Below are positions 1 through 64,000 of a stretch of 64,000 nt of DNA, one piece after another. The notes under the pieces are model-generated. The model was given only the letters and a program-made list of their open reading frames with translations, was not told the origin of the DNA and did no database searches. The translations under genes and the position numbers were made by a program. Numbering within the stretch: position 1 is the first letter of the stretch; each line of letters begins with the position of its first letter. The stretch comes from a virus (taxonomy: Duplodnaviria; Caudoviricetes). Location of the stretch: positions 26,732 to 90,731 of IMG/VR virus record IMGVR_UViG_3300021086_000004; one strand, 5' to 3'.

Positions 1-110
1 GAGGCTTCGAGGGCGCGGTCAACCTGGGCAGTGGCGTACGCGGACGCCTTCACGTCGGCCGCCGCAGCGACCTCCTCGCGCGTGACATAGCACGCCCGGG
101 TAATGCCCAT
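1..110 (-). CDS. Head-to-tail connector-like protein, 5' part (runs off window)
   Basis: ATG at 110 after AGGAAGG; MGITRACYVTREEVAAAADVKASAYATAQVDRALEAS resembles actinophage connector N-termini; position downstream of capsid genes. Confidence 0.6.
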   Translation of the reverse strand, partial: MGITRACYVTREEVAAAADVKASAYATAQVDRALEA

Positions 111-196
111 GCCCTTCCTGTCCCTTGCTTACTTGGCGCCGGCCCCGAGGGGCCGAAGGAGGAGCCGTATTCAGTTGTCGACCAGTGCCTATGCCG

Positions 197-913
197 TCAG
201 GTCGGCTCCACGATGTGCCAGCCCACGACCGACGTGTCGGTGACGACCCCCGTCACCGAGAACGACACCCCAGCCGACCGGCCCGACACCCACGCGATCC
301 CCGCCGGAGTGCCGCCGGTCGACTGCACCGTCAAGAAGATCAGCGAGGTTGCGGTGACCGCCGTCGTGGAGACCGCGACCGGCGTCGCGCCGTTCAGCGT
401 CAGCGTCCCGACGGTCGCCGCCCCGCCACCGGACTTGATCTGTAGACCCTTCCCCGCCGTGGCGATGACGAGGTTCCCCGAGGTGATGGTGCAGTTCCCC
501 GTCCCGGCGATCGTCGTCCCGGACAGGGCGCCTGTCGACGCGACCGAGGCCGCGGTGACCGCGCCGGTAGCCGCCACCGACGCCGCAGTCACGGCCCCGG
601 TGGCAGCAACGGACCCGGCGGTCACCGCACCCGACACGGCCAGGGACGACGGCGTGAACCCCGACTGGCCGACGGTCATGATCGTGCGGCCGGCGCGGTC
701 CTGGAGGTCGATCAGCGGCCCAGGGCCGCGTACGACGAGGGCCGCCGTGTTCGCGTTGGTGGTTTCCGCGTACACCGCCGCGCCGGTCCCTGAGGTGGAC
801 GCCTGGGTGGCGGAGACGGCGTGCCGGTTCGTGGCCCCGCCGGCCGGGGCAGACGACGCGGACACCGCGTCCGTGGCCGTGTCGACGGTCGCCGCGCGGA
901 CGGGGCTGGTCAC
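197..913 (-). CDS. Virion fibre/spike-like protein with 11-aa repeats
   Basis: GTG at 913 just after stop of upstream gene; Ala/Thr/Gly/Ser-rich, three GAVTA(A/G)SVA(A/S)T repeats; in structural cluster. Confidence 0.55.
   Translation of the reverse strand: MTSPVRAATVDTATDAVSASSAPAGGATNRHAVSATQASTSGTGAAVYAETTNANTAALVVRGPGPLIDLQDRAGRTIMTVGQSGFTPSSLAVSGAVTAGSVAATGAVTAASVAATGAVTAASVASTGALSGTTIAGTGNCTITSGNLVIATAGKGLQIKSGGGAATVGTLTLNGATPVAVSTTAVTATSLIFLTVQSTGGTPAGIAWVSGRSAGVSFSVTGVVTDTSVVGWHIVEPT
534..632 (-). repeat. 3 x 33-bp tandem repeat encoding GAVTAxSVAxT
   Basis: Seen directly; synonymous positions diverge, so it is a protein-level repeat. Confidence 0.85.
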
Positions 914-920
914 TGCGGCC

Positions 921-1301
921 TCACCCAGTCCCTCGGGTACTGCCATCCGTCCCACTTGCAGTGGTACGTCCCGCCCGGCCCTGGTTCGAGCGGTTCCCCG
1001 TCGTTCGGGCAGGCCTCTGGGCGCTGGCTCGCCCACTGCTCGTGCTGCTGTCGGGCGTCTCGGAGGATGTCGATGAGCTGGTACCAGGAGATACGTCCTC
1101 ACCCTCTCCGCCGTCGTCGTCTTGGTCTGGTTCGGTCCAGCCGGGTTCGCCTGGCGCGGCGTTCCGGTCGGAGGGGCCGCCGTGGGCGGTGATCTTCGGC
1201 ACGATCGCTGTCCTTCCCATCGGCTCGGCGGTGCCGCAGCGCGGGCACGCGGACAGCCGCAGGCCGAACCCGGCCCCGCAGCCCCCGCACACCCACGCCA
1301 C
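921..1301 (-). CDS. Phage protein with N-terminal CxxC..CxxC and Ser/Thr-rich tail
   Basis: CGGC/CPRC, PKITAHGGPS motif recalled from Streptomyces prophage head clusters. Confidence 0.7.
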   Translation of the reverse strand: MAWVCGGCGAGFGLRLSACPRCGTAEPMGRTAIVPKITAHGGPSDRNAAPGEPGWTEPDQDDDGGEGEDVSPGTSSSTSSETPDSSTSSGRASAQRPARTTGNRSNQGRAGRTTASGTDGSTRGTG

Positions 1302-1313
1302 GGCCCCGCCCCT

Positions 1314-1799
1314 CTATGCGGCCACGAGGGTGGCGCCGTCGGTCAGCGGCACCCACAGCACGTACCAGGAGATCACCCCGTCGGTCCCCGCGGACACCGA
1401 CTGGATCTTGCCGGTGGGGATCGCGATCGGCGGCAGGCTGAAGCCGTAGCCGGCGGACGTGTTCCCGGTCGGCGACATGAGCTTGTACGGGGTCGTTCCC
1501 GCTGTCGCCGGACTGCCGAACCCCAGCAGCGACCCGGCCGCCGTGTCGGTGGTGCCGATGTCGACAGCTGCGCACAGCGGGGCCGCGTCCCCCGTCGTCG
1601 GGGTGACCTTCAGGTAGTACGAGTTCGCGACGGTGATCGCGGTGGTGACCTTGCCGTACACGGCAGTCAGCAGCACCTCACCCCCGGCGACGATGAACAG
1701 GTCAACCGTCGTCGCGGCCAGCGTGCCGGTGGACTTGGTGACCGGGCCGAGGCCGAAGAGCGCCTTCCGGAACGCGGAGTTGTTCAGCGCGACAGTCAT
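1314..1799 (-). CDS. Virion structural protein (putative head decoration)
   Basis: Beta-rich Thr/Ala/Gly composition; follows capsid genes. Confidence 0.7.
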   Translation of the reverse strand: MTVALNNSAFRKALFGLGPVTKSTGTLAATTVDLFIVAGGEVLLTAVYGKVTTAITVANSYYLKVTPTTGDAAPLCAAVDIGTTDTAAGSLLGFGSPATAGTTPYKLMSPTGNTSAGYGFSLPPIAIPTGKIQSVSAGTDGVISWYVLWVPLTDGATLVAA

Positions 1800-1809
1800 C
1801 CCGGGCCGC

Positions 1810-2331
1810 CTATGCCAGCGCCGCGGCGAGGTTCGCCGGGGTCCGCTTGATCGCCAAGTCGTGCAGGATGTACAGGCACGAGATCAACTGCGCCCCGGCT
1901 GCGCCCGTGTCCGCGATGTCCAGCGACACGTACTTGTACCCGTCGGCCAACTGCACCGCCCGCACCGGAATCACCAGGATCTGCTGGTGCTCCGCCGAGG
2001 TGCCAGCCCCGCCCGGGTCGGTGATCGTCGCCGCCGCGGACTGCGTCACCTTCGACCACGTCTCCGTGCCGGCGAGGGTCGCCGCGTCCTTCAGGTAGTA
2101 GTGGTCGATCGTGGCGAGGTTCGCCGACGTGCCCGACGAGGACGCGGTGTGCTGCTTCAGCGTCACCACCGGGTCATCGTTGGCGGTGCCGGCCGCCTTG
2201 AACACGACGATGCTGACCGCGCCCGCGTTCTTCAACGAGACGCGCTTGCCGGTCATCGCGGCGGTTTGGCTGTCGACGAGGACGATCCCCGCCGACAGGT
2301 CGAATTCGTTCCCGAGGCCTTCTTGTGCCAT
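1810..2331 (-). CDS. Virion structural protein (putative head decoration)
   Basis: RBS GAAGGAG before ATG; position downstream of major capsid gene. Confidence 0.75.
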   Translation of the reverse strand: MAQEGLGNEFDLSAGIVLVDSQTAAMTGKRVSLKNAGAVSIVVFKAAGTANDDPVVTLKQHTASSSGTSANLATIDHYYLKDAATLAGTETWSKVTQSAAATITDPGGAGTSAEHQQILVIPVRAVQLADGYKYVSLDIADTGAAGAQLISCLYILHDLAIKRTPANLAAALA

Positions 2332-2432
2332 CCCTGTGCTCCTTCAGTTGGAGTGCCCCGGCCGGGGCGGGACTGCCGGCCCGGGTGGTGCGGCCGGCCC
2401 GGGGGTTCATTGCCGGGCCGGCCCGTAGCGGG

Positions 2433-2945
2433 TCAGACGTCGGGGGTGATCTCCGTCGGGTCGGACGCGGCGATGGTGAACCGCTCCGCGTTGCCGGGGA
2501 CGACGACGACCAGGAGGTCGCCGGTCGCGGCCCGCCCGCCGAACGCGGCCTCCGCGTGGACGGTCGCCTGCCCGAGGGTGCCGGTCGCGGCAGCGACTGC
2601 GGTGCCGTCGCCGTTGTCGGTCAGGTTCAGGACCGTCGCGTCGTCCACTGTGTAGGTGACCGTCGCGTCCGCCGGGGCCGCGACGGGGTTCCCGACTTCG
2701 TCGGTGTACTCGCCGGACAGGGTGGTCTGCTGGTCGGCCTTCAAGTCCATGATCGTGTCCAATCTTCCCGTTGCCGGTGCCGTAGGTGTTCCGGGCTGCG
2801 GCCCGGGGGTCGGATTGTCGGCGGGCGCTGCGATGCGCCACGCCCAGCCGAGGATCGGGAGCCGGGACGCCAGCAGCATCCGCTCGTCCCGGACGACGTC
2901 GCCCAGGACTTCGCGGTGCCACGGAGGCATGCCGGCCGGCGCCAT
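2433..2945 (-). CDS. Ig-like domain structural protein
   Basis: ATG 2945 two nt after capsid stop (alternative start 2750); C-terminal VTYTVDD..LTDNGDGTAVA pattern typical of Ig-like folds. Confidence 0.6.
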   Translation of the reverse strand: MAPAGMPPWHREVLGDVVRDERMLLASRLPILGWAWRIAAPADNPTPGPQPGTPTAPATGRLDTIMDLKADQQTTLSGEYTDEVGNPVAAPADATVTYTVDDATVLNLTDNGDGTAVAAATGTLGQATVHAEAAFGGRAATGDLLVVVVPGNAERFTIAASDPTEITPDV

Positions 2946-2947
2946 GG

Positions 2948-4315
2948 TCAGGTCCGGGTGCTGTTCAGTTCGACGAACGGCGAAAGGGTCGGACCGCCAT
3001 TTGCCGGGGTAATTGCGGACATAACCCACGGCCTTCCGTCGACTCGCTGGATGATCCGCCACGTGGTCTTGTCGGAGCCGAACAGGAAGTCGGTCGAGGA
3101 GTTGACCATCATCGTCTGCCGGTCACCGACGAGGTAGTAGGAGAGGTCCGCGAAGACGATGTCGCCCTGCGTCCCCAACTGCGAGCACTTCTCGGTGATG
3201 AGCAGGGGGCGGCCGTAGATCGTCGCCGGCGCCGGACCCGCCGCGTTGGTGAACATGACCGGGGCGCCGCCGGTGCCGACCGAGAGGGCCATCTCCGCGA
3301 GCTGCGGCCACGAGTCCGGGGAGCAGAACCACACCGCCCGGGACAGGCTGGCGGGGAGCATCCGCGAGTACATGCGGTTGATGTTCTCGATGACGATGGT
3401 GTTCGCGCCCTGGCCGGTCTGCGCGGTCTGGACGACGGTGGCCGGGTTCCCCAGGAAGCCCAGCGGCTCACCCGCGCCGCTCCCGGAGAAGAAGCCGAGG
3501 TCTTCGAAGAACGCGATGGCTTCGGGCCATTTGGTCTCGACGAGCGCGGCGAACGACATGAGGGAGTCCGCGAGGAGTTCGTTCGGGACTGCGGACAGGC
3601 CGGTGAGCTTCTTCGCGTCGAGCTCGACGCGGCCGAACTTCATGGACGAGTCGGTGAGGGACGCGCCTTCCTCACCCCAGTAGGCGATCATCCCGCCGAA
3701 CACGGAGCCGGCGTTCGTCGTCGAGTCGATCATCGGGATCGGCACGCGGGCCGACTCCATCGGCAGCACCGTCGCCCGCGGCCGGACGATCGACTGCTCC
3801 AGGGCGATCTGCAACAGGTTCGCCCGCAGCGTTTCGGGGACGAGGAACCCGCCGTCCGCCGGCACCGTGGAGCCGAAGGCGTTCCGGATCGCGTTGAGCT
3901 TCGCCCGCTGCTCCTGCGCCTCCGGGGTGTTGTTGTGGTGCCACACCGCCTTCGCGAACTCGGCGCCGGTGCGGAACATGGCGTCGACCTGCGCCCCCGC
4001 CGACGCCGGGTTGTACGCGGCGCCCTGCCGGTGGCTCGTGAGCATGTTCGCCGGGCGGGTCTGCGGGTCCAGGTTGAGCCGGCGGATCGCCCCGCCGAGT
4101 TCCGGGTCCTGCCGCGCGAGGGCCGCGGTCTGCCGCTCGACCTCTTCGGCGACGAGCCGTGAGATGTCGGTACCGGGGGCCTGCTGGGAGTTGGCGTACC
4201 CCTGGACCCAGTCCCGGAGGGCGCCCTTGGACGCGAGGATGCTCGCCGACGCAGTCGGGTCGTTGAGCATCTCCTCCATCTCGGCGGCGTTCTTCGGGAT
4301 CGCGGGTGCGGTCAT
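2948..4315 (-). CDS. Major capsid protein, HK97 fold
   Basis: DGGFLVPE, YWGEEGASLTDSSMKFGRVELDAKKLTG, RVDGRP motifs; ATGA overlap with protease stop. Confidence 0.95.
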   Translation of the reverse strand: MTAPAIPKNAAEMEEMLNDPTASASILASKGALRDWVQGYANSQQAPGTDISRLVAEEVERQTAALARQDPELGGAIRRLNLDPQTRPANMLTSHRQGAAYNPASAGAQVDAMFRTGAEFAKAVWHHNNTPEAQEQRAKLNAIRNAFGSTVPADGGFLVPETLRANLLQIALEQSIVRPRATVLPMESARVPIPMIDSTTNAGSVFGGMIAYWGEEGASLTDSSMKFGRVELDAKKLTGLSAVPNELLADSLMSFAALVETKWPEAIAFFEDLGFFSGSGAGEPLGFLGNPATVVQTAQTGQGANTIVIENINRMYSRMLPASLSRAVWFCSPDSWPQLAEMALSVGTGGAPVMFTNAAGPAPATIYGRPLLITEKCSQLGTQGDIVFADLSYYLVGDRQTMMVNSSTDFLFGSDKTTWRIIQRVDGRPWVMSAITPANGGPTLSPFVELNSTRT

Positions 4316-5895
4316 GGTGCCCCTCTCAGTGCGGCGAGTTGTTGGTCGACGGTCGTCGCCGGCCGAGGAGGTACGAGGTGTTGGGTGAGCGCGGCCCACG
4401 GGTCCGGGCCAGCCGAGGCCGGCTCAGGCTGCGCGGGCTGGGTTGGTGCGGTCCGTCCGGCGGGGAACGCCCCCGCTGTTGCCATGACCGGTTCGGCGAA
4501 CTCGGCGGCCTGTAGCTCGGCCGGCGGGCTGTCGGGCTCGGCCGTGCCCGGCTCGCCGGGGTGGTCGAGGTCACCCGGCGAGCCGGGAGCATCGGCGGCC
4601 ACCGCGGGGGAGGCAGCCGGAACGGGGTCAGGGATGGCGACGGCGGACGCGGGCTCTTCCTCGGCCACGGGCGCCTCCGGGGGATCGGCGGGCGCGTCGG
4701 CGTCCGGGGGTAGCGCCAGTTCCGGGCCGGGCTCGCCAACGAGCCGCGGTCCACCGGGCTGGGGCTCCGGGATCGTGACCACGGAGGCGACCGGCCCCGG
4801 CGCGGCCTCGCGGCCCGGGTACCGGAACACCGACAGGTCCCACCCGGCCGCCGGCCGCACGTCGGACCGTGCCGCAGCAGGCTCAGCCCCCCGCTTCTTC
4901 GGCGCCACCATGACCTCATCGGCCAGGCCAGCGCCCACGGCCTCGTCGGCCGTGTACCACTGCTCGCTGCGCATCGTGTCCCGCCACGACTTCACCGACC
5001 CGCCCGCGCGGTCGTGGTAGATCCCGGCGATCCCGTCGGACACCCGGTCGAGGATCGCGGCCATCTCGCCCATGTCGGCGGCGTTGCCTATGCACAGGCC
5101 GGAGGCGTCGTGAACCATCATCTCCGCCCCACGGCCCATGATCACCTTATCGGCGGCCTGCGCGATGAACGACGCGGCCGACGCGGCCAGCCCCTCGATC
5201 CGGCACGTGACCGTGGCGGGGTGGTCGACCAGGGCGTTGTACATCGCGGTGCCGTCGAACACGTCCCCGCCCGGCGAGTTCACCCGCAGGAGGATCTCCG
5301 GAGAGTCGATCTCGGCCAGCGCCCGGCAGAACATCTCCGCGCTGACTCCCCAGAATCCGATCTCGTCGTACAGCCACACCTCGACCGGTCCGGCGTCGTC
5401 GTGGTTGACGATCCGCCACCGGTCCGCGGCGGCCCGCGCGGCGGGGGGCTCATGCTTGAACGAGGCGCCCGGGCGGGTCAGGTCCCGGAGCGCGGCCGGG
5501 GCGTGAAGCCGCCGCCGGCTCGCCGGCTGGCCCGCCGCGTGGTCGTCCGTGCCCGCGTCGTCGAGGTGCGCCTGGAGGTGCTTCCGGACCGCGTCCTGCT
5601 CGGCGGCGGGGATGTCGGACTGCGGGAGCCGGGACAGGGCGTTCCGGGCGCCAGCCAGGATCGCCGCGCCGGGCTTCCCGTCCGCGTCGACCTCGTGGTG
5701 CGGCATCTTCGCAGCCGCCTTCGGCAGCTCCCCGCCGTCGACCTGCGCGGAGTCGTACCAGCCGTAGGCGGCCTTCGCCGTGGCCAGGGTCATCGGCGAC
5801 GGAAGGCGTTTCTCGTTCGCGCCGCCGTCCCACGGCTTATCGACGGTGGCGGTGTGGTGCACCGGCACGGCGGTGTCAACGACAGTCGACGTCAC
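4312..5895 (-). CDS. Head maturation protease, ClpP-like, with N-terminal extra domain and Pro/Ala-rich C-terminal tail
   Basis: RVNSPGGDVFDG, GLAASAASFI, MMVHDAS, AVGAGLADEV ClpP motifs. Confidence 0.92.
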   Translation of the reverse strand: MTSTVVDTAVPVHHTATVDKPWDGGANEKRLPSPMTLATAKAAYGWYDSAQVDGGELPKAAAKMPHHEVDADGKPGAAILAGARNALSRLPQSDIPAAEQDAVRKHLQAHLDDAGTDDHAAGQPASRRRLHAPAALRDLTRPGASFKHEPPAARAAADRWRIVNHDDAGPVEVWLYDEIGFWGVSAEMFCRALAEIDSPEILLRVNSPGGDVFDGTAMYNALVDHPATVTCRIEGLAASAASFIAQAADKVIMGRGAEMMVHDASGLCIGNAADMGEMAAILDRVSDGIAGIYHDRAGGSVKSWRDTMRSEQWYTADEAVGAGLADEVMVAPKKRGAEPAAARSDVRPAAGWDLSVFRYPGREAAPGPVASVVTIPEPQPGGPRLVGEPGPELALPPDADAPADPPEAPVAEEEPASAVAIPDPVPAASPAVAADAPGSPGDLDHPGEPGTAEPDSPPAELQAAEFAEPVMATAGAFPAGRTAPTQPAQPEPASAGPDPWAALTQHLVPPRPATTVDQQLAALRGAP

Positions 5896-5991
5896 GGGCG
5901 CCCCCTCATGGTCGAGCCCCAACCCACGGGAACTCGGGTAGCAGCCGCCAGCCGGTCGGCCGGATACCGAGCGCCTCGGCTGTCAGGGCGG

Positions 5992-6204
5992 TCATGGGCG
6001 CCCCTCGCCGTTGGTAGCTCCCCGGCCCCACGCACGCCCGGCGGGTGGCCGGCCGCAACGACAGCCATCCACGCAGCACATCGGCCGCGGGTCGTCCGGC
6101 TTGTAGATGTCGTGCAGCAGCCCGGCGTGTGGGCAGGCCGGATCATTCGGGCAGACCAGCCAGACTGGCGCAGGCCCGCCATCGCCTACGGTGACTGAGG
6201 TCAT
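5992..6204 (-). CDS. Small Cys/His-rich hypothetical protein
   Basis: ATGA overlap with portal stop; CPNDPAC, CCVDGCRC. Confidence 0.55.
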   Translation of the reverse strand: MTSVTVGDGGPAPVWLVCPNDPACPHAGLLHDIYKPDDPRPMCCVDGCRCGRPPAGRAWGRGATNGEGRP

Positions 6205-8426
6205 CGCCAGACCCCACATATCGTTCCTCGGCAGCGTTCGCGGCCGAGGCAGCCGACGTACCCGCCGTACGCACCGCCCGGGTACGCGGCCAGGACCATG
6301 TCCATCTGGTCGGTATTTCCCAACCATGTACCATTGACCGATTTGCACGGGTTACAGGTGTTACGGTCGTTCCGTTCGTTTGCGTATACGCTGCCAGCCG
6401 GCCCGGCCTGCAACGTCTCGACCCGGGCCGCGTTCTGAGCCCCGGTCAGTGCCCCGCCGCACCAGTCCGCCGGGGCCGCGTCCGTCAGCAGGTCCAGCGC
6501 CTCCTGCACCGCCTCCGCCACCGCGTCAGCCGTAGCGGCCGGGCCGTTCGCCCGCATCGCCGCGGCCACCGCGGACAGCCGCAGCAGGTCCGCCAGCGCA
6601 GCCGCGACCACAGCGGCGACCTCGGCCAGGTCCGCCGACGACGGGGTACGTGGTGCCGTGGTCACGCCCTGGTCGGCGGCCTCCGCGACGACACGGCCGG
6701 CGGCGAGCGCGGCGAGGTCTTCCATCGACTTCACGATCTCGGCTGCGGCGGCCTCGGTGTCGACGCTCATGCTGGCGAGGTCGGACAGCCGCCCGGTTTC
6801 GGCGAGCCGCCGCACCTCCTCGACCAGCTGCTTCTTCTGCGCGCCGCGGATCGGGCCGAGCGCGGCCAGGAGCGCGGCCAGCGCGGCCTCCCACTGGTCC
6901 TGCAACGGGCTGACATCGGGGAGCTCGGACGGGGCCAGGTCGGGGTGCGCGTCAGCGTTCCGTGGCAGCCCGGGGAGGGCGCGCCAGTGCTGGTCCAGGC
7001 GGGTCGCCACGGCGGCCACCGGAGCGGCGGGGGCCGCGTCTACGGGTGCGGGCGCCGACTCGTCGAGGCCCGCACCGGCGCGGTTCAGGATCCCCCGCGC
7101 TTCCTCCCACGTCAGGCACGACCCGACGCCGAGGTAGATCTTCTGGACCATCTCCGCCAGTTCACGCGGGGACAGGGCTGCGAGCGGGCCGGTCGTGATC
7201 GCCATGTCGGGCAGGCCGACCGCCATGAGCGCCTCGGCCGGGTCCGCTCCCCCGTCAACGAGCGTCTTCCACGCGGTCGTCCTCGCGGTCAGGTGCTCGT
7301 TCTCCGCCTGTTGGTCCGGCGGCACGGGTGAATCGAAGTCGAACTCCAGGCCAACGCCGGTCGCCCCGTACAGCTTGAGTAGCTCGGTGTTGAGAGCGCC
7401 CTTGATCCGCCCGCACCGCGGCTTCACCTTCCACCGGGCGAAGATCACCTCCGCGGCCTCGGCCTCCGCCCGCGAGTGCCCGACGTCGGACCCGCCCAGG
7501 AACTGCACGTGCATCCCGAACGCCTCGCGGATGATCTCCCGCCCGACCTGCTGCAACTCGACGAACTGCATGTCCCTTTGCGTGTACTTCCGGTCGACCC
7601 AGGTGCCGTGCTCGATGACCGCGACCCGGTGCGCGTTCGCCACCCCGCGGTGCTGCTCCGCCCACCGGGTGCGGAGTTCGTTGAACTCGTCCTCTTGGAG
7701 ACGCGTCCCGGCCGGGATCTGAATGATCCCGCCCGGCTCGGCACTGTTTGCGAAGAAATTCCTGTTCCATTCGGCCGTGTACCGGACCGCGTCGAGGTTC
7801 GTCAGCAGGCTCTGGACCGGTCCCATGCCGCGGTACGAGTCCAGCGGGTTCGGCATCCGCAGGAAGATCACCTCGTCGAGGCCGAGCGGGATCCGCTCCC
7901 CATCCGGGCTGAGGTACTCGTACCCGGACAGGTACGTCTTCGGGTCCGGCACCGGCGCCATGCGGTCGGGCCGGACGGGCCACAGTTCGAGGGGCAGCTT
8001 CCCGGGGCCGCGGGCGATCACCCACCACGCCTCCCCGGTCAGGTCGAGGTGCTGCTGGCTCACCTCGACAAATTCTTGCCTCGGCATAAAGGGGTTGGGT
8101 TTGTTCCACAGGTCGAGGGCGGCGTGGCGCATCACCTCGACCCGGTCCTCGTCCTTGCCGGTGGGCGACGTGCGGTACAGGTGCCAGCCGACCTCGGCCG
8201 TCGTCGTCGACAACAGGTGGACGATCTGGAACAGGGTCCCGACGGAGCCCATCGCGCGCATCTGCGCGTCCGGGGAGCCGGCCTGCTGCATCCCCGACAG
8301 GAGCCCGCCGATCGACGACCTGGGCGCGTACGGGACGGGCAGCTCGTTGCGGGCCTGGACGGGGGGGCGGGTGATGACGGTGGGGCCTCGGACGGCGTCA
8401 GCGATGGCGCCAACCAGAGACCTCAC
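6201..8426 (-). CDS. Portal protein fused to MuF-like minor head domain
   Basis: HK97-type portal motifs (LTGEAWW, ELWPVRPDRM, YRGMGPV, FFANSAEPGG); C-terminal NDRNTCNPC and CLGRERCRG resemble MuF. Confidence 0.9.
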   Translation of the reverse strand: MRSLVGAIADAVRGPTVITRPPVQARNELPVPYAPRSSIGGLLSGMQQAGSPDAQMRAMGSVGTLFQIVHLLSTTTAEVGWHLYRTSPTGKDEDRVEVMRHAALDLWNKPNPFMPRQEFVEVSQQHLDLTGEAWWVIARGPGKLPLELWPVRPDRMAPVPDPKTYLSGYEYLSPDGERIPLGLDEVIFLRMPNPLDSYRGMGPVQSLLTNLDAVRYTAEWNRNFFANSAEPGGIIQIPAGTRLQEDEFNELRTRWAEQHRGVANAHRVAVIEHGTWVDRKYTQRDMQFVELQQVGREIIREAFGMHVQFLGGSDVGHSRAEAEAAEVIFARWKVKPRCGRIKGALNTELLKLYGATGVGLEFDFDSPVPPDQQAENEHLTARTTAWKTLVDGGADPAEALMAVGLPDMAITTGPLAALSPRELAEMVQKIYLGVGSCLTWEEARGILNRAGAGLDESAPAPVDAAPAAPVAAVATRLDQHWRALPGLPRNADAHPDLAPSELPDVSPLQDQWEAALAALLAALGPIRGAQKKQLVEEVRRLAETGRLSDLASMSVDTEAAAAEIVKSMEDLAALAAGRVVAEAADQGVTTAPRTPSSADLAEVAAVVAAALADLLRLSAVAAAMRANGPAATADAVAEAVQEALDLLTDAAPADWCGGALTGAQNAARVETLQAGPAGSVYANERNDRNTCNPCKSVNGTWLGNTDQMDMVLAAYPGGAYGGYVGCLGRERCRGTICGVWR

Positions 8427-8770
8427 GCCGTGCCGCTGTCAGGGGCGTCGGGGTCGACGATGACCGGCGGGCGTGGGGGGCGGGACAGCCAGTCGAGGGT
8501 GACCAGCGATGCGGCGGTGGCGAGGAGCCCGGGCCACAGGCCGGCGGCGACGTAGGCGGCTGCGGTGGCGCAGCCGAACCCGGCGGTCAGCAGTGCGGCT
8601 GGGCGGAAGGCGCGCCAGGCCCGGCCTGCGGCGCGGGTCAGGGCGTCGCGGCGGGCAGCCGGCCGTGTGACGGCGAGGGTCTTCCCGATGAGCGATGCCG
8701 GCGCCGTTGCCGGTTGCGGCCCGCCGCGGACCCCGTTCGAGTGAACGTGGGGTGCCGCGACAGTAACCAT
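8423..8770 (-). CDS. Small membrane protein preceding portal
   Basis: Two hydrophobic segments; GTGA overlap with portal start; TACCCT -10-like box just upstream. Confidence 0.65.
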   Translation of the reverse strand: MVTVAAPHVHSNGVRGGPQPATAPASLIGKTLAVTRPAARRDALTRAAGRAWRAFRPAALLTAGFGCATAAAYVAAGLWPGLLATAASLVTLDWLSRPPRPPVIVDPDAPDSGTA

Positions 8771-8894
8771 CACTGCGGAGGGTAACCCCGGTGGCAAGCG
8801 TCCGGACGCGGCCGGATGGTAATGGACGCTACCGGGCGAGTCGCGCTAGCCCATTCGGGGAGCGGGCCACGGCGAGTAGCGGCGGGCGAGGCGG

Positions 8895-9107
8895 TCAGTT
8901 CGAGGACTGGCGCGGCACGTTCAGGAACTCTTCGAGCGCGGACCGCTCATCGGTGAAGACGACGTCGAGCGTTACGGTCACGTCGGGCAGGCCGTCGAGC
9001 CGGTCGGCCAGCAGCGCCCGCTGCTCTTCCGTCATCCCGGCGGTGACGTCGTTGGCGTCCTGGCCAGCGGCCTGCATCTTGGCCCGCATGCCCTCGTGCT
9101 TGGTCAC
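8895..9107 (-). CDS. Hypothetical protein
   Basis: GTGA-coupled to upstream gene; GGAGAC RBS. Confidence 0.6.
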   Translation of the reverse strand: MTKHEGMRAKMQAAGQDANDVTAGMTEEQRALLADRLDGLPDVTVTLDVVFTDERSALEEFLNVPRQSSN

Positions 9108-9634
9108 GTCGTCTCCCTGGGTGGTTCATCGGCGATGTCCAGGTCGGCTCTGACGGTAGCGGCGAAAGCGGAGAGAGCGTCGAGCCGCGCGTGGGCATCG
9201 GCCAGGAGTGCCCCCTGCGCTTCCCGTGCCTGCGCGAGAGCGGCATCTGTCCGTGCAACTTCCCGGCCGCGCGCGCTGTTCGGGTTCTCGGGGCAGTCGT
9301 GCCGGGAGTGCCACCTGCGGACGTACGAGTCGGACCGGCTGTACCGCACGTACCGGACCGTCTCGAACACCCTGGCCGCGATGTCGAGTACGACAGGGAG
9401 CGTGAACACGCCGCAGACCACGGCCGGCCAAGCCCAGCCCACGTGCTGGTCGCGGAAGTCCAGCGTGAGCGCGCCGAAGATCAGGGAGATGAACCCGAAC
9501 AGGGCCATGAACAGGACTTCGGCGAGACCTTCGAGTCCGTCGAGGCTGGGCAGTTGCGGGACGTTCAGGCAGCGCGGTTCGGGGTCCGGGTCGAGGCTGA
9601 GACTGGTCCAGGCGGTGGGGGTGTTCTTGGTCAT
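9104..9634 (-). CDS. Membrane protein (2 TM) with coiled-coil tail
   Basis: ATGA overlap at 9631-9634; hydrophobic VLFMALFGFISLIFGALTL and WPAVVCGVFTLPVVL. Confidence 0.7.
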   Translation of the reverse strand: MTKNTPTAWTSLSLDPDPEPRCLNVPQLPSLDGLEGLAEVLFMALFGFISLIFGALTLDFRDQHVGWAWPAVVCGVFTLPVVLDIAARVFETVRYVRYSRSDSYVRRWHSRHDCPENPNSARGREVARTDAALAQAREAQGALLADAHARLDALSAFAATVRADLDIADEPPRETT

Positions 9635-10497
9635 CGTCGGTGTCCGTTCGTCCGGTGGGGTTTGTGGGTGGGGCAGGGCACGGGCCGGTCGGGGTCTCCG
9701 AGCCAGCCACCGACGCAGCCATGCGCGCACGGCTCGGCAGCCGGAGGGCCATGCCCGTTGACGTGCGGCGGGAGCGGAGTCGGCTCGGCCCAGGCCCGCC
9801 AGTCGGGAATCACAGCCGCGAACCCGCCGCGGTCGCCGAGCGATGCGATGAGCCCGCCGGGGCTGGTCGCACCCCGCGCCTCGTGGAGGAACTGCTCGAT
9901 CGACGGACGGTCGCTGGCCGGGATGCCGTGGGCTGCCAGCACCCGATCCGCCTTGTCGCTGCCGTTGCCGTTGGACTTCGAGGAGCTAGCTAGCTGAGTA
10001 GAGGAGAAGCTAAGAGCAGGGACCCCCAACTGGGGGAGCAACGAATCCCGGACGGGGGAGCAACTGACCCCAACTGGGGGAGCAACGCCATCTGTTGCTC
10101 CCCCAGTTGGGGGAGCGTTAGCCCCTCCCCCGGCCTCCTGTTGCACCCCCGCCTGGGGGAGCAACGCTCGGGCGAGTGCGCCGATGTCATAGGTCGTCTG
10201 CCGGCCAAAGCAGCAGAACAGCGGCTGCCCCGACTTCTTCACGCCGATCTGAACCCTCGTCTCGAACTCCGTGCCGGCCAACTTGTCCAGCGCCTTCCCG
10301 GCCTGCTTCTCGCTGGTCAGGCCAACCCGTCGCGCGACGATCACGAGCAGGCTGTCGGCCTCGCCCCACTGGCCGCTGAACGCCAGTCCGGTCTCATCCT
10401 TCGCAAGGTCGGCCAGTTCGAGCAGCACCGAGCGTCGTGAGCCCTGAAGGCTTGTCGGCAGCGCGTCGGCCAGCGCGCGACGCAACTGGTAGCCCAT
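9631..10497 (-). CDS. Replication initiator-like HTH protein (lambda O-like architecture)
   Basis: N-terminal SVLLELADLAKDETG plus HTH-like region; central low-complexity linker carrying DNA repeats; C-terminal CxxGCxGGWLGD..PxPC motif. Confidence 0.6.
   Translation of the reverse strand: MGYQLRRALADALPTSLQGSRRSVLLELADLAKDETGLAFSGQWGEADSLLVIVARRVGLTSEKQAGKALDKLAGTEFETRVQIGVKKSGQPLFCCFGRQTTYDIGALARALLPQAGVQQEAGGGANAPPTGGATDGVAPPVGVSCSPVRDSLLPQLGVPALSFSSTQLASSSKSNGNGSDKADRVLAAHGIPASDRPSIEQFLHEARGATSPGGLIASLGDRGGFAAVIPDWRAWAEPTPLPPHVNGHGPPAAEPCAHGCVGGWLGDPDRPVPCPTHKPHRTNGHRR
10024..10165. repeat. Iteron-like repeats (putative replication origin) inside the rep-like gene
   Basis: CCCCAACTGGGGGAGCAAC at 10024-10042 and 10068-10086, exact inverted copy at 10094-10112, partial copies at 10054-10064 and 10153-10165. 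Confidence 0.75.
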
Positions 10498-10549
10498 GCG
10501 GACACTCCGTCCCTTACTGCGCTGCACGGGGCAGCGGCGCGCGGACGGG

Positions 10550-10777
10550 TCAGGCGGAGCGGGCGATCTGCTTGGAGATCCTGTCCAGCAGGTCCACCCA
10601 GTCATCGAGCCGGCGGCCGGTGGGCTTACCAAGGCCGGTCTCCCACCGGACGATGGAGTTCTCGTGGACGCGCAACTCCTGCGCCATGCGCTGCCGGGAC
10701 CAGCCGAAGTCCTCGCGGAGTTGCCGGGCGGCAGCAGCGTCGAGGGTGGTGGGGCTGGGCAACACGTCGTCAGACAT
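10550..10777 (-). CDS. XRE/Cro-family HTH regulator
   Basis: LREDFGWSRQRMAQELRVHENSIVRWETG. Confidence 0.85.
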   Translation of the reverse strand: MSDDVLPSPTTLDAAAARQLREDFGWSRQRMAQELRVHENSIVRWETGLGKPTGRRLDDWVDLLDRISKQIARSA

Positions 10778-10783
10778 GCGCCG

Positions 10784-10789
10784 ATCTTA
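10784..10789 (-). promoter_or_regulatory. -10 box (TAAGAT) of leaderless promoter for XRE gene
   Basis: TAAGAT lies 6 nt before the ATG at 10777. Confidence 0.6.
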
Positions 10790-11029
10790 CAGGGTTAGGC
10801 ACAGTCTCGGGGCTATCTTGGCTAGAGCAGACTTCCGGGCGACAGTTCACCGTTCGGTAAACCAGGACGGTTGGGGCCGGCTCGCTACCCTCTCCGCAGG
10901 GAAGGAAGTGCTGCCGCGGTGGCGCGGGTTGATCACCGCGTTGTTACTCCAGGGGCGCCAGCGGGACTAAGACGCAGGGGCTTGAGCCAGAAGCTGTCGT
11001 GTACCCGCTGGCCCTTCCCGCCCAAGCAA

Positions 11030-11055
11030 ACGGCCCCCGTTGCAGCGGGGGCCGT
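11030..11055 (-). terminator. Intrinsic terminator hairpin
   Basis: ACGGCCCCCG/CGGGGGCCGT stem followed by TTTG on minus strand, downstream of the 11101 gene. Confidence 0.7.
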
Positions 11056-11100
11056 CCTGTACGCGCTCCGATCCACCCTCACGATACCGCCGCGCCGCCC

Positions 11101-11415
11101 TCAGTCGGGCCATTCGGCGAGCCAGCAGTCCGGCGCGAACAGGTACTCACGCAGCACGTACACCACCCGCCGGTTCACCCCGTCGACCGTGAGCACCGCG
11201 CCGCCGGGCCACCCACCTGGGCGCTCCTGGTACCGGACGTGCTCGTTGTACCGGCCGGCCCGCAGTTCCTCGACCAGTTCGTTCGTGAGCCACACCCGGG
11301 GGTCGGCGTGCTCGACAGACAGGAGCCCCCGCATGGTCCCGTCGGCCGGCTTGACGACCAGCCGGCCAGGCGCCACGCCACTCGGCAGACTGCGGAACCC
11401 GCCCGCATTGATCAC
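11101..11415 (-). CDS. Hypothetical protein
   Basis: GTGA-coupled; protein-like composition. Confidence 0.65.
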   Translation of the reverse strand: MINAGGFRSLPSGVAPGRLVVKPADGTMRGLLSVEHADPRVWLTNELVEELRAGRYNEHVRYQERPGGWPGGAVLTVDGVNRRVVYVLREYLFAPDCWLAEWPD

Positions 11416-11897
11416 GTCAGCCGGTCGGGCTGTCCGGCTAGCAGCGCGCGTTTCACCCGGAGCCGTTCAAGTTCGGCTTCAACGACCGCACCATGGGATT
11501 TCCACCACCACCGCGAGACCAACTCTTGCATGACCATCAGCACGCACAGCAGGGCGACAACCCCCAGGGCCACTGAGATCGCACGTATCCAGCCGACTCC
11601 CGACAGCCACGAGCCATACGCGGCGACAGTCAGGACGGCGCCGCCGACGATCTCTACGCCGATCACCGTCTTTTCGTCACCCCGGGAGACCCTCCCCAGG
11701 GGTAGATCACCCCACGAGTTCAGTTCCGTCTCCAGCAAGAGCAGCGCGTGCGATTGCATCACGATCAGATCCTCGACATATCTAACGGCTGGCGCCAGGC
11801 GTTCCCGCTCGCTCAGGCCGTTCAATAGCCGTAGGTTCTCGGTCAGCGCGCGGCGCAGACTGTCGACGTCACTATCCTCCGGGTGGACAGTCGACAT
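11412..11897 (-). CDS. Membrane protein (2 TM), more AT-rich than flanks
   Basis: Two hydrophobic segments; alternative coupled GTG start at 11942. Confidence 0.65.
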   Translation of the reverse strand: MSTVHPEDSDVDSLRRALTENLRLLNGLSERERLAPAVRYVEDLIVMQSHALLLLETELNSWGDLPLGRVSRGDEKTVIGVEIVGGAVLTVAAYGSWLSGVGWIRAISVALGVVALLCVLMVMQELVSRWWWKSHGAVVEAELERLRVKRALLAGQPDRLT

Positions 11898-11938
11898 CGC
11901 TCTTGCAGCTCTCGCGGCCAGGACCACAATCGCGCCGG

Positions 11939-12292
11939 TCACCCCAGGACGGTGAACTGCGCCGCCGGGAGGATCACGATCCGCGGCCACAACTCAGGCG
12001 GAACCTTCCCCCGGACATCCGCCACGTACTGCTCGAACTGCGCCGACGTCATCTGCGGGTCGGTCCTGATCATCACGAACTGCCGGGCCGGGTCCACCGC
12101 CATCACCTGCACCGCCCCGGGCGGCAACGTCACCGTGAGCGCCGGGCTCGGCGGCGGCTTCCCGTCGGCCTGTGCGGTCGCGCTGGCCGCAGCAGGCGCG
12201 GTCTGGACCGGGCCGTTCGACGCGGGCGGGGGGAACGGCGGACCCGGCCACCCCGTCCCCGACGTGCCGCCCTCCGCGTACGGCGAACTCAC
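11939..12292 (-). CDS. Hypothetical protein, Pro-rich N-terminus
   Basis: GTGA overlap with stop of 12289 gene. Confidence 0.55.
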   Translation of the reverse strand: MSSPYAEGGTSGTGWPGPPFPPPASNGPVQTAPAAASATAQADGKPPPSPALTVTLPPGAVQVMAVDPARQFVMIRTDPQMTSAQFEQYVADVRGKVPPELWPRIVILPAAQFTVLG

Positions 12293-12489
12293 CGCACACC
12301 ACCCGCAGGTAACGCCGCATCGAGAGACCCGGCGACGACGAACAGGTGCGCCGCCCAATGCTGGGCCAGCAACTGCCCGCACACGCCGCACGGCATCACC
12401 GCGGACTGAGCGGTCGCCGACGTCGGACCCGGGGTCGGGCGAGCGACCTGCGGCGCCCCGGTCTGGGGCAGCCTGGGCCGGCCGTTCAC
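12289..12489 (-). CDS. Hypothetical protein
   Basis: Coupled on both sides; CGVC..H motif. Confidence 0.45.
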   Translation of the reverse strand: MNGRPRLPQTGAPQVARPTPGPTSATAQSAVMPCGVCGQLLAQHWAAHLFVVAGSLDAALPAGGVR

Positions 12490-12695
12490 CCGATCACTCC
12501 CGACGACACCACGTCACCCGAAGGCGGCGCCTCGTGGACCCCGTACCCGAACACCATCCGGTGCACCACCCGCTCGATCACCCGGTCAGGCATCCCCTCC
12601 GCGCGCATCGATTCCCGTGTCAGGTCCAGCCACGACCGCATCAGGGCCTCGTTGCCGGGTGACCCACCCGGGTCCTCCGCAGGCTCACCGCTCAC
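12486..12695 (-). CDS. Hypothetical protein
   Basis: GTGA overlaps on both sides. Confidence 0.55.
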   Translation of the reverse strand: MSGEPAEDPGGSPGNEALMRSWLDLTRESMRAEGMPDRVIERVVHRMVFGYGVHEAPPSGDVVSSGVIG

Positions 12696-13021
12696 ACCGC
12701 ACCTCCGTCCAGCCGCCCGCCGGCCATCTCCCGGCCGTCGGAGTCCAACATCATCCACCGATACGGGTCGAGCTCGGGGTCGAGCACGACCGGCACGCCG
12801 AACAGCCCGGTCACCTTCGGCAGGCTCCACACGAAGTACTGCCCACTGCCCGCGCGCAAGGCGGACCAGACCTGGATCTGGCTCCACGCCTCCGCGCCCA
12901 CCTTCAACTGCGCCGCGACCGGGCGACCGCCGCCGGCCTCCCGGGCCAACGCCACCACCTCGGCCACCGACAGCCCAGCCGTGGACCGCGCCATGCCGTC
13001 GTCGCTCAACCGCTCATCCAT
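12692..13021 (-). CDS. Hypothetical protein
   Basis: ATG 13021 overlaps terL end (alternative 12994). Confidence 0.55.
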   Translation of the reverse strand: MDERLSDDGMARSTAGLSVAEVVALAREAGGGRPVAAQLKVGAEAWSQIQVWSALRAGSGQYFVWSLPKVTGLFGVPVVLDPELDPYRWMMLDSDGREMAGGRLDGGAV

Positions 13022-14403
13022 CTCATTCTGGGTTGAGCCCCCATATCCAACTCGGCGACTACGTACCGCCCGGCATCGGCGCCGTGGTCGTTTTCCTTTA
13101 GCGGCTGCTCTTTCGGGGCCTTCCCCGCGCCCGTGTCCCACACGTACCCGGGGAACTCCTCCTCCGTGCATGTCGGTTTCGCCGCATCCGCCAGCACCGG
13201 GTCCGGGTCGTGCTGCCGGGCGTCGCGCATCACGAACAGCCGCGGCTTGCCGTCCGCCGCCGGCCGCAGCCGCGCCGCGAAAGCCTCGATCCCCTCGCTG
13301 ACGTTCTTGTTCGCCGCCACCGTGCTCATCCCCAGGTGGCGTTCCAACGTGGCCCGACCTTCCGCGTCGTGGTCACACACGATCCGCGACGGGCGCGGCT
13401 CCCGCCACTCCCGCCGGCCGTCCGCTATCTCCGCGAGCGGGTCCTCGCCGTCGCCCTTCACGCCTTTCGGGAGCCGGGTCACGTACCGCAGGATCTGCCG
13501 GGCGTGGTCTTCCACCAGGCAGCCTGTCAGGTAGATCTCACGGTGAAGCCAAAGCCTGCCGTCATTATCCACCGCCCAGTCCTGCCAGCAGAACGGGTTC
13601 CGGTGGCCGAAGTCGACAACCCAGATCCGTCGCCAATCATTGGCCGGCCAGAACCTGTCGACGACGTGCACCGCGGCGTCCCATTCTGGGTATACCACGC
13701 CCTCGGACGACGACCACTGCCCCAGGTAAAGCCTGCCACGGCGGGCGCCGGTCAGCTTCGCGAGCTTCCCTTCGATGTAGTCCCGGCCCTCGTCAGTCAA
13801 CTCACCGGCGGCCGTGTAGTAGCGGGGGTTGTCTTTGTGCCGGGAGAGGAGCCGGACCGTCTGGCCTCTATTGCAGCGCTGGTTCAACCAGTGCGTGGGT
13901 TTATCCGGATTTGCGTCTGCGATTAGCTGCTGGAACCGGAGCCGGCCGAACCGCAGCCGAGTCGTCAACGCCTCGAAATCGTCCTCCGTGAACTCCGTGG
14001 ATTCCCCCGCGTAGATCACGTCGTACTCACTTGACATGATCTTGGACGCCTTATCGAGCCCGCCGATCATGATGAGCGACCCATTTGAGTACTGGTACTG
14101 CGGCGGCTTCCGCTGATTCCCCCCGAAATACACAACCGTCTTGTTCCCCAACAGTTCCGGGATGACCAGCTTCTCCCACGTCACCAGCGTCGTCGCCCCC
14201 AACGACCGGCCCGTCTTCCGCACGATCAGCCCGCGCATACCCGGGGTCGCCAGCGCCAGCAGGTTCAGCCGCTCAAGGCAGGCCATCGTCTTCCCCGTCC
14301 CCGCCGGCCCGTCCATCAGGACTTCCGGGCCGCGCTCGGAGAAGAGCTGCCGGGCGGCGCCGCGGGGGGCGTACCGGTGTTCGACCAGCGTGGGGGCGGT
14401 CAT
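13006..14403 (-). CDS. terL: Terminase large subunit (PBSX-like)
   Basis: Walker A GPAGTGKT, Walker B-like YAGES, DANPDKPTHWL, VDFGHRNP, NDHGADAGRY nuclease motifs. Confidence 0.95.
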   Translation of the reverse strand: MTAPTLVEHRYAPRGAARQLFSERGPEVLMDGPAGTGKTMACLERLNLLALATPGMRGLIVRKTGRSLGATTLVTWEKLVIPELLGNKTVVYFGGNQRKPPQYQYSNGSLIMIGGLDKASKIMSSEYDVIYAGESTEFTEDDFEALTTRLRFGRLRFQQLIADANPDKPTHWLNQRCNRGQTVRLLSRHKDNPRYYTAAGELTDEGRDYIEGKLAKLTGARRGRLYLGQWSSSEGVVYPEWDAAVHVVDRFWPANDWRRIWVVDFGHRNPFCWQDWAVDNDGRLWLHREIYLTGCLVEDHARQILRYVTRLPKGVKGDGEDPLAEIADGRREWREPRPSRIVCDHDAEGRATLERHLGMSTVAANKNVSEGIEAFAARLRPAADGKPRLFVMRDARQHDPDPVLADAAKPTCTEEEFPGYVWDTGAGKAPKEQPLKENDHGADAGRYVVAELDMGAQPRMRWMSG

Positions 14404-14876
14404 GTCAGGTCGGCCGGGTCGACGCCTTCGATGATGTACGTGACGACGGTGCCCGTTGTCGAGACCGGCGCGTCGAGACCGAGTAGCCGCGCCTCGCGTT
14501 CGTCGAGGGCCTTGAGCCGGTCGACGGCGCGGAGGATGGGGGCGTCGTCGAGTAGCGGGTTGCCGTCGGGGCCGTGGATGATCTCGCCGTTGTTGACGGT
14601 ATAGTGGAATGCTTCGAGTACGCCGATGACGGCTTTGCGTTGCATGTCGATGGAGGCGAGTTGCTTCTCGCGGTACTGGTCGAGGGAGAGGGCGAGGTGT
14701 TCGCGTCGCTGGTCGAGGGCGCGGCGCATGTCGGTGATGGCGGATTGGCGTGAGTCGTAGCCGAGTGTGTCGGCTATTTCTTGCCAGGTGATGCCGCGGT
14801 TGCGGAGGCGGATGACTTCTTCGCGGCGGGCGGTGATGTCTGACGGTGGCGGGTCTTGTGGGGTGGCACCTGTCAC
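14400..14876 (-). CDS. terS: Terminase small subunit (HTH)
   Basis: RREEVIRLRNRGITWQEIADTLGY HTH; ERRARLLGLDAP-type C-terminus (EREARLLGLDAP); ATGA-coupled to terL. Confidence 0.8.
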   Translation of the reverse strand: MTGATPQDPPPSDITARREEVIRLRNRGITWQEIADTLGYDSRQSAITDMRRALDQRREHLALSLDQYREKQLASIDMQRKAVIGVLEAFHYTVNNGEIIHGPDGNPLLDDAPILRAVDRLKALDEREARLLGLDAPVSTTGTVVTYIIEGVDPADLT

Positions 14877-15190
14877 TGGTCGCAGCCAGCTTTGGCGGCT
14901 TCCCTGGACCACTGCACGACCCAGGCGTAGTGCTGCGTTTCGGTGGATCCTGCGGATCCATTCATGTCCTTGCGGAATAACCCGAGCCGTATGCCCTCGG
15001 CTATGTCGTGCCGTACCTGCTTGAAGAATGCGTGGCCGAGTTCTTCGGTGAACACGCCGCTGAGGATCAGCCGCCTGCATAGCAGGCGCGAAAATGAATC
15101 GACTGAGAAGGTGCTCTCGTCCGCAGACCGACGGACCGGCGTGAAGGGGATGGGTCCGATAGCGCAGTCGCCTGTTGGCTGGCTAGTCAC
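14873..15190 (-). CDS. Hypothetical protein, more AT-rich than flanks
   Basis: GTGA overlaps on both sides. Confidence 0.5.
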   Translation of the reverse strand: MTSQPTGDCAIGPIPFTPVRRSADESTFSVDSFSRLLCRRLILSGVFTEELGHAFFKQVRHDIAEGIRLGLFRKDMNGSAGSTETQHYAWVVQWSREAAKAGCDQ

Positions 15191-15315
15191 GGGTGCCGTC
15201 TGCGTTGTTCGAGCCATTGGTTGATGGCTGCGACCCGCCGGTCGTCGTTGACGGCCCACGCGGTCGCGGCGCAGAGGGCGGTGGCTACCGCGATGGTGGC
15301 GAGCGGGATTAGCAC
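15187..15315 (-). CDS. Small membrane protein (42 aa; not in ORF track)
   Basis: MLIPLATIAVATALCAATAWAVNDDRRVAAINQWLEQRRRHP; overlaps both neighbours. Confidence 0.5.
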   Translation of the reverse strand: MLIPLATIAVATALCAATAWAVNDDRRVAAINQWLEQRRRHP

Positions 15316-15587
15316 TGCGGCTCCTGCGCACTCCGGAGCTTGCCGACGGTGAGCGTGCGGCCTTCCGTGGTGACTGTGCGGCCTTGCCAGCCGAGGGTGT
15401 CGGCGAGTTCGCGGATCTGCTGGTCGGTGGCGTCGTCGGCGAAGTCGAGGGTCCAGGCTTCGTCGTCGGCGCGGGTGGTGGCGGTGAGGTGCGGCTCAGC
15501 GTTACGGGCGAGCCGTCGGGTGGCGAGGGCCGCGGCTATGGTGCCGATTGCGAGGGCGAGCCCGGCGGCCCATTGTGCGCCGGTCAC
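15309..15587 (-). CDS. Membrane-anchored hypothetical protein
   Basis: N-terminal TM; GTGA-coupled. Confidence 0.6.
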   Translation of the reverse strand: MTGAQWAAGLALAIGTIAAALATRRLARNAEPHLTATTRADDEAWTLDFADDATDQQIRELADTLGWQGRTVTTEGRTLTVGKLRSAQEPQC

Positions 15588-15913
15588 GGAATGTCCTGGG
15601 GGTCGATCGGGATGGCGACCCAGGTGGTGATCTGCTGGCCGCCGGCTTCGGCGGTGAACGGTTCGGGCGGGTTGCCGATGAACCGGGGCGGTGCGGCGGT
15701 GCTGAGCTGGTACCAGCCAGCCCGCCACGAGACCCAGTCGCTGGCGCCCAGTTCGGCCAGGGACGGCGTCGCCGTCAGCGGGGTCTCGGCGCCGCAGGTC
15801 TGGCACCAGAATTCGTCCGTCCCGTCGCCGGCTTCGCGTGACTGGCCGTCGGTCCACGGCGCCACCCGGTCACACCGTGGGCACTGATAGGCGGCCGGCT
15901 GCGGGTCGGTCAT
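15584..15913 (-). CDS. Zn-ribbon hypothetical protein
   Basis: CPRC..CQTC; ATGA-coupled. Confidence 0.65.
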   Translation of the reverse strand: MTDPQPAAYQCPRCDRVAPWTDGQSREAGDGTDEFWCQTCGAETPLTATPSLAELGASDWVSWRAGWYQLSTAAPPRFIGNPPEPFTAEAGGQQITTWVAIPIDPQDIP

Positions 15914-16167
15914 GGCCGGCCTCCGTAGCGGCGTGCGGCCGATGCGGTCATCGAACTCAGGTGCCAGTGGTCGCCGCAGCGTCGGGTCCGCGTGGGCGCG
16001 GTGGTCCGTGATGCGCGTGCGGTGGCGCGGACGCGGTCGAGGGCGGCCTGTGCGGTGGGCTGGTCGGGGTAGGCGACCTTGCCGGTCGCGGCGCAGCGGT
16101 GCCCCTCGTCGCCGTCGAGTTCGGCGCGGAGCCGGGTCATGTTGATCGGGTACGCGGGCCGGCTCAC
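15910..16167 (-). CDS. Conserved phage protein (CxxTGK..WHLS type)
   Basis: CAATGKVAYP and CGDHWHLSS motifs; coupled. Confidence 0.7.
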   Translation of the reverse strand: MSRPAYPINMTRLRAELDGDEGHRCAATGKVAYPDQPTAQAALDRVRATARASRTTAPTRTRRCGDHWHLSSMTASAARRYGGRP

Positions 16168-16394
16168 GGGACGTCACCCCGGCCGGGTTCGACGAGGCCG
16201 TGTGGGGTGATCCCGCGGCGGACGACGGTGGGCGCGGTCTCGCGGTGACGCCGGGCTTCGCCGAGGAGGACCCAGACAAGTTGTGCTTGGCTGCGCTGTT
16301 CGGCGCGGGCGGTGTTGCGGATCCAGTCGGCGAATTCGTCGGTGACGCGGGCGGTGACGGCTGCTGTTCTGGTGTCGTCTGCGGCCTCACCCAT
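16164..16394 (-). CDS. Ribbon-helix-helix (Arc-like) DNA-binding protein
   Basis: VTARVTDEFADWIRNTARAEQRSQAQLVWVLL; TACAGT 7 nt before ATG. Confidence 0.7.
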   Translation of the reverse strand: MGEAADDTRTAAVTARVTDEFADWIRNTARAEQRSQAQLVWVLLGEARRHRETAPTVVRRGITPHGLVEPGRGDVP

Positions 16395-16478
16395 GCCGGC
16401 GACTGTACCTGTTCGTTGTCGTCCGTGTGTGGTCGTGGTGGCCGTAGCCCATGCCTGCGGGGTAGCCGGGGTCGGGGG

Positions 16479-16682
16479 TCATGGGTTCTCCTGGCGGTGG
16501 TCGTGGATGGCTTGCCGGAGGCGGTCGGCTCCTTGGTCGGTGACGGGGAGGTTGGCGTGGTGGCGGGCTCGGTCGCGTGCGGCCTGTCGTTTGCGGTTGG
16601 CTCCGGCGAGGGCGAGGAGGGCGACGCTGACGGCGAGCGCGAGCGCCCAGATGGCGCCGACCTGGGCGAGGTGCGTGATCAC
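16479..16682 (-). CDS. Small membrane protein
   Basis: N-terminal TM; GTGA-coupled. Confidence 0.6.
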   Translation of the reverse strand: MITHLAQVGAIWALALAVSVALLALAGANRKRQAARDRARHHANLPVTDQGADRLRQAIHDHRQENP

Positions 16683-16936
16683 GTGGTGTCCTCCGGCTGG
16701 TCGTCGGGCTGGCGGTACATGGCGCCCATGAGCCGGGCTACTGCCGCTGTCCGCTCGGGCGTGACGTCGGCGAGCAGAGCGTCGAGCTCGGCCGGGTCGC
16801 TCGGGATGCGGAGTTCGGGGGTGGACTGGGCGGGTGCCGGCTGCCCGGTCATGGCTGCGTAGTCGGCGGGATGGACGGCGTCGTACGGGTAGTCCGGCTC
16901 GCGGTTGAACGCGGCCCGGATCTCGTCGCCGGTCAT
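16679..16936 (-). CDS. Hypothetical protein
   Basis: ATGA-coupled. Confidence 0.6.
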   Translation of the reverse strand: MTGDEIRAAFNREPDYPYDAVHPADYAAMTGQPAPAQSTPELRIPSDPAELDALLADVTPERTAAVARLMGAMYRQPDDQPEDTT

Positions 16937-17214
16937 GGCGTCTCCTCGGTCCGGGGCTGCCACCTGTCGGAGATGAGGTCTTGGTACACGGATTCGATCG
17001 CGTCCAGTTCGGTGCTGAGGACAGCGGCGCGGCGTTCGATCTCGGGGCAGACGGCGGTTTCGAGGGCGTGGTGCGGCTCGACGCAGGCGAGCCGCACGAG
17101 CGCGGCCTCACGGTCGATGTAGGCCTGGACGACGGCCTGGCTGGTACGGCCGGCCAGGGCTTTCGCCAGCGCCGCCGCGCCGGCCTGGACGTAGTCGGGT
17201 TGCGGGGCGGTCAC
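16933..17214 (-). CDS. Hypothetical protein
   Basis: GTGA-coupled. Confidence 0.6.
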   Translation of the reverse strand: MTAPQPDYVQAGAAALAKALAGRTSQAVVQAYIDREAALVRLACVEPHHALETAVCPEIERRAAVLSTELDAIESVYQDLISDRWQPRTEETP

Positions 17215-17423
17215 GTCTCGGTCTCCTCGGTCGCGGGCCGGTCGGGGTTGAGTGTGCGTAGTCCGGCGAGGAGCCGGCGGAGGGTGTCGGGGTCGTTGGG
17301 GTCGAGGAGCCGGCTGTTGACCGCGTCCAGGTCGCGGAGGTCGACGATCATGCCCTCGCGTGGGCCGGCGGGTTCGGTCTGGCCACATCGCTCGCGCCAC
17401 GCGGGTCGGTCGGTGCCGGTCAC
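17211..17423 (-). CDS. Hypothetical protein
   Basis: GTGA-coupled. Confidence 0.55.
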   Translation of the reverse strand: MTGTDRPAWRERCGQTEPAGPREGMIVDLRDLDAVNSRLLDPNDPDTLRRLLAGLRTLNPDRPATEETET

Positions 17424-17716
17424 GGCCCCTCCAGTTGCGCGCGGACCCGTTCGGGGGTCTGGTGGTCTGGGTTGTCGGGTGCCTGGCCGCAGATCCAACA
17501 AGGGTCAGCGACCCCGTTCATCGCCGCAGCGTGGTTGTAGCCCGGGCGCAGGTCGGACGGCGGTAGCTGCCAGCGGTGAGTTACCGCGTCGAGTGCTGTC
17601 GCGAGGGCTGCGTTCTCGGCCATGATCCGGACGAGTTGGTCGGTGAGGTAGGCCGCGGTCTCTTCGGGTGTCCGCCGACGCAGTCGAAACGGCTGCGCAA
17701 TGTCGGGCTCAGCCAT
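17420..17716 (-). CDS. Hypothetical protein (CxxC..H C-terminus)
   Basis: Overlaps neighbours; PCWICGQAPDNPDH. Confidence 0.65.
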   Translation of the reverse strand: MAEPDIAQPFRLRRRTPEETAAYLTDQLVRIMAENAALATALDAVTHRWQLPPSDLRPGYNHAAAMNGVADPCWICGQAPDNPDHQTPERVRAQLEGP

Positions 17717-17861
17717 GGTCGCGGTCCTTCCCGAGGTCGACAGGTCCGACGCGGATGGCGTCGGGGTGAACGTTCCACTGTGCGGCGAGCGCCTCCCTCA
17801 TTGCCGTGAGCAACGCGCCGAGCGGCTCGCGGGCTTCGGGCGCAACATCGGCCCGGCACAT
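17709..17861 (-). CDS. Hypothetical protein
   Basis: TGATG overlap with upstream stop. Confidence 0.5.
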   Translation of the reverse strand: MCRADVAPEAREPLGALLTAMREALAAQWNVHPDAIRVGPVDLGKDRDHG

Positions 17862-18493
17862 CAGTCCGGCGCCTCGGGGTCGAGCCGTTCCGACCGCGCC
17901 AACTGCGCGCACACCTCCCGGAGTTCGGCGGCGGTCGCGAACGCCGTACCGGTCCGCAGCCCCATCCACCGGCCCCGCGCCTGCGCCCGCCGCGACGGGC
18001 GCCCGCCGAGTTCCTCCGGCTCATCATCCGCGGCCAGCCGGAACATGCCGCCGGTGTTCCCTGCCATCACCGCCCACCTCATGAACGGCGCCTCGAATAC
18101 GTCCACGGTGACCGCGGCTGTCCCGCCGGGTTCTTCGATGTCGCGGGTCCACTGGGCGACGTCGTCTTCGGGAGACCGGTACAGCCGCAGGCCGCGGCCG
18201 GCGGGGCGAGTGAGGACGACGTGGGCTTCCCGGTCCAGGTAGACCCGGTCGGGGGTGAGCGCCTTCACGGCGCGGACGAATCCGGTGATGGCGCGGCGGA
18301 GATCCCGGAGGCGTCGGCGTTCGCGGATGGCGGCGGCGAGGACGGCGAGCAGGACCGCGGCCTGCACCGCGCCGAACGCCAGCGGGGCCGAGCCGAGGGC
18401 GACCTGTGCGACGGCCATGGCCGTGCATGCGGCCACGATTCCCGTGCTGGCGCCGTCGGTGAACAGGAGCCGCAGGTACAGGGGGATCTTCAT
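17861..18493 (-). CDS. Membrane protein (2 N-terminal TM)
   Basis: AAAGG RBS; hydrophobic N-terminus. Confidence 0.7.
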   Translation of the reverse strand: MKIPLYLRLLFTDGASTGIVAACTAMAVAQVALGSAPLAFGAVQAAVLLAVLAAAIRERRRLRDLRRAITGFVRAVKALTPDRVYLDREAHVVLTRPAGRGLRLYRSPEDDVAQWTRDIEEPGGTAAVTVDVFEAPFMRWAVMAGNTGGMFRLAADDEPEELGGRPSRRAQARGRWMGLRTGTAFATAAELREVCAQLARSERLDPEAPD

Positions 18494-18527
18494 GGCGGCC
18501 TTTCGTGGTCGCGGGTGGCGTGGCGCA

Positions 18528-19178
18528 TCACTCGGCCCAGGTAGTCGTCTCGATGGCGGTGCCGTCTGCTGCGATCCCTGCTGACTGGCCGGTGACGACG
18601 TGCGGGCCGTGGATCTCTACCGGCGGAACCCGGAGCCGGGCGAGTTGTCCGGCGGCGTGCCGCCAGCAGGTCTCGGCCACAGTGGCGTCGTACAACGGGT
18701 TGTGCGGAGACATCTCCTCGTAGGCCCCGGCCATGCGGAGGCCGTGGGCGGTGCGGTACCCGTCGACGGACAGCGGATCGGCGCCGACGGCGTAGAGCAG
18801 CGTGGCGAGGTCGTGGAGGGGGAACGGGCCGGAGAACGGGTCACGGCCGAGGACGTGGACCATGTCGGCGAACAGCCGCGCCTCGACCGGCGCGGCTACG
18901 TGGGCGATGACCAGCGGGTTGCCGTCCTGCTGGTCGTCGTACCAGCCGGCGAACTGGGCGAGCATGGTCGGGTAGTCGTGGCCGGTCCCCCGGTACGGCA
19001 CGGGTGTGCCGAGGACGGGTATGACGTTGGCGGCGACCCAGGGGTCTACGGGGCCGTCGATGATGCAGGCGTCTTCGAACAGTGCGTGGACGCCGTCGTC
19101 GTGGGTGACGATGGCGCCGATGGCGAAGGGTTGGCCGTGGAGCCCGTTCGACTCGACGTCGACGGAGAGGATCTTCAC
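18528..19178 (-). CDS. DEDDh-family 3'-5' exonuclease
   Basis: ExoI SVDVESNG, HDLATL, ExoIII HNPLYDA. Confidence 0.8.
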   Translation of the reverse strand: MKILSVDVESNGLHGQPFAIGAIVTHDDGVHALFEDACIIDGPVDPWVAANVIPVLGTPVPYRGTGHDYPTMLAQFAGWYDDQQDGNPLVIAHVAAPVEARLFADMVHVLGRDPFSGPFPLHDLATLLYAVGADPLSVDGYRTAHGLRMAGAYEEMSPHNPLYDATVAETCWRHAAGQLARLRVPPVEIHGPHVVTGQSAGIAADGTAIETTTWAE

Positions 19179-19576
19179 GCGGTCTCCTGGGTCAGGTTGT
19201 CGGCTGGCTGGTTCTGGTCGGGACGGCAGTACGTGCACAGGTCGACCTCGCCGTGATGTCGGACGGTGGCGTCGACGGTGCCACAGGCCATGCACGCGAG
19301 GTGCCCTTGCGCCGAGCCGCGCGCCGGGTCGGGCGCCTTGGCGTTCCACAGTGGGCAGGTGACTGGGTGGGCGACGTGGGCTGGGGCGTCGGCCCAGTCC
19401 GACCACGGCTCACCCCTCGCGAGCAGTTCCCAGCGTTGCCAGGCGCGGCCGGCGATCGGGATCCACTGCCCGGCGGGGTCGGGGGTCGGGTTGAGCGGGA
19501 GGTTCTTGCGTCGGGCGGTGGTGGCGTAGAGGACGGCCCTGCCGCAGCCGGCGGGGCAGCGTGCGGTGCCGGTCAC
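19175..19576 (-). CDS. Cys/His-rich hypothetical protein
   Basis: CPAGC, H..TC, CMAC, CTYC; coupled. Confidence 0.65.
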   Translation of the reverse strand: MTGTARCPAGCGRAVLYATTARRKNLPLNPTPDPAGQWIPIAGRAWQRWELLARGEPWSDWADAPAHVAHPVTCPLWNAKAPDPARGSAQGHLACMACGTVDATVRHHGEVDLCTYCRPDQNQPADNLTQETA

Positions 19577-19647
19577 GGCTTGCCGTCCTGGTCGGCCGGC
19601 TCGTCGTCGTCCCAGTCGTCCTCGTACCCGCCGTCCGGCTCGGTCAC
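19573..19647 (-). CDS. 24-aa acidic peptide
   Basis: MTEPDGGYEDDWDDDEPADQDGKP; GTGA overlaps on both sides. Confidence 0.45.
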   Translation of the reverse strand: MTEPDGGYEDDWDDDEPADQDGKP

Positions 19648-21113
19648 GGCACCGCCTCCCACAGCCGGGTCCGCCAGTCGATGTCGAGCATCTCCCCGGC
19701 GACGGCTGCGGCGAGCGGCGGCGGGACGCAGTTCCCGACCTGGCCGAACCGGGAGGTGCGGTTGCCCTGCCACGGGTAGTCGGCCGGGAAGCCTTGGAGG
19801 ACGCCGGCCTGCGGTACGCCGACGCGGACGGTGTGCTCGTCGTACTGGCGTTGCCCGCCTTCGCGGTCGCGGTGGCCGGGGCCTGCGAGTCTCGGGTCGC
19901 CGCACACGGCGGTGGCGGGGCGTTCGGCAGGCCAATCGTTGCGGTGCTGCCAGCGCATGTCGGAGTGGCCGAATGCGACGGTCATCGCGGGCTGGTCGGG
20001 GGTGCGGGGCCGTGTGCGGTCGTTGACCTTGGCCCGGCCGGATGGGACCAGTTCCCATCCGGCCGGGCCAAGGTCGGACTCCAACTGCCACGACCAACTG
20101 CGGCCCTGCCCGGACACGGTCGGGGCGGGACCGGCCATGTCCCGACGTTGGTAGTCGGCGGTGCCGCCGGAGACTTGGTTGGTCTGCAGGGTCCATCCGG
20201 TGCTGTACGAGGTCTTCCCGGCGCCGTACGCCCAGCGTGGGCCGCGGTCGCCGCAGACAGTGCGGCTGGGCCGGTCAGCATCGATGGCCAGCGCGTCGGC
20301 CATGGACACCCACGGCAGCAGCCCGCGGTCGGCGGGGTGGACGGCACGTTCCCGGGCCGGCTCGACGAACAGCCCATCTGCGGCCGGCTCATCCGCGCGG
20401 CGGGCGGGGACGTACCGGGCGTGCGACGGTGCCGGCAGCCGGGCCGGCCGGCCGTCGTTCCGTGCGGCGAGGAACGCCCGCAACCGGGTCTGCGGGACGC
20501 CGAAGCATTCGGAGCTGAGCAGGCCGGCGGTGGCGGACCAGCCTGCGCGGCGCAGGCATCGGGCGTACTCGGCCCACAGCGGCAGCGCGGCGGGAACCTG
20601 CTCGCAGGCGAGCCACCGCAGCCCGGCGATGCCTTCGGCCCACCGGGCGGGTTCGAGAACGAGCGCCGCCTGCGCGGCGTCCGCGCGGGCGGCTGCTTCG
20701 ACCCGTGCCCGCGGCCACTGCTTGGCAGGTGGGCGGGTCTCGTTGCGGGCCTGCTGCGCCGCCAGGGCGGCGGGGTACACGTCGGCGCGGACCTGGCCGC
20801 GTACGTCCTCCCCGGCGAGCATTGGCGCGATGGCCGCGGTCAGGGTGTCCATGACGGCCAGTCCGAGCCGCTGCCCGGCGTTGGAGAACAGGGGGCAGGG
20901 TGGGGACATGACCGCGCCGTCTACGCGTCCGGCGAGGTGCGCGAGCGGGAACGCGGCGACGTCGGCCTGTACCCGGACGTGGCCTGCGGCTTGAGCGGTG
21001 CGGCAGGCGTCCCGGTCGAGATCGACACCGACCGCCGCCGTGTGGCCGAGCATCGCCATGCCCTGCGACCCGCCGCCAGGGCCGGCGAACCCTTCCAGGA
21101 CGAGACGGGTCAC
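19644..21113 (-). CDS. DNA (cytosine-5) methyltransferase
   Basis: Motif I FAGPGG, IV SPPC, VI EQV, VIII VPQTRLRAF, IX LQGFP, X GQVGNCVPP. Confidence 0.93.
   Translation of the reverse strand: MTRLVLEGFAGPGGGSQGMAMLGHTAAVGVDLDRDACRTAQAAGHVRVQADVAAFPLAHLAGRVDGAVMSPPCPLFSNAGQRLGLAVMDTLTAAIAPMLAGEDVRGQVRADVYPAALAAQQARNETRPPAKQWPRARVEAAARADAAQAALVLEPARWAEGIAGLRWLACEQVPAALPLWAEYARCLRRAGWSATAGLLSSECFGVPQTRLRAFLAARNDGRPARLPAPSHARYVPARRADEPAADGLFVEPARERAVHPADRGLLPWVSMADALAIDADRPSRTVCGDRGPRWAYGAGKTSYSTGWTLQTNQVSGGTADYQRRDMAGPAPTVSGQGRSWSWQLESDLGPAGWELVPSGRAKVNDRTRPRTPDQPAMTVAFGHSDMRWQHRNDWPAERPATAVCGDPRLAGPGHRDREGGQRQYDEHTVRVGVPQAGVLQGFPADYPWQGNRTSRFGQVGNCVPPPLAAAVAGEMLDIDWRTRLWEAVP
20025..20075. repeat. 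Perfect 23-bp inverted repeat with 5-nt loop inside the methyltransferase
   Basis: GACCTTGGCCCGGCCGGATGGGA-CCAGT-TCCCATCCGGCCGGGCCAAGGTC. Confidence 0.95.
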
Positions 21114-21499
21114 GGCGTGCTCCCCGCGCAGTACCGGCATGTGTCGGGCTGGCAGGTGCCGTCCATGTGGGACTGCTGGTCGGGGGTGCCGCCCCACGCG
21201 TTCCCCCGTGGCATGACGGACCGGCGGGCCACGAACCCGGGGTCGTCGGGCGGGTTGTCTGCGGCCACGTCGAGCAGGGCGGGCGTGTCGATGTCGGGCG
21301 CTGGGTCATCTCCCATCGCGGCGCGGATCACGGCGGGGTCGACGCTGAGGAACCCCAACGGCCGGCCTGTGCCGTCGCCGTGCAGGGCGACCTCGACCGC
21401 GACGTCGACCGCGGCCCGGTACGCCTCGGCCATGCCCAGGTTCAGTTCGGCCTGCAAGCCAGCGTGAGCCAGGTCCGCGTGGTCGTCCGGGCCGGTCAC
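21110..21499 (-). CDS. Hypothetical protein
   Basis: GTGA-coupled; C-terminal Cys cluster. Confidence 0.6.
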   Translation of the reverse strand: MTGPDDHADLAHAGLQAELNLGMAEAYRAAVDVAVEVALHGDGTGRPLGFLSVDPAVIRAAMGDDPAPDIDTPALLDVAADNPPDDPGFVARRSVMPRGNAWGGTPDQQSHMDGTCQPDTCRYCAGSTP

Positions 21500-21840
21500 G
21501 GCACCGCTCCCGGGTCGCCCGGGTGCGGCACGCGGCGGCCGAACCGCTCGCAGTACGCCCAGTACAGGGCGTCCCGCCGGTCCAGCCACCACCACGCACG
21601 GCGTAGCCGGGAGGCGGGCCGGGCAGGGTGGAGATCGGCGGCGCAGGCGTTACACAGGGCGCCTTCATCGAGCCGGACCCAGATGGCGAGGTCCGCCTTG
21701 CCGCACCTCGCGCAGTCGTGGAACACGAGACCGTTCGGCGCGTCGACCATGGTGATCGTGTCGGGCCGCGCGGCTCCTCCTCCATGGCCGGTCACGTACC
21801 AGCGGGGGCGCAGCCAGGACCGGCGCCACGTGTCGGTCAC
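21496..21840 (-). CDS. Hypothetical protein (CxxC..CxxC)
   Basis: GTGA-coupled. Confidence 0.6.
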   Translation of the reverse strand: MTDTWRRSWLRPRWYVTGHGGGAARPDTITMVDAPNGLVFHDCARCGKADLAIWVRLDEGALCNACAADLHPARPASRLRRAWWWLDRRDALYWAYCERFGRRVPHPGDPGAVP

Positions 21841-22049
21841 GGGGTTCCCTCCCTGCGGTACATGGCGTCGAGGTCGGGCATGCCGGCGCGCATCGCCTGC
21901 CAGCAGTCGTCGCACACGACGGCCGGGTCCGCGAGTTCGGCCGCCGTGAACCCGGCGGCTTCGGCTTCGGCCTGCGCGTCGTCGTCGGACCATCCCTGGT
22001 CGAACGTGCGGTGGCAGTTGTCGCAGGTGAACGTGCCGTGGGCAGTCAC
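21837..22049 (-). CDS. Small Zn-finger protein
   Basis: CDNC..CDDC; coupled. Confidence 0.65.
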   Translation of the reverse strand: MTAHGTFTCDNCHRTFDQGWSDDDAQAEAEAAGFTAAELADPAVVCDDCWQAMRAGMPDLDAMYRREGTP

Positions 22050-22210
22050 CGCGCGGTCCCGGCTGCGGTCAGGTCGAGCTGCATCTGACCGGTGCAGCGG
22101 TCGCGGTGCTCGTCGAACCCGGCGAGGTCTGGCCACGTCTCGTGGCAGCGCCGGCAGTGCGTCGCTGCGGTGCCGGTCCAGGTGGCGTCGCAACGGCGGC
22201 AGCGGGTCAC
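22046..22210 (-). CDS. FDXHR-type Zn-binding protein
   Basis: HCRRCHETW..GFDEHR. Confidence 0.65.
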   Translation of the reverse strand: MTRCRRCDATWTGTAATHCRRCHETWPDLAGFDEHRDRCTGQMQLDLTAAGTAR

Positions 22211-22437
22211 TTCACGGCCTCCGCCCGGACGATCCGCCGCGGCCCCGCCATCTCCAGGCGAACCACCTCGGCGTTGGCGAGCTTGACGAGGCTCAGCCGG
22301 GCGCGCCCGGCGGTGCACCCCGTCGCGCGGGCGGCCTGGCTGGCGACCGAGTAGCGGCCGGGGGTGAGCGGCCCGCGTTCACGGACGAACTCCAGAATGG
22401 CCCCGGGGTAGCCGCGGAACGTCACGTCGGCGGTCAC
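22207..22437 (-). CDS. Small winged-helix-like hypothetical protein
   Basis: GTGA-coupled; ILEFVRERGPLT..RLSLVKLA. Confidence 0.55.
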   Translation of the reverse strand: MTADVTFRGYPGAILEFVRERGPLTPGRYSVASQAARATGCTAGRARLSLVKLANAEVVRLEMAGPRRIVRAEAVK

Positions 22438-23048
22438 TGCTGGCGCTCCGCGTACGCGGCCAGGGCGGTCGCGCGGAGAGCTTCGGCTTCGGCCTCCTGC
22501 TGGTCGAACACGTCCTGCGGCAGGTCCACCCACCCGGACACGTGCATGAACAGCCGATCCCGGTCAACCGCCGGCTGGCCGTCCTCGTCGAGGATGGGTT
22601 CGTCGTCGGCGTCGATGATCTCGCAGCCGTAGAGCACGTTGTCCGGCGTGGTCACTTCCGGGTCGCCCACCGCGGCAGCCCCGGGGAGGGCCGCGACTCG
22701 CTCACGCCAGCCGTCGACAGCGATCTTGCGGAGGGCGGCGAGCATGACGGGGGACTCTGCGATGCCGTCTGGGACGCGACCGATGGTGGTCATCCGCTGG
22801 CGGGTGGTGGTCACGCTTGACTCCTTGAACGCCTGGCAGGACGTGAAGTTCGGGCACCCGTCGGACAGGCCCCACACCTTGTCGCCGTCCGGGTCGTACT
22901 TCCACGCCTTCATGTCGAGCCACCCGTGGCGGTGGTCAGTGGTGGTGAACTGGACGTCGTAGCCGGACGCTGAGGCGTGGTGGATGTCGAGGCCGGTGAT
23001 CCGGTGGAGCCGCCGGAGCCACTTCTCCCCGAGCCCGTCGCGGCTCAC
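22434..23048 (-). CDS. Hypothetical protein (possibly two fused genes)
   Basis: GTGA-coupled; internal GGAG-N6-GTG at VTTTRQR. Confidence 0.6.
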   Translation of the reverse strand: MSRDGLGEKWLRRLHRITGLDIHHASASGYDVQFTTTDHRHGWLDMKAWKYDPDGDKVWGLSDGCPNFTSCQAFKESSVTTTRQRMTTIGRVPDGIAESPVMLAALRKIAVDGWRERVAALPGAAAVGDPEVTTPDNVLYGCEIIDADDEPILDEDGQPAVDRDRLFMHVSGWVDLPQDVFDQQEAEAEALRATALAAYAERQQ

Positions 23049-23272
23049 GTCGGCTCCCGGAAGAGGCGCTTGGCGTGGCGTTCCGCCGGGGCGAGCCGGC
23101 GGCCGGTGGTCGCAGGAGGCGGGGAATGCCCGGCCGCGCGGACGTCGCGGAGGACGTCGATGGCGTCTTCGACGACGCGCCGCTGGGTGACGCGGAGGCG
23201 GTACGCCTCGGCGCGGACCCATTCGTAGCGGTCTTCGGTGAGCCGGATCATCGTCGGCACATCGTCGGTCAT
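23045..23272 (-). CDS. Ribbon-helix-helix DNA-binding protein
   Basis: TMIRLTEDRYEWVRAEAYRLRVTQRRVVEDAI. Confidence 0.7.
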   Translation of the reverse strand: MTDDVPTMIRLTEDRYEWVRAEAYRLRVTQRRVVEDAIDVLRDVRAAGHSPPPATTGRRLAPAERHAKRLFREPT

Positions 23273-23907
23273 CCCGCAATCCTGTCATCGGGATGCGCCC
23301 CTGGCAAGGCGCCACGCAGGTCCGCTAAAACCGCCGCGGCCCGCTCCGCCAGCGTGCCGCCGAGGAGCCGGTACGGCACCCGCCACGCGGCGAGCCGCTC
23401 CACGTACGCGGCGTGGATCCGCGCCCTGTCCGCCGTGTCCTCGGCCCGCACCGCGTCGGCGGCGTACGACACGTCGGCGGGGTCCAGCAGCCAGATCCGC
23501 CGGTACGCCGCCAGGTGGCCCTGGGCGCGGCGGTACAGGGCGTCGCCGCCGAGGCGGTCGCCGGTGGAGTGGACGTACACGGCGGCGCACAGCGGCGAGC
23601 GGTCGCAGACGACCGGCCCGGGCGCGGCTTCCTGTTCGCGGGCCAAGGCGAGGGTCTGGATGGCGGCCTGCGCGGGGAACCGGAACCGGTCACGTTCGGG
23701 GGTGGGGTGGGCGGCGAACCAGTCCCGGGCGGCCTCGGCGACGACGGTGACGTCGGGGCGGGTGGCTGCGATGGCGGCGGCCAGGGTGGTCTTCCCGACG
23801 CAGCCGGCGCCGAGCGCGCCCGCCAGGCCGGGGAGGATGCCGCGCCACCCGACGGCGTCGGGCGGCAGGTCTTCGGCCGGGTCCAACGCGGGCGGCACCG
23901 CGGTCAC
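23269..23907 (-). CDS. AAA_28 / NadR-like P-loop nucleotide kinase
   Basis: GAGCVGKTT, VVAEAARD, VVCDRSPL, YAADAVRAED. Confidence 0.85.
   Translation of the reverse strand: MTAVPPALDPAEDLPPDAVGWRGILPGLAGALGAGCVGKTTLAAAIAATRPDVTVVAEAARDWFAAHPTPERDRFRFPAQAAIQTLALAREQEAAPGPVVCDRSPLCAAVYVHSTGDRLGGDALYRRAQGHLAAYRRIWLLDPADVSYAADAVRAEDTADRARIHAAYVERLAAWRVPYRLLGGTLAERAAAVLADLRGALPGAHPDDRIAG
23279..23307 (-). promoter_or_regulatory. Leaderless sigma70-type promoter inside upstream gene
   Basis: TTGCCA-N17-(TGA)CAGGAT-N6-ATG(23272). Confidence 0.6.
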
Positions 23908-24191
23908 GGCGCGCCCTCCTGCCTAGCGGTCAGGGCCGGGTACCGCTGCGGCGTGCGCATGGCCGCCGCGACCGCCCCGGCCACCGCCTCCGAATCCAGC
24001 GCCGGGACGCAGCCCCGGGACGCTACGCCGGCACCGTAGGCGTAGCCGGCCAGGACCGCATCCCACACGAGGCGCCGCTCCCGCTGGGTCAGCGGCATCG
24101 CTGACAGGACGCCGAGCAGCGGGTCAGCCTTCTGTTTCTCGGCCAGCTCCTCGTAGTACCGCAGCAGGTCTTCCGGGCCGAGTGCGGTCAC
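23904..24191 (-). CDS. Hypothetical protein
   Basis: GTGA-coupled. Confidence 0.65.
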   Translation of the reverse strand: MTALGPEDLLRYYEELAEKQKADPLLGVLSAMPLTQRERRLVWDAVLAGYAYGAGVASRGCVPALDSEAVAGAVAAAMRTPQRYPALTARQEGAP

Positions 24192-24358
24192 CGCCGGTCC
24201 CGCCGGTCGTCCCGGCGGCCGAGGACGTCGGCGACCATCCGGTCATACGATGCGGCGGCTTCCCGGACGGCGGGGTCTTCGGCTTCGAGCCGGTCGAGGT
24301 CGGCCTGCAAGGCGGCCCACTCCTCGCGGGTCCACTCCTCGGGCGGGCGGCCGGTCAT
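24188..24358 (-). CDS. Hypothetical protein
   Basis: ATGA-coupled. Confidence 0.6.
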   Translation of the reverse strand: MTGRPPEEWTREEWAALQADLDRLEAEDPAVREAAASYDRMVADVLGRRDDRRDRR

Positions 24359-24870
24359 TGCCTTCGTCCTTCCCGCCACGACGCTGCCAGGCCGCGGAGC
24401 AGCGTCGCCCCGAAGTGGTCGAGGGAGACGCCGTCGGCGTGGTCACGTGCGATCCGGTCGAGCTCGGCAGCGATCGCGCGGGCGACCAGTCCGCCGGGGC
24501 GGAGGGCGGTGACGAGGGCGGCGCGCATGTCCGGGTCCTCCGTCGTGCCGCCGATCCGGTAGCCGGCATCGGAGGGCGCCTCAACGTCCTCTTCGGTGAT
24601 CCGGCCGTCCTGGTCGCCGCTCGCGTTCTCGTCGATCACCGCCGCCACGATCCGCGCCCGGTCAGCGCGAGCGGGGTGGGTCAGCAGGCTCGTGCATGCC
24701 GTCCCTGGCGTGGCGCCGCAGGCCGGGCACGGCACCCCGAGCGGGTCGACCGGTGTCGGCTGGCCGGCCTGGACTGCCGGTAACCTGGCCGGCCCGTAGC
24801 CGGGCAGGTACGCGGAGTGGTGCCCGCCGGGGCAGTCGTCCCCGACGTAGTGCGTCCGGTCGCGGGTCAT
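24355..24870 (-). CDS. Zn-finger hypothetical protein
   Basis: CPACGATPGTAC..HPAR; ATGA-coupled. Confidence 0.65.
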   Translation of the reverse strand: MTRDRTHYVGDDCPGGHHSAYLPGYGPARLPAVQAGQPTPVDPLGVPCPACGATPGTACTSLLTHPARADRARIVAAVIDENASGDQDGRITEEDVEAPSDAGYRIGGTTEDPDMRAALVTALRPGGLVARAIAAELDRIARDHADGVSLDHFGATLLRGLAASWREGRRQ

Positions 24871-25073
24871 GGCGCCAGCCAGGACGGCAGGCAGACGCAG
24901 CCGCCCCGCTCGTCGGCAGGGTGCGCGCAATCGCAGCCGCCAGCCATCGGCGGCCGGTCGACGCGGAGGCCGCAGCCGTAGCACCACCGCGCGGCCTCGC
25001 GTGCCGCCGCGTCGTGCGCGGCGTCGTCGGCCACGGCCCGCACGCGGGCTTCCACCGTCTCGGTCGGGGTCAT
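24867..25073 (-). CDS. Cys-rich hypothetical protein
   Basis: ATGA-coupled; CYGC, CDC, CVC. Confidence 0.55.
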   Translation of the reverse strand: MTPTETVEARVRAVADDAAHDAAAREAARWCYGCGLRVDRPPMAGGCDCAHPADERGGCVCLPSWLAP

Positions 25074-25546
25074 GTCGTCGCCTCCGTCGTGTCGTCCAAC
25101 TGGGCGCGTACTGCGGCCTCGGCCTCCGGCGGCAGGTCGAACACGCCCTGTAGTCCCCGCGCCGGAACCGGCTCGGGCAGCGGGCGGACGTTGTCGTACC
25201 GCCAGTGGGCCTGACCGGACACCGCCCACGGCGGGCAGGTGCACAGTCCGGTCTTGCTGCGGGAGCGGAGGCACACGGTGTGGAGGCGGACGACGGCGAC
25301 CACGACGCCGCGGGTCGCCTCCCACTCCGGCCACAGCGCGGGACGGCCGACGGACCACCGCTCGATGGTGCGGGTCACGAGCGGGTGGTCGAGCGCGTCC
25401 CGGTCCAGGGCGCGGCCTTCGATGATGGCGAGGTCCCCGCGCCACGGCGTCGCCCAGCCGCGGTTCTCGACTGTCTTCGCGCCGGGGTCGTGCGCGGCCT
25501 GGACGATGCACCACGACCACGGATTCTTGACCACGAGGGCCTTCAC
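25070..25546 (-). CDS. ASCH domain protein
   Basis: KALVVKNPWSWCI, KTVENRGWAT..RGDLAI, PVPARGLQGVF. Confidence 0.88.
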   Translation of the reverse strand: MKALVVKNPWSWCIVQAAHDPGAKTVENRGWATPWRGDLAIIEGRALDRDALDHPLVTRTIERWSVGRPALWPEWEATRGVVVAVVRLHTVCLRSRSKTGLCTCPPWAVSGQAHWRYDNVRPLPEPVPARGLQGVFDLPPEAEAAVRAQLDDTTEATT

Positions 25547-26361
25547 GAAGCGACCGCCTGACGGGCCGCGCGTGTCCTGCGATCCCCCTGGGTCCGGCAC
25601 TCCCCCGGGTGGTAGTGCCGCTGCCGGTACCGCCACGGCGCCTCCTCCGGGTCATACGGGATCGGCTGGGCGCACCACGCACAGTTCCGCGGCTCCGGCG
25701 TACCGGACCATGCCGGGTTCCGCCACCGCCGCACCACCCGAGTCGACACGCCGACGCGGGCGGCGATCCGCTCCGTCGACCAATTGGCGGCGGACGCCGC
25801 TGCGGCGAACGCGCGAGCGTCGACCTCGGCCAGCGGCCGCGGCCTGGGGTCGCTGCCGAACAGGCGGGCGACCGCGACCGGGTCCGGCTCATCCGGCCCG
25901 GCCGGCTCGGCGGACCACGGCACGGCCTCCGGGTCGTCGATGTCGTCGCCCCACGCGGCCGGCGGCTGGTAGCCGAGAGCCCGGGCGACAGCGGCGGTCT
26001 GCTTCGACGGCCCCGGCCAGTCGCACAACTCCGCGTACACCGCGGCGATCCGCGCGGCCGTGGCCCGCCGGACCATCGCCGGGTCGGCGAGCCTGTCCAG
26101 GCTGCGTCGGCACGTGAAGCCGGCCTTCGGCGCGATGACGGAGGAGGGCCACCCGGCCGCGTACAGGGCACGGAGCCGGCGACGGGTGCCGTCTGCTGGG
26201 ATGAGCCACTGTTCGCCGGTCAACTGGGCGAGTTTCCACTGCTTGGAGTAGCGGGTGCAGGCGCGGCGGGCGGCGGCGCAGGTGCATCCGTGGTGTTGGG
26301 ATGCGGCGCGGTCGCCGTGCCTGGTGGTGGAGGGGCAGCCGGGGTCCGGCTTGTCACTCAC
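25543..26361 (-). CDS. HTH DNA-binding phage protein (Zn cluster plus two HTH)
   Basis: HG..HGCTC, GTRRRLRALYAAGW, WSTERIAARVGVSTRVVRRW. Confidence 0.75.
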   Translation of the reverse strand: MSDKPDPGCPSTTRHGDRAASQHHGCTCAAARRACTRYSKQWKLAQLTGEQWLIPADGTRRRLRALYAAGWPSSVIAPKAGFTCRRSLDRLADPAMVRRATAARIAAVYAELCDWPGPSKQTAAVARALGYQPPAAWGDDIDDPEAVPWSAEPAGPDEPDPVAVARLFGSDPRPRPLAEVDARAFAAAASAANWSTERIAARVGVSTRVVRRWRNPAWSGTPEPRNCAWCAQPIPYDPEEAPWRYRQRHYHPGECRTQGDRRTRAARQAVAS

Positions 26362-26495
26362 GGTCGTGGTCCTTCCCGTCGGGCGTCTCGACGGGGGCGG
26401 CCTATGCTGGGCCGAGCGTCGGGACGCGACTCAGCCTCGCGTTCCACGTGGAGCCTCTCGGGTGTGGTCGCCCGGGGGGCTCGCTGTTTCGGATG

Positions 26496-27071
26496 CTACC
26501 GCCCGCCGGGCACCGCCGGGGTGGGCTCCGGATGGTTCACCGGGCCGTGTCCGCCGGAAGCGGCGTCAGCCCAGAGAGACAGTTGCCCGTAGGCGTAGGG
26601 AGGCTGGGCCTGCCTGGCTTCCGGCCAGCGTTCCGGGAGAAGTTGCAGGGCGACCAGGCCCCCGGCGGTCTCACCGACGTGGTCCCAGCCCGCACGGCGG
26701 TAGCAGCGCCCGGGGTCGCGTTTCCGGCGGGTCTTGGTCGGGTCGACGAACGTCACGATCCCCAGCGGCGGCGGCTCCCACCTCGCCCGGGTGGCGGCGA
26801 CTGCCGCGCGGATCAGGTCGGAGGACAGCAGCTCGCCCTCGTTGCGGAACAGGGAGCAGACCATCGCACCGGCCCACGCGTGCTGCACGTATTCGGCTAT
26901 CGGGTAGGAGGTGACCCACAGGGCGTCGGCCTGCTCAGTGAGGAGGACGAGGCAGCGGCCGGGTGGGACGAACTGCGGTGACCCGACCTTCTGCCGGTTG
27001 TAGTGCCGGTCCGCGAGTGGGAGCGCCCGGGGGTCGGCGCGGGTGGACCGGTGCCATGGCTGGCCGGTCAC
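26496..27071 (-). CDS. Mom-like / GNAT-fold putative DNA modification protein
   Basis: ADRHYNRQ..PPGRCLVL, CSLFRNEG, TFVD, GRCYRRAGWDHVGET; Mom-family link is from memory. Confidence 0.5.
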   Translation of the reverse strand: MTGQPWHRSTRADPRALPLADRHYNRQKVGSPQFVPPGRCLVLLTEQADALWVTSYPIAEYVQHAWAGAMVCSLFRNEGELLSSDLIRAAVAATRARWEPPPLGIVTFVDPTKTRRKRDPGRCYRRAGWDHVGETAGGLVALQLLPERWPEARQAQPPYAYGQLSLWADAASGGHGPVNHPEPTPAVPGGR

Positions 27072-27451
27072 GTCTGCCCGCCGGGGTTCTCCAGTACGCG
27101 GCGGATCGTCTGGTCGAGCAGGTCCGACGGCCGCCACAGGAAGTACCTGACGCGCGAACCGGGAACAGCGGCCAGGGCCTCGTACGCGGCGCGCCACTGC
27201 TCCTGGGTGGTGGTCAATCGGCCGCGTTGTGTCTTGCATTCGGCCACGATCTGCCAACCCCCGACCAGGATGACCAAATCTGGGAATCCGGGGGTTCCTT
27301 GGATGGGGGTGCGCCAGCCGTTGTCGGTGCGGGCGGGGCGGCAGTGGTGGACGAGCCAGCCGAGGGCTTTCGCTAGGGCGACGGTGTTGGCGAGGAGGTC
27401 GTCTTCGCTCATGCCGGCGGCGACGGCGCCGCGTTGCTCGGCGGTCGTCAC
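27068..27451 (-). CDS. VRR-NUC domain nuclease (resolvase-like)
   Basis: SEDDL, GWLVHH, GFPDLV, AECKT..GRLTTTQEQW. Confidence 0.88.
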   Translation of the reverse strand: MTTAEQRGAVAAGMSEDDLLANTVALAKALGWLVHHCRPARTDNGWRTPIQGTPGFPDLVILVGGWQIVAECKTQRGRLTTTQEQWRAAYEALAAVPGSRVRYFLWRPSDLLDQTIRRVLENPGGQT

Positions 27452-27645
27452 GGCCGGCCCTCTGTGGCGGTAAGGAGTTCCGACAGGGGGCATTGCAGGG
27501 CGTCGGCGAGCGTCCACAGCCGGTCCATCGACGGCGAGTAGGCGCCGTTCTCGACCCGGCTGATCGACTGCCGGTCGCAACCGCCGAACGCGTGCCTGCG
27601 TCGGAGTTCGGCGTCGGTGCAGTTCCGGGGCACGGTCGTGCTCAC
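27448..27645 (-). CDS. XRE-family HTH, apparently internally deleted
   Basis: CDRQSISRVENGAYSPSMDRLWTLADAL is an XRE C-terminal half; helix 2 appears missing. Confidence 0.5.
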   Translation of the reverse strand: MSTTVPRNCTDAELRRRHAFGGCDRQSISRVENGAYSPSMDRLWTLADALQCPLSELLTATEGRP

Positions 27646-28172
27646 CCGGACCACGGCCTCGGCCGCTCGTCGCCACGTACGTACAGCGGGTGCCTAGGTG
27701 CGCCGTCCTTCGTCGTCCCGAGGCAGGCCAGGACTTGCCCGGTCGTTTCCCGGACCATCGCGCACAGCACGGCATCGCGGCCGTGCGCCCGGACGGCCCT
27801 GTCGGCGCCCCATGCGGCGATCACCGGTCCGCCTGCCGCGGCGGCGAGGTGCCGCCGGATCACGGCGTCGTTGTCCGGGCCGACCGGGTCAGGATGGCCG
27901 TCGAGGGCGCGCGGGTCGGTCGAGCGGAGCGCGAACGTGTTCAGCACGGTCAGCCCGCCCGTACCCCATTGCCGGGCGAAGGTGAGGCAGCGGCGGATTG
28001 TCGGGTCCTCCACGAACGCGTCCGCGGTGGAAGGGTTGAGCATGACGAACACGGCCGGCGGCGTATCGGCCCAGCGGCGGGTGAGGGCGTACCGGTAGGC
28101 CCGGTCGGGTGAGAATTCGGCGGTGGCCCCGCCGATCAGGGCGTCGTCGCGGTCGACCACGAGGCCGGTCAC
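27642..28172 (-). CDS. DUF1643 family protein
   Basis: YRYALTRRW, FVMLNPSTAD..DPTIRRC, NTFALRSTDP, PRHPLY. Confidence 0.92.
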   Translation of the reverse strand: MTGLVVDRDDALIGGATAEFSPDRAYRYALTRRWADTPPAVFVMLNPSTADAFVEDPTIRRCLTFARQWGTGGLTVLNTFALRSTDPRALDGHPDPVGPDNDAVIRRHLAAAAGGPVIAAWGADRAVRAHGRDAVLCAMVRETTGQVLACLGTTKDGAPRHPLYVRGDERPRPWSG

Positions 28173-28495
28173 GGCCGGGCCTCCCGTCCTACCTGCATCG
28201 CCTTGGTCCCCGTGGCGGGGTCGTCCCGGTAGTGGCACGTGTCGCCGTCCTGGCACGGGCACGCCGGGTCGGAGCCGGCGCACGGCTGGCGTGCTGCCTT
28301 CGCTGTGCGTCGCAGCGCTGCCAGTTGCGAACCCCTCGGCCCGAGACCCAGGCGCCCATACGCGGCCAGTACCGATGCGACGAACAGCATCTGCTCGCGG
28401 GTCGGCTCCCCGTACCGCAACTGCCACTGCACGTCGCCGGGGTCACCCGGGTCGGGCCAGGTGGTGCCGTCGTCCAGCCTGAGGTGACTGCTCAC
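28169..28495 (-). CDS. Hypothetical protein
   Basis: Coupled; C-terminal CPCQDGDTCHY. Confidence 0.6.
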   Translation of the reverse strand: MSSHLRLDDGTTWPDPGDPGDVQWQLRYGEPTREQMLFVASVLAAYGRLGLGPRGSQLAALRRTAKAARQPCAGSDPACPCQDGDTCHYRDDPATGTKAMQVGREARP

Positions 28496-28569
28496 CGCTC
28501 CCCCAGTTCGGCCCGGACCCTGGCCGGGATGCGGACGAGCCGGCCCAGCGTCTCCCGGTCCGCTGTCAT
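28492..28569 (-). CDS. 25-aa hypothetical peptide
   Basis: GAGG RBS; stop overlaps next GTG. Confidence 0.35.
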   Translation of the reverse strand: MTADRETLGRLVRIPARVRAELGER

Positions 28570-28589
28570 GCCGACACCTCGGCCCCTGG

Positions 28590-28790
28590 TCAGTCATCAC
28601 CGCCCTCCTCGTGGACTTCCGCGACCGTGTACCGCTCCCGCCGGCCCCGCTCGGCCGCCGACTCCCGCAGCACGGTGGCTTCGAACTCGGCGTCCTCCCG
28701 CGTCCAATGCAGCCCGGCGGCGCCCGGCAGATCCGGCTGATGGCTGGCCTGGTTCCACTCGACCACCACCCAGCCCAGCGGGCCGGTCAT
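28590..28790 (-). CDS. Hypothetical protein
   Basis: ATGA-coupled. Confidence 0.65.
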   Translation of the reverse strand: MTGPLGWVVVEWNQASHQPDLPGAAGLHWTREDAEFEATVLRESAAERGRRERYTVAEVHEEGGDD

Positions 28791-29161
28791 GCCGTCGCCC
28801 CGAGCCGGTCAACCCGGCCAGCCGCACCGCGGACCTTGTGGACCTGCTGCCGGTACACGTTGCACGACGGGTCCAGCCCGTCCGCCTCCCGGTACAGCAC
28901 CGTCAACTTCAGGCCCGGGTCGAGCCAGTACGGCTCGCACACCAGCACGTCACCTGCCGCCAGCCCGAACCGGGGGTCGTCGTCCTTCAGCACGTACCGG
29001 CGCGGCAGCCGGTACGCGGCCCGGAGCGCATCCCACCGCTGCCGGTGCTCCCTGCCGGCTGCCCGTAGCCTGCCGGACGACGTCGTGCACGGCGCGTCCT
29101 CGGCTGCGTCGCAGAACGTGCACCGGACGTCCTGGGCGAAGCTGCCCGCGGGTTCTGTCAT
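28787..29161 (-). CDS. Zn-finger hypothetical protein
   Basis: CTFCDAAEDAPC..H; ATGA-coupled. Confidence 0.65.
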   Translation of the reverse strand: MTEPAGSFAQDVRCTFCDAAEDAPCTTSSGRLRAAGREHRQRWDALRAAYRLPRRYVLKDDDPRFGLAAGDVLVCEPYWLDPGLKLTVLYREADGLDPSCNVYRQQVHKVRGAAGRVDRLGATA

Positions 29162-29430
29162 CGCCCTGACTCCTTCCTGTCCACCATCGCCGCCAGCCGG
29201 TCGCATGGGTACGCCTCGTTGCAGCGCAGGCACCACAGCCTCATCGGCTCGGTCGGCCCGGACACGTCCACCGCCCCATGCCCCCGGTGTTCGGCGCCGT
29301 CCAGCCAGTCCGCGAGCCGCCCCGGCGCCAGAGTCAGCGCCGTCCCGAAGCCGCGCCAGAACCCGGCCGAACACACCTGCCGGAGACCGGCGGCCACCTC
29401 GGCCGCCTGACGCCGAACCCAGCGCGTCAT
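29158..29430 (-). CDS. Hypothetical protein
   Basis: ATGA-coupled; CLRC..YPC. Confidence 0.6.
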   Translation of the reverse strand: MTRWVRRQAAEVAAGLRQVCSAGFWRGFGTALTLAPGRLADWLDGAEHRGHGAVDVSGPTEPMRLWCLRCNEAYPCDRLAAMVDRKESGR

Positions 29431-29654
29431 GTCGCCGGCTCCTTCCGGTCCGGCGACCAGCCCCACCCAGCGTCACCCAGTGCGGCCTCTGATACCGCGC
29501 GGAGCAGGTCGAGCGCGTCGAGGTAGATCGGCTCCTGGTCGCCGATCTTGACGGTGATCTCGTGATTGAAGCCCGGCGTAACGGTCAGGGACCGGTCGTC
29601 GTCGTACCGGCCCGGGAGCGAGATCCCATCCATGAAGGCGCTGACGCCGGTCAC
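29427..29654 (-). CDS. Hypothetical protein
   Basis: GTGA-coupled. Confidence 0.65.
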   Translation of the reverse strand: MTGVSAFMDGISLPGRYDDDRSLTVTPGFNHEITVKIGDQEPIYLDALDLLRAVSEAALGDAGWGWSPDRKEPAT

Positions 29655-30922
29655 TGCCTACCGTCCTGGTCCGGCGCGGCGAGCGCGGCGACTGTCGCCC
29701 GGCCGTCCTCCCCCGCCTCCTGGTAGATCCCCAACGCGTCGATCAGCGCGTGCACGTCGTCCACGGTTAGGCCCGAGAACGACTCGATGTCCCGGTTCAG
29801 GATGCTGCCCGCGACGCGGAGCCGGCCGGGCTTGTCGTCGCCCTTCACGCCGAGGTCGGCCAGGACCGCGAACAGCCGCCGCATCAGACTCGCGGGCACC
29901 GCGGCCGGCGGCGCATCGTCGTCGACCAGTTCGCCGTCAACCGGCTCATCCGCCGGCGACTCCGAGTCGCCGGCCGGCGGAAACTCCTCGGCCACCGTCG
30001 TCTGACCCTTGCCCAGCGCCGCGCCCACATGCCGCAGCGCCGTCAGATCATCCTCCAACCAGTCCTCCACCGGCCGGCCCACGCGCGCCACCAGGGCCTC
30101 CGCCGGGACGCCCCACTTCCCCGCGAACCAGTCGGCCAGCACCGCAACGCGGTCCGCCAGAGGCCGTTCAGTGGCCGGCTGCGCGTCCTCGCTGGACTCG
30201 GCCCCGGCAGCCGCCGGCTCGGCTGAGCCGCCCGTGATCTCGGCCACCGTCACCGGAGCCTGAGCGACCGGAGGCGCTCCCGCACGCTGCACACGCGGGT
30301 CGTCCGTGACCTCCTCGAACGACGGGATCCCCTTCAACACCTCCGGGGCGACCCGCTTGCAGCAGATCGACACGGCCCGGGCGTACAACATGGCCTTCGG
30401 GTCCTTTGTGTACTTCTCGTTGTTCGCTACATACCCGGCCCGCTTCGCGTCGCCGATGGTGAAGGTGACCGGCTCGACATGCGACGACCCGGCGCGCTGG
30501 CCGTGGACGGTGCACTCGGTGTCCGAAATGGACACCGTCCACACCTCGTGCCCTGCGGCTTGGATCAGCGCGACCATCGTGTTTGCGTAGATGCTCGGGC
30601 GGCCATGGATGACGAACACCTCGTTGAGCGCGTTCATCGGGGTGAGGCCGAGTTCGGCGCCATAGATCAGCGCGCCGGTTCCGTTCGCGATGGCCTGCGC
30701 CCGGCGCTTCTCTTCCTTCTCTGGATCGGTCGACGTCTGCTTGGGCCACAGCGCGCGCGGGAAGAACGGCGTGTCGACGATCGATGCGACGAGCTGCCCG
30801 GCGGCCTGCGCGGTTTCGACCCAGACTTGCAGGGCGGTGACTCCTGCGGCGGGCTGCGGGAGGTTCGGCGCTCGGTGGGCGAGGGTGTTGTTGGCGGGTT
30901 CGATGCGGGCGAGTTCGGTCAC
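29651..30922 (-). CDS. RecT/Red-beta-like single-strand annealing protein
   Basis: GAELGLTPMNAL..VIHGRPS, AKRAGY, KYTKDPKAMLYARA..APEVLKG; near RecE-like gene. Confidence 0.75.
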   Translation of the reverse strand: MTELARIEPANNTLAHRAPNLPQPAAGVTALQVWVETAQAAGQLVASIVDTPFFPRALWPKQTSTDPEKEEKRRAQAIANGTGALIYGAELGLTPMNALNEVFVIHGRPSIYANTMVALIQAAGHEVWTVSISDTECTVHGQRAGSSHVEPVTFTIGDAKRAGYVANNEKYTKDPKAMLYARAVSICCKRVAPEVLKGIPSFEEVTDDPRVQRAGAPPVAQAPVTVAEITGGSAEPAAAGAESSEDAQPATERPLADRVAVLADWFAGKWGVPAEALVARVGRPVEDWLEDDLTALRHVGAALGKGQTTVAEEFPPAGDSESPADEPVDGELVDDDAPPAAVPASLMRRLFAVLADLGVKGDDKPGRLRVAGSILNRDIESFSGLTVDDVHALIDALGIYQEAGEDGRATVAALAAPDQDGRQ

Positions 30923-31128
30923 GGTGCGGTCTCCAGTGGGAGGACGGTGATCGGGTAGTGGTCGCGGATGGCGGCGTTGACCGCGTCGAATAGACACAGG
31001 TCGCAGACGGGCCGCCGGTCGGCGGGGAATGCGCTCGACGGGTAGGCCAGCCGGGCGACGGCGGCGCGCCACCGCTCCTGAGGGTCGTCGTCGCAGGGCC
31101 GGCAGTGAACGACGACAGCGGCGGTCAC
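30919..31128 (-). CDS. Small CxxC protein
   Basis: GTGA-coupled. Confidence 0.55.
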   Translation of the reverse strand: MTAAVVVHCRPCDDDPQERWRAAVARLAYPSSAFPADRRPVCDLCLFDAVNAAIRDHYPITVLPLETAP

Positions 31129-31484
31129 AGGTGGGCCTTTCGGATGATCTGGCAGCCGGTGCACTGGCAGCACGCCTCAGACGGCACGTAGTCGGGCGAG
31201 CCGGCGATGTGGTCGTAGTAGTCGGGCCACGTCGGGTGCCCCTCGCAGACCTCCAGGGCGGCGGCCTGCGCATGTGTGAAGTTGGCCCGCCACTCGTGGA
31301 CCTCTTCGCCCAGTTCCGCCTCGCGGCAGTCGCAGGCCACGTGATGATCCGTGCAGGCCACGTACCGGGGGTCGCGGGTGTCCGTCGGCGGCGGCTGGTC
31401 GACGGGGACCGCGACGCGCAGCGTCGAGCGGCCGGGCCGCCGCTCGCCCCGGAAGAACACCACGGGGCCAGCCGTGCTGGTCAC
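31125..31484 (-). CDS. Cys/His-rich hypothetical protein
   Basis: ACTDHHVACDCREAE; coupled. Confidence 0.65.
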   Translation of the reverse strand: MTSTAGPVVFFRGERRPGRSTLRVAVPVDQPPPTDTRDPRYVACTDHHVACDCREAELGEEVHEWRANFTHAQAAALEVCEGHPTWPDYYDHIAGSPDYVPSEACCQCTGCQIIRKAHL

Positions 31485-31681
31485 CGGGGTCCTTCCTGGG
31501 CGGCTTGGCGGGCGGCGACACGGGCTAGGTCTTCCTGCCGGGTGTCGCGGGTGTCCCCCGCGTCGACGTACCGGCGGATCAGCTCCGACAGCCACACGGA
31601 GTGGTCGGCGGCCCGGGTCTCCAGCCGTTCGGCCTGTTCGGCGGGGAGGCGGATGGAGACCTTCCGCATGGGTTTACGCAT
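31481..31681 (-). CDS. Ribbon-helix-helix (CopG-like) protein
   Basis: RKVSIRLPAEQAERLETRA..SELIRRYV; extended -10 TGGTAGGAT 6 nt before ATG. Confidence 0.8.
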   Translation of the reverse strand: MRKPMRKVSIRLPAEQAERLETRAADHSVWLSELIRRYVDAGDTRDTRQEDLARVAARQAAQEGPR

Positions 31682-31733
31682 GCCCCGATCCTACCACCGT
31701 TGTCCGACGAATAGCGGACGTTCGGGTGACGAT

Positions 31734-32648
31734 CTACGGCTGAACAGTGTCGGCTTCGGTGTCGAAGTCGCCACGCTCGCGGGCTATTTCGTGCTGAACG
31801 GCCGACCACCGCGGCAACGCCAGCGGCACGATCTGATCGTCCGTGCTGCCCGCCCCAACCCGGTACCCCGGCCACACCCCGGACGCCTGACACCGCGCGA
31901 ACACGTCCAGCGCGCGGCGGTTCAGGTCCCTGCCGGCGGCGAGCGCGTCCGCGTCGGGCTCGCACACGGTCACGAGGTACGGGGCCGTCTTCTCCTGGAG
32001 GACGAGGAGGAACGCGGCGTCGTCCCCGATCAGGCCGAGTTCGCGTCCGGCGGTCAGATACCAGTCGCCCTGCTGTCCATAGCCGTGCTCGGCCATGGCC
32101 TTCGCGCAGTCGTCCGGGGCCGCTGACCGGGCAGTTTTGTAGTCGGTGACGATCCGGTCCTTCACCCAGTCGAGCCGCGCCCGCCGGTGGACACCGAACT
32201 CTGTGTCATGCCAGAACATGGACAGTTCCGGCCGGCCCGTGCCGGGGGCGAACAGGGGGCCGGCGATCGGATGCGCGCGGAGCGCGTCGGCCATGTCGAG
32301 GACGACCTGCCAGGTGGCGGTGAGGAGCGGCACGGCGTCGGCGGCGCGGGCTTCGGCGGCTTCGGCCTGCGCTTTCTTGGTCCGCCAACTGTCCGCGTCG
32401 ACCACCACGACCGTCTCCCCCACGCCGAGGACTTCGGAGTGGGCGGCGTGGCCGAGGTCGAACTCTTTCTTCGCGGCCTGGCCGTGGTCGGCCCACCACC
32501 GGTACTTGGCCGGGCACGACGGGGCGAGCAACTTGCGGGCGCCTGTGGACGACAGTGAGCCGCCGGGGACCGGATCAGCGTGGTACACGTCGGGGGGCAT
32601 GTCGTCGTGGACGCCGGGCGTGAACGGGGCCAGGTCGACGGCGGTCAC
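31734..32648 (-). CDS. RecE-like / exonuclease VIII PD-(D/E)XK nuclease
   Basis: YHADP..LSSTGARKLL, FDLGHAAH, RARLDW, DYKT, YGQQGDWY. Confidence 0.88.
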   Translation of the reverse strand: MTAVDLAPFTPGVHDDMPPDVYHADPVPGGSLSSTGARKLLAPSCPAKYRWWADHGQAAKKEFDLGHAAHSEVLGVGETVVVVDADSWRTKKAQAEAAEARAADAVPLLTATWQVVLDMADALRAHPIAGPLFAPGTGRPELSMFWHDTEFGVHRRARLDWVKDRIVTDYKTARSAAPDDCAKAMAEHGYGQQGDWYLTAGRELGLIGDDAAFLLVLQEKTAPYLVTVCEPDADALAAGRDLNRRALDVFARCQASGVWPGYRVGAGSTDDQIVPLALPRWSAVQHEIARERGDFDTEADTVQP

Positions 32649-32920
32649 TGCTCGTCCTTGGGCTGGGGTGTCCTGGCCCCGCCGTCCAGCGGCGCGGTGT
32701 GCGGCACGCCCGGCCCGGTGAACCGGCCCGCGACCGTCCGCTGTAGCCGCTGCGTCAGCGCCTGCGCGGCCTGCTCGGCGGCTTCGGTCACCTCCCGGCC
32801 CGTGCCGGCGAGGACGGCAGCGTGCTCTGTGCACGTCCACGGCCCGTCGCCCCAGCGGGGCGTACGGGATGCATCGGTCGGTTCCCGGACGGTCACTGTC
32901 ACTGACACCTCGACGAGCAT
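32645..32920 (-). CDS. Hypothetical protein
   Basis: TGATG-coupled. Confidence 0.55.
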   Translation of the reverse strand: MLVEVSVTVTVREPTDASRTPRWGDGPWTCTEHAAVLAGTGREVTEAAEQAAQALTQRLQRTVAGRFTGPGVPHTAPLDGGARTPQPKDEQ

Positions 32921-33111
32921 CAGAACGGCCCTCCGGGGCTCGTCGCGCTGCGCCGTTCGGCGTGGTCGGCGGCATCGGCCAGCCATCCGGCCACCCGCCG
33001 TGCCTCGGCCGCCGTGAACGTGATGGTCAGCGGCCCGGCTGACCCGTCCAGTTCCATGTGGACGGGATGCGACTCGCCGAGGTGAAGGCTGACCGTTCCC
33101 TGGAATGCCAT
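32920..33111 (-). CDS. Hypothetical protein
   Basis: TGATG-coupled; GGAG RBS. Confidence 0.6.
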   Translation of the reverse strand: MAFQGTVSLHLGESHPVHMELDGSAGPLTITFTAAEARRVAGWLADAADHAERRSATSPGGPF

Positions 33112-33569
33112 CAGAACTCCTCCTTGCCGGTGGGCTGCGCCGCGTCGGGGCCTCGGGCGAGCAGGTCGTACACCCGCGTCCGCAGGTCCGACTCGAACTC
33201 CCGCGACATGTCGCGGAACCCCAGTAGTAGCTCGCCGCCGGGTTCGTGGATTGCGGCGAGCACGTCCACAAAGCACCGGTACTCGAAGGCCTGGACGTGG
33301 GGTGAGGCGGCGCAGACGACGTCGAGGAGGGTGCGGGCGGTGGGCCAGTCGTGGGCGTCGACTGCGGTGGCGGCGCGCTCGAACAGGGACGCGACGGTGA
33401 CGGTCGGCGGGGTGAACCCGTCCGGGCTGACGACGTCGCGGCGGGGCACGACGTCGAGGTCGAGCAGGAACAGGCTGGCGGATAACTGGCCGACATCGAG
33501 CGGCGTCCCGGCCTCGCTGATCGCGTCGCAGAGCCTGTTCAGGCGGGCGACGTCTTCGGCACTGGTCAT
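33111..33569 (-). CDS. Hypothetical protein
   Basis: ATGA-coupled. Confidence 0.65.
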   Translation of the reverse strand: MTSAEDVARLNRLCDAISEAGTPLDVGQLSASLFLLDLDVVPRRDVVSPDGFTPPTVTVASLFERAATAVDAHDWPTARTLLDVVCAASPHVQAFEYRCFVDVLAAIHEPGGELLLGFRDMSREFESDLRTRVYDLLARGPDAAQPTGKEEF

Positions 33570-33877
33570 GCCGGCCACCGCATCCAGTCGGCGGCCTGGA
33601 ACCGGTCGCAGTACGGCGACCACCCCGGGGGCTGCGCGGTCACGAACCGGAACTCCAGCCGGTCCGGCCGCTGGTCGAACGACGCCAGGATGCGTTCGCG
33701 GGCGCCGTTCTCGTCTGCGGCCATGATGGCGGCGCAGACCATGTTCGCGTCGTCGGCCGGGAGGAAGCCGGACACCCACCACGGGGTGTGGAGTTCGAAC
33801 GGGCCGGCCTCTTCGGTCTGGTACCAGGAGACCCAGTACGGCCGGCGGCCGGCGGGGGTCTGGTCGTGGGCGGTCAT
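33566..33877 (-). CDS. Hypothetical protein
   Basis: YWVSW, WWVSG motifs; ATGA-coupled. Confidence 0.7.
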   Translation of the reverse strand: MTAHDQTPAGRRPYWVSWYQTEEAGPFELHTPWWVSGFLPADDANMVCAAIMAADENGARERILASFDQRPDRLEFRFVTAQPPGWSPYCDRFQAADWMRWPA

Positions 33878-34167
33878 GCCGTGATCCGACCGAGTTCGCC
33901 CCGCGGGTAGATCTCGCCCCAGGTGCCACCGTCGCCGCCGTCATCCGACCGGGTAGACACCTGGAAGGCGTCGCCCATCGCGTACATGAACGCCCAGTGC
34001 TGGCCGATCCGCGCCATGACGGCAGCCCGGGCGGCTGCTTCAGAGCGGGCGAAGACGGAGATCCACCCGTCGGGGTGCGCGTCGTGCCAGGTGGGGTGCG
34101 GCTGGTGGCGGTACTGCTGCCCGAACGTGACCCGCCACTCCATCGGCGGGTCGCTGGCTATGGTCAT
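33874..34167 (-). CDS. Hypothetical protein
   Basis: AAGGGA RBS; VTFGQQY..HP..HPDGW. Confidence 0.7.
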   Translation of the reverse strand: MTIASDPPMEWRVTFGQQYRHQPHPTWHDAHPDGWISVFARSEAAARAAVMARIGQHWAFMYAMGDAFQVSTRSDDGGDGGTWGEIYPRGELGRITA

Positions 34168-34267
34168 CGCTTGTCCCTTCAGCTTGTCCTGTGGGGGCGC
34201 GGGCCGCCTGCGTTCCCGGCGTGGGCGGCCCACCCGGAACCTACGCCCGGGGTACGACAGAAACGGG

Positions 34268-34927
34268 TCAGCGTTTACCGCCGCGGAAGTCCTTCGTCTT
34301 CAACTTGATGATCAGCCGCTCGCCCCGGTTGTCGTACAGCGGCTCTACTGTCCGGGCCACCACGCCCTCGGCCGGAAAGTCGGGGTCGGATGTGAACGTC
34401 GTCCACGACGGGAACCCGGCCCGGACCAGCGACACGATCTCGTCGAGGGTCTTCTCCCCGAGGACCGGGACGCGTGGGATGTCGAGGACCGCACCGGTCT
34501 TCGTGACCTGATCGTCGGACAGGAACACGTCGCCGGCCTGGACGTCGAACAGAATGAATCCCTGGTCGGGGCGGTACTTCCCGCCGCCTTGGATCTTCGC
34601 GCCGTAGCCCTCGCCGTGAAGGATCAGCCGGTTCAGGCTGTGCTGGTCCATCGTCTCGGTGACGTCGGGAACGAGCCGGGTGGCGAGGTCGACGCAGTGC
34701 CTGAGGAGCGCGGGCGGGATCGACGCGTTGTCGGTCTTTCCCCGGACGTCGAAGAGGACGCTGCCGGCGGTGCGGTCGAAGATGAGCCGCATGTTGGTGC
34801 CGTCGATCTTCTCGGTGACGACCCAGGTTCTGATGGTGGCGTAGACGGGCCGGCGTAGACGGGTGGTGTCGACTCGGAAGGTGTCGTCGCGGTCGAACAG
34901 GGTTTCGATCTTCGGATAGGTGGTCAC
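34268..34927 (-). CDS. RNA ligase family nucleotidyltransferase
   Basis: YPKIETLF, motif I TEKIDGTN, GEGYG, FILFDV, EGVVAR, terminal KLKTKDF. Confidence 0.85.
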   Translation of the reverse strand: MTTYPKIETLFDRDDTFRVDTTRLRRPVYATIRTWVVTEKIDGTNMRLIFDRTAGSVLFDVRGKTDNASIPPALLRHCVDLATRLVPDVTETMDQHSLNRLILHGEGYGAKIQGGGKYRPDQGFILFDVQAGDVFLSDDQVTKTGAVLDIPRVPVLGEKTLDEIVSLVRAGFPSWTTFTSDPDFPAEGVVARTVEPLYDNRGERLIIKLKTKDFRGGKR

Positions 34928-35415
34928 GCCGCGCCTCCTGCTTGCCTGGCGTACCGGTCCAAGTTGTCGTCTAGGTCGTCGAGCCGGGCCTGCCACTCCC
35001 GGTCGCGGAACTCCGGCCGCAGGCCTGCGTAGGCGTCGTCGGGGCCGTCACGCCGCAGGTCGGCCAACGCGTCGGCCGCGTCGCACACCGACATCCACAG
35101 TTCCTGCCGCGCGGCCGGGTCCGTGACGGCGGGGCACATGCCGGCGAACAGGTCCGGGCAGGCGCCGCGCAGGTCGTAGTGGTCGTCCGGGTCACCGGGG
35201 AGGTCGCGGCGCGCGACGGCCAGGGCCTCCGCTCCGGCGCGGATGGCCCGCGCCCGGATGGCAGGGTCGGGTTCGACTGCGGCGGCTGCGAGCGCCCGGG
35301 CGATCACGGGCCGGTCGTCGGGGCGGATCGCGCCTTGCCGGCGGAGCTGGCCGAGGACGTGGCCGGCGCGGTCGGACAGGCGGGCGAACGCCGGATGCAG
35401 CACGGTGACGGTCAC
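34924..35415 (-). CDS. Hypothetical protein
   Basis: GTGA-coupled. Confidence 0.6.
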   Translation of the reverse strand: MTVTVLHPAFARLSDRAGHVLGQLRRQGAIRPDDRPVIARALAAAAVEPDPAIRARAIRAGAEALAVARRDLPGDPDDHYDLRGACPDLFAGMCPAVTDPAARQELWMSVCDAADALADLRRDGPDDAYAGLRPEFRDREWQARLDDLDDNLDRYARQAGGAA

Positions 35416-35630
35416 GACTGGCACTCGTCGGGGAACTCAGGGACGCATGGCTCGACCCCGTACCAGTCGGCCGGGTTCGGGCCGTGGTTCGCCACGATCC
35501 ACTCCCGCGCCTCGTCGCCGGACGCGAGGCCATGCTTGACGACGATCGGGTAGGACCAGTCGGCGTAGGCGGAGGGGTCTCCGGCGGCGAGCCATTCGGG
35601 GCCGGGGTTGAAGAGGATTGCGAAGCTCAC
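35412..35630 (-). CDS. Hypothetical protein
   Basis: GTGA-coupled. Confidence 0.6.
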   Translation of the reverse strand: MSFAILFNPGPEWLAAGDPSAYADWSYPIVVKHGLASGDEAREWIVANHGPNPADWYGVEPCVPEFPDECQS

Positions 35631-35869
35631 GGCGTGGTCTCCTGTCCGGTTCGGATGTCGGCGGGGCCGTGCGGATCCTGATCGCCCGGAAGCACGCCAC
35701 GGAGCCGGCGCATGTCGGAGCGGACACCGGACTCGATGTACGCCCTGTACAGCACCGCCGGGCGGATCCCGTGGTGCGCCGCCAGCACCCGAACCTGGCG
35801 GCGGACCTCCGGGGAGAGCCGCACGACCTGGTTCTCCTGCGGCTCCGGCGGAGGCGACGGGACGCGCAT
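35627..35869 (-). CDS. Ribbon-helix-helix-like DNA-binding protein
   Basis: VVRLSPEVRRQVRVLAAHHGIRPAVLYRAYIESGV; TGATG-coupled. Confidence 0.65.
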   Translation of the reverse strand: MRVPSPPPEPQENQVVRLSPEVRRQVRVLAAHHGIRPAVLYRAYIESGVRSDMRRLRGVLPGDQDPHGPADIRTGQETTP

Positions 35870-36246
35870 CAGTCCGCCTCGGGGACGCGCAGCACGCGGG
35901 CGGCGTACATGTAGTCGCCGTCCTGCGCGCGCCCACCTGCCATGACCTGCACGGCCAGCAGCAGCGCCAACTCCAGCGTCTCCGTGTGGACGCGCGCGGG
36001 CTGGCCGTCGTGGACGACCGTGTAGGTGCTGGACTGCGTCCGGTCGGTGCCGCGAGTGACATAGCTGACGACCTGGACGACGGCAGTGGCGTCGTCCAGG
36101 TGGGTGACGTTCCCGACCCGGTCCCCGCGCATGAGGTTGAGGGTGCCGGTGATCCGGTCGTCGGCCGCGTGCTGCTCGCGGATCTGCTGCATGGCCGCAT
36201 CGCGCTGCCGGTCTTGGAAGGTGGGCGGGATCTCTGTCGTCGGCAT
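35869..36246 (-). CDS. Hypothetical protein (leaderless)
   Basis: ATG 6 nt after TAGGGT. Confidence 0.7.
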   Translation of the reverse strand: MPTTEIPPTFQDRQRDAAMQQIREQHAADDRITGTLNLMRGDRVGNVTHLDDATAVVQVVSYVTRGTDRTQSSTYTVVHDGQPARVHTETLELALLLAVQVMAGGRAQDGDYMYAARVLRVPEAD

Positions 36247-36252
36247 GCCGTC

Positions 36253-36296
36253 ACCCTACCGCGGCGCTATGCGTAGCGCAATGCGCAACGCTATGC
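36253..36296 (-). promoter_or_regulatory. Promoter with overlapping operator-like repeats
   Basis: TTGCGC-N17-TAGGGT-N6-ATG; CGCTATGC / CGCAATGC repeats around -35. Confidence 0.65.
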
Positions 36297-36299
36297 CGT

Positions 36300-36584
36300 T
36301 CACTCGTCTACCGCGTGCCTCGGCTGCCGCCACACCCGCCCACCCGCAGGCCACTCCGCCGGGCGCGGATGCTCCACCCACTCCGCCGTCTCCGCGTACG
36401 TGAGGGCCAGCAGCGACGGGTGCCCGGGCGGGTTCCCGTGGACCCTCCGCGCCCATTCGGCGAGCTCGACCTGGAGCGCCCAGTCCGCGGCCGTGTACCA
36501 GCGGCGGTCCAGCGGCCCGCCTGTCGGGGCGACCAGCTCTTCGCCGGACTTCGGGGGCTGACGGCGTGGGGCGTGGCGGCTCAC
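36300..36584 (-). CDS. Hypothetical protein
   Basis: GTGA-coupled. Confidence 0.6.
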   Translation of the reverse strand: MSRHAPRRQPPKSGEELVAPTGGPLDRRWYTAADWALQVELAEWARRVHGNPPGHPSLLALTYAETAEWVEHPRPAEWPAGGRVWRQPRHAVDE

Positions 36585-36961
36585 GGCGGCGGCCCATTTG
36601 CCAACTCAAGGAGTACGTCGGCGTGGCACGGCCACGGCTGCCCGTCCGCGTCGACCAGCGGGCACCAGCAGGCAAGGTAACGGCCGGCCAGTTCGCGGCG
36701 GATGTCGACCGCGATCAGCCACGCCTGCTCCCGGAACAACGCCACCGCCCGCTCTGCGGCCTCGGCCTTGGTCGGGTACTCGCCGTGGTTCGCCCAGTCG
36801 TCGCGGGTGTCGCCGACGCACCAGCCGGTCCAGCGGGAGGCATCGCCGATGCGGCCGACGGTGTACGGGTTCCCGAACTTCGTGGGCCGGCCGACGTATA
36901 CGGCACCGGCCGCAAGCCGGTAGCCCCTCGTGCGCTGGCGCTGGATCCGCTGCGGGCTCAT
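36581..36961 (-). CDS. DUF4326 family protein
   Basis: RIQRQR, AVYVGRPTKFGNPY, ELAGRYLACWC, CHADVLLELAN. Confidence 0.92.
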   Translation of the reverse strand: MSPQRIQRQRTRGYRLAAGAVYVGRPTKFGNPYTVGRIGDASRWTGWCVGDTRDDWANHGEYPTKAEAAERAVALFREQAWLIAVDIRRELAGRYLACWCPLVDADGQPWPCHADVLLELANGPPP

Positions 36962-37266
36962 GTCTCGGCCGGGACGGTCTCGGGCTGGCACCAGCAGTCC
37001 CGGCCGTCCGTCCAGTGCTCCGGGTGCATCGACGCCAGCGACCCTTGGTGGATGACGAGCGGGCGTTGCCGGTCCGTCCGGGTCGCCCACTCCGCGACTG
37101 TCCGGACGCGCCCGAACGTGGTGTCCGAATGCAGCGGGTCGGGGTTGGCCGGGCGGCCGTTGTCGGGGCACGGCGCGTGGTGGCAGTGGACGACACACGC
37201 GGACGTTGCGGCGAACGGGCCGGTGGCGCTGTCGGCGACCACGGACACCACGCAATGCGCGCTCAC
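36958..37266 (-). CDS. Cys/His-rich hypothetical protein
   Basis: Coupled both sides; DCWCQP. Confidence 0.55.
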   Translation of the reverse strand: MSAHCVVSVVADSATGPFAATSACVVHCHHAPCPDNGRPANPDPLHSDTTFGRVRTVAEWATRTDRQRPLVIHQGSLASMHPEHWTDGRDCWCQPETVPAET

Positions 37267-38390
37267 GCCGGCACCGCCGGGTACTCGTCCCAGGTCCGGC
37301 CGTCCAGCTCCCGGCCTGCGGCCTTCTTCCCGACCCTGCGCATCCCTTGCGCTCCGGCCGGCGTGCTCAGGTCACGCTCGCCGGAGGTCGGCGAGTGGCC
37401 GAGTCGCATGAAGTGCGGCGCCCCGTCAACGCCCAGCGTCCCGGTGAAAGCGTGCGTTGCACCGTCTGGGCCGTGCCAGGGCGCTGGTGCCCACTCGCCG
37501 GTCTGCTTGTAGAGATGAGGCACCCCGGCCGAGACGCACTGGTCGCGGAGGCTCCTGGCCCAGTCGGGATGCATCGGCCTAGCGTCGGGGCCGGACTCGC
37601 CGCCGACGACCACCCAGTCCAGCCCGCCGCGACGGCGGGTGAAGTGGTAGTCCTCGATGCCGCAGTCGGTACCCCAGCCGCCGCACTTCGGACAGGGCTC
37701 GGTGAGCGCGGATGCGTGCCGGGAGCCGCCGTCGAGCCTGGTCCCGTCGGGCACGCTGTTGAGGTTGATCGGGCCGAGCAGCGGCTCGGCCGAGATCCAG
37801 CGGACGGCGGCCGGGGTGTCGTACAGGATCGGGATGCGCAGGTCGGCGGCAGCCTGGTCCTCGACGCTCACGCCGATCCATGCATTCCGCAGCGGCCACC
37901 ACCGCTCGCGAAGCTCAAGCGGTTCCAAGTGCGCGGGCAGCCGCCCGCCCTCGCCGAGCAGATCGAGGATCGCACGGGTGACCACGTCGCGGAACCGCTC
38001 CGAGCGCAACAGCGACCTGCCCCGGGCGGGTCGCTTGGTGGTCAGTTGATAGGTGTGCTGCGGGGTGAGCGCGATGGTCGCGAACAGCCGTGCGAGCAGG
38101 CTGTCGGGCACGTCGTCGTGGAGCCAGTCGGACAGGCTCGGGGTAAATATCTTCCGTGAGCGTTGCCAGCGCAGCGCCTGGTCGAGCCGCTCGGGGTACA
38201 GCAGCACGCCGGTGGTGGCGCCGGGGTCGCCGGAGTTGCCGCCAGTGGGGTGGGCGAACGCGCGTCCGGCCATGCGGAACGGCGGGGTGCGGTCGATGTA
38301 GCAGTTGCGGCAACCCTCGGAGACCTTGGTGCAGCCGGTTGCGAAGTTCAGGGTGGCGTCGGTCCATTCGATGTGGCTGTTGTCGCTCAT
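37263..38390 (-). CDS. Phage Gp37/Gp68 (DUF5131) radical-SAM-like protein
   Basis: SHIEWTDAT, GCTKVSEGCRNCY, SLSDWLH, HTYQLTTKRP, ISAEPLLGP, WVVVGGESG. Confidence 0.93.
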   Translation of the reverse strand: MSDNSHIEWTDATLNFATGCTKVSEGCRNCYIDRTPPFRMAGRAFAHPTGGNSGDPGATTGVLLYPERLDQALRWQRSRKIFTPSLSDWLHDDVPDSLLARLFATIALTPQHTYQLTTKRPARGRSLLRSERFRDVVTRAILDLLGEGGRLPAHLEPLELRERWWPLRNAWIGVSVEDQAAADLRIPILYDTPAAVRWISAEPLLGPINLNSVPDGTRLDGGSRHASALTEPCPKCGGWGTDCGIEDYHFTRRRGGLDWVVVGGESGPDARPMHPDWARSLRDQCVSAGVPHLYKQTGEWAPAPWHGPDGATHAFTGTLGVDGAPHFMRLGHSPTSGERDLSTPAGAQGMRRVGKKAAGRELDGRTWDEYPAVPA

Positions 38391-38683
38391 CGGAGCACCT
38401 CCAGTGGCGTGCCGACCGGCCGTAGCGCCCGGGCGTCGGTTGCCCGCTCCTCGGACCTGACAGCACGGTCTCCGGCGCGTGCCGCTCTCTCGGCTGCTGC
38501 CGCTGCGAGCTCGACCCGGTACGCGGGTTCGGACTCGGCCTCCCACGCGCGAGCCTCGCGGCGCTGGGCGAGCCACCACCGGGCTTCGGCTGCGACCCAC
38601 CGACACGCAGGTGCGCGTCCCCAGAACAGGCCGAGGCCGGCCGCCAGCGTCAGCCACGCCTGAACGCCGGTCAGGTCAGTCAT
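38387..38683 (-). CDS. Membrane-anchored hypothetical protein
   Basis: ATGA overlap at 3' end; N-terminal hydrophobic segment. Confidence 0.55.
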   Translation of the reverse strand: MTDLTGVQAWLTLAAGLGLFWGRAPACRWVAAEARWWLAQRREARAWEAESEPAYRVELAAAAAERAARAGDRAVRSEERATDARALRPVGTPLEVLR

Positions 38684-38831
38684 CGAATTTCCCTACCATC
38701 TGGAGGACGGTCCCGAGGATCAGACACAGGGCGACCACGGACACCCCGGCGATCCGCACCCCGACGGCCTGGCTGTCGTCGAGCGCGGCGACCCCGCCGA
38801 AGATCCCAACGACGATGATCATGCAGCCCAT
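38676..38831 (-). CDS. Small membrane protein (2 TM)
   Basis: TGATG-coupled; hydrophobic. Confidence 0.55.
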   Translation of the reverse strand: MGCMIIVVGIFGGVAALDDSQAVGVRIAGVSVVALCLILGTVLQMVGKFDD

Positions 38832-38905
38832 CAGGTCACCGCCCACGCGACGGCCAGGAGCAACGCGGCGCAGCACACGACCGTGAACAACTGCCCCCGG
38901 GTCAC
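38831..38905 (-). CDS. 24-aa membrane peptide
   Basis: MTRGQLFTVVCCAALLLAVAWAVT; coupled both sides. Confidence 0.45.
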   Translation of the reverse strand: MTRGQLFTVVCCAALLLAVAWAVT

Positions 38906-39333
38906 GGCTGCGGCTCCTCGGGCAGGCCGTACTCAGCCAGGACGGCCAGGTCCGCCTGCTCGGGACAGCCCTTGTCGCGGCGCAGGATCGCCCAGCCCAA
39001 CGCCAGCGCCTCCCGCTCACCCTGGCCGTCGCGGAACATGTACGCCCTGCATTCGTCGATGGGATTGGCGTACAGGGTGCCGTAGAACAGCCGCCGCGCC
39101 TCCACGTCGGTGAGGCCGAGGATGGCCTGCGCGGTCGCGCTGATCTGCTTGTTGCTGCCCGCTTCCCAGATGATGTGTTCGATCTGGTCGCCGGCGTGGA
39201 GGCCGTGGGCGAGGGCGACGGTCCAGCCGGCGATGCAGCCGGAGGAGCCGCAGGCGTGGACGGCTTGCAGGTGGAGCCGGGGGTGGTCTTGGAGGTGCCG
39301 CAGGACGCGGTCGAGCTCGCCGACGTTGGTCAT
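38902..39333 (-). CDS. Hypothetical phage protein
   Basis: CGSSGCIAGWTV, AQAILGLTDVEARRLF; GGAGA RBS. Confidence 0.7.
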   Translation of the reverse strand: MTNVGELDRVLRHLQDHPRLHLQAVHACGSSGCIAGWTVALAHGLHAGDQIEHIIWEAGSNKQISATAQAILGLTDVEARRLFYGTLYANPIDECRAYMFRDGQGEREALALGWAILRRDKGCPEQADLAVLAEYGLPEEPQP

Positions 39334-39530
39334 CACGTCTCCAGCCGGAATGGGTGGCGGGCTCCGGCGGACGTCACGCCGCCGCCCTGCCACCAGATGA
39401 GGTAGTCGTCCCCGGGCGCGTGGGTGACGTGGTCGACGACGTGCCGGGTGCCGTCGGCGCGGTCGACGACGTGCGCGCCGGGCATGCGGGCGAGGGCGGG
39501 GGGCAGGAAGATCTCCGCCGCGCCGGTCAC
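39333..39530 (-). CDS. Hypothetical protein
   Basis: Coupled both sides. Confidence 0.55.
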   Translation of the reverse strand: MTGAAEIFLPPALARMPGAHVVDRADGTRHVVDHVTHAPGDDYLIWWQGGGVTSAGARHPFRLET

Positions 39531-40015
39531 CGGAGACCCCGGCGACCCCGGCGGCGGTGCAACTGGCAAGACAAGACGACGATCCCGGCCAGCAGGTCCA
39601 CGTCACGGCTCGACGTGTCAGCGAACCGGCCCCAGTCCAGCGGCCTGCCGTGCGCCTCCATCGTCTCCCCGTCCTCGGATGACCGGCCGTAGGCCGTCCA
39701 GAGGAACGTCGGCCACGCCGCCGCCGGCAGCGACGGGATGTGCGTCAGGCCGCAGGCGACCTGGTAGGCGCCGCGCGGGTCGTCGTCCCAGCCGAGTGCC
39801 GGGAGGTTCGCGAACGGGCTGTTGTCGTCCAAGCGCCGGGACCACATGCCGTCCGGGATCTGCGCGGACAGGGCGGCCCGGAAGTCGGCGCCGAACTGGT
39901 GGTCGACCATGTTGAACGCGTCGACCTCGGCCCTGTACGCCGGGTCGTCCATCCAGGTCGCGGGGTCGCCGGAAGGCGTGTTGAGCGGTAGGAGCATCCA
40001 CGGGTCGACGGTCAC
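39527..40015 (-). CDS. Hypothetical protein
   Basis: GTGA-coupled. Confidence 0.65.
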   Translation of the reverse strand: MTVDPWMLLPLNTPSGDPATWMDDPAYRAEVDAFNMVDHQFGADFRAALSAQIPDGMWSRRLDDNSPFANLPALGWDDDPRGAYQVACGLTHIPSLPAAAWPTFLWTAYGRSSEDGETMEAHGRPLDWGRFADTSSRDVDLLAGIVVLSCQLHRRRGRRGLR

Positions 40016-40239
40016 GGCGCACCGTCCACGGGGGTGTACGTGGCCCGCTCGACCACGCGGACCGACGACGCCGGGGCGCCCCACTACTCGCCCTCGGCGG
40101 GCGCCCACACGCGGACGGAGACCGTCTCGTCCCGGTCGACCTCGACCACGATCCCGGGCTGCACGCGACGCTCGGGCCACGCCCAGTCGTCCCGGCTCCC
40201 GACGTACACGACCTTGTCGCCCACGTTCGGCGTGATCAC
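40012..40239 (-). pseudogene. Small beta-barrel-like gene interrupted by in-frame TAG (40084-40086)
   Basis: Reading through the TAG gives 24 more codons ending in a GTGA overlap with the next start. Confidence 0.5.
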
Positions 40240-40511
40240 CGGACCGCACCTCCCGGGCACGACGGGTCGGTGACAACGGTCGGCTGCGAGTCGGTCTTGT
40301 CATGCGTCGACACGAAGATCCGGTGGCCGTGGCCGTCGCACTTGGTCGCCACGTTCGGGAATCCGTCCGGCATGTTGATGATCTGCGCCGGGGAGTCGTC
40401 CGAGCCGGCGACGGGGGCGTCTCCCTTGCCCCGCGCATTGTTGTAGCCGGAGCAGCCCACGGCGAGGACTGCGACTGTCGCGATGGCGGCGAGCCGCCTC
40501 ACGCCGGTCAC
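40236..40511 (-). CDS. Lipoprotein
   Basis: Signal peptide with lipobox LAVG-C; NMPDGFPNVATKCD. Confidence 0.8.
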   Translation of the reverse strand: MTGVRRLAAIATVAVLAVGCSGYNNARGKGDAPVAGSDDSPAQIINMPDGFPNVATKCDGHGHRIFVSTHDKTDSQPTVVTDPSCPGGAVR

Positions 40512-40675
40512 CGGATCACCGCCGCGACGGCGTACACGGCGAACGTCACGACGATCAGGAGCACCTGCGCCGCCATGATCACGTCGATCAGGCTCAGCCT
40601 GTTACGCGCCAGCCAGCCCCAGAAGCCGCCTTCCAGTCCGGCAGCCGCCTGCTGACATTCCGTAGACTCGGTCAT
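40508..40675 (-). CDS. Small membrane protein
   Basis: GGAGG RBS; C-terminal TM. Confidence 0.6.
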   Translation of the reverse strand: MTESTECQQAAAGLEGGFWGWLARNRLSLIDVIMAAQVLLIVVTFAVYAVAAVIR

Positions 40676-40746
40676 CCATTCCTCCAGGTTTGGGTTCGGC
40701 GCCGCCCCGAAGGGTCTACGGGGCGGCGCCACTTCACGTCGGATAA

Positions 40747-41061
40747 CTACTGCGGGACCTGCCCGGTGTCGTTCCGGGCACCAGGCAGATCCCCGTCTGC
40801 GGGTTCGCCGCGGAGCAGGCGGACAGTCGCATGGGCCACCTTCGGCGGCAGACCGGAGCCGATCAGCCACGCCACCGGCCCCGACCGCAGCCGAAGCCGC
40901 GCCGCCGCGCCCGACGCCAGCCGCGAACACGTCCCCGGGTTCATGCCGGGAAGCGCGAGGAGGTGCGCCATCGCCCGGAGCTGCCGCGCCGGCGACGCGA
41001 CCATCCCGGCCAGCCACGCCTCGAACGCGACCCGGCCGTGAACTTCCCCATACCGCGTCAC
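40747..41061 (-). CDS. Hypothetical protein
   Basis: GTGA-coupled. Confidence 0.5.
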   Translation of the reverse strand: MTRYGEVHGRVAFEAWLAGMVASPARQLRAMAHLLALPGMNPGTCSRLASGAAARLRLRSGPVAWLIGSGLPPKVAHATVRLLRGEPADGDLPGARNDTGQVPQ

Positions 41062-41330
41062 AGCCGCCCGCCTTCCTGCGTCGGTTCGGCGATCCAGCGG
41101 AGGACCGCGACCACCACGCCCAGGCCCATCGGGAACCGTTCCCTGCTCTCCCGGCGGCGGACGGTGGCGAGGGATACGCCGAGGATTTCGGCGGCTGCCT
41201 CTTGGGAGAGGCCGCGGGCGCGGCGGGTGCCGGCGAACACGGTGGGGAGCCGGTCGAGGACGTCGGCGGCAAGCAGCAGGGCGACGCGTTCGTCGGCTCC
41301 GGGTAGCGCGGCCCCCCGTGCGGCGGTCAT
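41058..41330 (-). CDS. XRE/Cro-family HTH regulator
   Basis: RRARGLSQEAAAEILGVSLATVRRRES; ATGA-coupled. Confidence 0.8.
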   Translation of the reverse strand: MTAARGAALPGADERVALLLAADVLDRLPTVFAGTRRARGLSQEAAAEILGVSLATVRRRESRERFPMGLGVVVAVLRWIAEPTQEGGRL

Positions 41331-41563
41331 GACGCCTCGGTGTTCCTGGCCGAGTCGCCGCGGAAGCCGGCATGCCAGGACCGGAGGGACCGTTCCGACA
41401 CGTAGAGGTCGGTGAGACGCCAGATCTCGGCGGCGAGCTTCGGCCATGACTGTTCGGGCCATCGGGCGGCGATCCATGCGTGGAGGGTTTCGACGTCGTT
41501 GATCTCGCCGACGCGGCGTAGGGCCGTCTCGACCCGGGCGGCTCGATCAGTTGGGGGCGCCAT
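41327..41563 (-). CDS. Putative DNA-binding protein (leaderless)
   Basis: QSWPKLAAEIWRLTDLYVSERSLRSW HTH-like. Confidence 0.65.
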   Translation of the reverse strand: MAPPTDRAARVETALRRVGEINDVETLHAWIAARWPEQSWPKLAAEIWRLTDLYVSERSLRSWHAGFRGDSARNTEAS

Positions 41564-41570
41564 GCCAGGG

Positions 41571-41633
41571 ACGGTATCGGCCGGCAGGAGTTTCCGCAAG
41601 ATGGTTGCGGAAGTGCCTGCCGGGTCGTAGCTT
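41571..41633. promoter_or_regulatory. Back-to-back divergent promoters forming an inverted repeat
   Basis: Minus: TTGCGG-N17-TACCGT-N7-ATG(41563); plus: TTGCGG-N17-TAGCTT-N6-ATG(41640); arms 41581-41599 and 41605-41623 match at 16/19. Confidence 0.8.
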
Positions 41634-41639
41634 CGTGGC

Positions 41640-41870
41640 ATGACCAGCCTGACGACTGCCCCCGACCTCCGTCAGCTCCTCCTGGACGCCGCCGCAGGCG
41701 CGTCCTCCCTCACGGCAGCCATGGGCCGGATGCGGGCTACAGCACTCGGCTTCGCCCAGGGCATGACCGACGCCGCCCCCGACGGGCGGCTCCGGGCCGA
41801 CCTGCGGACGCTGTTCTCTGCGCTGGATGAGGCGGTTGTCGCGATCGAGGAGAGGTACCGCAATGTCTGA
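41640..41870 (+). CDS. Hypothetical helical protein (leaderless)
   Basis: First gene after divergent promoter. Confidence 0.7.
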   Translation: MTSLTTAPDLRQLLLDAAAGASSLTAAMGRMRATALGFAQGMTDAAPDGRLRADLRTLFSALDEAVVAIEERYRNV

Positions 41871-41922
41871 CTGCGAACTGATCGACGCCGTGTACGTGGA
41901 TGCGGTGAGTTCCGGTGACTGA
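41863..41922 (+). CDS. 19-aa peptide
   Basis: GGAGAGG RBS; overlaps both neighbours. Confidence 0.3.
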   Translation: MSDCELIDAVYVDAVSSGD

Positions 41923-42361
41923 GCCGCAGGGCGACCTGGCCCAGGCGATCACCCGGCTGGACGACGGCGCTGAACTCGCCGCCTTCGGCTCCCTGCCGAA
42001 CAGGTGGGCGGCGGAGTTGACCGTCGCGCAGTGCCAGGCGGTGCTGGCCGAACTCGACCGGCTACGCGGCGAACTAGACCGGGCGGGACATGACCTGGCC
42101 GCGCAGGGCTGGCAGCCGCTGCCTGCGGACTGGCAGGCGCAGGCCGAGGCCGGCCACGCGCTCGCGACCACACTGGCAGAGGTGGCCACCGAGCGGAACC
42201 GGCTCGCTGCGCAGGTTCAGCGAGCCGAGGCGTGGGCCGCCGACCGGATCGGGACCGCCATCGGACGGCCGTACGCGATCGAGGTCCAGGCTGCGCTGAA
42301 CGGGTCCGACGGCTGGGCGGAGTCGCTGGCCGGCCGTGTCGACGGCGAGGTGCAGGCATGA
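41915..42361 (+). CDS. Coiled-coil hypothetical protein
   Basis: ORF track; ATGA overlap at 3' end. Confidence 0.65.
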   Translation: MTEPQGDLAQAITRLDDGAELAAFGSLPNRWAAELTVAQCQAVLAELDRLRGELDRAGHDLAAQGWQPLPADWQAQAEAGHALATTLAEVATERNRLAAQVQRAEAWAADRIGTAIGRPYAIEVQAALNGSDGWAESLAGRVDGEVQA

Positions 42362-42461
42362 CCGCCGTCGTGTTGTCCCTGTGCGAGACCGTCACTGCTG
42401 GGCCGCTCGCCTCCAATCACGTCCGCTCACGTCGGCCCCGAAGGGCTCAAGCCGGCGATGA
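42358..42461 (+). pseudogene. Truncated / frameshifted small gene remnant
   Basis: MTAVVLSLCETVTAGPLASNHVR then shifted frame LTSAPKG..RR* whose stop overlaps the ATG at 42458. Confidence 0.3.
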
Positions 42462-42742
42462 CCGGCCTTCCCGAGGGCTTGCTCCGGTATTTCGAAATCC
42501 GCGAACGGCACCGGGCCGACGAGATCGCCGCCGTCCTGAACGGGCTCACCGTCCGCGAACAGGCGCTCGTGCGGGAGGCCGCCGTGATGGGCTTCGTACG
42601 CGGTGCCATCTTTGCGAGCGGCGGCCGGAAGACCCCGGAGATGCCGAGGGACTCGCGGATCCTGGCCGAGGTGGTCGGCGCGTGCCTCTCGATGCCGGAG
42701 ACGTACCCGACCCTGACTGGATGGGAGCCGACCGATGACTGA
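42458..42742 (+). CDS. Hypothetical phage protein
   Basis: LTVREQALVREAAVMGFVRG motif. Confidence 0.7.
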   Translation: MTGLPEGLLRYFEIRERHRADEIAAVLNGLTVREQALVREAAVMGFVRGAIFASGGRKTPEMPRDSRILAEVVGACLSMPETYPTLTGWEPTDD

Positions 42743-43040
42743 ACAGCAAGTCCAATCTGAGCTTGGCGATGGCGTGGACCTGCGGGCCGAGCTGGTCGCG
42801 GCGATGAAGCTCGGCTACTCGATGCGCGGTGATGGCCTGCTACCGAACATGGCTGCCGCGGTACTCGCCGCAGGGTGGGTGCCGCCGGAGACGGTGACCG
42901 CCGCGCGGTCGGAGACGGCGGAGCGGATCGCCGCGGAGATCGAGGCCGCGATGGACGGCGGCCGGCGGATGGAGCCGTTCTGGGCGCAGAACGACGACGG
43001 CATGGCCCGGGCCGTCCGGATCGCCCGGGGGTTTTCGTGA
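42735..43040 (+). CDS. Hypothetical protein
   Basis: Overlaps both neighbours. Confidence 0.65.
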   Translation: MTEQQVQSELGDGVDLRAELVAAMKLGYSMRGDGLLPNMAAAVLAAGWVPPETVTAARSETAERIAAEIEAAMDGGRRMEPFWAQNDDGMARAVRIARGFS

Positions 43041-43588
43041 CCGGCGTGCCGGACCTGTCCGATGCCGAGGCCGCCGCCCTGTTCCGGCTCGCCTGCCAAG
43101 ACGACAGCGAGTTCCCGCCCGGCTGGCGCCTGCGCCCCGGCGGCTCATGGGCCGCGAAAGGCGGCCTCACGACGCTCGTCTCCTACGACCCGGCCGAAGA
43201 GGCCGACGGGCAGGGGCGGCGGCCGTCCGACATGAACGCCGGGACCGTCCTCAACCCGTACTTCGCCAAGGTCGTCTGCGACGCCTACAACCAGTGCCGG
43301 CCTGCGCCTGCCGTCGACATTCCCTGGCAGGACGGGTTCATCGCCTACGCCGACGCGGCGGGGACGCCGGTCGGCGAACCGGTCGCGGTCAGGTACCGGA
43401 ACGTATTCGAGCCCGGGACCGTATCCGCCGTCCTGGCCGAGTCGGTCACCCTCCCGCCGTGCCCGATCGACAGGTGCGCGGCGTACGCCCTCCTCGGCCC
43501 CAGTCAGACAGTCCTGATGGTCGCGCCGACAGGGAGGGTCATCCGCGCCGGGGAGACGCTGCACCTAGACGTGCAGGTCGGCCGGTGA
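43037..43588 (+). CDS. Hypothetical protein
   Basis: GTGA-coupled. Confidence 0.6.
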   Translation: MTGVPDLSDAEAAALFRLACQDDSEFPPGWRLRPGGSWAAKGGLTTLVSYDPAEEADGQGRRPSDMNAGTVLNPYFAKVVCDAYNQCRPAPAVDIPWQDGFIAYADAAGTPVGEPVAVRYRNVFEPGTVSAVLAESVTLPPCPIDRCAAYALLGPSQTVLMVAPTGRVIRAGETLHLDVQVGR

Positions 43589-43689
43589 GCAGCCGCCGGC
43601 ACCTGTGCGGCCAGTGCCTCCCCACGGTGCGGACGTTCCGCTGGAAGTGGCAGGTGGTTGTCCACGTCACGCGCGAGCACCGGCCATGA
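43585..43689 (+). CDS. 34-aa C2H2-like peptide
   Basis: CGQC..HVTREH; coupled both sides. Confidence 0.5.
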   Translation: MSSRRHLCGQCLPTVRTFRWKWQVVVHVTREHRP

Positions 43690-44603
43690 CGGCGCCGCTG
43701 TTCACCCCGACCACCGCACGGGACCTCCACCGCAACCTCATCGAATGGTGGGGCTCCGAACCGGCGCAGCGGTACCAGCGGAGTTTCGTCTCCGACAAGC
43801 CGGGCTTCCTTGGCCTGGACCCCCATGCGCTCCAAGGCCAACTCCGCGCGGCCGAGACGTTCCTGGTCACCGACGAGATGTCCGCCGTGGTCCGGCACGC
43901 GGCGTTGACCCTGCCGACGTTCTCCGTCGAGCACGACATCATGCCGGCCGAACTCGGGTTCATGGTCTTGAACGACCGGCCTGGCGACCACGGGGACGCC
44001 CTCGGCGATACCCCGCCCGCCCAGGCCATCGCATGGCGGGCGGCCGTGGACGACGACGGCCGGGCCGGCTTCGCTGCGACCTTGTACTTCTCGCGGGAAG
44101 ACATCGCCGACTTCGCGCGGGCACGCGAGCCGGATGACCGGCTGGCCATATTCGTCGAGACCGACGCGGTGATGCGGTGGCCGCTGATCCCGGCGGTGTT
44201 CGCCTTCCTGCCGTGGGGGGTCGATCCGCCGATGCCGTCGCTGTACGTGCCGGATGCGGCCACTGAGTTCGCGTTGCGGATGCTGGTGGCAGCGTGGCTG
44301 CTGATGAGCCAGCCGATCGCCCAGCGGGAGCACCCGCAGATTTACCGGCCGGCTGCGAAACGCGCGGCCCGTGCTGGGCTGCTGTCGGATCTGACCGTCG
44401 TCATGCTCCGCCAGCCCAAGACCGCGCCGTCCGACGAGCCGGCCGGGCGGGAGTACCACCGGCGGTGGATCGTTCGCGGGCACTGGCGCCGCATTCCCCT
44501 ACCCGAGCAACCATCCCGCGTCACGTGGGTCCACGGCTACGTAAAGGGGCCGGCGGACGCGCCGCTGGTCATGACCGACCGCGTCACCGTCCTGGCACGC
44601 TGA
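43686..44603 (+). CDS. Conserved phage protein
   Basis: C-terminal EYHRRWIVRGHWRR..WVHGYVKGPADAPL motif. Confidence 0.8.
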   Translation: MTAPLFTPTTARDLHRNLIEWWGSEPAQRYQRSFVSDKPGFLGLDPHALQGQLRAAETFLVTDEMSAVVRHAALTLPTFSVEHDIMPAELGFMVLNDRPGDHGDALGDTPPAQAIAWRAAVDDDGRAGFAATLYFSREDIADFARAREPDDRLAIFVETDAVMRWPLIPAVFAFLPWGVDPPMPSLYVPDAATEFALRMLVAAWLLMSQPIAQREHPQIYRPAAKRAARAGLLSDLTVVMLRQPKTAPSDEPAGREYHRRWIVRGHWRRIPLPEQPSRVTWVHGYVKGPADAPLVMTDRVTVLAR

Positions 44604-44605
44604 CG

Positions 44606-44842
44606 TCAGCCGTGGAGCCGGCACCGGTCGCCGCCAGGCTTCGCCCGTGTGCGGCAGCGGGTCTTGTCCCCGACCCGGGCGACGCACCGCCGGTAGGCCA
44701 GGCAGCGCCGCCACCGCGCATCCCACGCCGGCGGCTCGGCGGAGCGTGGGGCGACAGGCTCAAGTGGGATCGGCAGGCTGAGCTGGCCGACCGACGCGAG
44801 CCGAAGCGCCTCCGCCCGGTTACGTGGCCGCAGTCCGCGCAT
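44606..44842 (-). CDS. Small protein with HGGxSTG-like Cys/His tail
   Basis: RCRTRAKPGGDRCRLHG; CACAAT 6 nt before ATG; convergent stop 2 nt from neighbour. Confidence 0.55.
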   Translation of the reverse strand: MRGLRPRNRAEALRLASVGQLSLPIPLEPVAPRSAEPPAWDARWRRCLAYRRCVARVGDKTRCRTRAKPGGDRCRLHG

Positions 44843-44866
44843 GCGCCCATTGTGCCCGCCGTGGCC

Positions 44867-44887
44867 GTTTCGTACCCGCCGGGTTAC
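44867..44887. promoter_or_regulatory. Shared 21-bp motif, copy 1
   Basis: GTTTCGTACC-CGCC-GGGTTAC; second copy at 49508. Confidence 0.6.
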
Positions 44888-44907
44888 GGACTCTCCTCCC
44901 GTACGGC

Positions 44908-44936
44908 TTGTCTGCCATCACCGGCTGCCGTAGACT
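44908..44936 (+). promoter_or_regulatory. Leaderless sigma70-type promoter
   Basis: TTGTCT-N17-TAGACT-N6-ATG(44943). Confidence 0.8.
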
Positions 44937-44942
44937 GCTGAC

Positions 44943-45143
44943 ATGACGCAGACCGCAACCCGAACCCCGTCGCTCCCCGCCGCCGAGATGCTCCGCGGCA
45001 TGGACCTCGGCATCGTCACCCACGCCATCGGCGGGTTCGTCATCGCCGACCGCCACTGCACCGGCTGCCGTGTCCTGCTCCCCAAGGTCACCGCGGACGG
45101 CAGGCTGGACACGTTCCCCCGTTGCTCCGCGCACGCGCTCTGA
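44943..45143 (+). CDS. Small CxxC protein (leaderless)
   Basis: HCTGC..CSAH. Confidence 0.7.
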   Translation: MTQTATRTPSLPAAEMLRGMDLGIVTHAIGGFVIADRHCTGCRVLLPKVTADGRLDTFPRCSAHAL

Positions 45144-45150
45144 GCCGGCC

Positions 45151-45342
45151 GTGACACGGCAACTGCCGGCTGAACCCCGGACGACTCGGATCACGGTGCG
45201 GCTGACCGAGGCCGAGCGTGGCCGCGCCGGGGCTGTGCGAGCCGTGGAAGGCGGAGACGAAGTCGACGCACTCCGGCTGCTCCTCCGCCTCGGCTGGGAC
45301 GCCTGGACCGCCACGCAGGGCGGCGCGGAAGGCCGGCCGTGA
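45151..45342 (+). CDS. Ribbon-helix-helix-like protein
   Basis: TTRITVRLTEAE..DALRLLLRLG; GTGA-coupled to dam. Confidence 0.65.
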   Translation: MTRQLPAEPRTTRITVRLTEAERGRAGAVRAVEGGDEVDALRLLLRLGWDAWTATQGGAEGRP

Positions 45343-46175
45343 CTGCCGAGGCGACCCCGCCGATGCCCTACTTCGGCGGGAAGACCACTCTCGCGCCCAG
45401 GATCGCCGCGCTGTTCCCCAGTCATGAGCACTACGTCGAGCCCTACTGCGGATCACTCGCCGTCCTGCTCGCCAAGCCCCGATCGCCGATGGAGACAGTC
45501 AACGACCTCGACGGCGACCTCATGACGTTCTGGCGGGTCCTCCGCGAACAGCCTGCCGACCTCGTCCGCGTGTGCGCGCTGACCCCGCATTCCCGCGCCG
45601 AGCACCAGGCCGCGTACGACCGCGGCAGCGACTTGGGCGACCTGGAACGGGCCCGGCGCGTGTGGGTGCAGCTCACCCAGGGCCGGGCTGGCAGCCGGAA
45701 ACGCACCGGGTGGCGGCACTACGTGAACCCGGTCGGCTCGTCCATCGGGATGCCGGACTACCTCGACGGGTACGTGGGGCGGATGCTCCCGGCTGCTGAG
45801 CGTCTCGCCGGGATCAGCCTGGAGTCCATGCCTGCGCTCGACCTGGTGACGAAGTACGGCGCCGAGCCCAGGGTGCTGCTATACGTCGACCCGCCCTACC
45901 TGGGGTCGACACGGAACTCCGGTGGCTATGTAGTGGAGATGGCCGGCGAGGGCGACCACCGGACGCTTGCGGCAGCGCTGCGGGCATGTAGGGCGGCGGT
46001 GGTGCTGTCGGGGTACCCGTCGGACCTGTACGACCGGGACTTGTACGCGGGTTGGGACCGGGTGGCGTTCAAGGCCGGGACGGGACAGTCGCACGTGTGG
46101 GAGAACCGCACGGAGGTGCTGTGGTCGAACCGGCCGCTCGGCGCGCCGCACCTGTTCTCGGAAGCGGTCTCCTGA
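45339..46175 (+). CDS. DNA adenine methyltransferase (Dam/D12 class)
   Basis: PYFGGK, YVEPYCGSLAV, VNDLDG, YVDPPY, RTEVLWSN. Confidence 0.95.
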   Translation: MTAEATPPMPYFGGKTTLAPRIAALFPSHEHYVEPYCGSLAVLLAKPRSPMETVNDLDGDLMTFWRVLREQPADLVRVCALTPHSRAEHQAAYDRGSDLGDLERARRVWVQLTQGRAGSRKRTGWRHYVNPVGSSIGMPDYLDGYVGRMLPAAERLAGISLESMPALDLVTKYGAEPRVLLYVDPPYLGSTRNSGGYVVEMAGEGDHRTLAAALRACRAAVVLSGYPSDLYDRDLYAGWDRVAFKAGTGQSHVWENRTEVLWSNRPLGAPHLFSEAVS

Positions 46176-46190
46176 CCGTCTATCCGAAGC

Positions 46191-46227
46191 GAGAGGCCGG
46201 CCCCGAACGATCGGGGGCCGGCCTCTC
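46191..46227. terminator. Hairpin between convergent transcription units
   Basis: GAGAGGCCGGCCCCGA-ACGA-TCGGGGGCCGGCCTCTC. Confidence 0.8.
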
Positions 46228-46232
46228 TCGTG

Positions 46233-46286
46233 CTACAGGCAGATGAGCAGGTGCAGGTGTAGTGCGACGATCAGGTTCAGGATCAC
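46233..46286 (-). CDS. 17-aa hydrophobic peptide
   Basis: GGAGGAGG RBS, GTG start, MILNLIVALHLHLLICL, stop 5 nt before hairpin. Confidence 0.5.
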   Translation of the reverse strand: MILNLIVALHLHLLICL

Positions 46287-46333
46287 GAGGCCTCCTCCGC
46301 GTTCTGGGCCAGCAACCGCGGATCGTAGACCGG

Positions 46334-46498
46334 TCAGACGGTGGTCCAGTAGGGCTCGGGCCAGGGTCCGTCGCAGATGCAGCCGCCGTGATCGGTGGGC
46401 CGGTCGTACCGGCCGCCGCAGTCTTCGCAACGTGGCGCGGCGAGTCCGGCGCAGGTCGTGCAGCCACACGGCTGCGGCGCCTCGGCGTCGTCAATCAT
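46334..46498 (-). CDS. 54-aa Cys-rich protein (not in ORF track)
   Basis: MIDDAEAPQPCGCTTCAGLAAPRCEDCGGRYDRPTDHGGCICDGPWPEPYWTTV; GGAAGG RBS; overlaps upstream stop. Confidence 0.55.
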   Translation of the reverse strand: MIDDAEAPQPCGCTTCAGLAAPRCEDCGGRYDRPTDHGGCICDGPWPEPYWTTV

Positions 46499-46727
46499 CC
46501 GGGTCCTTCCTGTTCGGGACGGTGTACGCGGTCGCGCCCACCCGCAGCCACGCGCACAGGGTCACCAGCCCGTCCGCGTCCGGCTTGTGTCCGGCGGCCA
46601 GCCGGGTGAACCCCGACGGCGCCACGTCGAGCATGACCGCCAGGTCCCGCCACGTCAGGCCGAGCCGGTCGCGGCGTGCGTCGAGGTCGGCGTACAGCGC
46701 GGCCACGTCCAGAACGTGACGGCTCAC
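46491..46727 (-). CDS. XRE-family HTH regulator
   Basis: RRDRLGLTWRDLAVMLDVAPSGFTRLAAG.KPDAD. Confidence 0.85.
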   Translation of the reverse strand: MSRHVLDVAALYADLDARRDRLGLTWRDLAVMLDVAPSGFTRLAAGHKPDADGLVTLCAWLRVGATAYTVPNRKDPDD

Positions 46728-47374
46728 CCGCCGGGCCCGTCCACGAGCCGCAGCGTCGGCCTACCAGCAGCGGGCGCCGGTTCGGCCGCGGGGCGGCCGT
46801 CTTCGGTCCAGCCGGGCAGCGCCCACCGGTACCAGTCGCCGACGTTGACGTCGGGGAACACGGCGGCCAGCACCCCGCCGCGGTTCGGCGCCGGAACGGG
46901 CGCGGCCTCCATGCGCTCGACCGCGGCCGGCAGGTGCATGTCGCACATCTCGCGCCACTCCCACGCGCCCGATTCCGGGTCGGTGATCCACCGGGCTTGG
47001 TTCCGGCCGCGTTCGTTGCACTTCCCGCCCCGGGACCCGCGCATCGGGCAGCGGCCCCACGCCCGGCCGGGTTCGAACCGTGGCGCGTCGGCGGCCAGCG
47101 CAGCGCGCATCCGGTCTGGGCCTGTCGACCCGGGCCAGGCGCCGCGGCGTAGGGCTGGGCCGTCGCTGGATCCGATGCCGAGGTCCCGGACGTGGGAGAT
47201 GGCGACGGCCAGCGGGATCAGGTCGGCGAACGCGGCCACGTCGCCACGGGGGATCGCCGGCAACGCTGCGGCGTAGAGCCGGCCGAGTTCGGCGATGCGG
47301 CGGGCGTGCGCGACGAGCCGCGGCTTGCTGGTCGTGAGCGGGATCTCGAACGGGCGCGCCACGTGCAGGGTCAC
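46724..47374 (-). CDS. Hypothetical protein (Cys cluster)
   Basis: GTGA-coupled. Confidence 0.6.
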   Translation of the reverse strand: MTLHVARPFEIPLTTSKPRLVAHARRIAELGRLYAAALPAIPRGDVAAFADLIPLAVAISHVRDLGIGSSDGPALRRGAWPGSTGPDRMRAALAADAPRFEPGRAWGRCPMRGSRGGKCNERGRNQARWITDPESGAWEWREMCDMHLPAAVERMEAAPVPAPNRGGVLAAVFPDVNVGDWYRWALPGWTEDGRPAAEPAPAAGRPTLRLVDGPGG

Positions 47375-47826
47375 GCCGCCTCCCCCGTGAGCCGCGCGGC
47401 GACCCACGGCGGCCACACCTCGATACCCGCCGCCGTCGCACGGCCGGCGCAGTCGAACGTCCCCGACGACCGCCCCCGTGGCATCGCCACGCACAGGTCC
47501 GCACCCGCGTCGACCATCGCCTGGTTGCGGCGCGGCCCGGCGAGCGGGCAGTACTCGGCCCCGGACCGGTTCGTCTTCCGGTGCCCGGGCTGGCACCACG
47601 CCGGGGCGCACGGCCCGGCCCAGTCCGCGGGCCACGGCTCGACCGGGAGCCGCCACGTCGTCCACCACTGTGCGGCGATCTCGTCCCCGCCCCGGGCGGC
47701 TCCGTGGACGAGGACCGTGTCGCGGCCGAGTCGCTGGCCGGCGTAGGCGAGGGCGATGCGGATGAGCTGGTCGGTTTCGCCGTCGCGGTGGAGCCGGCTC
47801 CCGGTGAACAGCAGTCGGCGGGTCAC
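47371..47826 (-). CDS. DUF2493 / YspA-related SLOG family protein
   Basis: LLFTGSR, LVHGAARGGD, ADW, AGPRRNQAMV, SGTFDC. Confidence 0.85.
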   Translation of the reverse strand: MTRRLLFTGSRLHRDGETDQLIRIALAYAGQRLGRDTVLVHGAARGGDEIAAQWWTTWRLPVEPWPADWAGPCAPAWCQPGHRKTNRSGAEYCPLAGPRRNQAMVDAGADLCVAMPRGRSSGTFDCAGRATAAGIEVWPPWVAARLTGEAA

Positions 47827-48056
47827 CGGGGTTGCCCGTACTGGACCCCGTCGCTCTGCCCGGCGATCCAGTCGAGGCAGGCCGGGCAGTTGATCGTCCC
47901 GCCACACAGCCACACGGGCTGGCCAGCGCACTGGGCATGCCAGGACCAAGTGTCGAGGCACTGGCGGCCGCGGTGGATGAGGTACGGGTCGTACTCGGCG
48001 AACGGTAGGCCGGTGCCGGTGAGTTCATGGCCGGTCACGTCGATGGCGTTGTTCAT
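47823..48056 (-). CDS. Cys/His-rich hypothetical protein
   Basis: ATGA-coupled; CPAC. Confidence 0.6.
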   Translation of the reverse strand: MNNAIDVTGHELTGTGLPFAEYDPYLIHRGRQCLDTWSWHAQCAGQPVWLCGGTINCPACLDWIAGQSDGVQYGQPR

Positions 48057-49011
48057 GCCGGGACCACCTCCACGTACTCCGGCGCGTGTTCGATCACGGG
48101 CCGGGCGTGCGGCTTGCACCGCGGGCACGGCCGGGGATGGTCAGGGTCACCGAGCCACCCACCCGCGCAGTCGCACGCGGTACGCGGCGACGGCGGGACG
48201 GCCGGGCGGAACAGGCCGGCGAAGGGCTGCGCGGCGTCCAGCCGGTCGGCCATCTGCTCAAGCCCGGCGTGGACGTCGAGCGTCAGCCAGCCTTCGGCCT
48301 TCGAGGCGGGCGGGGGCATCGGGACGGGCTCGGCCCATCGGCGCCAGGCTGCGATGAGCGCGGGCAGGGTGCCGTCTCCGTGCGCGACGACAACGATCCC
48401 GAGTCCCTTGCCCTGCTCGGCGAGGTAGGCCTGCACGCTGGCCCGGGCGGCGGCCGGGTCGAGGCCGTGAGCGGTCAGGGCTTGGTCGACGCGGTCCGGG
48501 CGTTTGATTTTCTCCTCGTGCGCGCTAGCTAGCTTGCCCTCTTCTTGGTCAATGAACTTCTTGGTAGAGGGTTCTTGGTTGGATTCCCTGCAGGAACCAC
48601 CCGGTTCCCCCGGTACGCCACCCGGTTCCTGCAGGGAACCACCTGCGGTGGGCGGCTCGGGCGGCGCGACCCGGCCGAAGATGAGCCGGTACTCGCTGGT
48701 GACGGACTCCCGGCCGCGCCACCGCAGGATCTTCACCAGCGCGCCGATGCACTCCAGGACGTGGCATGCGCGCATCGCAGTACTGCGACTACAGCCCATC
48801 CGCTTGGCGATGCCGCTGTAGGACAGGGTGATGGATCGGTACTCACCGGCTGCGGTCCGGAAGGTGCCCTGCTGGCCGAGGCACACGTAGGCGTCGACGA
48901 CGTAGCTCTGGGCGACCTTCTCTTGGGGTCGCGCGCGGGCGCCCACTCCCGGATTCGCTGGCGGACCCAGGTGGGCATCATGACGTAGCCGCCGCCGGTC
49001 TCGTCGCTCAC
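48053..49011 (-). pseudogene. Replication initiator-like HTH protein with one-base frameshift near 48919-48928
   Basis: Coupled GTG start gives MSDETGGGYVMMPTWV..ARDP; the HTH (SYSGIAKRMGCSRSTAMRACHVLE) and C-terminal CDCAGGWLGD..PRPC are in the other frame. Confidence 0.6.
48584..48643. repeat. Direct and inverted repeats (iteron-like) inside second rep-like gene
   Basis: TTCCCTGCAGGAACC and its reverse complement GGTTCCTGCAGGGAA flank two CCACCCGGTTCC direct repeats. Confidence 0.65.
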
Positions 49012-49310
49012 AGGGTCCCGTCCCGGAGTTGGGCGAGGTAGCCGGCTGCGTCGAGTTCGGCGGCATAGCCCCGGACGTCCTGCTCGGTCTCGCCGCTGGC
49101 TTCGGCGGCGAGTTCGGCGAAGGTGACGAATCGCCCACCCGGGCGCCCGAGAATGTGCCCGAGGAGACCCTTCGCGGCCCAGCTCAGGTGCGGGTCGCGA
49201 AGCACGCGGTCAGGTAGGGCCGTGCCGTGGCCGTGCGGCGCCGCGCCGCAGTCGATGCCTTCCGGCTCGCCGTCGCCGACGCCGGCTGTGCCGGTGTGGT
49301 TACAATTCAC
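49008..49310 (-). CDS. Stand-alone replication-protein-type HTH domain
   Basis: LRDPHLSWAAKGLLGHILGRP..AELDAAGYL; AAGGAG RBS. Confidence 0.7.
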   Translation of the reverse strand: MNCNHTGTAGVGDGEPEGIDCGAAPHGHGTALPDRVLRDPHLSWAAKGLLGHILGRPGGRFVTFAELAAEASGETEQDVRGYAAELDAAGYLAQLRDGTL

Positions 49311-49507
49311 GTGCGTGCTCCTTGTTCGAGGGGGTCACGTTGCGAACGGCCTTTCGTGAGGGGGCTGTTCACCCGGATCGCACCGGGCAAAGTGGTTCGT
49401 AGTGGCGGTAGGGCGGTGGGCCGGCCGGGTGGCCGGCCCTTCTGCTTGCCGTCATCCTCCCACCGGACGCGCACGGCGGGGTCCGCTGAACCGGTCCGGC
49501 CTGCGCG

Positions 49508-49528
49508 GTTTCGTACCGCTTGGGTTAC
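49508..49528. promoter_or_regulatory. Shared 21-bp motif, copy 2
   Basis: GTTTCGTACC-GCTT-GGGTTAC. Confidence 0.6.
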
Positions 49529-49641
49529 ACTCCATGGCGCGTTCTCCTTGATCGAAAGGTCAGCGCGTGCATGGCCCTCGTTCTCCGTGGTGGCGAGTGG
49601 GGTGCTAGCCAGCCTGGTCACTGGCGTTCGTGGTTCCACAA

Positions 49642-49741
49642 GGCCCCGGGGTGCGAGCCCCGGGGCCGTCCACGTTCCCGGGCCGGTACGGTGGCGGTCG
49701 CCGCACTGGGATGGGGCGGCCCTGGGCGACGCCCGGGGCCG
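49642..49741. terminator. Two GC-rich hairpins downstream of DUF397
   Basis: GGCCCCGGGG-TGCGAG-CCCCGGGGCC and GGCCCTGGGCG-A-CGCCCGGGGCC. Confidence 0.5.
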
Positions 49742-49750
49742 CCTCGTGCG

Positions 49751-49954
49751 TCAGACGGCCGGGTCGAACTCGCCGGCCTTGACTCCGGCGAGGAACGCGG
49801 TCCATTCGCCTGCGGTGAAGCCGTGGACGGGGCCGGATGGGTCCTTGGAGTCGCGGGTGAGCGCGCCGCCGTCGGGCAGTAACGCCACCTCCACGCAGTT
49901 CGTCGGCTCGCTGAACGTGCTCTTGCGCCAAACTAAGGTGCCTTTGTCGATCAT
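49751..49954 (-). CDS. DUF397 domain protein
   Basis: WRKSTFS..NCVEVA, RDSKDPSGP..F..EWTAFLAGVKAGEF; GAGGAG RBS. Confidence 0.93.
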   Translation of the reverse strand: MIDKGTLVWRKSTFSEPTNCVEVALLPDGGALTRDSKDPSGPVHGFTAGEWTAFLAGVKAGEFDPAV

Positions 49955-50004
49955 GTTCCCCACTCCTCGGATAGTCGATGGGCCTCAGCCTGACAGGCTG
50001 AGGC

Positions 50005-50778
50005 CTAACCGGCGGCCCGTCTCCCGACCGGCATCTCCCGGAAGCGTTCGGACACGACGATGTGCCGATCTCCCGGGAGGACGCTGATCGAGCAGAACAC
50101 GGCCTGGCCGGTAGCGGTGAGGCCGGTGCACATCTCGACTGCAACCGGCTGCCCCGGGTCTAGGTCCAGCAGCTGGGTCTCGCCGGGGTCGGGCATCCGG
50201 ACGTATATCTCGTCCCTCAGCCGCACGGGAGACAGGCCTAGTTCATCGAGCGCGGCTATCACGCCGCCTTCGATCAGCGCCGGTTGCATGATCTCCGATT
50301 CCTCCACGAGATGCCGGGGGTAGTAGGCGTCTGCGATCACGACCGGAGTCTCGCCTGCCGCCAGCACTCGATGCCTGAGGACGGCCAGTTCCCCCGGCGA
50401 TCCCAGGTGCTCGGCCACGTCCGCCGGAGGTTCCGCCAGTACGACATCCACTGTCTGACTCAGCGGGCGGTCAGCCCCTGAACTCTCGGTTAGGAGCCGG
50501 TCGGCCAGGCCGGGGAACACTGGGGCGAATCCCGGCGCACCGCCTGTCTCTACGCGGTAGCGGCGGCGTTCGCGGACGAACGACCCGACGGTTGGCCGCG
50601 TGAAGACGAGCCCTTCCGAGGTCAGCTTTCCGATGGCTTGCCGGACGGTCATTCCGGTCGTGCGCCACTCCGTTAGCAGCGTCTCGTGGGTAGGTAGCCG
50701 GTCGCCCGGCTTGAGTTCGCCGGATCGGATCTTCTTGCGGAGGTTGTCCGCGATTTGAAGGTACTTCGGGGCTGCCAT
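50005..50778 (-). CDS. GntR/HutC-family regulator (KorSA/TraR-like)
   Basis: KYLQIADNLRKKIRSGELKPGDRLP, TVRQAIGKL, UTRA-like C-terminus; divergent from tra operon. Confidence 0.92.
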   Translation of the reverse strand: MAAPKYLQIADNLRKKIRSGELKPGDRLPTHETLLTEWRTTGMTVRQAIGKLTSEGLVFTRPTVGSFVRERRRYRVETGGAPGFAPVFPGLADRLLTESSGADRPLSQTVDVVLAEPPADVAEHLGSPGELAVLRHRVLAAGETPVVIADAYYPRHLVEESEIMQPALIEGGVIAALDELGLSPVRLRDEIYVRMPDPGETQLLDLDPGQPVAVEMCTGLTATGQAVFCSISVLPGDRHIVVSERFREMPVGRRAAG

Positions 50779-50798
50779 GCCCTGGATTCTCCTCGCCC

Positions 50799-50885
50799 AT
50801 GTCCGTCCGTGTCCGGCGATGTCCGTTGCTGTCCCGTTCCGATACTGGCGATACGCTAGCGCATCATGCAAAATTATGACACCCT
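50799..50885. promoter_or_regulatory. Divergent control region between GntR and transfer operon
   Basis: Four TGTCC(G) direct repeats; AT-rich core TGCAAAATTATGACA containing overlapping -10-like boxes on both strands. Confidence 0.45.
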
Positions 50886-50927
50886 CGGCAGGGTTGGTCA
50901 CTGACCGAGACGGCGGACGGGGAAACG

Positions 50928-51176
50928 ATGGCAGCCGGTAACGCGGGAACGCCACTCAGCGGCGCAGAACTCACCGTCGGAGACCTACTCGCCCACGCGC
51001 AAACCGCCATCAACGGCGGCCTCGCATGGGGAGCCCAGGTCAACCCCGACCTCGCCGTCTACGCCGGCAGCCGCACCCACCCCCGGCCCGTCCTGGGTGT
51101 CGACGTCTTCTTCTGGCGCGGCCGGTTCCGGCTGGTCCTGCTCACCGACGCCCCCGACGGCGAGGCCCAGCAGTGA
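50928..51176 (+). CDS. Hypothetical protein
   Basis: First gene of tra operon; GGGGA RBS. Confidence 0.65.
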   Translation: MAAGNAGTPLSGAELTVGDLLAHAQTAINGGLAWGAQVNPDLAVYAGSRTHPRPVLGVDVFFWRGRFRLVLLTDAPDGEAQQ

Positions 51177-51457
51177 CCGGCCCGGCCGGCCCCCGGCGCC
51201 GGACCCGCTCCCGCCGGCAGCACACCCCCATCGACGTCCACGGCCTCCGCGACGCGCTGGCAGCGTTCGCCGCCGACGTCGACAACCCGGCCGGCATCGA
51301 CGGCACCCGCCACGTGTACGTCCGCGGCCCCGACGGCCGGCTCTACCCCCTGACCGGCGTCGTGACCTCCACCCTCTTCGGCCAGCGCATCCTCATCTTG
51401 GACGGCACCGACGTGCCCGGCGAAACCGGCGACGACACGCCCGGCGGTGCGGCGTGA
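51173..51457 (+). CDS. Hypothetical protein
   Basis: GTGA-coupled. Confidence 0.6.
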   Translation: MTGPAGPRRRTRSRRQHTPIDVHGLRDALAAFAADVDNPAGIDGTRHVYVRGPDGRLYPLTGVVTSTLFGQRILILDGTDVPGETGDDTPGGAA

Positions 51458-51651
51458 ACAGGTTCGTCATCGTCCACACCGGCGACCCTGACGCGTGGGA
51501 CATCGCCGAAGACGTCGGAGACGGCCGCAGCTTCGAGGTGCTCTGCCGGGTCGTCGCACCAGGAGATGGCGACCCGGACGCGGTGATCCGCAGGGCGCGG
51601 TTCATCCAGAACGCCCTGACCGCCTACCGCGCTGCGGGGGGTGCGCCGTGA
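51454..51651 (+). CDS. Hypothetical protein
   Basis: GTGA-coupled. Confidence 0.6.
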   Translation: MNRFVIVHTGDPDAWDIAEDVGDGRSFEVLCRVVAPGDGDPDAVIRRARFIQNALTAYRAAGGAP

Positions 51652-52109
51652 ACGGGCAGCCCGGAGTGTTCGCCGCCGTCTTCGCGGCCCTGTACGCGGC
51701 GCACATGGTCGGCGACCACTGGGTGCAGTCGGGCTGGCAGGCCGCGAACAAGCACCGCCGCGACTGGACCGGTCGGTGGGCCTGCGCCGGGCACGTCGCG
51801 TCCCTCGCCTTAACGAAGCTGGCGTTCGTCATCGTTGCCGCCTCGGTGTGTGACCTGCGACTGAACCAGTGGCGGCTCGTCGCCGGCATTGCCGTGGACG
51901 CCGTGTCGCACTACTGGGCGGACCGCCGGTTCACCCTCGCGGGGCTGTGCGCCCGGCTCGGGAAGGCGCAGTTCTACGCGCTCGGCGCGCCACGCCCCGG
52001 ACGGGACGACAACCCGTCGCTCGGCACAGGCGCGTACGCCCTGGATCAGTCCTGGCACATCGGCTGGCTGTTCGTCACGGCACTGATCGTCGCGGCAGGT
52101 GCGGCATGA
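51648..52109 (+). CDS. DUF3307-family membrane protein
   Basis: LYAAHMVGDHWVQ, SHYWADRR, DDNPSLGTGAYALDQSWH. Confidence 0.8.
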   Translation: MNGQPGVFAAVFAALYAAHMVGDHWVQSGWQAANKHRRDWTGRWACAGHVASLALTKLAFVIVAASVCDLRLNQWRLVAGIAVDAVSHYWADRRFTLAGLCARLGKAQFYALGAPRPGRDDNPSLGTGAYALDQSWHIGWLFVTALIVAAGAA

Positions 52110-52702
52110 GTCGCCGCCGGCCGGCGCTGCTCACCCGCCGCGGACGCACCCGGATCCGCCACCGCGCCTACGCCCTGGCCGCCGCGGCGGGCGGCATCGG
52201 CTGGGCGTGGCACACCCACCCCGGCGCCGTCGTCGCCCTCGGCGCCCTTGCCGCAGCCGTCGCCGCCTACCGGCTACGCCACCGGATCGCACCCCTCATC
52301 GCCGGCCGCCGGCAGCCCACCCCCGAGGCCGACACCCGACCCACCGGGCTCTACCAGCACTGGTTCGCCGAATCCCACATCCGCCCATGGATCGACGCCG
52401 GATGCCCCCGCTCCTGGTTCGGCTACACCGGCATCTCCGTCGCCTACGCCCTCCGCTGCGAACAGCACGCCGAGAAAGCCTGGTGGTGGCCGCTGGTCGA
52501 CGCGAACCTGTCGACCCTCCAACTTTGGAACACCCGCGACGAGGCCGAGGCCGCCGAGCTGGCGACGATCGCCGAGTACTGCGGCGTCGGGAACGAGATC
52601 GGCAACCCCCGGTTCCGGGAGCAGGCCCAGTTGCGGGCCGAGTTGATGGCGTACGCGGCGCGGGTCCGCGCGCAGCAGTTGACCTATGCGAGGACCGGAT
52701 GA
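52106..52702 (+). CDS. Membrane-anchored GIY-YIG nuclease
   Basis: Two N-terminal hydrophobic segments; TGLY..YTGIS..RCEQHAEKAWW..TRDEAEAAE..N. Confidence 0.7.
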   Translation: MSRRRPALLTRRGRTRIRHRAYALAAAAGGIGWAWHTHPGAVVALGALAAAVAAYRLRHRIAPLIAGRRQPTPEADTRPTGLYQHWFAESHIRPWIDAGCPRSWFGYTGISVAYALRCEQHAEKAWWWPLVDANLSTLQLWNTRDEAEAAELATIAEYCGVGNEIGNPRFREQAQLRAELMAYAARVRAQQLTYARTG

Positions 52703-52899
52703 CCGCCAACGTCGTGGCCGAGCTCGACGCCGCCGTCAAATGGCTCCGCTGGGCCGATGACCTCGCCATCCACGCAACCGGCCAGCCAGCCGGGACCGCA
52801 CGGTGCCGGGCGCAGCTGTCCGCCGTCGCCGGATGGCTCCGACGGCATCCCGACGTCGCCACCGAGATCGGCCTCAACATGCCCGGAGGAACCGCATGA
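52699..52899 (+). CDS. Hypothetical protein
   Basis: ATGA-coupled. Confidence 0.6.
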   Translation: MTANVVAELDAAVKWLRWADDLAIHATGQPAGTARCRAQLSAVAGWLRRHPDVATEIGLNMPGGTA

Positions 52900-53099
52900 C
52901 CATCACCCTGCCGCTGATCGTCCTGGCCGGAGCCGCCGTGTTCGTCCTCTGGCGGTACTCGCCGGTAGGACCGGTCGCGATCGTGGTGATCGGCGTGTTC
53001 GGGTTCCTCCTGGCCGGGACGTCCGCGGCGCCTCCGATCCACCGCGCCCTGGCCTCCCTGGTCGGGCTCACCCAGTCGGCCTCGCAGAAGGCGAAGTAG
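52896..53099 (+). CDS. Spd-like small membrane protein
   Basis: 2 TM; GFLLAGTSAAPPI motif typical of AICE small membrane proteins. Confidence 0.75.
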   Translation: MTITLPLIVLAGAAVFVLWRYSPVGPVAIVVIGVFGFLLAGTSAAPPIHRALASLVGLTQSASQKAK

Positions 53100-53101
53100 C
53101 C

Positions 53102-55111
53102 ATGACGTCCCCTCCGCCGATCGTGCCCGCGCCGCCGCCGGTAGCGGCGGCTCCCCCTGTCACGCCGGCCGACGTGAAGCCGGCGAAGACCCCGCCCGGG
53201 CCGAAGACCGCAGCCGCTCCGCCGCCGCTGATCCCCGCGCACCGCCGCCGGCAGGCCGCTCTCGTTGGCGGTGCGGGTACCGCGGCCGGATCGACCGCTG
53301 CGGCGTTGGGTGCGGCGCAGGCCGGGATCGCACCCGGGTTCGGCGTGCTGGGAGCGCTCGGCCTGGCCGCCGGGGGCGCTGCCGGGGTGGTTGCGGTCCG
53401 CCGCCGCATGCACCGCCCCGTTACCGCCGCAGCCGCGCCGAAGGCCAAGCCGGGCCTGCGTGCCCGCGCAACAGCCCGCCGTGATGTGGCGAAGGAACGG
53501 CGGGGGAAGCTCACCGAACGGATCCGCGGCGCCCTGAACCAGCGCCGCGGGTCGAAGTCACCCGCCGGACCGGAAGCCCACTCCCGAGGGCGCCGGTCCG
53601 GCGGGGCCGGCCCAAGCCGCCGACGGATGGGCCGGCAGGCACCCGGGGTCCAGCCCCGGTCCCCGGGTGCCCCCACGCCGAAGCGCGCCGGCCGGCTGGC
53701 CCGTGCGATGCCGACGCGGGCCGGTAAGGCCGCGAGGGCTCAGCGGCGCGCGGAACGGGCGGGCGGCAGGGGCCAGCCGGCGAACTCGCCCACCGGAGGC
53801 CGGACGCCTAGGACGACCGGCAGCCCTGGCCGCCGGTCGAGGCTGGGCCGGGCGTGGGATCGGCGGCCGGGTGGTGCGGGCCGCGCCGCACGGGCAGCCA
53901 CCGGGGCCGCGAGCGGCAGTGGCGGCGGGTCGAGCAAGGCGCAGCGGAAGGCCGCGCGGAAGGCTCAGTCCGCGGGTGCGGGCACCACCCGGGCTCCGTC
54001 CGGCACTGGACGGCGCGCCCGCCGCGCCGCCCGGAAAGCCGCCCGGAACGCACCGCCGACCGTCGCCGCGCCACCCGCCGGTAAGGCGAAGAGCGGCAAG
54101 AAGACCCGGGCCGCGAAGACGACCAAGCCGGCAGCCCCAACTCCGACCGGAGCCGGGGCGAAGGCCGCACCCGTCGCCGCCGGCGCGGTCCCCCGGACGG
54201 TGTGGTCCAGCCGGCGCCGTGACCGGCGGAACCTAGGCGTCCCCGCGGCGCCGGTTCAGGCCGGCAAGGGGCGGTGGGCGCGGCTCAAGGCGCGGCTGAA
54301 CCCGGTCGTCGCATCCGGCTCGACCAAGCACGTCCCGTGGGAAGAGCCACCCCCGCCGAAAGGCGGAGGCGTCGGACCGGTCTCGCCGAAGGCCGGACCC
54401 AAGCCGCCCGGTGGGCCGCCGGGCGGCTCGAAGGAGAAGCCCCGGGTCCTGACCGACGACCGGGTCCTCGCCACCCGCGGCGCCCGGACCCGACGACAGG
54501 ACTTGGCCGACTCGCAGTGGGGACCGGCGGGTCTCCGCGATGACCCGCCGCAGACCGACGCGTCGTGGGCCGCCGGGTTCGCCCCCGGCCCGGAGCCGCT
54601 GGCCGAAGACGCACGAACCGCCGCCCGTGACCGCTGGCAGCGCCGCACCAGCCAAGGAGCCACCGTGCCCGGAAACAAGGATCCCCTCGGATTCCACAAC
54701 GCCCGCAGAGGCGCCGACGGCGAGATCCACGACCGCGCTCCCGCGACCGGCATGGCACGACCGGCCGCGCCATGGGGCACCGACGACCCGTACAACGGCC
54801 CGTCCCGCGGTGGCGGCACGGGTGAGATCGCCGACATGCGCACCGACATGCCCCGGTTCGAGGCCACCGCCGCGGACGCCGCCGAAGACCTCGCAGCTGA
54901 CTTCCGACGCCGCGCCGCAGAGGTCAGCGACGGCACCCCCTCGTCACAGGCCGTGAAAGACGCATGGGAGGCGCTCGCCGCACAGCAGTCCGCCGTCGCG
55001 CAGGCCACCGCGGAACTCGCTGGCATGTCGCAGCGGGTCGACGCGGTAGGCCACGACGCCGGGGACCGGTACGGCCACGACCCGAACTTCGGCAAGTGGG
55101 CGGGCCGCTGA
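53102..55111 (+). CDS. Large Arg/Lys/Ala/Pro-rich transfer-region protein with TM and helical C-terminus
   Basis: Hydrophobic segment near N-terminus, long basic low-complexity middle, helical acidic C-terminal domain. Confidence 0.65.
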   Translation: MTSPPPIVPAPPPVAAAPPVTPADVKPAKTPPGPKTAAAPPPLIPAHRRRQAALVGGAGTAAGSTAAALGAAQAGIAPGFGVLGALGLAAGGAAGVVAVRRRMHRPVTAAAAPKAKPGLRARATARRDVAKERRGKLTERIRGALNQRRGSKSPAGPEAHSRGRRSGGAGPSRRRMGRQAPGVQPRSPGAPTPKRAGRLARAMPTRAGKAARAQRRAERAGGRGQPANSPTGGRTPRTTGSPGRRSRLGRAWDRRPGGAGRAARAATGAASGSGGGSSKAQRKAARKAQSAGAGTTRAPSGTGRRARRAARKAARNAPPTVAAPPAGKAKSGKKTRAAKTTKPAAPTPTGAGAKAAPVAAGAVPRTVWSSRRRDRRNLGVPAAPVQAGKGRWARLKARLNPVVASGSTKHVPWEEPPPPKGGGVGPVSPKAGPKPPGGPPGGSKEKPRVLTDDRVLATRGARTRRQDLADSQWGPAGLRDDPPQTDASWAAGFAPGPEPLAEDARTAARDRWQRRTSQGATVPGNKDPLGFHNARRGADGEIHDRAPATGMARPAAPWGTDDPYNGPSRGGGTGEIADMRTDMPRFEATAADAAEDLAADFRRRAAEVSDGTPSSQAVKDAWEALAAQQSAVAQATAELAGMSQRVDAVGHDAGDRYGHDPNFGKWAGR

Positions 55112-55113
55112 CC

Positions 55114-55890
55114 ATGACGGGCAGGCTCGTTGTCGACGGCCCGGACAGGGTGGGCGCGGTCGCGTACACATTCATCGTGTTCGCGGTCAGCATCGCCGTG
55201 TCCGGGTTCGGGCAGCCGGCCATGTTCGGCCCCGTCCCGTGGGGGTGGGCCGTCGCCGTATATGGCACGTTGGGGGTGATCCTCGCCTGGGGGTTCCCCG
55301 TCCGCGTGTACGCCACCGGAGGCGGCGCCACCGACTGGACGTTCCCCCTGCCGGTCCGGGCGTGGACGGCGGCGGCCATGGTGGTCGCGTTCTGGGTCGC
55401 CGCCGGGGCGTGGGTCGGGTATGGCTGGGTCCACGGGTGGGGGTCGGGCCGGTACTGGATGTCCTGGCTGGGCGGATTCGCGGCGACTGCCACCGCGGCG
55501 GCGACGTGGGCTCCCCCGACGAACCTCGGTCTGCCTATGCAGCCGTACGCGGCCGATCTGGCCGCAGCCGGGCTAGTCCCGGCCGCGGACCCGTGGGCGC
55601 AGATCGTCGCCGCGGCCACCAAGGGTCGCGTCGCGGGGGTGACTACCCGGCGGGTCGACCGGTGGGAATCCGGCTGCGGCTACTCCGCGTACCTCACCCT
55701 CCCCGGTGACGGCTCCACCGACGAGACGCTACAGCCGTACCAGGCGGCGATCGCCGCCGTCCTAGACGTCCCCCGCGGCGGCGGCGTGACCGTCTTCCCC
55801 GACCCCGACGGCGGGGCGCGGGCGATCCGCGTCGACGTCCTCGAAACCGACGCGATGGCCTCGGCCATCGACTACCCCGGGCTGGACTGA
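55114..55890 (+). CDS. TraB N-terminal membrane part (separate ORF)
   Basis: About 4 TM segments, then AIAAVLDVPRGGGV..RAIRVDVLETD, the TraB pre-motor region; TGATG overlap. Confidence 0.7.
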   Translation: MTGRLVVDGPDRVGAVAYTFIVFAVSIAVSGFGQPAMFGPVPWGWAVAVYGTLGVILAWGFPVRVYATGGGATDWTFPLPVRAWTAAAMVVAFWVAAGAWVGYGWVHGWGSGRYWMSWLGGFAATATAAATWAPPTNLGLPMQPYAADLAAAGLVPAADPWAQIVAAATKGRVAGVTTRRVDRWESGCGYSAYLTLPGDGSTDETLQPYQAAIAAVLDVPRGGGVTVFPDPDGGARAIRVDVLETDAMASAIDYPGLD

Positions 55891-57233
55891 TGGAGCCGCT
55901 GACGATCAACGGGCCGATCCCGTTCGGCCGGCACCGCGACGGCACCGTCGCCGCCGCCCAGATGCGGTTCGCCTGCGTGGCGATCGTCGGCGAGCCGAAC
56001 TCCGGGAAGACGATCCTTGAGCACAACCTGTGCTGCGGGCTGATCCGATGCCCCGACGCACTGGTCTGGATGGTCGACCTGTCCCGCGGTGGCCTCGCGA
56101 ACGCCTACCTGAACCCGCTGGTCGACGGCGACGTGACGACGCCGCCGGTCGACTGGATCGCCACCGACCCGGGTGAGGCGCATGCGATGACGCAGGCCGC
56201 GTGCGACATCATCGGCCGCCGACGGGCGGTGTACCGGCAGTGGATGAAGCAGCGGCGGACCGACAAGCTCCCCCTCACCCACGACCTGCCGGCGATCTAC
56301 ATCCTGATCGACGAGGGGAAGAAGGTCACCGGCGCGCGGGCGGACCTGAAACTCCTCGCCAAGATCATCCAGGTTGCGGACGAGGGCCGGGCGATGGGCG
56401 TCCGCCTGGTCATCACCGGCCTCCGCGGCACCTCCGAGGTGATCCCGTCGGAGTTGATGGCGGACATCGGCTGCCGCATCGGCATGTCGGTGGCGTCCGC
56501 GGCGGAGGCGAACTACCTGTTCGGGTGGAACCACCGGCCGAACCCACGGGACACCCCGTACCCGGGGTGCGGGCTGTGGCGGCACGGCCTCGGTGGGCCG
56601 CCAACCCCGTTCCGCTCCTACGACCTGTCCGATCCGACGCGGATCGCGCGGCTCGCGGTGGCGTGTGAGCCGTGGCGGCCCACCCTGGATGAGCCGTCCC
56701 TGGACGGGCTCGCCCCGGAGCTGCGGGAGTGGTACCTGAGCCGGTGGGAACGGGCCGCGGAGAGCCTCGGTGAGCCCGCGGGCTCAGGCGGCCCGGCGGC
56801 GCAGGTGAGCCATCCCAGTGGCCGCGTGGTAAGCCAGTCGCCGAGCCGGCCTATGAGCGCGTTGGACCGGCTCGCTGCCATGCCGTCGCTGGACCAGGCG
56901 CTCAACCGGGTCCGCCGCGCGCGGACGGCTGAGGGGCTCACCGGGGAGCGGCTGGACGAGCGCTGGGCCGACCTCGCCGCGCAGCTCGGCGACGACCGCG
57001 CGGCCGGCGGCGAGGGCTGGGCCGACGACGGCGTCGCGACCGAGCCCCGGGCTCGGATGCTGCAACTGGTCGACGCGGCCGGCGGCAACGGCGTGTCCGG
57101 TCCGAAGCTCCGCGAGGCGCTCGCCGCCGAAGGTCACGATGTGCCGATGACGACCCTGTACCGGTGGCTGAAGGCCGACGCGGTCGACGGCGGCTACAGC
57201 GTCTGGCACTCCAGGAAGGACATCGCGCCGTGA
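55890..57233 (+). CDS. traB: TraB / FtsK-SpoIIIE DNA translocase motor plus C-terminal winged helix
   Basis: PIPFGRHRDG, Walker A GEPNSGKT, Walker B IYILIDEG, EGRAMGVRL, C-terminal wHTH ending TTLYRWL. Confidence 0.88.
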   Translation: MEPLTINGPIPFGRHRDGTVAAAQMRFACVAIVGEPNSGKTILEHNLCCGLIRCPDALVWMVDLSRGGLANAYLNPLVDGDVTTPPVDWIATDPGEAHAMTQAACDIIGRRRAVYRQWMKQRRTDKLPLTHDLPAIYILIDEGKKVTGARADLKLLAKIIQVADEGRAMGVRLVITGLRGTSEVIPSELMADIGCRIGMSVASAAEANYLFGWNHRPNPRDTPYPGCGLWRHGLGGPPTPFRSYDLSDPTRIARLAVACEPWRPTLDEPSLDGLAPELREWYLSRWERAAESLGEPAGSGGPAAQVSHPSGRVVSQSPSRPMSALDRLAAMPSLDQALNRVRRARTAEGLTGERLDERWADLAAQLGDDRAAGGEGWADDGVATEPRARMLQLVDAAGGNGVSGPKLREALAAEGHDVPMTTLYRWLKADAVDGGYSVWHSRKDIAP

Positions 57234-58153
57234 TGGAAAGTCCCACCGGCGATTCCCCGCCCCCCGCGCCGGCTCTGAGCGTGCCGCTGCCCGCCGGGCG
57301 CGGTAATACCCACGGCAATTCCCGCCGGCCGATGGTGTGGTGGGGGGTGCTGGCGGTGGCCGCGTGCGGGGTTGTGGCGACCGCTCACGGCCTGTTCGCG
57401 GTCGCGGTGGTATCCGGGGTGGGTGCGCCGGTGGCGTGCCTGTACGTGCCGATCACGGACGGGCTGGCGCTGGTGGCGTACGCGTCGACCGGCCGGCTGA
57501 CGGGATGGGACCGCGGGTACGCGTGGCTGATCGTGGTGGTCGCGGCCGGGCTGTCGGGGCTGGCGCAGGCGGTGAACCTCGCCGGGCTGGGCGAGGTGGA
57601 CTGGCGGCTGCGGTTCGGGGTGGGGTACTGGCCGGCGGTGGCGGTGGCGGTGGCGGCTCACCTGCTGTGGCTCGTGGGCCGTCCCGGGCCGGTGCGAGCC
57701 CTGGTCGCCGAGCCCGTTGCGAGCCCGTCTAGCGAGCTCGGCGAGCCGGCGACAGAGCCCGGCGGTGAGCCCGCGCCGAGCCCGGCCAGAGAGCCCGAGC
57801 GAGCCCACCCGGTGAGCCCCAGCGAGCCGACCAGCGAGCCGCCATGCGAGCCCTCGGCGAGCCCGCCAGGTGAGCCCCACCGGGCGCCTCTTGCGAGCCC
57901 TGCCGAGCCGGCCAGCGAGCCCCCTGGCGAGCCCGCCGCGATGGGCTCGGTGAGCCCGATCCGGCGGCAGCGAGCCCGCGGGAAGCGAGCCCCCGACCCG
58001 GCTCTTCTGGACTGCGACTGCGGGCTCGCCAGGTGCCCGGGGCGGGTGTCGAAGGCGGCCCGGACGCGGCACCGCGCGGAGGTCAAGGAAGCCGCCGAAC
58101 TGGCGGGCCGTGCCCAGTCGAACGGGCACCGCGAGCCGGCGGGCGCACGGTGA
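57230..58153 (+). CDS. DUF2637 / Spd-like membrane protein with Pro/Glu-rich linker
   Basis: 4 TM (ATAHGLFAVA..YVPITDGLALVAY..AAGLSGLAQA..WPAVAVAVAAHL); GTGA overlap with traB. Confidence 0.75.
   Translation: MMESPTGDSPPPAPALSVPLPAGRGNTHGNSRRPMVWWGVLAVAACGVVATAHGLFAVAVVSGVGAPVACLYVPITDGLALVAYASTGRLTGWDRGYAWLIVVVAAGLSGLAQAVNLAGLGEVDWRLRFGVGYWPAVAVAVAAHLLWLVGRPGPVRALVAEPVASPSSELGEPATEPGGEPAPSPAREPERAHPVSPSEPTSEPPCEPSASPPGEPHRAPLASPAEPASEPPGEPAAMGSVSPIRRQRARGKRAPDPALLDCDCGLARCPGRVSKAARTRHRAEVKEAAELAGRAQSNGHREPAGAR
57696..57991 (+). repeat. Array of 22 direct GAGCC repeats (mostly GCGAGCC(C)), putative clt/TRS
   Basis: Spacing mostly 10-14 bp; occurs in all three reading frames (12/4/6). Confidence 0.85.
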
Positions 58154-58323
58154 TCGCCGCCGTGGGTGCCGCGCTGGCCGCGTTAGGTGTCCTGGCGGCT
58201 GCGTGCGGCCTGGGCCGTGCGCGGGAGTTGCGGGGCGAGCGTGAGCGGGCGTCGCAGCGTGCCGGGCGGGTGGCGTTGGCGGGGCCGGGGTGGTCGGGGC
58301 GGTTCGGCCCCGACCGGCCCTGA
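58150..58323 (+). CDS. Small membrane-anchored protein
   Basis: GTGA-coupled; N-terminal TM. Confidence 0.55.
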   Translation: MIAAVGAALAALGVLAAACGLGRARELRGERERASQRAGRVALAGPGWSGRFGPDRP

Positions 58324-58324
58324 C

Positions 58325-58507
58325 CTACCCGCAGTAGATGCAGCCATTGGGGTTCGCGCCCTTACAGGCGCCGCATCCCCGGGTCGCGGAGGTGCGGCGG
58401 GCGATGGCCGCAGCGAAGTCCTCGCCGAAGTACTGGGCTGCCAGGTCGAGCGCCTTGCCCTCGTCGCCGTAGATGGTGATCGCCTCGGACTCGGTGTTCT
58501 TGGCCAT
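58325..58507 (-). CDS. 60-aa protein with C-terminal CxxC..CxxC
   Basis: GGAAGGA RBS; own consensus promoter. Confidence 0.7.
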   Translation of the reverse strand: MAKNTESEAITIYGDEGKALDLAAQYFGEDFAAAIARRTSATRGCGACKGANPNGCIYCG

Positions 58508-58547
58508 CTTCTCGGTTCCTTCCGTTGCGCTCTCCCTGACAAGACAA

Positions 58548-58587
58548 ACTTTACCCCTCCCTACACAGGCTGTCAATAGGCTAGGAT
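58548..58587. promoter_or_regulatory. Overlapping divergent promoters
   Basis: Minus: TTGACA-N17-TAAAGT; plus: TAGGAT-N6-ATG(58594). Confidence 0.8.
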
Positions 58588-58593
58588 AAAGGA

Positions 58594-58815
58594 ATGGATG
58601 AGGACCGGATCGCGGAGTTGGCCGCACGCATCGACGCCCTCCGCGCCGCCCAGGACGGGCACCGCACCGCCATCTCCCGCCTCGCCGTCCAGGCCGCGGA
58701 CGCGGTCGCCGAGCTCGTCCGCGCCTGCGGTTCGCAGCGCACCGCGGCGGAGGCGCTGCACGTATCCGAGGGCCGGGTGAGTCAACTCCTCGCGGCCTCC
58801 CGCCGGGCCGCATGA
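58594..58815 (+). CDS. Small HTH regulator
   Basis: GSQRTAAEALHVSEGRVSQL. Confidence 0.75.
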   Translation: MDEDRIAELAARIDALRAAQDGHRTAISRLAVQAADAVAELVRACGSQRTAAEALHVSEGRVSQLLAASRRAA

Positions 58816-58926
58816 CGGGGAGGTTCGGCCCGGACCGTTGAGCGGGCTGGTGTCCCTACCCAGGGCCGGACGGTGCGAGCCGCTGCCGGCCGCGCTTACC
58901 ACTGGGCAGGGGCGCCGGCCCCACCC

Positions 58927-58956
58927 TTGACGCATCGCACCACCCAGATATATCCT
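58927..58956 (+). promoter_or_regulatory. Leaderless sigma70-type promoter
   Basis: TTGACG-N18-TATCCT-N6-ATG(58963). Confidence 0.75.
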
Positions 58957-58962
58957 GACGCT

Positions 58963-59217
58963 ATGACAACCACCGCAGCCGGAACCGTCCCGCTGACCGT
59001 CTTCCACGTCAGCCGGGACGAGGGCGTGGGCTACGACGAGACCGCCGGCTACGTCGCCGTCGCCGAGGGCGAGCGGCACGCCCGTGCCCTCGGCGCCGAC
59101 GTCAGCGGCGACCAGTCGGCCACCGTCTGGTTCGCGCCGACCACCACCGTCGCCCGCATCGGCACGGCCGACACGGCCGCCTTGCCGCAGATCGTCCTCA
59201 CCGACTACGCCGGCTGA
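58963..59217 (+). CDS. Hypothetical protein (leaderless)
   Basis: Promoter geometry; protein-like composition. Confidence 0.7.
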   Translation: MTTTAAGTVPLTVFHVSRDEGVGYDETAGYVAVAEGERHARALGADVSGDQSATVWFAPTTTVARIGTADTAALPQIVLTDYAG

Positions 59218-59222
59218 GCGCG

Positions 59223-59492
59223 GTGCCGGACGTGAGGTACCTGCTCGTGTCGGATGTCGCCCGGGCACGCCGGGTGAAGGTTCCGTCGATCTACCGGTAC
59301 ATCAACCTGGCCCGCAGGCACCGGGACGCGGGCCGGCCGTGGCCGTCGGACATTCCGATCCCCTCCGACGGGGACGCGCTCGTGAAGGGCGGACGGGTGT
59401 GGCTGCGGTGGCCTGCGGATGGGCCGATCGCGGCGTGGATCGCCCGCACCGCCGACCATAACCCCCAGACGAACAGGAAGGACGCGACATGA
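59223..59492 (+). CDS. AlpA/excisionase-like HTH protein
   Basis: LLVSDVARARRVKVPSIYRY..IPIP. Confidence 0.6.
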   Translation: MPDVRYLLVSDVARARRVKVPSIYRYINLARRHRDAGRPWPSDIPIPSDGDALVKGGRVWLRWPADGPIAAWIARTADHNPQTNRKDAT

Positions 59493-59710
59493 AGTACTCG
59501 GTCTACGTGCAGAACGTGGTGTCGAGCGTCGTTGAGGTTGAGGCCGACAACCCGAAGGCCGCAATCGAGGCCGCGTTCCAGTCGAACGACATGCCCGGAT
59601 CCATCACTGTCGGAGCGTTCGGCGGAGTGTCTGTCGACGAAGGCGACTGGGAGCCGTACCAGGTCTACGACGAGGCCGGCGCGACGGTATGGAAGGGCGA
59701 GACGGCATGA
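59489..59710 (+). CDS. Hypothetical phage protein
   Basis: ATGA-coupled; GGAAGGA RBS. Confidence 0.7.
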   Translation: MKYSVYVQNVVSSVVEVEADNPKAAIEAAFQSNDMPGSITVGAFGGVSVDEGDWEPYQVYDEAGATVWKGETA

Positions 59711-59910
59711 CCGCCACGCTGACGTGGGTTGCGGCGCCGTGTGGGTGTGAGTTCGCCGGACGCCACGGACGCTCCGCCGGCTGCCAGGTCATCTCCCGCG
59801 ACGACCAGGGGTTCGCGACCTGGTCGGGGGTCGAGGTCGGCCGGCACATGGACCGCGCCCGTCGAACGCTCGACGAGTCCGCTGGCCTGTCCCGATTCCT
59901 GGCCGTCTGA
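59707..59910 (+). CDS. Hypothetical protein
   Basis: ATGA-coupled. Confidence 0.55.
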   Translation: MTATLTWVAAPCGCEFAGRHGRSAGCQVISRDDQGFATWSGVEVGRHMDRARRTLDESAGLSRFLAV

Positions 59911-59911
59911 C

Positions 59912-60106
59912 ATGGCCACGATCAAGCTGCGCCTGACCGACGGGCAGACCTTCACCAACGGCGCCGCGGTCAACGGCACGGTCGAGGAGATCCGGGACGA
60001 ACTCAGCCGCGCGATCGAGGCCGGCGCCGCGGTCAACATGAACGAGCCCGGACGGGTGATTGTGGTCAACTCGGCGCACATCCTGTACGCGGTCGTGACC
60101 GCGTGA
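59912..60106 (+). CDS. Hypothetical protein
   Basis: ATG 1 nt after upstream stop. Confidence 0.65.
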   Translation: MATIKLRLTDGQTFTNGAAVNGTVEEIRDELSRAIEAGAAVNMNEPGRVIVVNSAHILYAVVTA

Positions 60107-60315
60107 CCGGGCCGGAGCACTACGCCGAAGCCGAACGACTGCTAGCCGAAGCCGATAAGGCCACCGAGCGCCCGGTGGCGGAGACGCGGGCGCTGTTCGC
60201 CCTGGTCCACGCCCAGTTGTCCACCACTGCGGCGATCGTCGACTGCTCCGGCCGGGTGGACCGGGAGTGGCGTGACGCGGTCCCGCACCCGTACCAGTCC
60301 GGGAGCCGGCCGTGA
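60103..60315 (+). CDS. Hypothetical phage protein
   Basis: GPEHYAEAERLL motif; GTGA-coupled. Confidence 0.7.
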   Translation: MTGPEHYAEAERLLAEADKATERPVAETRALFALVHAQLSTTAAIVDCSGRVDREWRDAVPHPYQSGSRP

Positions 60316-60593
60316 CCGCGCCGATCCCGATCCGCGGCCCCTCCGCCGCAACGGTGGCGAAAGCCGGGCGGATCGTCGCCAACGGCGGCGTCCTCGTCGA
60401 CTACGCCGAACCCGCCCTGTCGGCCCTGTCCACCCTGGTCACGTCCGAGTCCGGCGGCCAGTACGCGGTCACCCACGGCCGCCTCCTCGGCTGGCACTGC
60501 ACATGCCAGGCCCGGACGGTGTGCTCCCACATCCTGGCCGCGACCTGCGTGGCTGTCGACGACTACGGGTTCGACGAGGAGGAGTTGACGTGA
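60312..60593 (+). CDS. SWIM Zn-finger protein
   Basis: WHCTCQARTVCSHILA. Confidence 0.75.
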   Translation: MTAPIPIRGPSAATVAKAGRIVANGGVLVDYAEPALSALSTLVTSESGGQYAVTHGRLLGWHCTCQARTVCSHILAATCVAVDDYGFDEEELT

Positions 60594-61258
60594 TGATCGT
60601 CGGCTACTGGGTCCTGGTGATCGCGCTGATCGTGGGCGGACTCTGGGCATGCGTCACCCTCGCCATGTGGCCCGAACGCCTGTCGGGCCAGCAGCAGGAC
60701 GCCCGACCGGGGATGGACCTGCATGACCGGGCGTTGCCGCAGCTCCGTGCGATGGCCGTCGACAATCCCCGGCTCGGCGCGCTGCTGGACGAGGTCGACC
60801 GCGGCCGGGAACGGCAACGGCAGCGTGAGGCCGGTAGTGAACCGGATGGGCGGTTCGGGCCGGGCTGGCTGGACCACATGACCGCAGACCGCACCAGCCT
60901 GCTGGCGCACTGCCAGCCAGCGACCGCCGCCGACCTGATCGGCCCCGCCCGTGCGCACCTCGCCGCAGGGCGCCCGCTGGAGGCCGGCCCCGAGGAATGG
61001 AATGTGCTGACCGGTCACCCCGGCCGCTTTCCCAGCCTGTACGGCGCTACGTCGGTATGCGTGTTCATCCCGGCAGGCCTGCCGGTGATTCCGGCGGACA
61101 TCCCGCGCACGTTCCACGGCGGGGCCGGGCACTCGACGTTCTGGTTCGAACGCGACGGCGTGGTGGTCGGGAACCAATGGACGCCACTGAGGTTGCCCGC
61201 CGATGTCGTGGCGCCCCTGGGCCTGGCGCCTACGGCGCCAGGGGAGAGGGACCGATGA
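60590..61258 (+). CDS. Membrane-anchored hypothetical protein
   Basis: N-terminal TM; GGAGGAG RBS; coupled. Confidence 0.6.
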   Translation: MMIVGYWVLVIALIVGGLWACVTLAMWPERLSGQQQDARPGMDLHDRALPQLRAMAVDNPRLGALLDEVDRGRERQRQREAGSEPDGRFGPGWLDHMTADRTSLLAHCQPATAADLIGPARAHLAAGRPLEAGPEEWNVLTGHPGRFPSLYGATSVCVFIPAGLPVIPADIPRTFHGGAGHSTFWFERDGVVVGNQWTPLRLPADVVAPLGLAPTAPGERDR

Positions 61259-61530
61259 CCGCCTTCGGATACGACGGAGACCTGCCCGAGACCGAACTGA
61301 CCTGCGTCGAGTACGCGCGGCTGTGGCAGGCGCTGAACGGCGCACCCCGCGGCCTCGACCAGGGCCGGCTCAGGGTCCACTCGTCGTACACCGACGAGAG
61401 GGAGATGCGGACCGCGTGGGGATTCGCCGACCAAGACTTCCCGGCGGTGGCGGAGTGGTCGCGGGATGGCCAGCCTTGCCGGCACTGGCTGTTCGCGGCG
61501 CCACGGGACGTGGCGGAGGTGTCCCGGTGA
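61255..61530 (+). CDS. Hypothetical protein
   Basis: ATGA-coupled. Confidence 0.65.
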   Translation: MTAFGYDGDLPETELTCVEYARLWQALNGAPRGLDQGRLRVHSSYTDEREMRTAWGFADQDFPAVAEWSRDGQPCRHWLFAAPRDVAEVSR

Positions 61531-62114
61531 CCGCCCGCCTGGCCCCGCAGTGGGCTACCGCGCGCACCCTGGCTGACCTCGGTGGACTCGTCGCGCAGTG
61601 GCTCGAAGGGACCGTCCTCACCCAGCCCGGCTACCACGGCGGACCCGACGAAGAGACCGCGGAGTTGGTGCCGATCCTGGCCGCGGCGAACCGCGCCGGG
61701 TACGTCACCTACACCTCCCAGCCCGGGTTCGACGGCGACGGCTACAACGGCGAGCAGTGGCAGCAACGTCCCGCTGTCGAGGGGCTGGCCGCCGCCGAGC
61801 GGGACGCGGTCCGGCTGGTACGGGCTGCGGAGGCCGCCGGCCTGCGGGCCGTCGCCCAGCGCGCGTCGCGGTGGCGGTGCCGGCAGGAAACGGCGGTCAC
61901 GGTGACACGGAGCGGGTGGTCCGGCTCGGTGACGTGGCTGCCGCGGACTGGGTTCGGCGTGAGGCTGTCCCGCCGTGAACTGGCGTCCATGTACGACGGA
62001 TGCTCTCGGGACGCTGTGCGTGCCGTGCAGGCGGCGTGGCAGGTCACGCTGGTCGACCCGGAGTGGGGGCCGGGCGGGCGGCTGTGGGACATGCTCGACG
62101 GGTGGGCTCGATGA
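61527..62114 (+). CDS. DUF6919-like phage protein
   Basis: ARTLADLGGLVAQWLEG..QPGY..PDEET..NRAGYVTYTSQPG. Confidence 0.7.
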   Translation: MTARLAPQWATARTLADLGGLVAQWLEGTVLTQPGYHGGPDEETAELVPILAAANRAGYVTYTSQPGFDGDGYNGEQWQQRPAVEGLAAAERDAVRLVRAAEAAGLRAVAQRASRWRCRQETAVTVTRSGWSGSVTWLPRTGFGVRLSRRELASMYDGCSRDAVRAVQAAWQVTLVDPEWGPGGRLWDMLDGWAR

Positions 62115-62269
62115 CCGCCCCGGCGTCGCCTCAGCGGGTGATGGCCGACGAGCTACCCGGGACGGCGGATCAGACGTGGGAGGCCGCAGGCCGCCAGTTG
62201 GCCGCCCTCGCCGACCACGGCTACGCGGTCGTGTCCACGGTCGAACCAGACGACGAGGAGCAGGCATGA
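62111..62269 (+). CDS. Hypothetical protein
   Basis: ATGA-coupled. Confidence 0.55.
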   Translation: MTAPASPQRVMADELPGTADQTWEAAGRQLAALADHGYAVVSTVEPDDEEQA

Positions 62270-62544
62270 GCGCGAACTTCCAGATCACCGGCCCATCCAC
62301 CGTCACCTTGCTACCCGCCGGTGTCCGCCTGATCTACACCGACATTGACGGCGACTCGATCTACGTCGCCCGGTCCGACTCGGGTGAGTGGCCGCCCGCG
62401 TTGCACATCGGCCAGCCCGACGCCACGCAGGCCGTGCTGATGCCCACCGACCCGGCTGAGCTCGACGCGCTCCTAGCCGCCATCCGCGACGCCGTCCTCG
62501 AAGCCGCCGACGGTCCGCCGGTCGTCGGATCGGTCGGTGACTGA
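62266..62544 (+). CDS. Hypothetical protein
   Basis: ATGA-coupled; GAGGAG RBS. Confidence 0.6.
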   Translation: MSANFQITGPSTVTLLPAGVRLIYTDIDGDSIYVARSDSGEWPPALHIGQPDATQAVLMPTDPAELDALLAAIRDAVLEAADGPPVVGSVGD

Positions 62545-63007
62545 CATGGGCAACTGGCGGACCGTCAACGTGGTCGGCAGCGTCGCCCCGGCGGAGGTGC
62601 CTGCGCTGCGGGCGAGGCTGACCTACGACATGCACGGGGACGACTGGGGCGGGTTCGGGCCGCTGTCGTTCGACCCGGCCACGCCCGGCTTGTGCGCCCT
62701 GGGCGACTGGGTGCGGCCGGTCGTGTCGGCGTGCGGGAACCTCGCGGAGCGTGACTACAGCGTGGCGGACGTCGCCGAGGTGCTGGCCGAACTGGCCCAA
62801 CTGGCTCCGTCGCTGCGGCTCAAGGTCCACTGCGGGGACGACTTCGAGTCGACCGCGTGCGTGGCGACGATCACCGTGGGCGGCGGCGGGGTCGCGGTTG
62901 GGCCGCCGGAGGTCGCCGAGGTACGCCCGGCGGGCGAGGGGCAGGTGCTGGCCCGGTTCGCCGGCTACCTCGCCGGCCAGTACGGCCAGCGGGGACGGCG
63001 GCCGTGA
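62537..63007 (+). CDS. Hypothetical phage protein
   Basis: MGNWRTVNVVG..LCALGDW (alternative start 62546). Confidence 0.7.
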   Translation: MTDMGNWRTVNVVGSVAPAEVPALRARLTYDMHGDDWGGFGPLSFDPATPGLCALGDWVRPVVSACGNLAERDYSVADVAEVLAELAQLAPSLRLKVHCGDDFESTACVATITVGGGGVAVGPPEVAEVRPAGEGQVLARFAGYLAGQYGQRGRRP

Positions 63008-63423
63008 GCGACACCTGGACCAAAGGCCAAGCGCAGCACCTATACGCGCTCGTCTACGACGACCTGCACCTGTGTGGCTGCGGCCAGCCCGACGCGGCCA
63101 TCGACCTGATCCGGCGGCTGCTCAACCTGGCCCCGTTCTATGACGACCCGGCCGCGGTGGACGCAGAGTTCGGGGGCAACGCGGGGGCGAAGCACATCGT
63201 CCTCAGCGTGCTGGACGACGCGGGTCTGATCGAACACGGCGGGTCGATCACGTCGTCGTGGCCGACCGCGAAGGGCCGCGCGGTCCGGCGGCTCCTGACC
63301 ATGGCATCGACCGCTTCGGTCGATGACCTGCTGGCCGGGGTGGGCTACCCGCACAACGGCGAGCACTGCCCCGGCGAATGCTGGGCGGCGTGGGCACCAC
63401 CGGAGGTGGACGGCGATGACTGA
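63004..63423 (+). CDS. Hypothetical phage protein
   Basis: LCGCGQP, LIEHGGSI; GTGA-coupled. Confidence 0.7.
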   Translation: MSDTWTKGQAQHLYALVYDDLHLCGCGQPDAAIDLIRRLLNLAPFYDDPAAVDAEFGGNAGAKHIVLSVLDDAGLIEHGGSITSSWPTAKGRAVRRLLTMASTASVDDLLAGVGYPHNGEHCPGECWAAWAPPEVDGDD

Positions 63424-63607
63424 CGACAGCCGACGACGGGGCAGCACCCGGCATATCGGAGGCAGCTACGCGGCCCTTGAGTTCATCCCCGGCCATGATC
63501 CGGCGCCGACGGCTGAGGAGCAGGCGGCGCAGCGAGCCGAGGGCTACGAACGGCTGGAGAGGTTGAGGCGGGCGGCGGCAAGCCTGAACGGGAGAGGGTG
63601 GATGTGA
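63416..63607 (+). CDS. Hypothetical protein
   Basis: GGAGGTGG RBS; overlaps neighbours. Confidence 0.5.
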   Translation: MTDDSRRRGSTRHIGGSYAALEFIPGHDPAPTAEEQAAQRAEGYERLERLRRAAASLNGRGWM

Positions 63608-63909
63608 TGGACGGCGTGGCGCTGACGGGCGCGGTGATCTTCCTGGCCGGGACGGTGTTCGGAGCCGGCCTCCGCAGCCTCCCGCCGCGACGACGCCAGC
63701 CCGCCGCAGTCCGGCCGGAGTGCCAGTGCGGTCATCCCCGTGCACTCCACGACCGGGCCACCGATCAATGCCACTCGCTCGCCTACGTCAGGGGCACGAC
63801 CAGCAAGTCGGCCCATCACGCCCCGTGCCGGTGCCGGCAGTACGTCGGCCCGGAGCCGCTACCGTCGGTGTTCTCGACTGGCATCGAGCTACCCCGAGGG
63901 GAGGCCTGA
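63598..63909 (+). CDS. Membrane-anchored Cys/His-rich protein
   Basis: N-terminal TM; CQCGH..H..C..CRCRQY. Confidence 0.65.
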   Translation: MDVMDGVALTGAVIFLAGTVFGAGLRSLPPRRRQPAAVRPECQCGHPRALHDRATDQCHSLAYVRGTTSKSAHHAPCRCRQYVGPEPLPSVFSTGIELPRGEA

Positions 63910-63910
63910 C

Positions 63911-64000
63911 ATGGGTACACGGAGATTCGTCCGGCTCGACCACCGCGTCGCGACCACGGTCCTGGCTGATGTGACACCCGCCGCGGCCGTCGGCCACCGC
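63911..64000 (+). CDS. Hypothetical protein, 5' part (runs off window)
   Basis: GGAGG RBS, ATG 63911. Confidence 0.5.
   Translation, partial: MGTRRFVRLDHRVATTVLADVTPAAAVGHR

Follow-up and report, generated by a model that had tools for sequence, protein, structure and literature searches.

A tailed phage with a probably native Streptomyces-type TraB DNA-transfer and spreading module

Introduction

Mycelial actinomycetes use a single FtsK-like pump to pass double-stranded DNA from cell to cell. A plasmid-phage, pZL12/phage ZL12, was reportedly characterised by Zhong et al. in 2010 (J Bacteriol 192:3747). Two papers (PMC3583192, PMC4487206) present pZL12 as an experimentally shown Streptomyces plasmid-phage (phiZL12), and according to PMC3583192 its conjugal transfer requires the major tra gene together with two adjacent genes. 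Its sequence (GQ919031.1) is a circular element of ~90 kb with tailed-phage virion genes, in which pZL12.80, a GntR gene, is transcribed divergently from an operon encoding small and membrane proteins, a 766-aa protein and the FtsK-like pZL12.71c. The published TraB model comprises a clt of 8-bp repeats, TraR and Spd proteins, and TraB together with Spd proteins drives intramycelial spreading (PMC4447253). The tra-spd locus of pSVH1 (TraR, SpdB3-Spd79-SpdB2, TraB, clt; PMC4447253) sits on a 12-kb rolling-circle plasmid without virion genes. AICEs are defined by an integrase and a Rep (RepSA, RepAM or Prim-Pol) next to Tra (PMC3218068); those such as pSAM2 have a single FtsK-type Tra, a GntR-family regulator and Spd-like genes. 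Actinophage annotations, too, already include FtsK-like genes.

The combination of virion and tra genes is thus already known from pZL12, and the phage genome described here is a further case on an unrelated backbone, again with one replicon that bears both virion genes and a homologous tra locus. Because pZL12/phiZL12 is established with a homologous GntR-divergent tra locus, the initial annotation of this DNA overrated its novelty.

Results

The window analysed here is a 64,000-nt stretch (positions 26732 to 90731) of the record IMGVR_UViG_3300021086_000004, and feature coordinates count from the window's first letter. The record is an IMG/VR phage genome of 90.7 kb, scored at 100% by CheckV and without host flanks, whose ends are near-identical over 143 nt and whose gene order across the end-to-end junction is collinear with that of its relatives. 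It is a complete tailed-phage genome of ~90 kb with a putatively Streptomyces-like host; the label "prophage" that it had been given does not suit such a stand-alone virus contig. PHROGs identified all four virion genes with which the transfer module had been described as contiguous, namely, on the minus strand, the major head protein (MCP; 2948-4399), the maturation protease (4312-5922), the portal (6201-8426) and TerL (13006-14961). This head and packaging block (2948-14961) is collinear with that of G001, a circular 70-kb genome with a 127-nt terminal repeat, the TerL, MCP and portal proteins being 46-56% identical. Just left of the module lies a minus-strand replication-initiator-like gene (48053-49138), which matches phrog_270 "replication initiation protein" at 3.9e-5 and shows a weak HTH_36.

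The initial observation that no integrase, att boundary or AICE-type Rep adjoins the module extends, for the families searched, to the whole record. Models for tyrosine and serine recombinases (PF00589, PF07508) and for Prim-Pol (PF09250) found nothing anywhere in its 90.7 kb, RepAM (PF12307) gave no match there either, a weak negative in that the model's control matched nowhere, and a repeat scan revealed no att-like direct repeats bracketing the module. One ParA model (AAA_31) and one ParB model likewise had no match in the record.

Besides G001, the relatives compared were a JGI contig of 69 kb and the metagenome contigs L015, L016 and L018. Every close relative fetched (at least five, these among them, at ~50% amino-acid identity) carries the module in the corresponding place, and its divergence among them is similar to that of the structural genes. 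The site is flanked on one side by a rep-like gene and on the other by early small genes, with a lysis cassette after them; in the JGI contig, a gene with a faint HTH_36 takes the place of the replication-initiator-like gene. Such a shared location in at least five diverged relatives argues that the module is native to the phage lineage and not an inserted AICE. Synteny of TerL and MCP with traB beyond this genome, which the initial annotation had proposed to look for, is seen in G001, and the circular Streptomyces plasmids NZ_CP109332.1, which carries ParAB, and NZ_CP108279.1 also have related TerL genes a few kb away from traB-like genes. The Thermobifida phage P1312 carries both a related TerL, at 54% identity the closest to the record's from an isolated phage, and an FtsK-like gene. 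All the computational checks proposed in the initial annotation thus turned out in favour of its reading.

The module spans 8.6 kb (49751-58323) and consists of DUF397 and GntR/UTRA genes divergent from a coupled operon of 12 genes. The small DUF397 protein (49751-49963, minus strand; Pfam PF04149, 6.9e-21) has one to three counterparts at the same place in the relatives, always adjoining the GntR gene. The regulator (50005-50778, minus strand) combines a GntR helix-turn-helix (Pfam, 1.1e-16) with a UTRA domain (1.3e-17), is thus of HutC type, and occupies the position of TraR/KorA; its open reading frame spans 50005-50955, and the actual start, at ~50778, was taken from homology to the L015 gene. 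It is 41% identical to the G001 copy and 27.5% identical to pZL12.80. The divergent control region (50779-50927) holds a candidate operator, with TGTCC repeated four times in 10-nt phase (50800-50834) and a 16-nt palindrome, GATACGCTAGCGCATC, at 50850-50865, and, on the minus strand, a promoter-like site (50901-50873). L015 has exactly the same palindrome, and L018 has an analogous one, centred on CTAG, in the same place.

All 12 frames of the plus-strand operon are open and coupled, nearly all junctions being 4-nt or 1-nt overlaps or 2-nt gaps. Pfam, PHROGs, Foldseek and these junctions bear out the initial description of a GntR gene divergent from a coupled operon of DUF3307, membrane proteins and an FtsK/TraB translocase. 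With pSVH1 the module shares a GntR-type regulator and a translationally coupled membrane "spread" operon. The coupled junctions resemble those of spd operons (PMC4447253).

Transmembrane (TM) segments were predicted by TM scan in five of the operon products. The first gene (50928-51176; 82 aa), called from a GC3 frame plot, has a small gene of like size at its position in G001, L015 and L018, a match by size and position alone. Two small coupled ORFs follow (51173-51457 and 51454-51651, together 51173-51651), drawn from the frame plot and GTGA overlaps; their coding status is uncertain, and the search for homologues returned none. Next comes a DUF3307-type membrane protein with one TM segment (51648-52109), whose match is weak in Pfam (PF11750, 5.2e-5; 23.7 bits, cut-off 23) and clear in PHROGs (phrog_2470 "membrane protein", 1e-17), and which is 56% identical to an L015 gene. 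A 198-aa protein (52106-52702) has no Pfam, NCBIfam or PHROG match and is conserved at 37-43% identity in same-place genes of G001, L015 and L018, and two small coupled genes (52699-52899 and 52896-53099, together 52699-53099), the second encoding a 2-TM protein, are 64% and 75% identical to L015 genes. A 669-aa Ala/Pro/Arg-rich protein with one TM segment (53102-55111), Spd-like by position, has no family match in NCBIfam or PHROGs and is 56% identical to a 700-aa L015 gene.

Beyond traB lies a 4-TM protein with a low-complexity tail (57230-58153), which is 29-56% identical to same-place genes in L015, L018 and G001 and is SpdB2-/DUF2637-like by architecture. For its earlier description as DUF2637-like there is only a lead: the DUF2637 HMM (PF10935) does not match it even at E 10, and a language-model search gives a score of 0.87 with top clusters that are all DUF2637. 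It is likened to SpdB2 of pSVH1 by TM prediction alone, both being 4-TM proteins in a tra-spd operon. A possible last gene (58150-58323; 57 aa, one TM segment) is uncertain, being placed by a GTGA overlap with a frame plot that is not decisive. As the Spd-like proteins have no detectable family, the label "Spd" reflects position and TM content alone.

TraB is encoded in two pieces. The first, TraB-N (55114-55890), has three TM segments and a soluble, FtsK alpha-like C-terminal domain. Residues 202-307 of this ORF match pZL12.71c just ahead of the stretch that aligns with the motor, and the C-terminal domain was modelled by AF2 with a pLDDT of ~88, its best Foldseek matches being FtsK motor chains, weak at E 0.02-0.08. 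The motor (55890-57233), whose start overlaps the TraB-N stop by 1 nt, consists of an FtsK-type ATPase with Walker A/B motifs (residues 1-290), a variable linker and a C-terminal winged helix (~386-441). It matches phrog_31069 FtsK/SpoIIIE-like at 1.1e-57, its best Foldseek matches are FtsK (6t8b/2ius), EccC and TcpA at E ~1e-13 (AF2 pLDDT 81), and it is 55% identical to its G001 counterpart and 31% identical to pZL12.71c. The motor falls below the cut-offs of Pfam FtsK_SpoIIIE (PF01580; 11.3 vs 24 bits) and NCBIfam plasmid_TraB (NF041214; 26.2 vs 800 bits, E 2.7e-6), and is therefore a divergent superfamily member and not a curated equivalog. The winged helix (386-441; three helices and a hairpin, pLDDT ~90) is conserved in the homologue alignment and is predicted to read clt; the FtsK-like TraB of pSVH1 ends in a DNA-recognition domain.

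Across the clade, the membrane part has its own ORF upstream of the motor. TraB-N stands apart in all five relatives (as a separate, overlapping ORF in G001, L015, L016 and L018), and the split is kept in 18 homologue clusters (419-482 aa), whereas more distant homologues (40% identity) are fused (663-685 aa). This differs from pSVH1 and from pZL12, whose TraB is one polypeptide of 725 aa, although the pZL12.71c match is collinear over both TraB ORFs of the record. The FtsK-like proteins of P1312 and the Streptomyces phages Hiyaa, Keanu, Galactica and Spocter belong to the same family (phrog_31069; 28-35% identity) but are fused, at ~680-700 aa. The conserved division into alpha-like and motor parts offers a natural two-piece pump for dissecting assembly.

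Two arrays of (T)GAGCC(C) in and near traB form a candidate clt. The first (56650-56940), in the traB linker, contains 12 copies of GAGCC by motif count, seven on the plus and five on the minus strand and mostly as TGAGCC, and ranks about fourth among the short-word clusters of the record. The word recurs in the linker of all five relatives (14 copies in G001, on both strands, 11 in L018, nine in L015 and eight in L016, ranking first or second in each sequence), and the linker protein sequence itself is unalignable. The second array (57694-57993), in the gene after traB, holds 18 copies of GAGCCC (22 of GAGCC), all on the plus strand and in all three codon phases (8/4/6); it is the densest 6- or 7-mer cluster of the record, with 17-19 copies against 6-8 in ten shuffles. 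Since both arrays lie within coding DNA for low-complexity peptides, some contribution at the protein level is possible. pSVH1 also has short direct repeats, with an 8-bp word as against the (T)GAGCC(C) core here, and in P1312 a dense GACCGG array (16+13 copies) directly follows the FtsK-like gene; in pZL12, by contrast, the same scan shows no dense short-repeat array near the tra gene. A candidate recognition word allows direct testing by gel shift and matings. With these repeats, the parts of a TraB system are all represented, namely a regulator, Spd-like proteins, a motor with a winged helix and candidate clt repeats.

Discussion

We think it probable that this tailed phage, whose map is circular, carries in the 8.6-kb block a native and functional module of the Streptomyces type for TraB DNA transfer and spreading, and comparison supports the initial reading that the phage may spread both as virions and by TraB transfer. 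We infer the regulation, the DNA binding, the pumping and a plasmid-like or episomal state as follows. The GntR/HutC regulator would bind the palindrome and repeats of the divergent promoter region and keep the operon off, in a Kil-Kor logic. Derepression would then yield the small membrane proteins, the large Ala/Pro-rich membrane protein, the 4-TM protein (all Spd-like) and the two-piece TraB, made up of a membrane anchor with an FtsK-alpha-like domain and a soluble FtsK-type motor ending in the winged helix. This winged helix would recognise the two (T)GAGCC(C) arrays, one within traB and one just behind it, as clt, and the motor would drive the phage genome, as circular double-stranded DNA, through the hyphal envelope and the septal cross-walls, giving the phage a virion-free means of spread in addition to the virion. 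A phage owning a TraB pump would have a second infection route, one that depends neither on receptors nor on particle stability and may bypass some surface-level defences.

Apart from the tra locus and two methylases, no gene of the record, whether for virion, replication or another function, is detectably similar to pZL12, and the ParA/ParB and tyrosine recombinase of that element were not found in the record (one ParA and one ParB model searched). The virion and TraB combination thus also occurs on a phage backbone unrelated to pZL12, where it is old and conserved within the lineage.

The motor could instead serve the lytic cycle or host takeover and not the transfer of phage DNA between cells, for example by resolving or segregating replicating genomes, or by interfering with host chromosome segregation or sporulation septation. 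PHROGs files the family as "moron, auxiliary metabolic gene and host takeover", related genes occur in the plaque-forming phages Hiyaa, Keanu, Galactica, Spocter and P1312, and genome notes suggest replication or host-development roles for phage FtsK-like genes (PMC11536984, PMC13587820). However, such a role, which we judge unlikely, leaves unexplained the membrane anchor of the motor, its place in one predicted transcript with seven or more membrane proteins under GntR control, an arrangement just like that of plasmid tra-spd loci, and its homology to a pZL12 gene that is needed for conjugal transfer according to PMC3583192; the cis arrays next to the gene, moreover, would suit a site by which the phage's own DNA is recognised. 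The actinophages with FtsK-like genes differ in having no annotated GntR-divergent 12-gene operon, and P1312 in having a serine integrase nearby.

It is quite improbable that the module is mainly a segregation or inheritance device of a putatively episomal prophage, passing copies into neighbouring compartments and prespores of the same mycelium with no mating. Spreading of this kind by TraB and Spd proteins is known (PMC4447253), and the record has no ParA (AAA_31), ParB or integrase match, while pZL12 and NZ_CP109332.1 have ParAB; the ParA and ParB negatives, however, come from one model each. As the plasmid machinery performs both inter- and intramycelial transfer, the difference is one of emphasis. 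An independent AICE or plasmid fragment inserted in the phage, as a passenger or decaying remnant, is very improbable and largely refuted. In its favour, GC content and gene type resemble AICE and plasmid tra regions and the module is a discrete divergent unit; against it, the 12 frames of the module are open and coupled, its position is conserved in relatives with divergence like that of structural genes, and its carrier, unlike that of pSAM2 and other AICEs, is a 90-kb phage genome with no integrase, RepAM (a weak negative), Prim-Pol or att repeats found.

Given a native TraB transfer module, a bolder and doubtful extension is that, in a phage clade in which the few models searched detect no integrase or ParAB, the two-piece TraB and the intragenic GAGCC arrays might be the main means of persistence, the phage living as an episome that is actively pumped over hyphal cross-walls and reaches both spore compartments and adjacent mycelia. 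Spread without virions would in that case belong to the ordinary life cycle and not be an occasional extra. Elsewhere in the record, an iteron-like array lies at 10023-10166.

The transfer module and its phage setting

The initial annotation had noticed a TraB-type transfer module within a virion-encoding genome, an observation that our analysis confirms. Comparison with PHROGs places the major head protein (2948-4399), maturation protease (4312-5922), portal (6201-8426) and large terminase (13006-14961) on the minus strand, and also identifies a RecT/exonuclease pair, an RNA ligase and a DNA methylase; tail and lysis genes are located in the 26.7 kb preceding the window. A cytosine-type DNA methyltransferase (19644-21197), a DUF1643 protein (27642-28427) and a D12 adenine-type DNA methyltransferase (45339-46175) are encoded in the window as well. 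Upstream of it lies a gene for a 558-aa protein with a TROVE (Ro60-type) domain (L002:9282-10958, in record coordinates; Pfam 2.5e-16).

The module opens with a DUF397 gene (49751-49963) and a GntR+UTRA regulator (50005-50778), both on the minus strand and divergent from an operon of about 12 genes that runs from 50928 to 58153 or 58323. Nearly all junctions within the operon are ATGA/GTGA overlaps, 1-nt overlaps or 2-nt gaps, and plasmid spd operons are known to be translationally coupled in this way (PMC4447253). Among the encoded proteins are a DUF3307 membrane protein (Pfam; phrog_2470), a peptide with two transmembrane (TM) segments, a 669-aa Ala/Pro/Arg-rich protein that has a single TM segment, a 258-aa protein that has three (55114-55890), a 447-aa ATPase (55890-57233) and a 4-TM protein. 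At an E-value of 0.01, seven of the ten module ORFs that were tested had no Pfam family, the ATPase among them. A further 198-aa product (52106-52702) matches no family and contains a conserved block common to the relative G001 and the metagenome contigs L015 and L018; by eye, its conserved motif recalls GIY-YIG nucleases.

The intergenic region that separates the regulator from the operon contains four TGTCC words at 10-nt spacing and a 16-nt palindrome, of which L015 has an identical copy and L018 a CTAG-centred counterpart; facing the regulator gene is a promoter-like site. Of the promoter-like sites in this region the best, TTGACA-17-TAAAGT (58576-58548), precedes a small minus-strand gene (58327-58509) for a protein of about 60 aa with four cysteines near its C-terminus. 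L015 has a 66-aa minus-strand gene at the equivalent position.

A native component of the phage genome

An origin of the module as an independent AICE inserted into the phage would be expected to leave an integration or replication set and bracketing att repeats. Neither was found: searches of the whole record for tyrosine and serine recombinases, RepAM and Prim-Pol gave no match, and no direct repeats bracket the module. The comparison with relatives also bears on this reading. G001, an IMG/VR genome of 70,437 bases with a 127-nt terminal repeat, is collinear with the record, with 46-56% identity in TerL, capsid and portal, and the collinearity extends to other structural, recombination and lysis proteins. 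It carries the whole module at the equivalent position and is likewise without either recombinase family. Four further contigs (L015, L016, L018 and a 69-kb JGI contig) show an equivalent module neighbourhood, and thus the module has diverged together with the phage. With no match to these recombinase and Rep families, no bracketing repeats, and the module shared across diverged relatives, the AICE-insertion reading fails. Megablast with the module as query gave no hits among plasmids and phages, the relatives being too diverged for DNA searches.

A TraB-type motor encoded in two parts

The assignment of the ATPase as an FtsK/TraB-type translocase is borne out by sequence and structure comparisons. 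The protein matches the phage family phrog_31069, “FtsK/SpoIIIE-like”, at 1e-57, and it also hits, at E-values down to 7e-43, plasmid genes that carry the annotation DNA translocase FtsK. Its AlphaFold model (pLDDT 81) has as top Foldseek matches the FtsK motor, EccC and the conjugation coupling protein TcpA (E ~1e-13), and the final 60 residues, three helices and a hairpin, form a winged helix predicted with high confidence. The motor falls well under the cut-offs of the curated TraB and FtsK models of NCBIfam and Pfam, with NCBIfam giving sub-threshold matches only.

In the 258-aa membrane protein the C-terminal 100 residues, and in the ATPase the first 268, match adjoining parts of pZL12.71c, the tra gene that pZL12, a Streptomyces plasmid-phage, carries (tblastn), and we refer to the membrane piece as TraB-N. 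The nearest 18 homologue clusters of the motor are 419-482 aa long and all start at one conserved motif, and more distant homologues (40% identity) have 663-685 aa, with the membrane part within a single chain. G001, L015, L016 and L018 likewise encode the membrane part on its own, as an ORF immediately upstream of the motor, overlapping it by 4 nt in G001 and lying 1-4 nt from it in the other three. We reject the idea that the split stems from a frameshift or a sequencing error, as it recurs in the 18 clusters and at these four other loci. Because the two parts are separate in all of these, the division of TraB is, as judged from the sequences, real and old. The soluble domain of TraB-N is confidently folded in the predicted model (pLDDT ~88); Foldseek returned weak matches only, the best being FtsK motor chains (E 0.02). 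As a lead from modeling, this domain would fit the FtsK alpha subdomain, in which case the break would fall between alpha and beta.

Candidate recognition arrays in and after traB

In plasmids, the TraB recognition locus clt is defined by short direct repeats that are read by the TraB C-terminus (PMC4447253). The densest short-word cluster in the entire record lies in the tail of the gene that follows traB (57694-57993, plus strand), with 18 copies of GAGCCC (22 of GAGCC). The array has 17-19 copies per 300 nt versus 6-8 in ten triplet shuffles, and its GAGCCC copies occupy all three codon phases. A second cluster, with 12 GAGCC on both strands (56650-56940), falls in the traB linker, the variable stretch before the winged helix of the motor. 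Clusters of (T)GAGCC(C) are also found in the linkers of G001 (14 copies, both strands), L018 (11), L015 (9) and L016 (8), where they rank first or second in each sequence and are kept even though the linker protein sequence is unalignable. The gene after traB bears an array in L015, L016 and L018 too, with different words (GTGAGC, GGAACC and AACCGG). By analogy with the plasmid loci, we consider the GAGCC arrays in and after traB to be candidate clt. Applied to pZL12 and to the Streptomyces plasmid NZ_CP109332.1, this k-mer scan detected no dense repeat array in the vicinity of their tra genes. In the Thermobifida phage P1312, the ~900 nt that immediately follow the FtsK-like gene (L013:8676-9550) hold 16+13 copies of GACCGG/CCGGTC, a possible clt in an isolated, plaque-forming phage.

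Comparison with phage-plasmids and isolated phages

The closest parallel in layout is pZL12/phage ZL12 (GQ919031.1; 90,435 bases, circular), in which virion genes adjoin a tra operon. As in the module, its GntR gene is oriented divergently to an operon, the last gene of which is FtsK-like and encodes 725 aa. Outside the tra genes, only the two DNA methyltransferases of our record have clear homologues in pZL12. Circular Streptomyces plasmids in PLSDB pair a TerL of 51% identity to that of our record with a traB-like gene ~3 kb away; NZ_CP109332.1 carries ParAB and a type III PKS, as pZL12 does. FtsK-like genes are annotated in several isolated actinophages, and publications mention such genes without functional study (PMC11536984, PMC13587820). 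A paper on pSVH1 suggested that Spd homologues on actinophages may aid the spread of phage DNA (PMC4447253).

The proposal that this phage may spread both as virions and by TraB-mediated transfer is supported by comparison, and the idea of a phage with TraB transfer, as well as one experimental case, already exists. What the record adds is an unrelated phage backbone with an apparent absence of integration and partition genes, a conserved split TraB and a shared candidate recognition word.

Record topology, replication and host

The record, a single IMG/VR virus contig of 90,731 bases with a CheckV completeness of 100%, is labelled linear by IMG/VR; the window covers its final 64,000 bases. 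Record positions 1-143 and window positions 63858-64000 are near-identical, with 126 exact matches followed by mismatches at positions 127, 133 and 137, a pattern suggestive of strain heterogeneity or of a circle that was not perfectly closed. Across the end junction, small plus-strand genes lead into a minus-strand lysis cassette, collinear with the unbroken contigs of relatives. Because of these ends and this gene order, a circular map of ~90.6 kb, imperfectly closed by the assembler, is most likely. The term prophage in the sense of an integrated element, as used initially, is not supported for a complete virus contig around which no host-like flanks were found.

Immediately left of the module, a 361-aa gene (48053-49138) matches phrog_270, “replication initiation protein”, at 3.9e-5 and contains a perfect 15-nt inverted repeat (48584-48638). 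In its C-terminal part it is similar to the gene at 9631-10632, as the two match one and the same G001 region. An iteron-like array (10023-10166) of the 19-20-nt word CCCCAACTGGGGGAGCAAC, present three times direct and one to two times inverted, sits within a 333-aa gene between terL and portal. This gene matches no family in Pfam, NCBIfam or PHROGs, and over its C-terminus it shares 70% identity with a G001 gene. The rep-like gene and the iteron-like array hint at plasmid- or lambda-type replication.

No tRNA genes were found in the window, and a pattern scan of species-representative genomes using the motor alignment found no relative. We infer the host genus from the GC content of ~72%, the DUF397/DUF5753 genes and the phage relatives. 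An HTH_31+DUF5753 regulator is encoded at L002:413-1519 in record coordinates (Pfam 5e-52), and this regulator and the DUF397 genes, of types typical of Streptomyces WhiJ/BldB-like loci, give a hint of the host group.

Follow-up and report, generated by a model that had tools for sequence, protein, structure and literature searches.

A GAGCC word array in a translated linker beside a divergent phage traB gene is a candidate clt-like loading site

FtsK and SpoIIIE are hexameric double-strand DNA pumps in which a C-terminal winged helix (FtsK gamma in the case of FtsK) reads oriented 8-bp words, known as KOPS for FtsK and SRS for SpoIIIE. The reading of such oriented 8-bp words by the FtsK/SpoIIIE winged helix is cited in a passage of PMC4447253. 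Passages of the same paper and of PMC4170104 and PMC3583192 describe clt loci as 8-bp direct repeats that the cognate TraB protein recognises through its C-terminal winged helix. According to the relevant part of PMC3583192, the clt of plasmid pJV1 comprises nine 9-bp repeats; that of pWTY27 consists of four 7-bp repeats, and 16 bp of this clt lie within traA (PMC3583192). In plasmid pIJ101, SpdA2 binds the sps palindrome located inside its own gene, spdA2 (PMC4170104). The plasmid-phage pZL12 possesses ParA/ParB (PMC4487206), and its conjugal transfer requires the tra gene together with two neighbouring genes (as cited in a passage of PMC3583192).

Here, we analysed a DNA stretch of 64,000 nucleotides (referred to as the window) from an IMG/VR virus genome of 90,731 bp, which is rated complete by CheckV. 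The record encodes a major head protein, a maturation protease, a portal, a RecT-like protein and an exonuclease, and the head genes lie about 50 kb from the array described below. ParA/ParB were not found in the record (no match to PF02195, PF13614 or PF01656). Near or within two initiator-like genes, we observed tandem repeats at 10024–10087 and 48587–48643, with units of 22 bp and 21 bp, respectively, and about 2.8–2.9 copies each; these are candidate iterons and distinct from the GAGCC array. An ORF at 48053–49138 matches the replication initiation protein family phrog_270.

The features of the traB region of the window are:

54964–55890, plus strand: membrane-anchor ORF, 308 aa, with hydrophobic segments and a TGATG overlap with the motor ORF
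55890–57233, plus strand: TraB-like motor subunit, 447 aa, assigned by profile, phrog, model and fold matches
56643–57042, both orientations: secondary cluster of 13 GAGCC/GGCTC in the region coding for the traB linker
57027–57230, plus strand: region coding for TraB's winged helix, a candidate for reading the array, from model and fold matches
57233–58153, plus strand: downstream gene, 306 aa, whose ATG overlaps the traB stop codon (TGATG)
57696–57991, plus strand: main array, 22 copies of (A/G)GCGAGCCC at a spacing of about 12 bp, plus one copy with one mismatch and one inverted copy

The motor ORF is laid out as an FtsK/EccC-like ATPase (residues 1–295) with visible Walker A and Walker B motifs, a disordered linker (297–382) and a C-terminal winged helix (about 386–441). 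It matched the family phrog_31069 (FtsK/SpoIIIE-like; E 1e-57). AlphaFold predicted the motor domain with confidence, and Foldseek aligned it to FtsK (2ius, 6t8b) and EccC (4nh0) at E ~1e-13. A match to the EccCb profile (E 3e-7) remained far below the cut-off of that profile. Because the thresholds of the curated family HMMs were not reached, either for NCBIfam NF041214 plasmid_TraB (E 2.7e-6, 26.2 bits; cut-off 800) or for Pfam PF01580 FtsK_SpoIIIE (E 0.2, 11.5 bits; cut-off 24), the ORF at 55890–57233 is classed by sequence as a divergent FtsK/TraB-type relative and not as an equivalog.

When the C-terminal domain was modelled alone, it yielded a helix-helix-helix-hairpin topology at a pLDDT of 87, and every top structural match was a winged-helix DNA-binding domain (Z 7–8.6). 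These matches were generic winged-helix folds; FtsK gamma was absent among the structural matches listed. Together with the FtsK-like motor match, the model bears out the initial annotation, which had described the protein as a TraB with a C-terminal winged helix, so that a motor joined to a winged helix is the architecture established in silico. A search of a protein database gave about 20 TraB relatives of 40–62% identity, in which the motor is conserved, the linker is hypervariable and of low complexity, and the winged helix is again of the TLYRWL type, named after a helix that is conserved across the family. For five of these relatives (L004–L008), we also compared the DNA.

The comparison accounts for the short upstream ORF. 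The membrane-anchor ORF is homologous to the N-terminal part of a single-chain TraB in L005 (blastp, residues 116–268 of the long form), and tblastn located matches to it directly upstream of the motor in L004–L008. The N-terminal membrane anchor of the translocase is thus a separate upstream ORF in the window and is fused to the motor in L005. Because of this homology upstream of the motor and the fusion in L005, the split between anchor and motor (54964–57233) looks like a natural two-subunit form of TraB in this clade.

The array begins 463 bp past the traB stop codon, within the coupled gene, and the TGATG coupling of traB to this gene is kept in four relatives. The downstream protein consists of an N-terminal membrane domain of four segments, an array-encoded linker rich in EP, SP and RA, and a C-terminal CxCG...C...TRTRHR motif that is conserved in all array-bearing relatives. 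The array had been described earlier as overlaid on a flexible linker of the gene after traB, and this placement holds, the linker being translated and not conserved. The accompanying label of the protein as DUF2637-like could not be upheld. The Pfam model of DUF2637 (PF10935) gave no match for the downstream protein even at E 10, and against this model the homologues in L007 and L004 scored 18 and 12 bits, respectively, both below the cut-off of 22.8. The nearest ESM Atlas clusters were DUF2637 (0.87), which is a lead only. A search of the C-terminal tail against Pfam found no recognised DNA-binding family. An overlapping ORF on the minus strand (57194–58129) was rejected as a real gene, given that the membrane domain and the C-terminal motif of the plus frame are conserved in relatives.

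Our recount reproduced exactly the array as it had first been noticed. GAGCC occurs 22 times on the plus strand between 57696 and 57991, and GGCTC twice in the same interval. Longer forms are common among the 22 copies, with GCGAGCC in 13 and GAGCCC in 18. Most spacings (17 of 21) measure 10–15 bp, with a mean of about 12 bp, and the remaining four measure 20–23 bp; one of these wider gaps contains a copy with one mismatch (GAGCT, at about 57733) and another contains an inverted copy (GGGCTC, at about 57942). Relative to the ORF, the copies are distributed over the three codon frames as 12/4/6.

Counting across the genome confirmed that the word is concentrated at this locus. The background amounts to about 0.7 GAGCC per 300 bp, and the next-densest 300 bp of the 64-kb window outside the array hold 7 copies; Poisson arithmetic on the window counts puts the chance of such an array at about 1e-25. 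Over the whole record, 10 of the 14 occurrences of GCGAGCCC fall inside the array, which makes the word rare elsewhere on the replicon, as do 18 of the 50 occurrences of GAGCCC. Beyond the array, no strand skew of GAGCCC is evident (32 forward vs 42 reverse in the 90.7-kb record). The secondary cluster, in the 3′ third of traB, is the second-densest 400 bp of the record (mean 1.8 per 400 bp); L004 and L007 have arrays at the same position of their own traB linkers.

A position matrix built from the copies resolved a word of 8–9 bp, (A/G)GCGAGCCC, with a 5-base core, GAGCC, that is identical in 22 of 22 copies. Because the information is confined to these 8–9 bp and the flanks carry only 0.1–0.3 bits, the conserved element is the word and not a tandem unit. 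Whichever frame or strand is read, the word is free of stop codons. Several other identities for the array were considered and rejected. An ordinary tandem or CRISPR-like repeat does not describe it, as TRF returned fragmentary periods of 12, 23 and 47 at 63–80% match and conservation is limited to an 8-mer, the spacers being free. An RNA element was dismissed on a fold z-score of –1.1 relative to shuffles and the lack of any Rfam match in 55500–58700. A tRNA or attachment site was likewise discarded: there are no tRNAs in the window, and no integrase (tyrosine or serine recombinase) was found in the record.

To separate selection on the DNA from selection on the peptide, the linker peptide was held constant and its codons were drawn from the record's own usage in 20,000 synonymous resamplings. 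The resampled linkers contained 10.0 ± 1.6 GAGCC, with a maximum of 16 in 20,000 draws, compared with 22 observed; for GAGCCC, the resampled value was 3.6 and the observed one 18. The copies outside the main frame are also written with uncommon codons. In frame 1, Arg is encoded in all four copies by the rare codon CGA (4.6% usage), and in frame 2, Ser is encoded in all six copies by AGC (14.8% usage). Because of the excess over resampling and the rare codons in the off-frame copies, we conclude that the word is kept at the DNA level, beyond what the peptide needs, in agreement with the initial annotation.

Arrays are also present in four metagenomic relatives, whose TraB proteins are 40–55% identical, with words of the forms GAGCCC, GAGCAC or GAGCGC:

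L004, traB linker: TGAGCCC/GGGCTCA, 11 exact copies in both orientations
L005, linker of the downstream gene: six copies of GTGAGCACCCC
L006, linker of the downstream gene: 18 copies of CGAGCGC, frames 7/2/9
L007, the same linker of the homologous downstream gene: 18 copies of CGAGCAC, frames 11/3/4
L007, second array, traB linker: eight copies of GTGAGCAC

No clear array was found in L008. Every array in the relatives occupies several codon frames, and the linkage to traB extends across them. The linker peptides cannot be aligned with one another (EP/SP in the window, EH/ST in L007, AER/SA in L006), whereas the flanking domains are conserved. The GAGCNC core is retained in the relatives, while the array peptide is free and the site of the array differs between the traB linker and the downstream gene. 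This is the reverse of a peptide pattern kept over scrambled DNA repeats, the outcome that the initial annotation had named as contrary to its proposal. In four of the five loci, the word keeps the same strand polarity with respect to traB. The arrays are unique within the genomes of the relatives: in G001, the record of L004, 14 of 20 TGAGCCC lie within 1.3 kb at traB, and in G002 five of eight GTGAGCAC lie inside its array. No near-identical DNA was present in the plasmid or phage collections, and a scan of genome contigs found no relatives.

Some further observations concern these relatives. The short peptide RAPLA(LL) (window 57881–57895, L006 at about 3990, L007 at about 2630) occurs midway through three linkers that cannot otherwise be aligned. 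In the window, it is encoded by different, partly rare codons (CCT CTT) and sits in the sole long array gap from which the word is absent; this peptide may represent a short linear motif of the protein. In L004, the homologue of the protein that bears the array has a GIY-YIG-like segment (about 3400–3600) at the position of the window's array. Earlier in the same operon of the window, the ORF at 51869–52702 shows a weak endonuclease match (phrog_3312, E 6e-4). G001 is a complete relative of 70.4 kb with direct terminal repeats. Within its bases 1–3700, the traB module begins some 1 kb in from the left end; in the window, some 6 kb separate the module from the right end of the record. Linker peptides of about 16 further TraB relatives hint at arrays of other words, for example through VNQ/LNQ repeats; this hint is left out of the evidence weighed below.

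More distant TraB/FtsK-like loci also carry clustered words. In the Frankia plasmid pFQ12 (L010, 4953–5005), TGACGCAA is present in four to five copies within 50 bp at the traB stop codon, and in the Nocardiopsis plasmid pSQ10 (L011, 4896–5040), GTAACG/CGTTAC is present nine times in 150 bp past the traB stop codon. Both are candidate clt sites. In the Thermobifida phage P1312 (L003, 6640–7540), about 43 GGTCC/GGTCT were observed over 900 bp in the gene directly after an FtsK-like gene, with the repeat consensus CCGGTCCGGT / CCGGTCTGGTG and copies in all three frames; ORFs are annotated on both strands of this region (P1312_061 and P1312_062). Gene 100 of the Streptomyces phage Hiyaa (L002, 2934–3200), upstream of an FtsK-like gene, contains a cluster of CCGGGTC / GGGTCCGG. 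The reverse complement of the Hiyaa word, GACCCGG, is one that we take to resemble the TraB word of pSVH1.

The most likely reading, to which we assign a probability of about 0.6, is that the array is a candidate clt-like loading site for the TraB pump of the phage. We infer that TraB is the reader of the array and that the outcome is transfer or spreading of DNA. In the mechanism proposed here, the approximately 22 directly oriented 8–9 bp words would act as a cis battery for a double-strand DNA translocase of the TraB/FtsK type. TraB would load on the words through its C-terminal winged helix and, once loaded, would pump the phage replicon across the hyphal wall or septum, either to a different hypha or from one compartment to the next. 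The words stand in the disordered linker of a membrane-protein gene that is translationally coupled to traB, and a weaker cluster of mixed orientation is located in the traB linker; because stop codons are absent from the word in any frame, it can be packed into a linker whose amino acids are unconstrained. The EP/SP/RA peptide would then be a by-product of the DNA signal. Growth of the array probably proceeded by 12-bp duplications (compare the exact 12-bp steps in L007). With respect to the term "transfer origin" used in the initial annotation, the clt-like reading is favoured, but the wording overstates the case, as a clt serves to load a pump of double-strand DNA and is not a nick site.

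Several points count against the clt-like reading. The phage TraB is far from the characterised ones, its winged helix matches generic winged-helix folds, the 22 copies contrast with the 3–9 repeats of the characterised clt sites cited, and L008 is without a clear array. The downstream protein has a conserved Cys-rich basic tail of its own that could be the reader, and the replicon is a phage. The tracking of word and recognition helix is not clean: across five loci only, the window agrees with L004 in word as well as in helix type, whereas L005 and L007 share GAGCAC and differ in their helices. A wider picture is conceivable, though we consider it doubtful. In this picture, a complete tailed phage in which neither an integrase nor a partition system was detected would employ a TraB pump of two subunits, together with a docking array of 22 copies, to move double-strand DNA between hyphae or compartments without virions. 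In this lineage, the docking array would routinely occupy disordered linkers that are translated, whether in traB or in the membrane partner coupled to it, and the cis signal would dictate the peptide and hop between genes while keeping its GAGCNC core.

Several other explanations have to be weighed against a loading site for TraB. The downstream protein might read the array itself, through its Cys-rich CxCG...C...TRTRHR tail, and so tether the replicon to the membrane translocation complex. The conservation of that motif wherever there is an array would fit such a role, as would the Streptomyces plasmid precedent of SpdA2, which binds a site in its own coding region (PMC4170104). However, L004 retains the tail, yet its array sits in traB, and the tails of L006 and L007 are nearly identical although their words differ (GAGCGC vs GAGCAC). 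Moreover, sps is a 12-bp palindrome in two to three copies rather than a directional battery of 8-mers, and the tail does not belong to a recognised DNA-binding family. Reading by the protein's own tail therefore appears unlikely to us. The array could also act in cis for another process: for partition as a centromere, for replication as iterons or for packaging as a pac site. Direct repeats spaced 10–12 bp apart are typical of plasmid centromeres and iterons, and a record without recognisable ParA/ParB may need some other stability device. Nevertheless, a ParA/ParB-type gene was found neither nearby nor elsewhere in the record, the separate tandem repeats already adjoin or overlap the two initiator-like genes, the distance of some 50 kb to the head genes speaks against a pac site, and the array accompanies traB in every array-bearing relative. 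Of all the explanations considered, we regard this as the least probable.

A similarly low standing, very improbable in our view, applies to the idea that the linker is a low-complexity sequence without any function at the DNA level, born by slippage in 12-bp duplications, homogenised by gene conversion and tolerated owing to the freedom of the linker sequence to vary. The period of about 12 bp corresponds to four codons, the traB linker of L007 contains four exact 12-bp steps, and the linkers are disordered, all of which would be expected from slippage. On the other hand, the 5-base core is exact in every copy while the spacers hold next to no information, and the copies occupy three frames with the use of rare codons. 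The GAGCNC core also persists although the arrays, positions and peptides of the relatives have diverged, even where the array lies in a different gene, and the shared polarity at four of five loci is kept although both strands are free of stop codons.

If TraB does load here, a compact stretch of about 300 bp would offer a clonable handle on the question of whether actinomycete phages can spread as naked DNA through a conjugation-type pore. Such spread, if true, would make the boundary between phages and conjugative plasmids less sharp and would add to pZL12, so far the only case known. Judged from its sequence, the array appears to be a clear example of a DNA-binding code laid over a protein-coding region, in which the word shapes the EP/SP/RA peptide. 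The words GAGCAC and GAGCGC yield EH/ST or AER/SA peptides instead, which cautions against reading low-complexity linkers as protein features. The series GAGCCC, GAGCAC and GAGCGC occurs naturally and could serve to map the way in which a winged helix of the TraB type reads its word.

The locus shares with FtsK gamma/KOPS and SpoIIIE/SRS a pump with a C-terminal winged helix and oriented 8-bp words. Unlike KOPS, which are dispersed and skewed along the chromosome, the words described here are packed into one array. Like sps of pIJ101, the array would be a cis site that lies within a gene for transfer or stability and leaves a peptide motif in its product (PMC4170104); sps, in contrast, is bound by the protein that it helps to encode, and SpdA2 is small and soluble. 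The Streptomyces plasmid-phage pZL12/phage ZL12 (GQ919031) is comparable in being a phage-type actinomycete replicon of 90 kb, whose FtsK/TraB-like gene shows 31% identity over the motor. It differs from the present record in that a k-mer scan found no comparable array around its tra gene and in its ParA/ParB, which were not detected here.

A close resemblance is to the clt sites of the Streptomyces plasmids pSVH1, pJV1, pIJ101 and pWTY27. Like these, the array is a cluster of direct 7–9 bp words at or past the 3′ end of a translocase gene, an FtsK-like translocase with a winged helix at its C-terminus is encoded, and the word is specific to its replicon and rare elsewhere; the overlap with coding DNA has a parallel in the clt of pWTY27 (PMC3583192). 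In contrast to these systems, the array has 22 copies, compared with 3–9 in the characterised plasmid clt sites cited, it lies wholly in a translated linker that it enters in all three frames, and the traB linker contains a second cluster. The array is carried by a tailed phage whose TraB has diverged strongly and is divided between an anchor ORF and a motor ORF. Among sites of this type, the present candidate is unusually large, fully translated and phage-borne.
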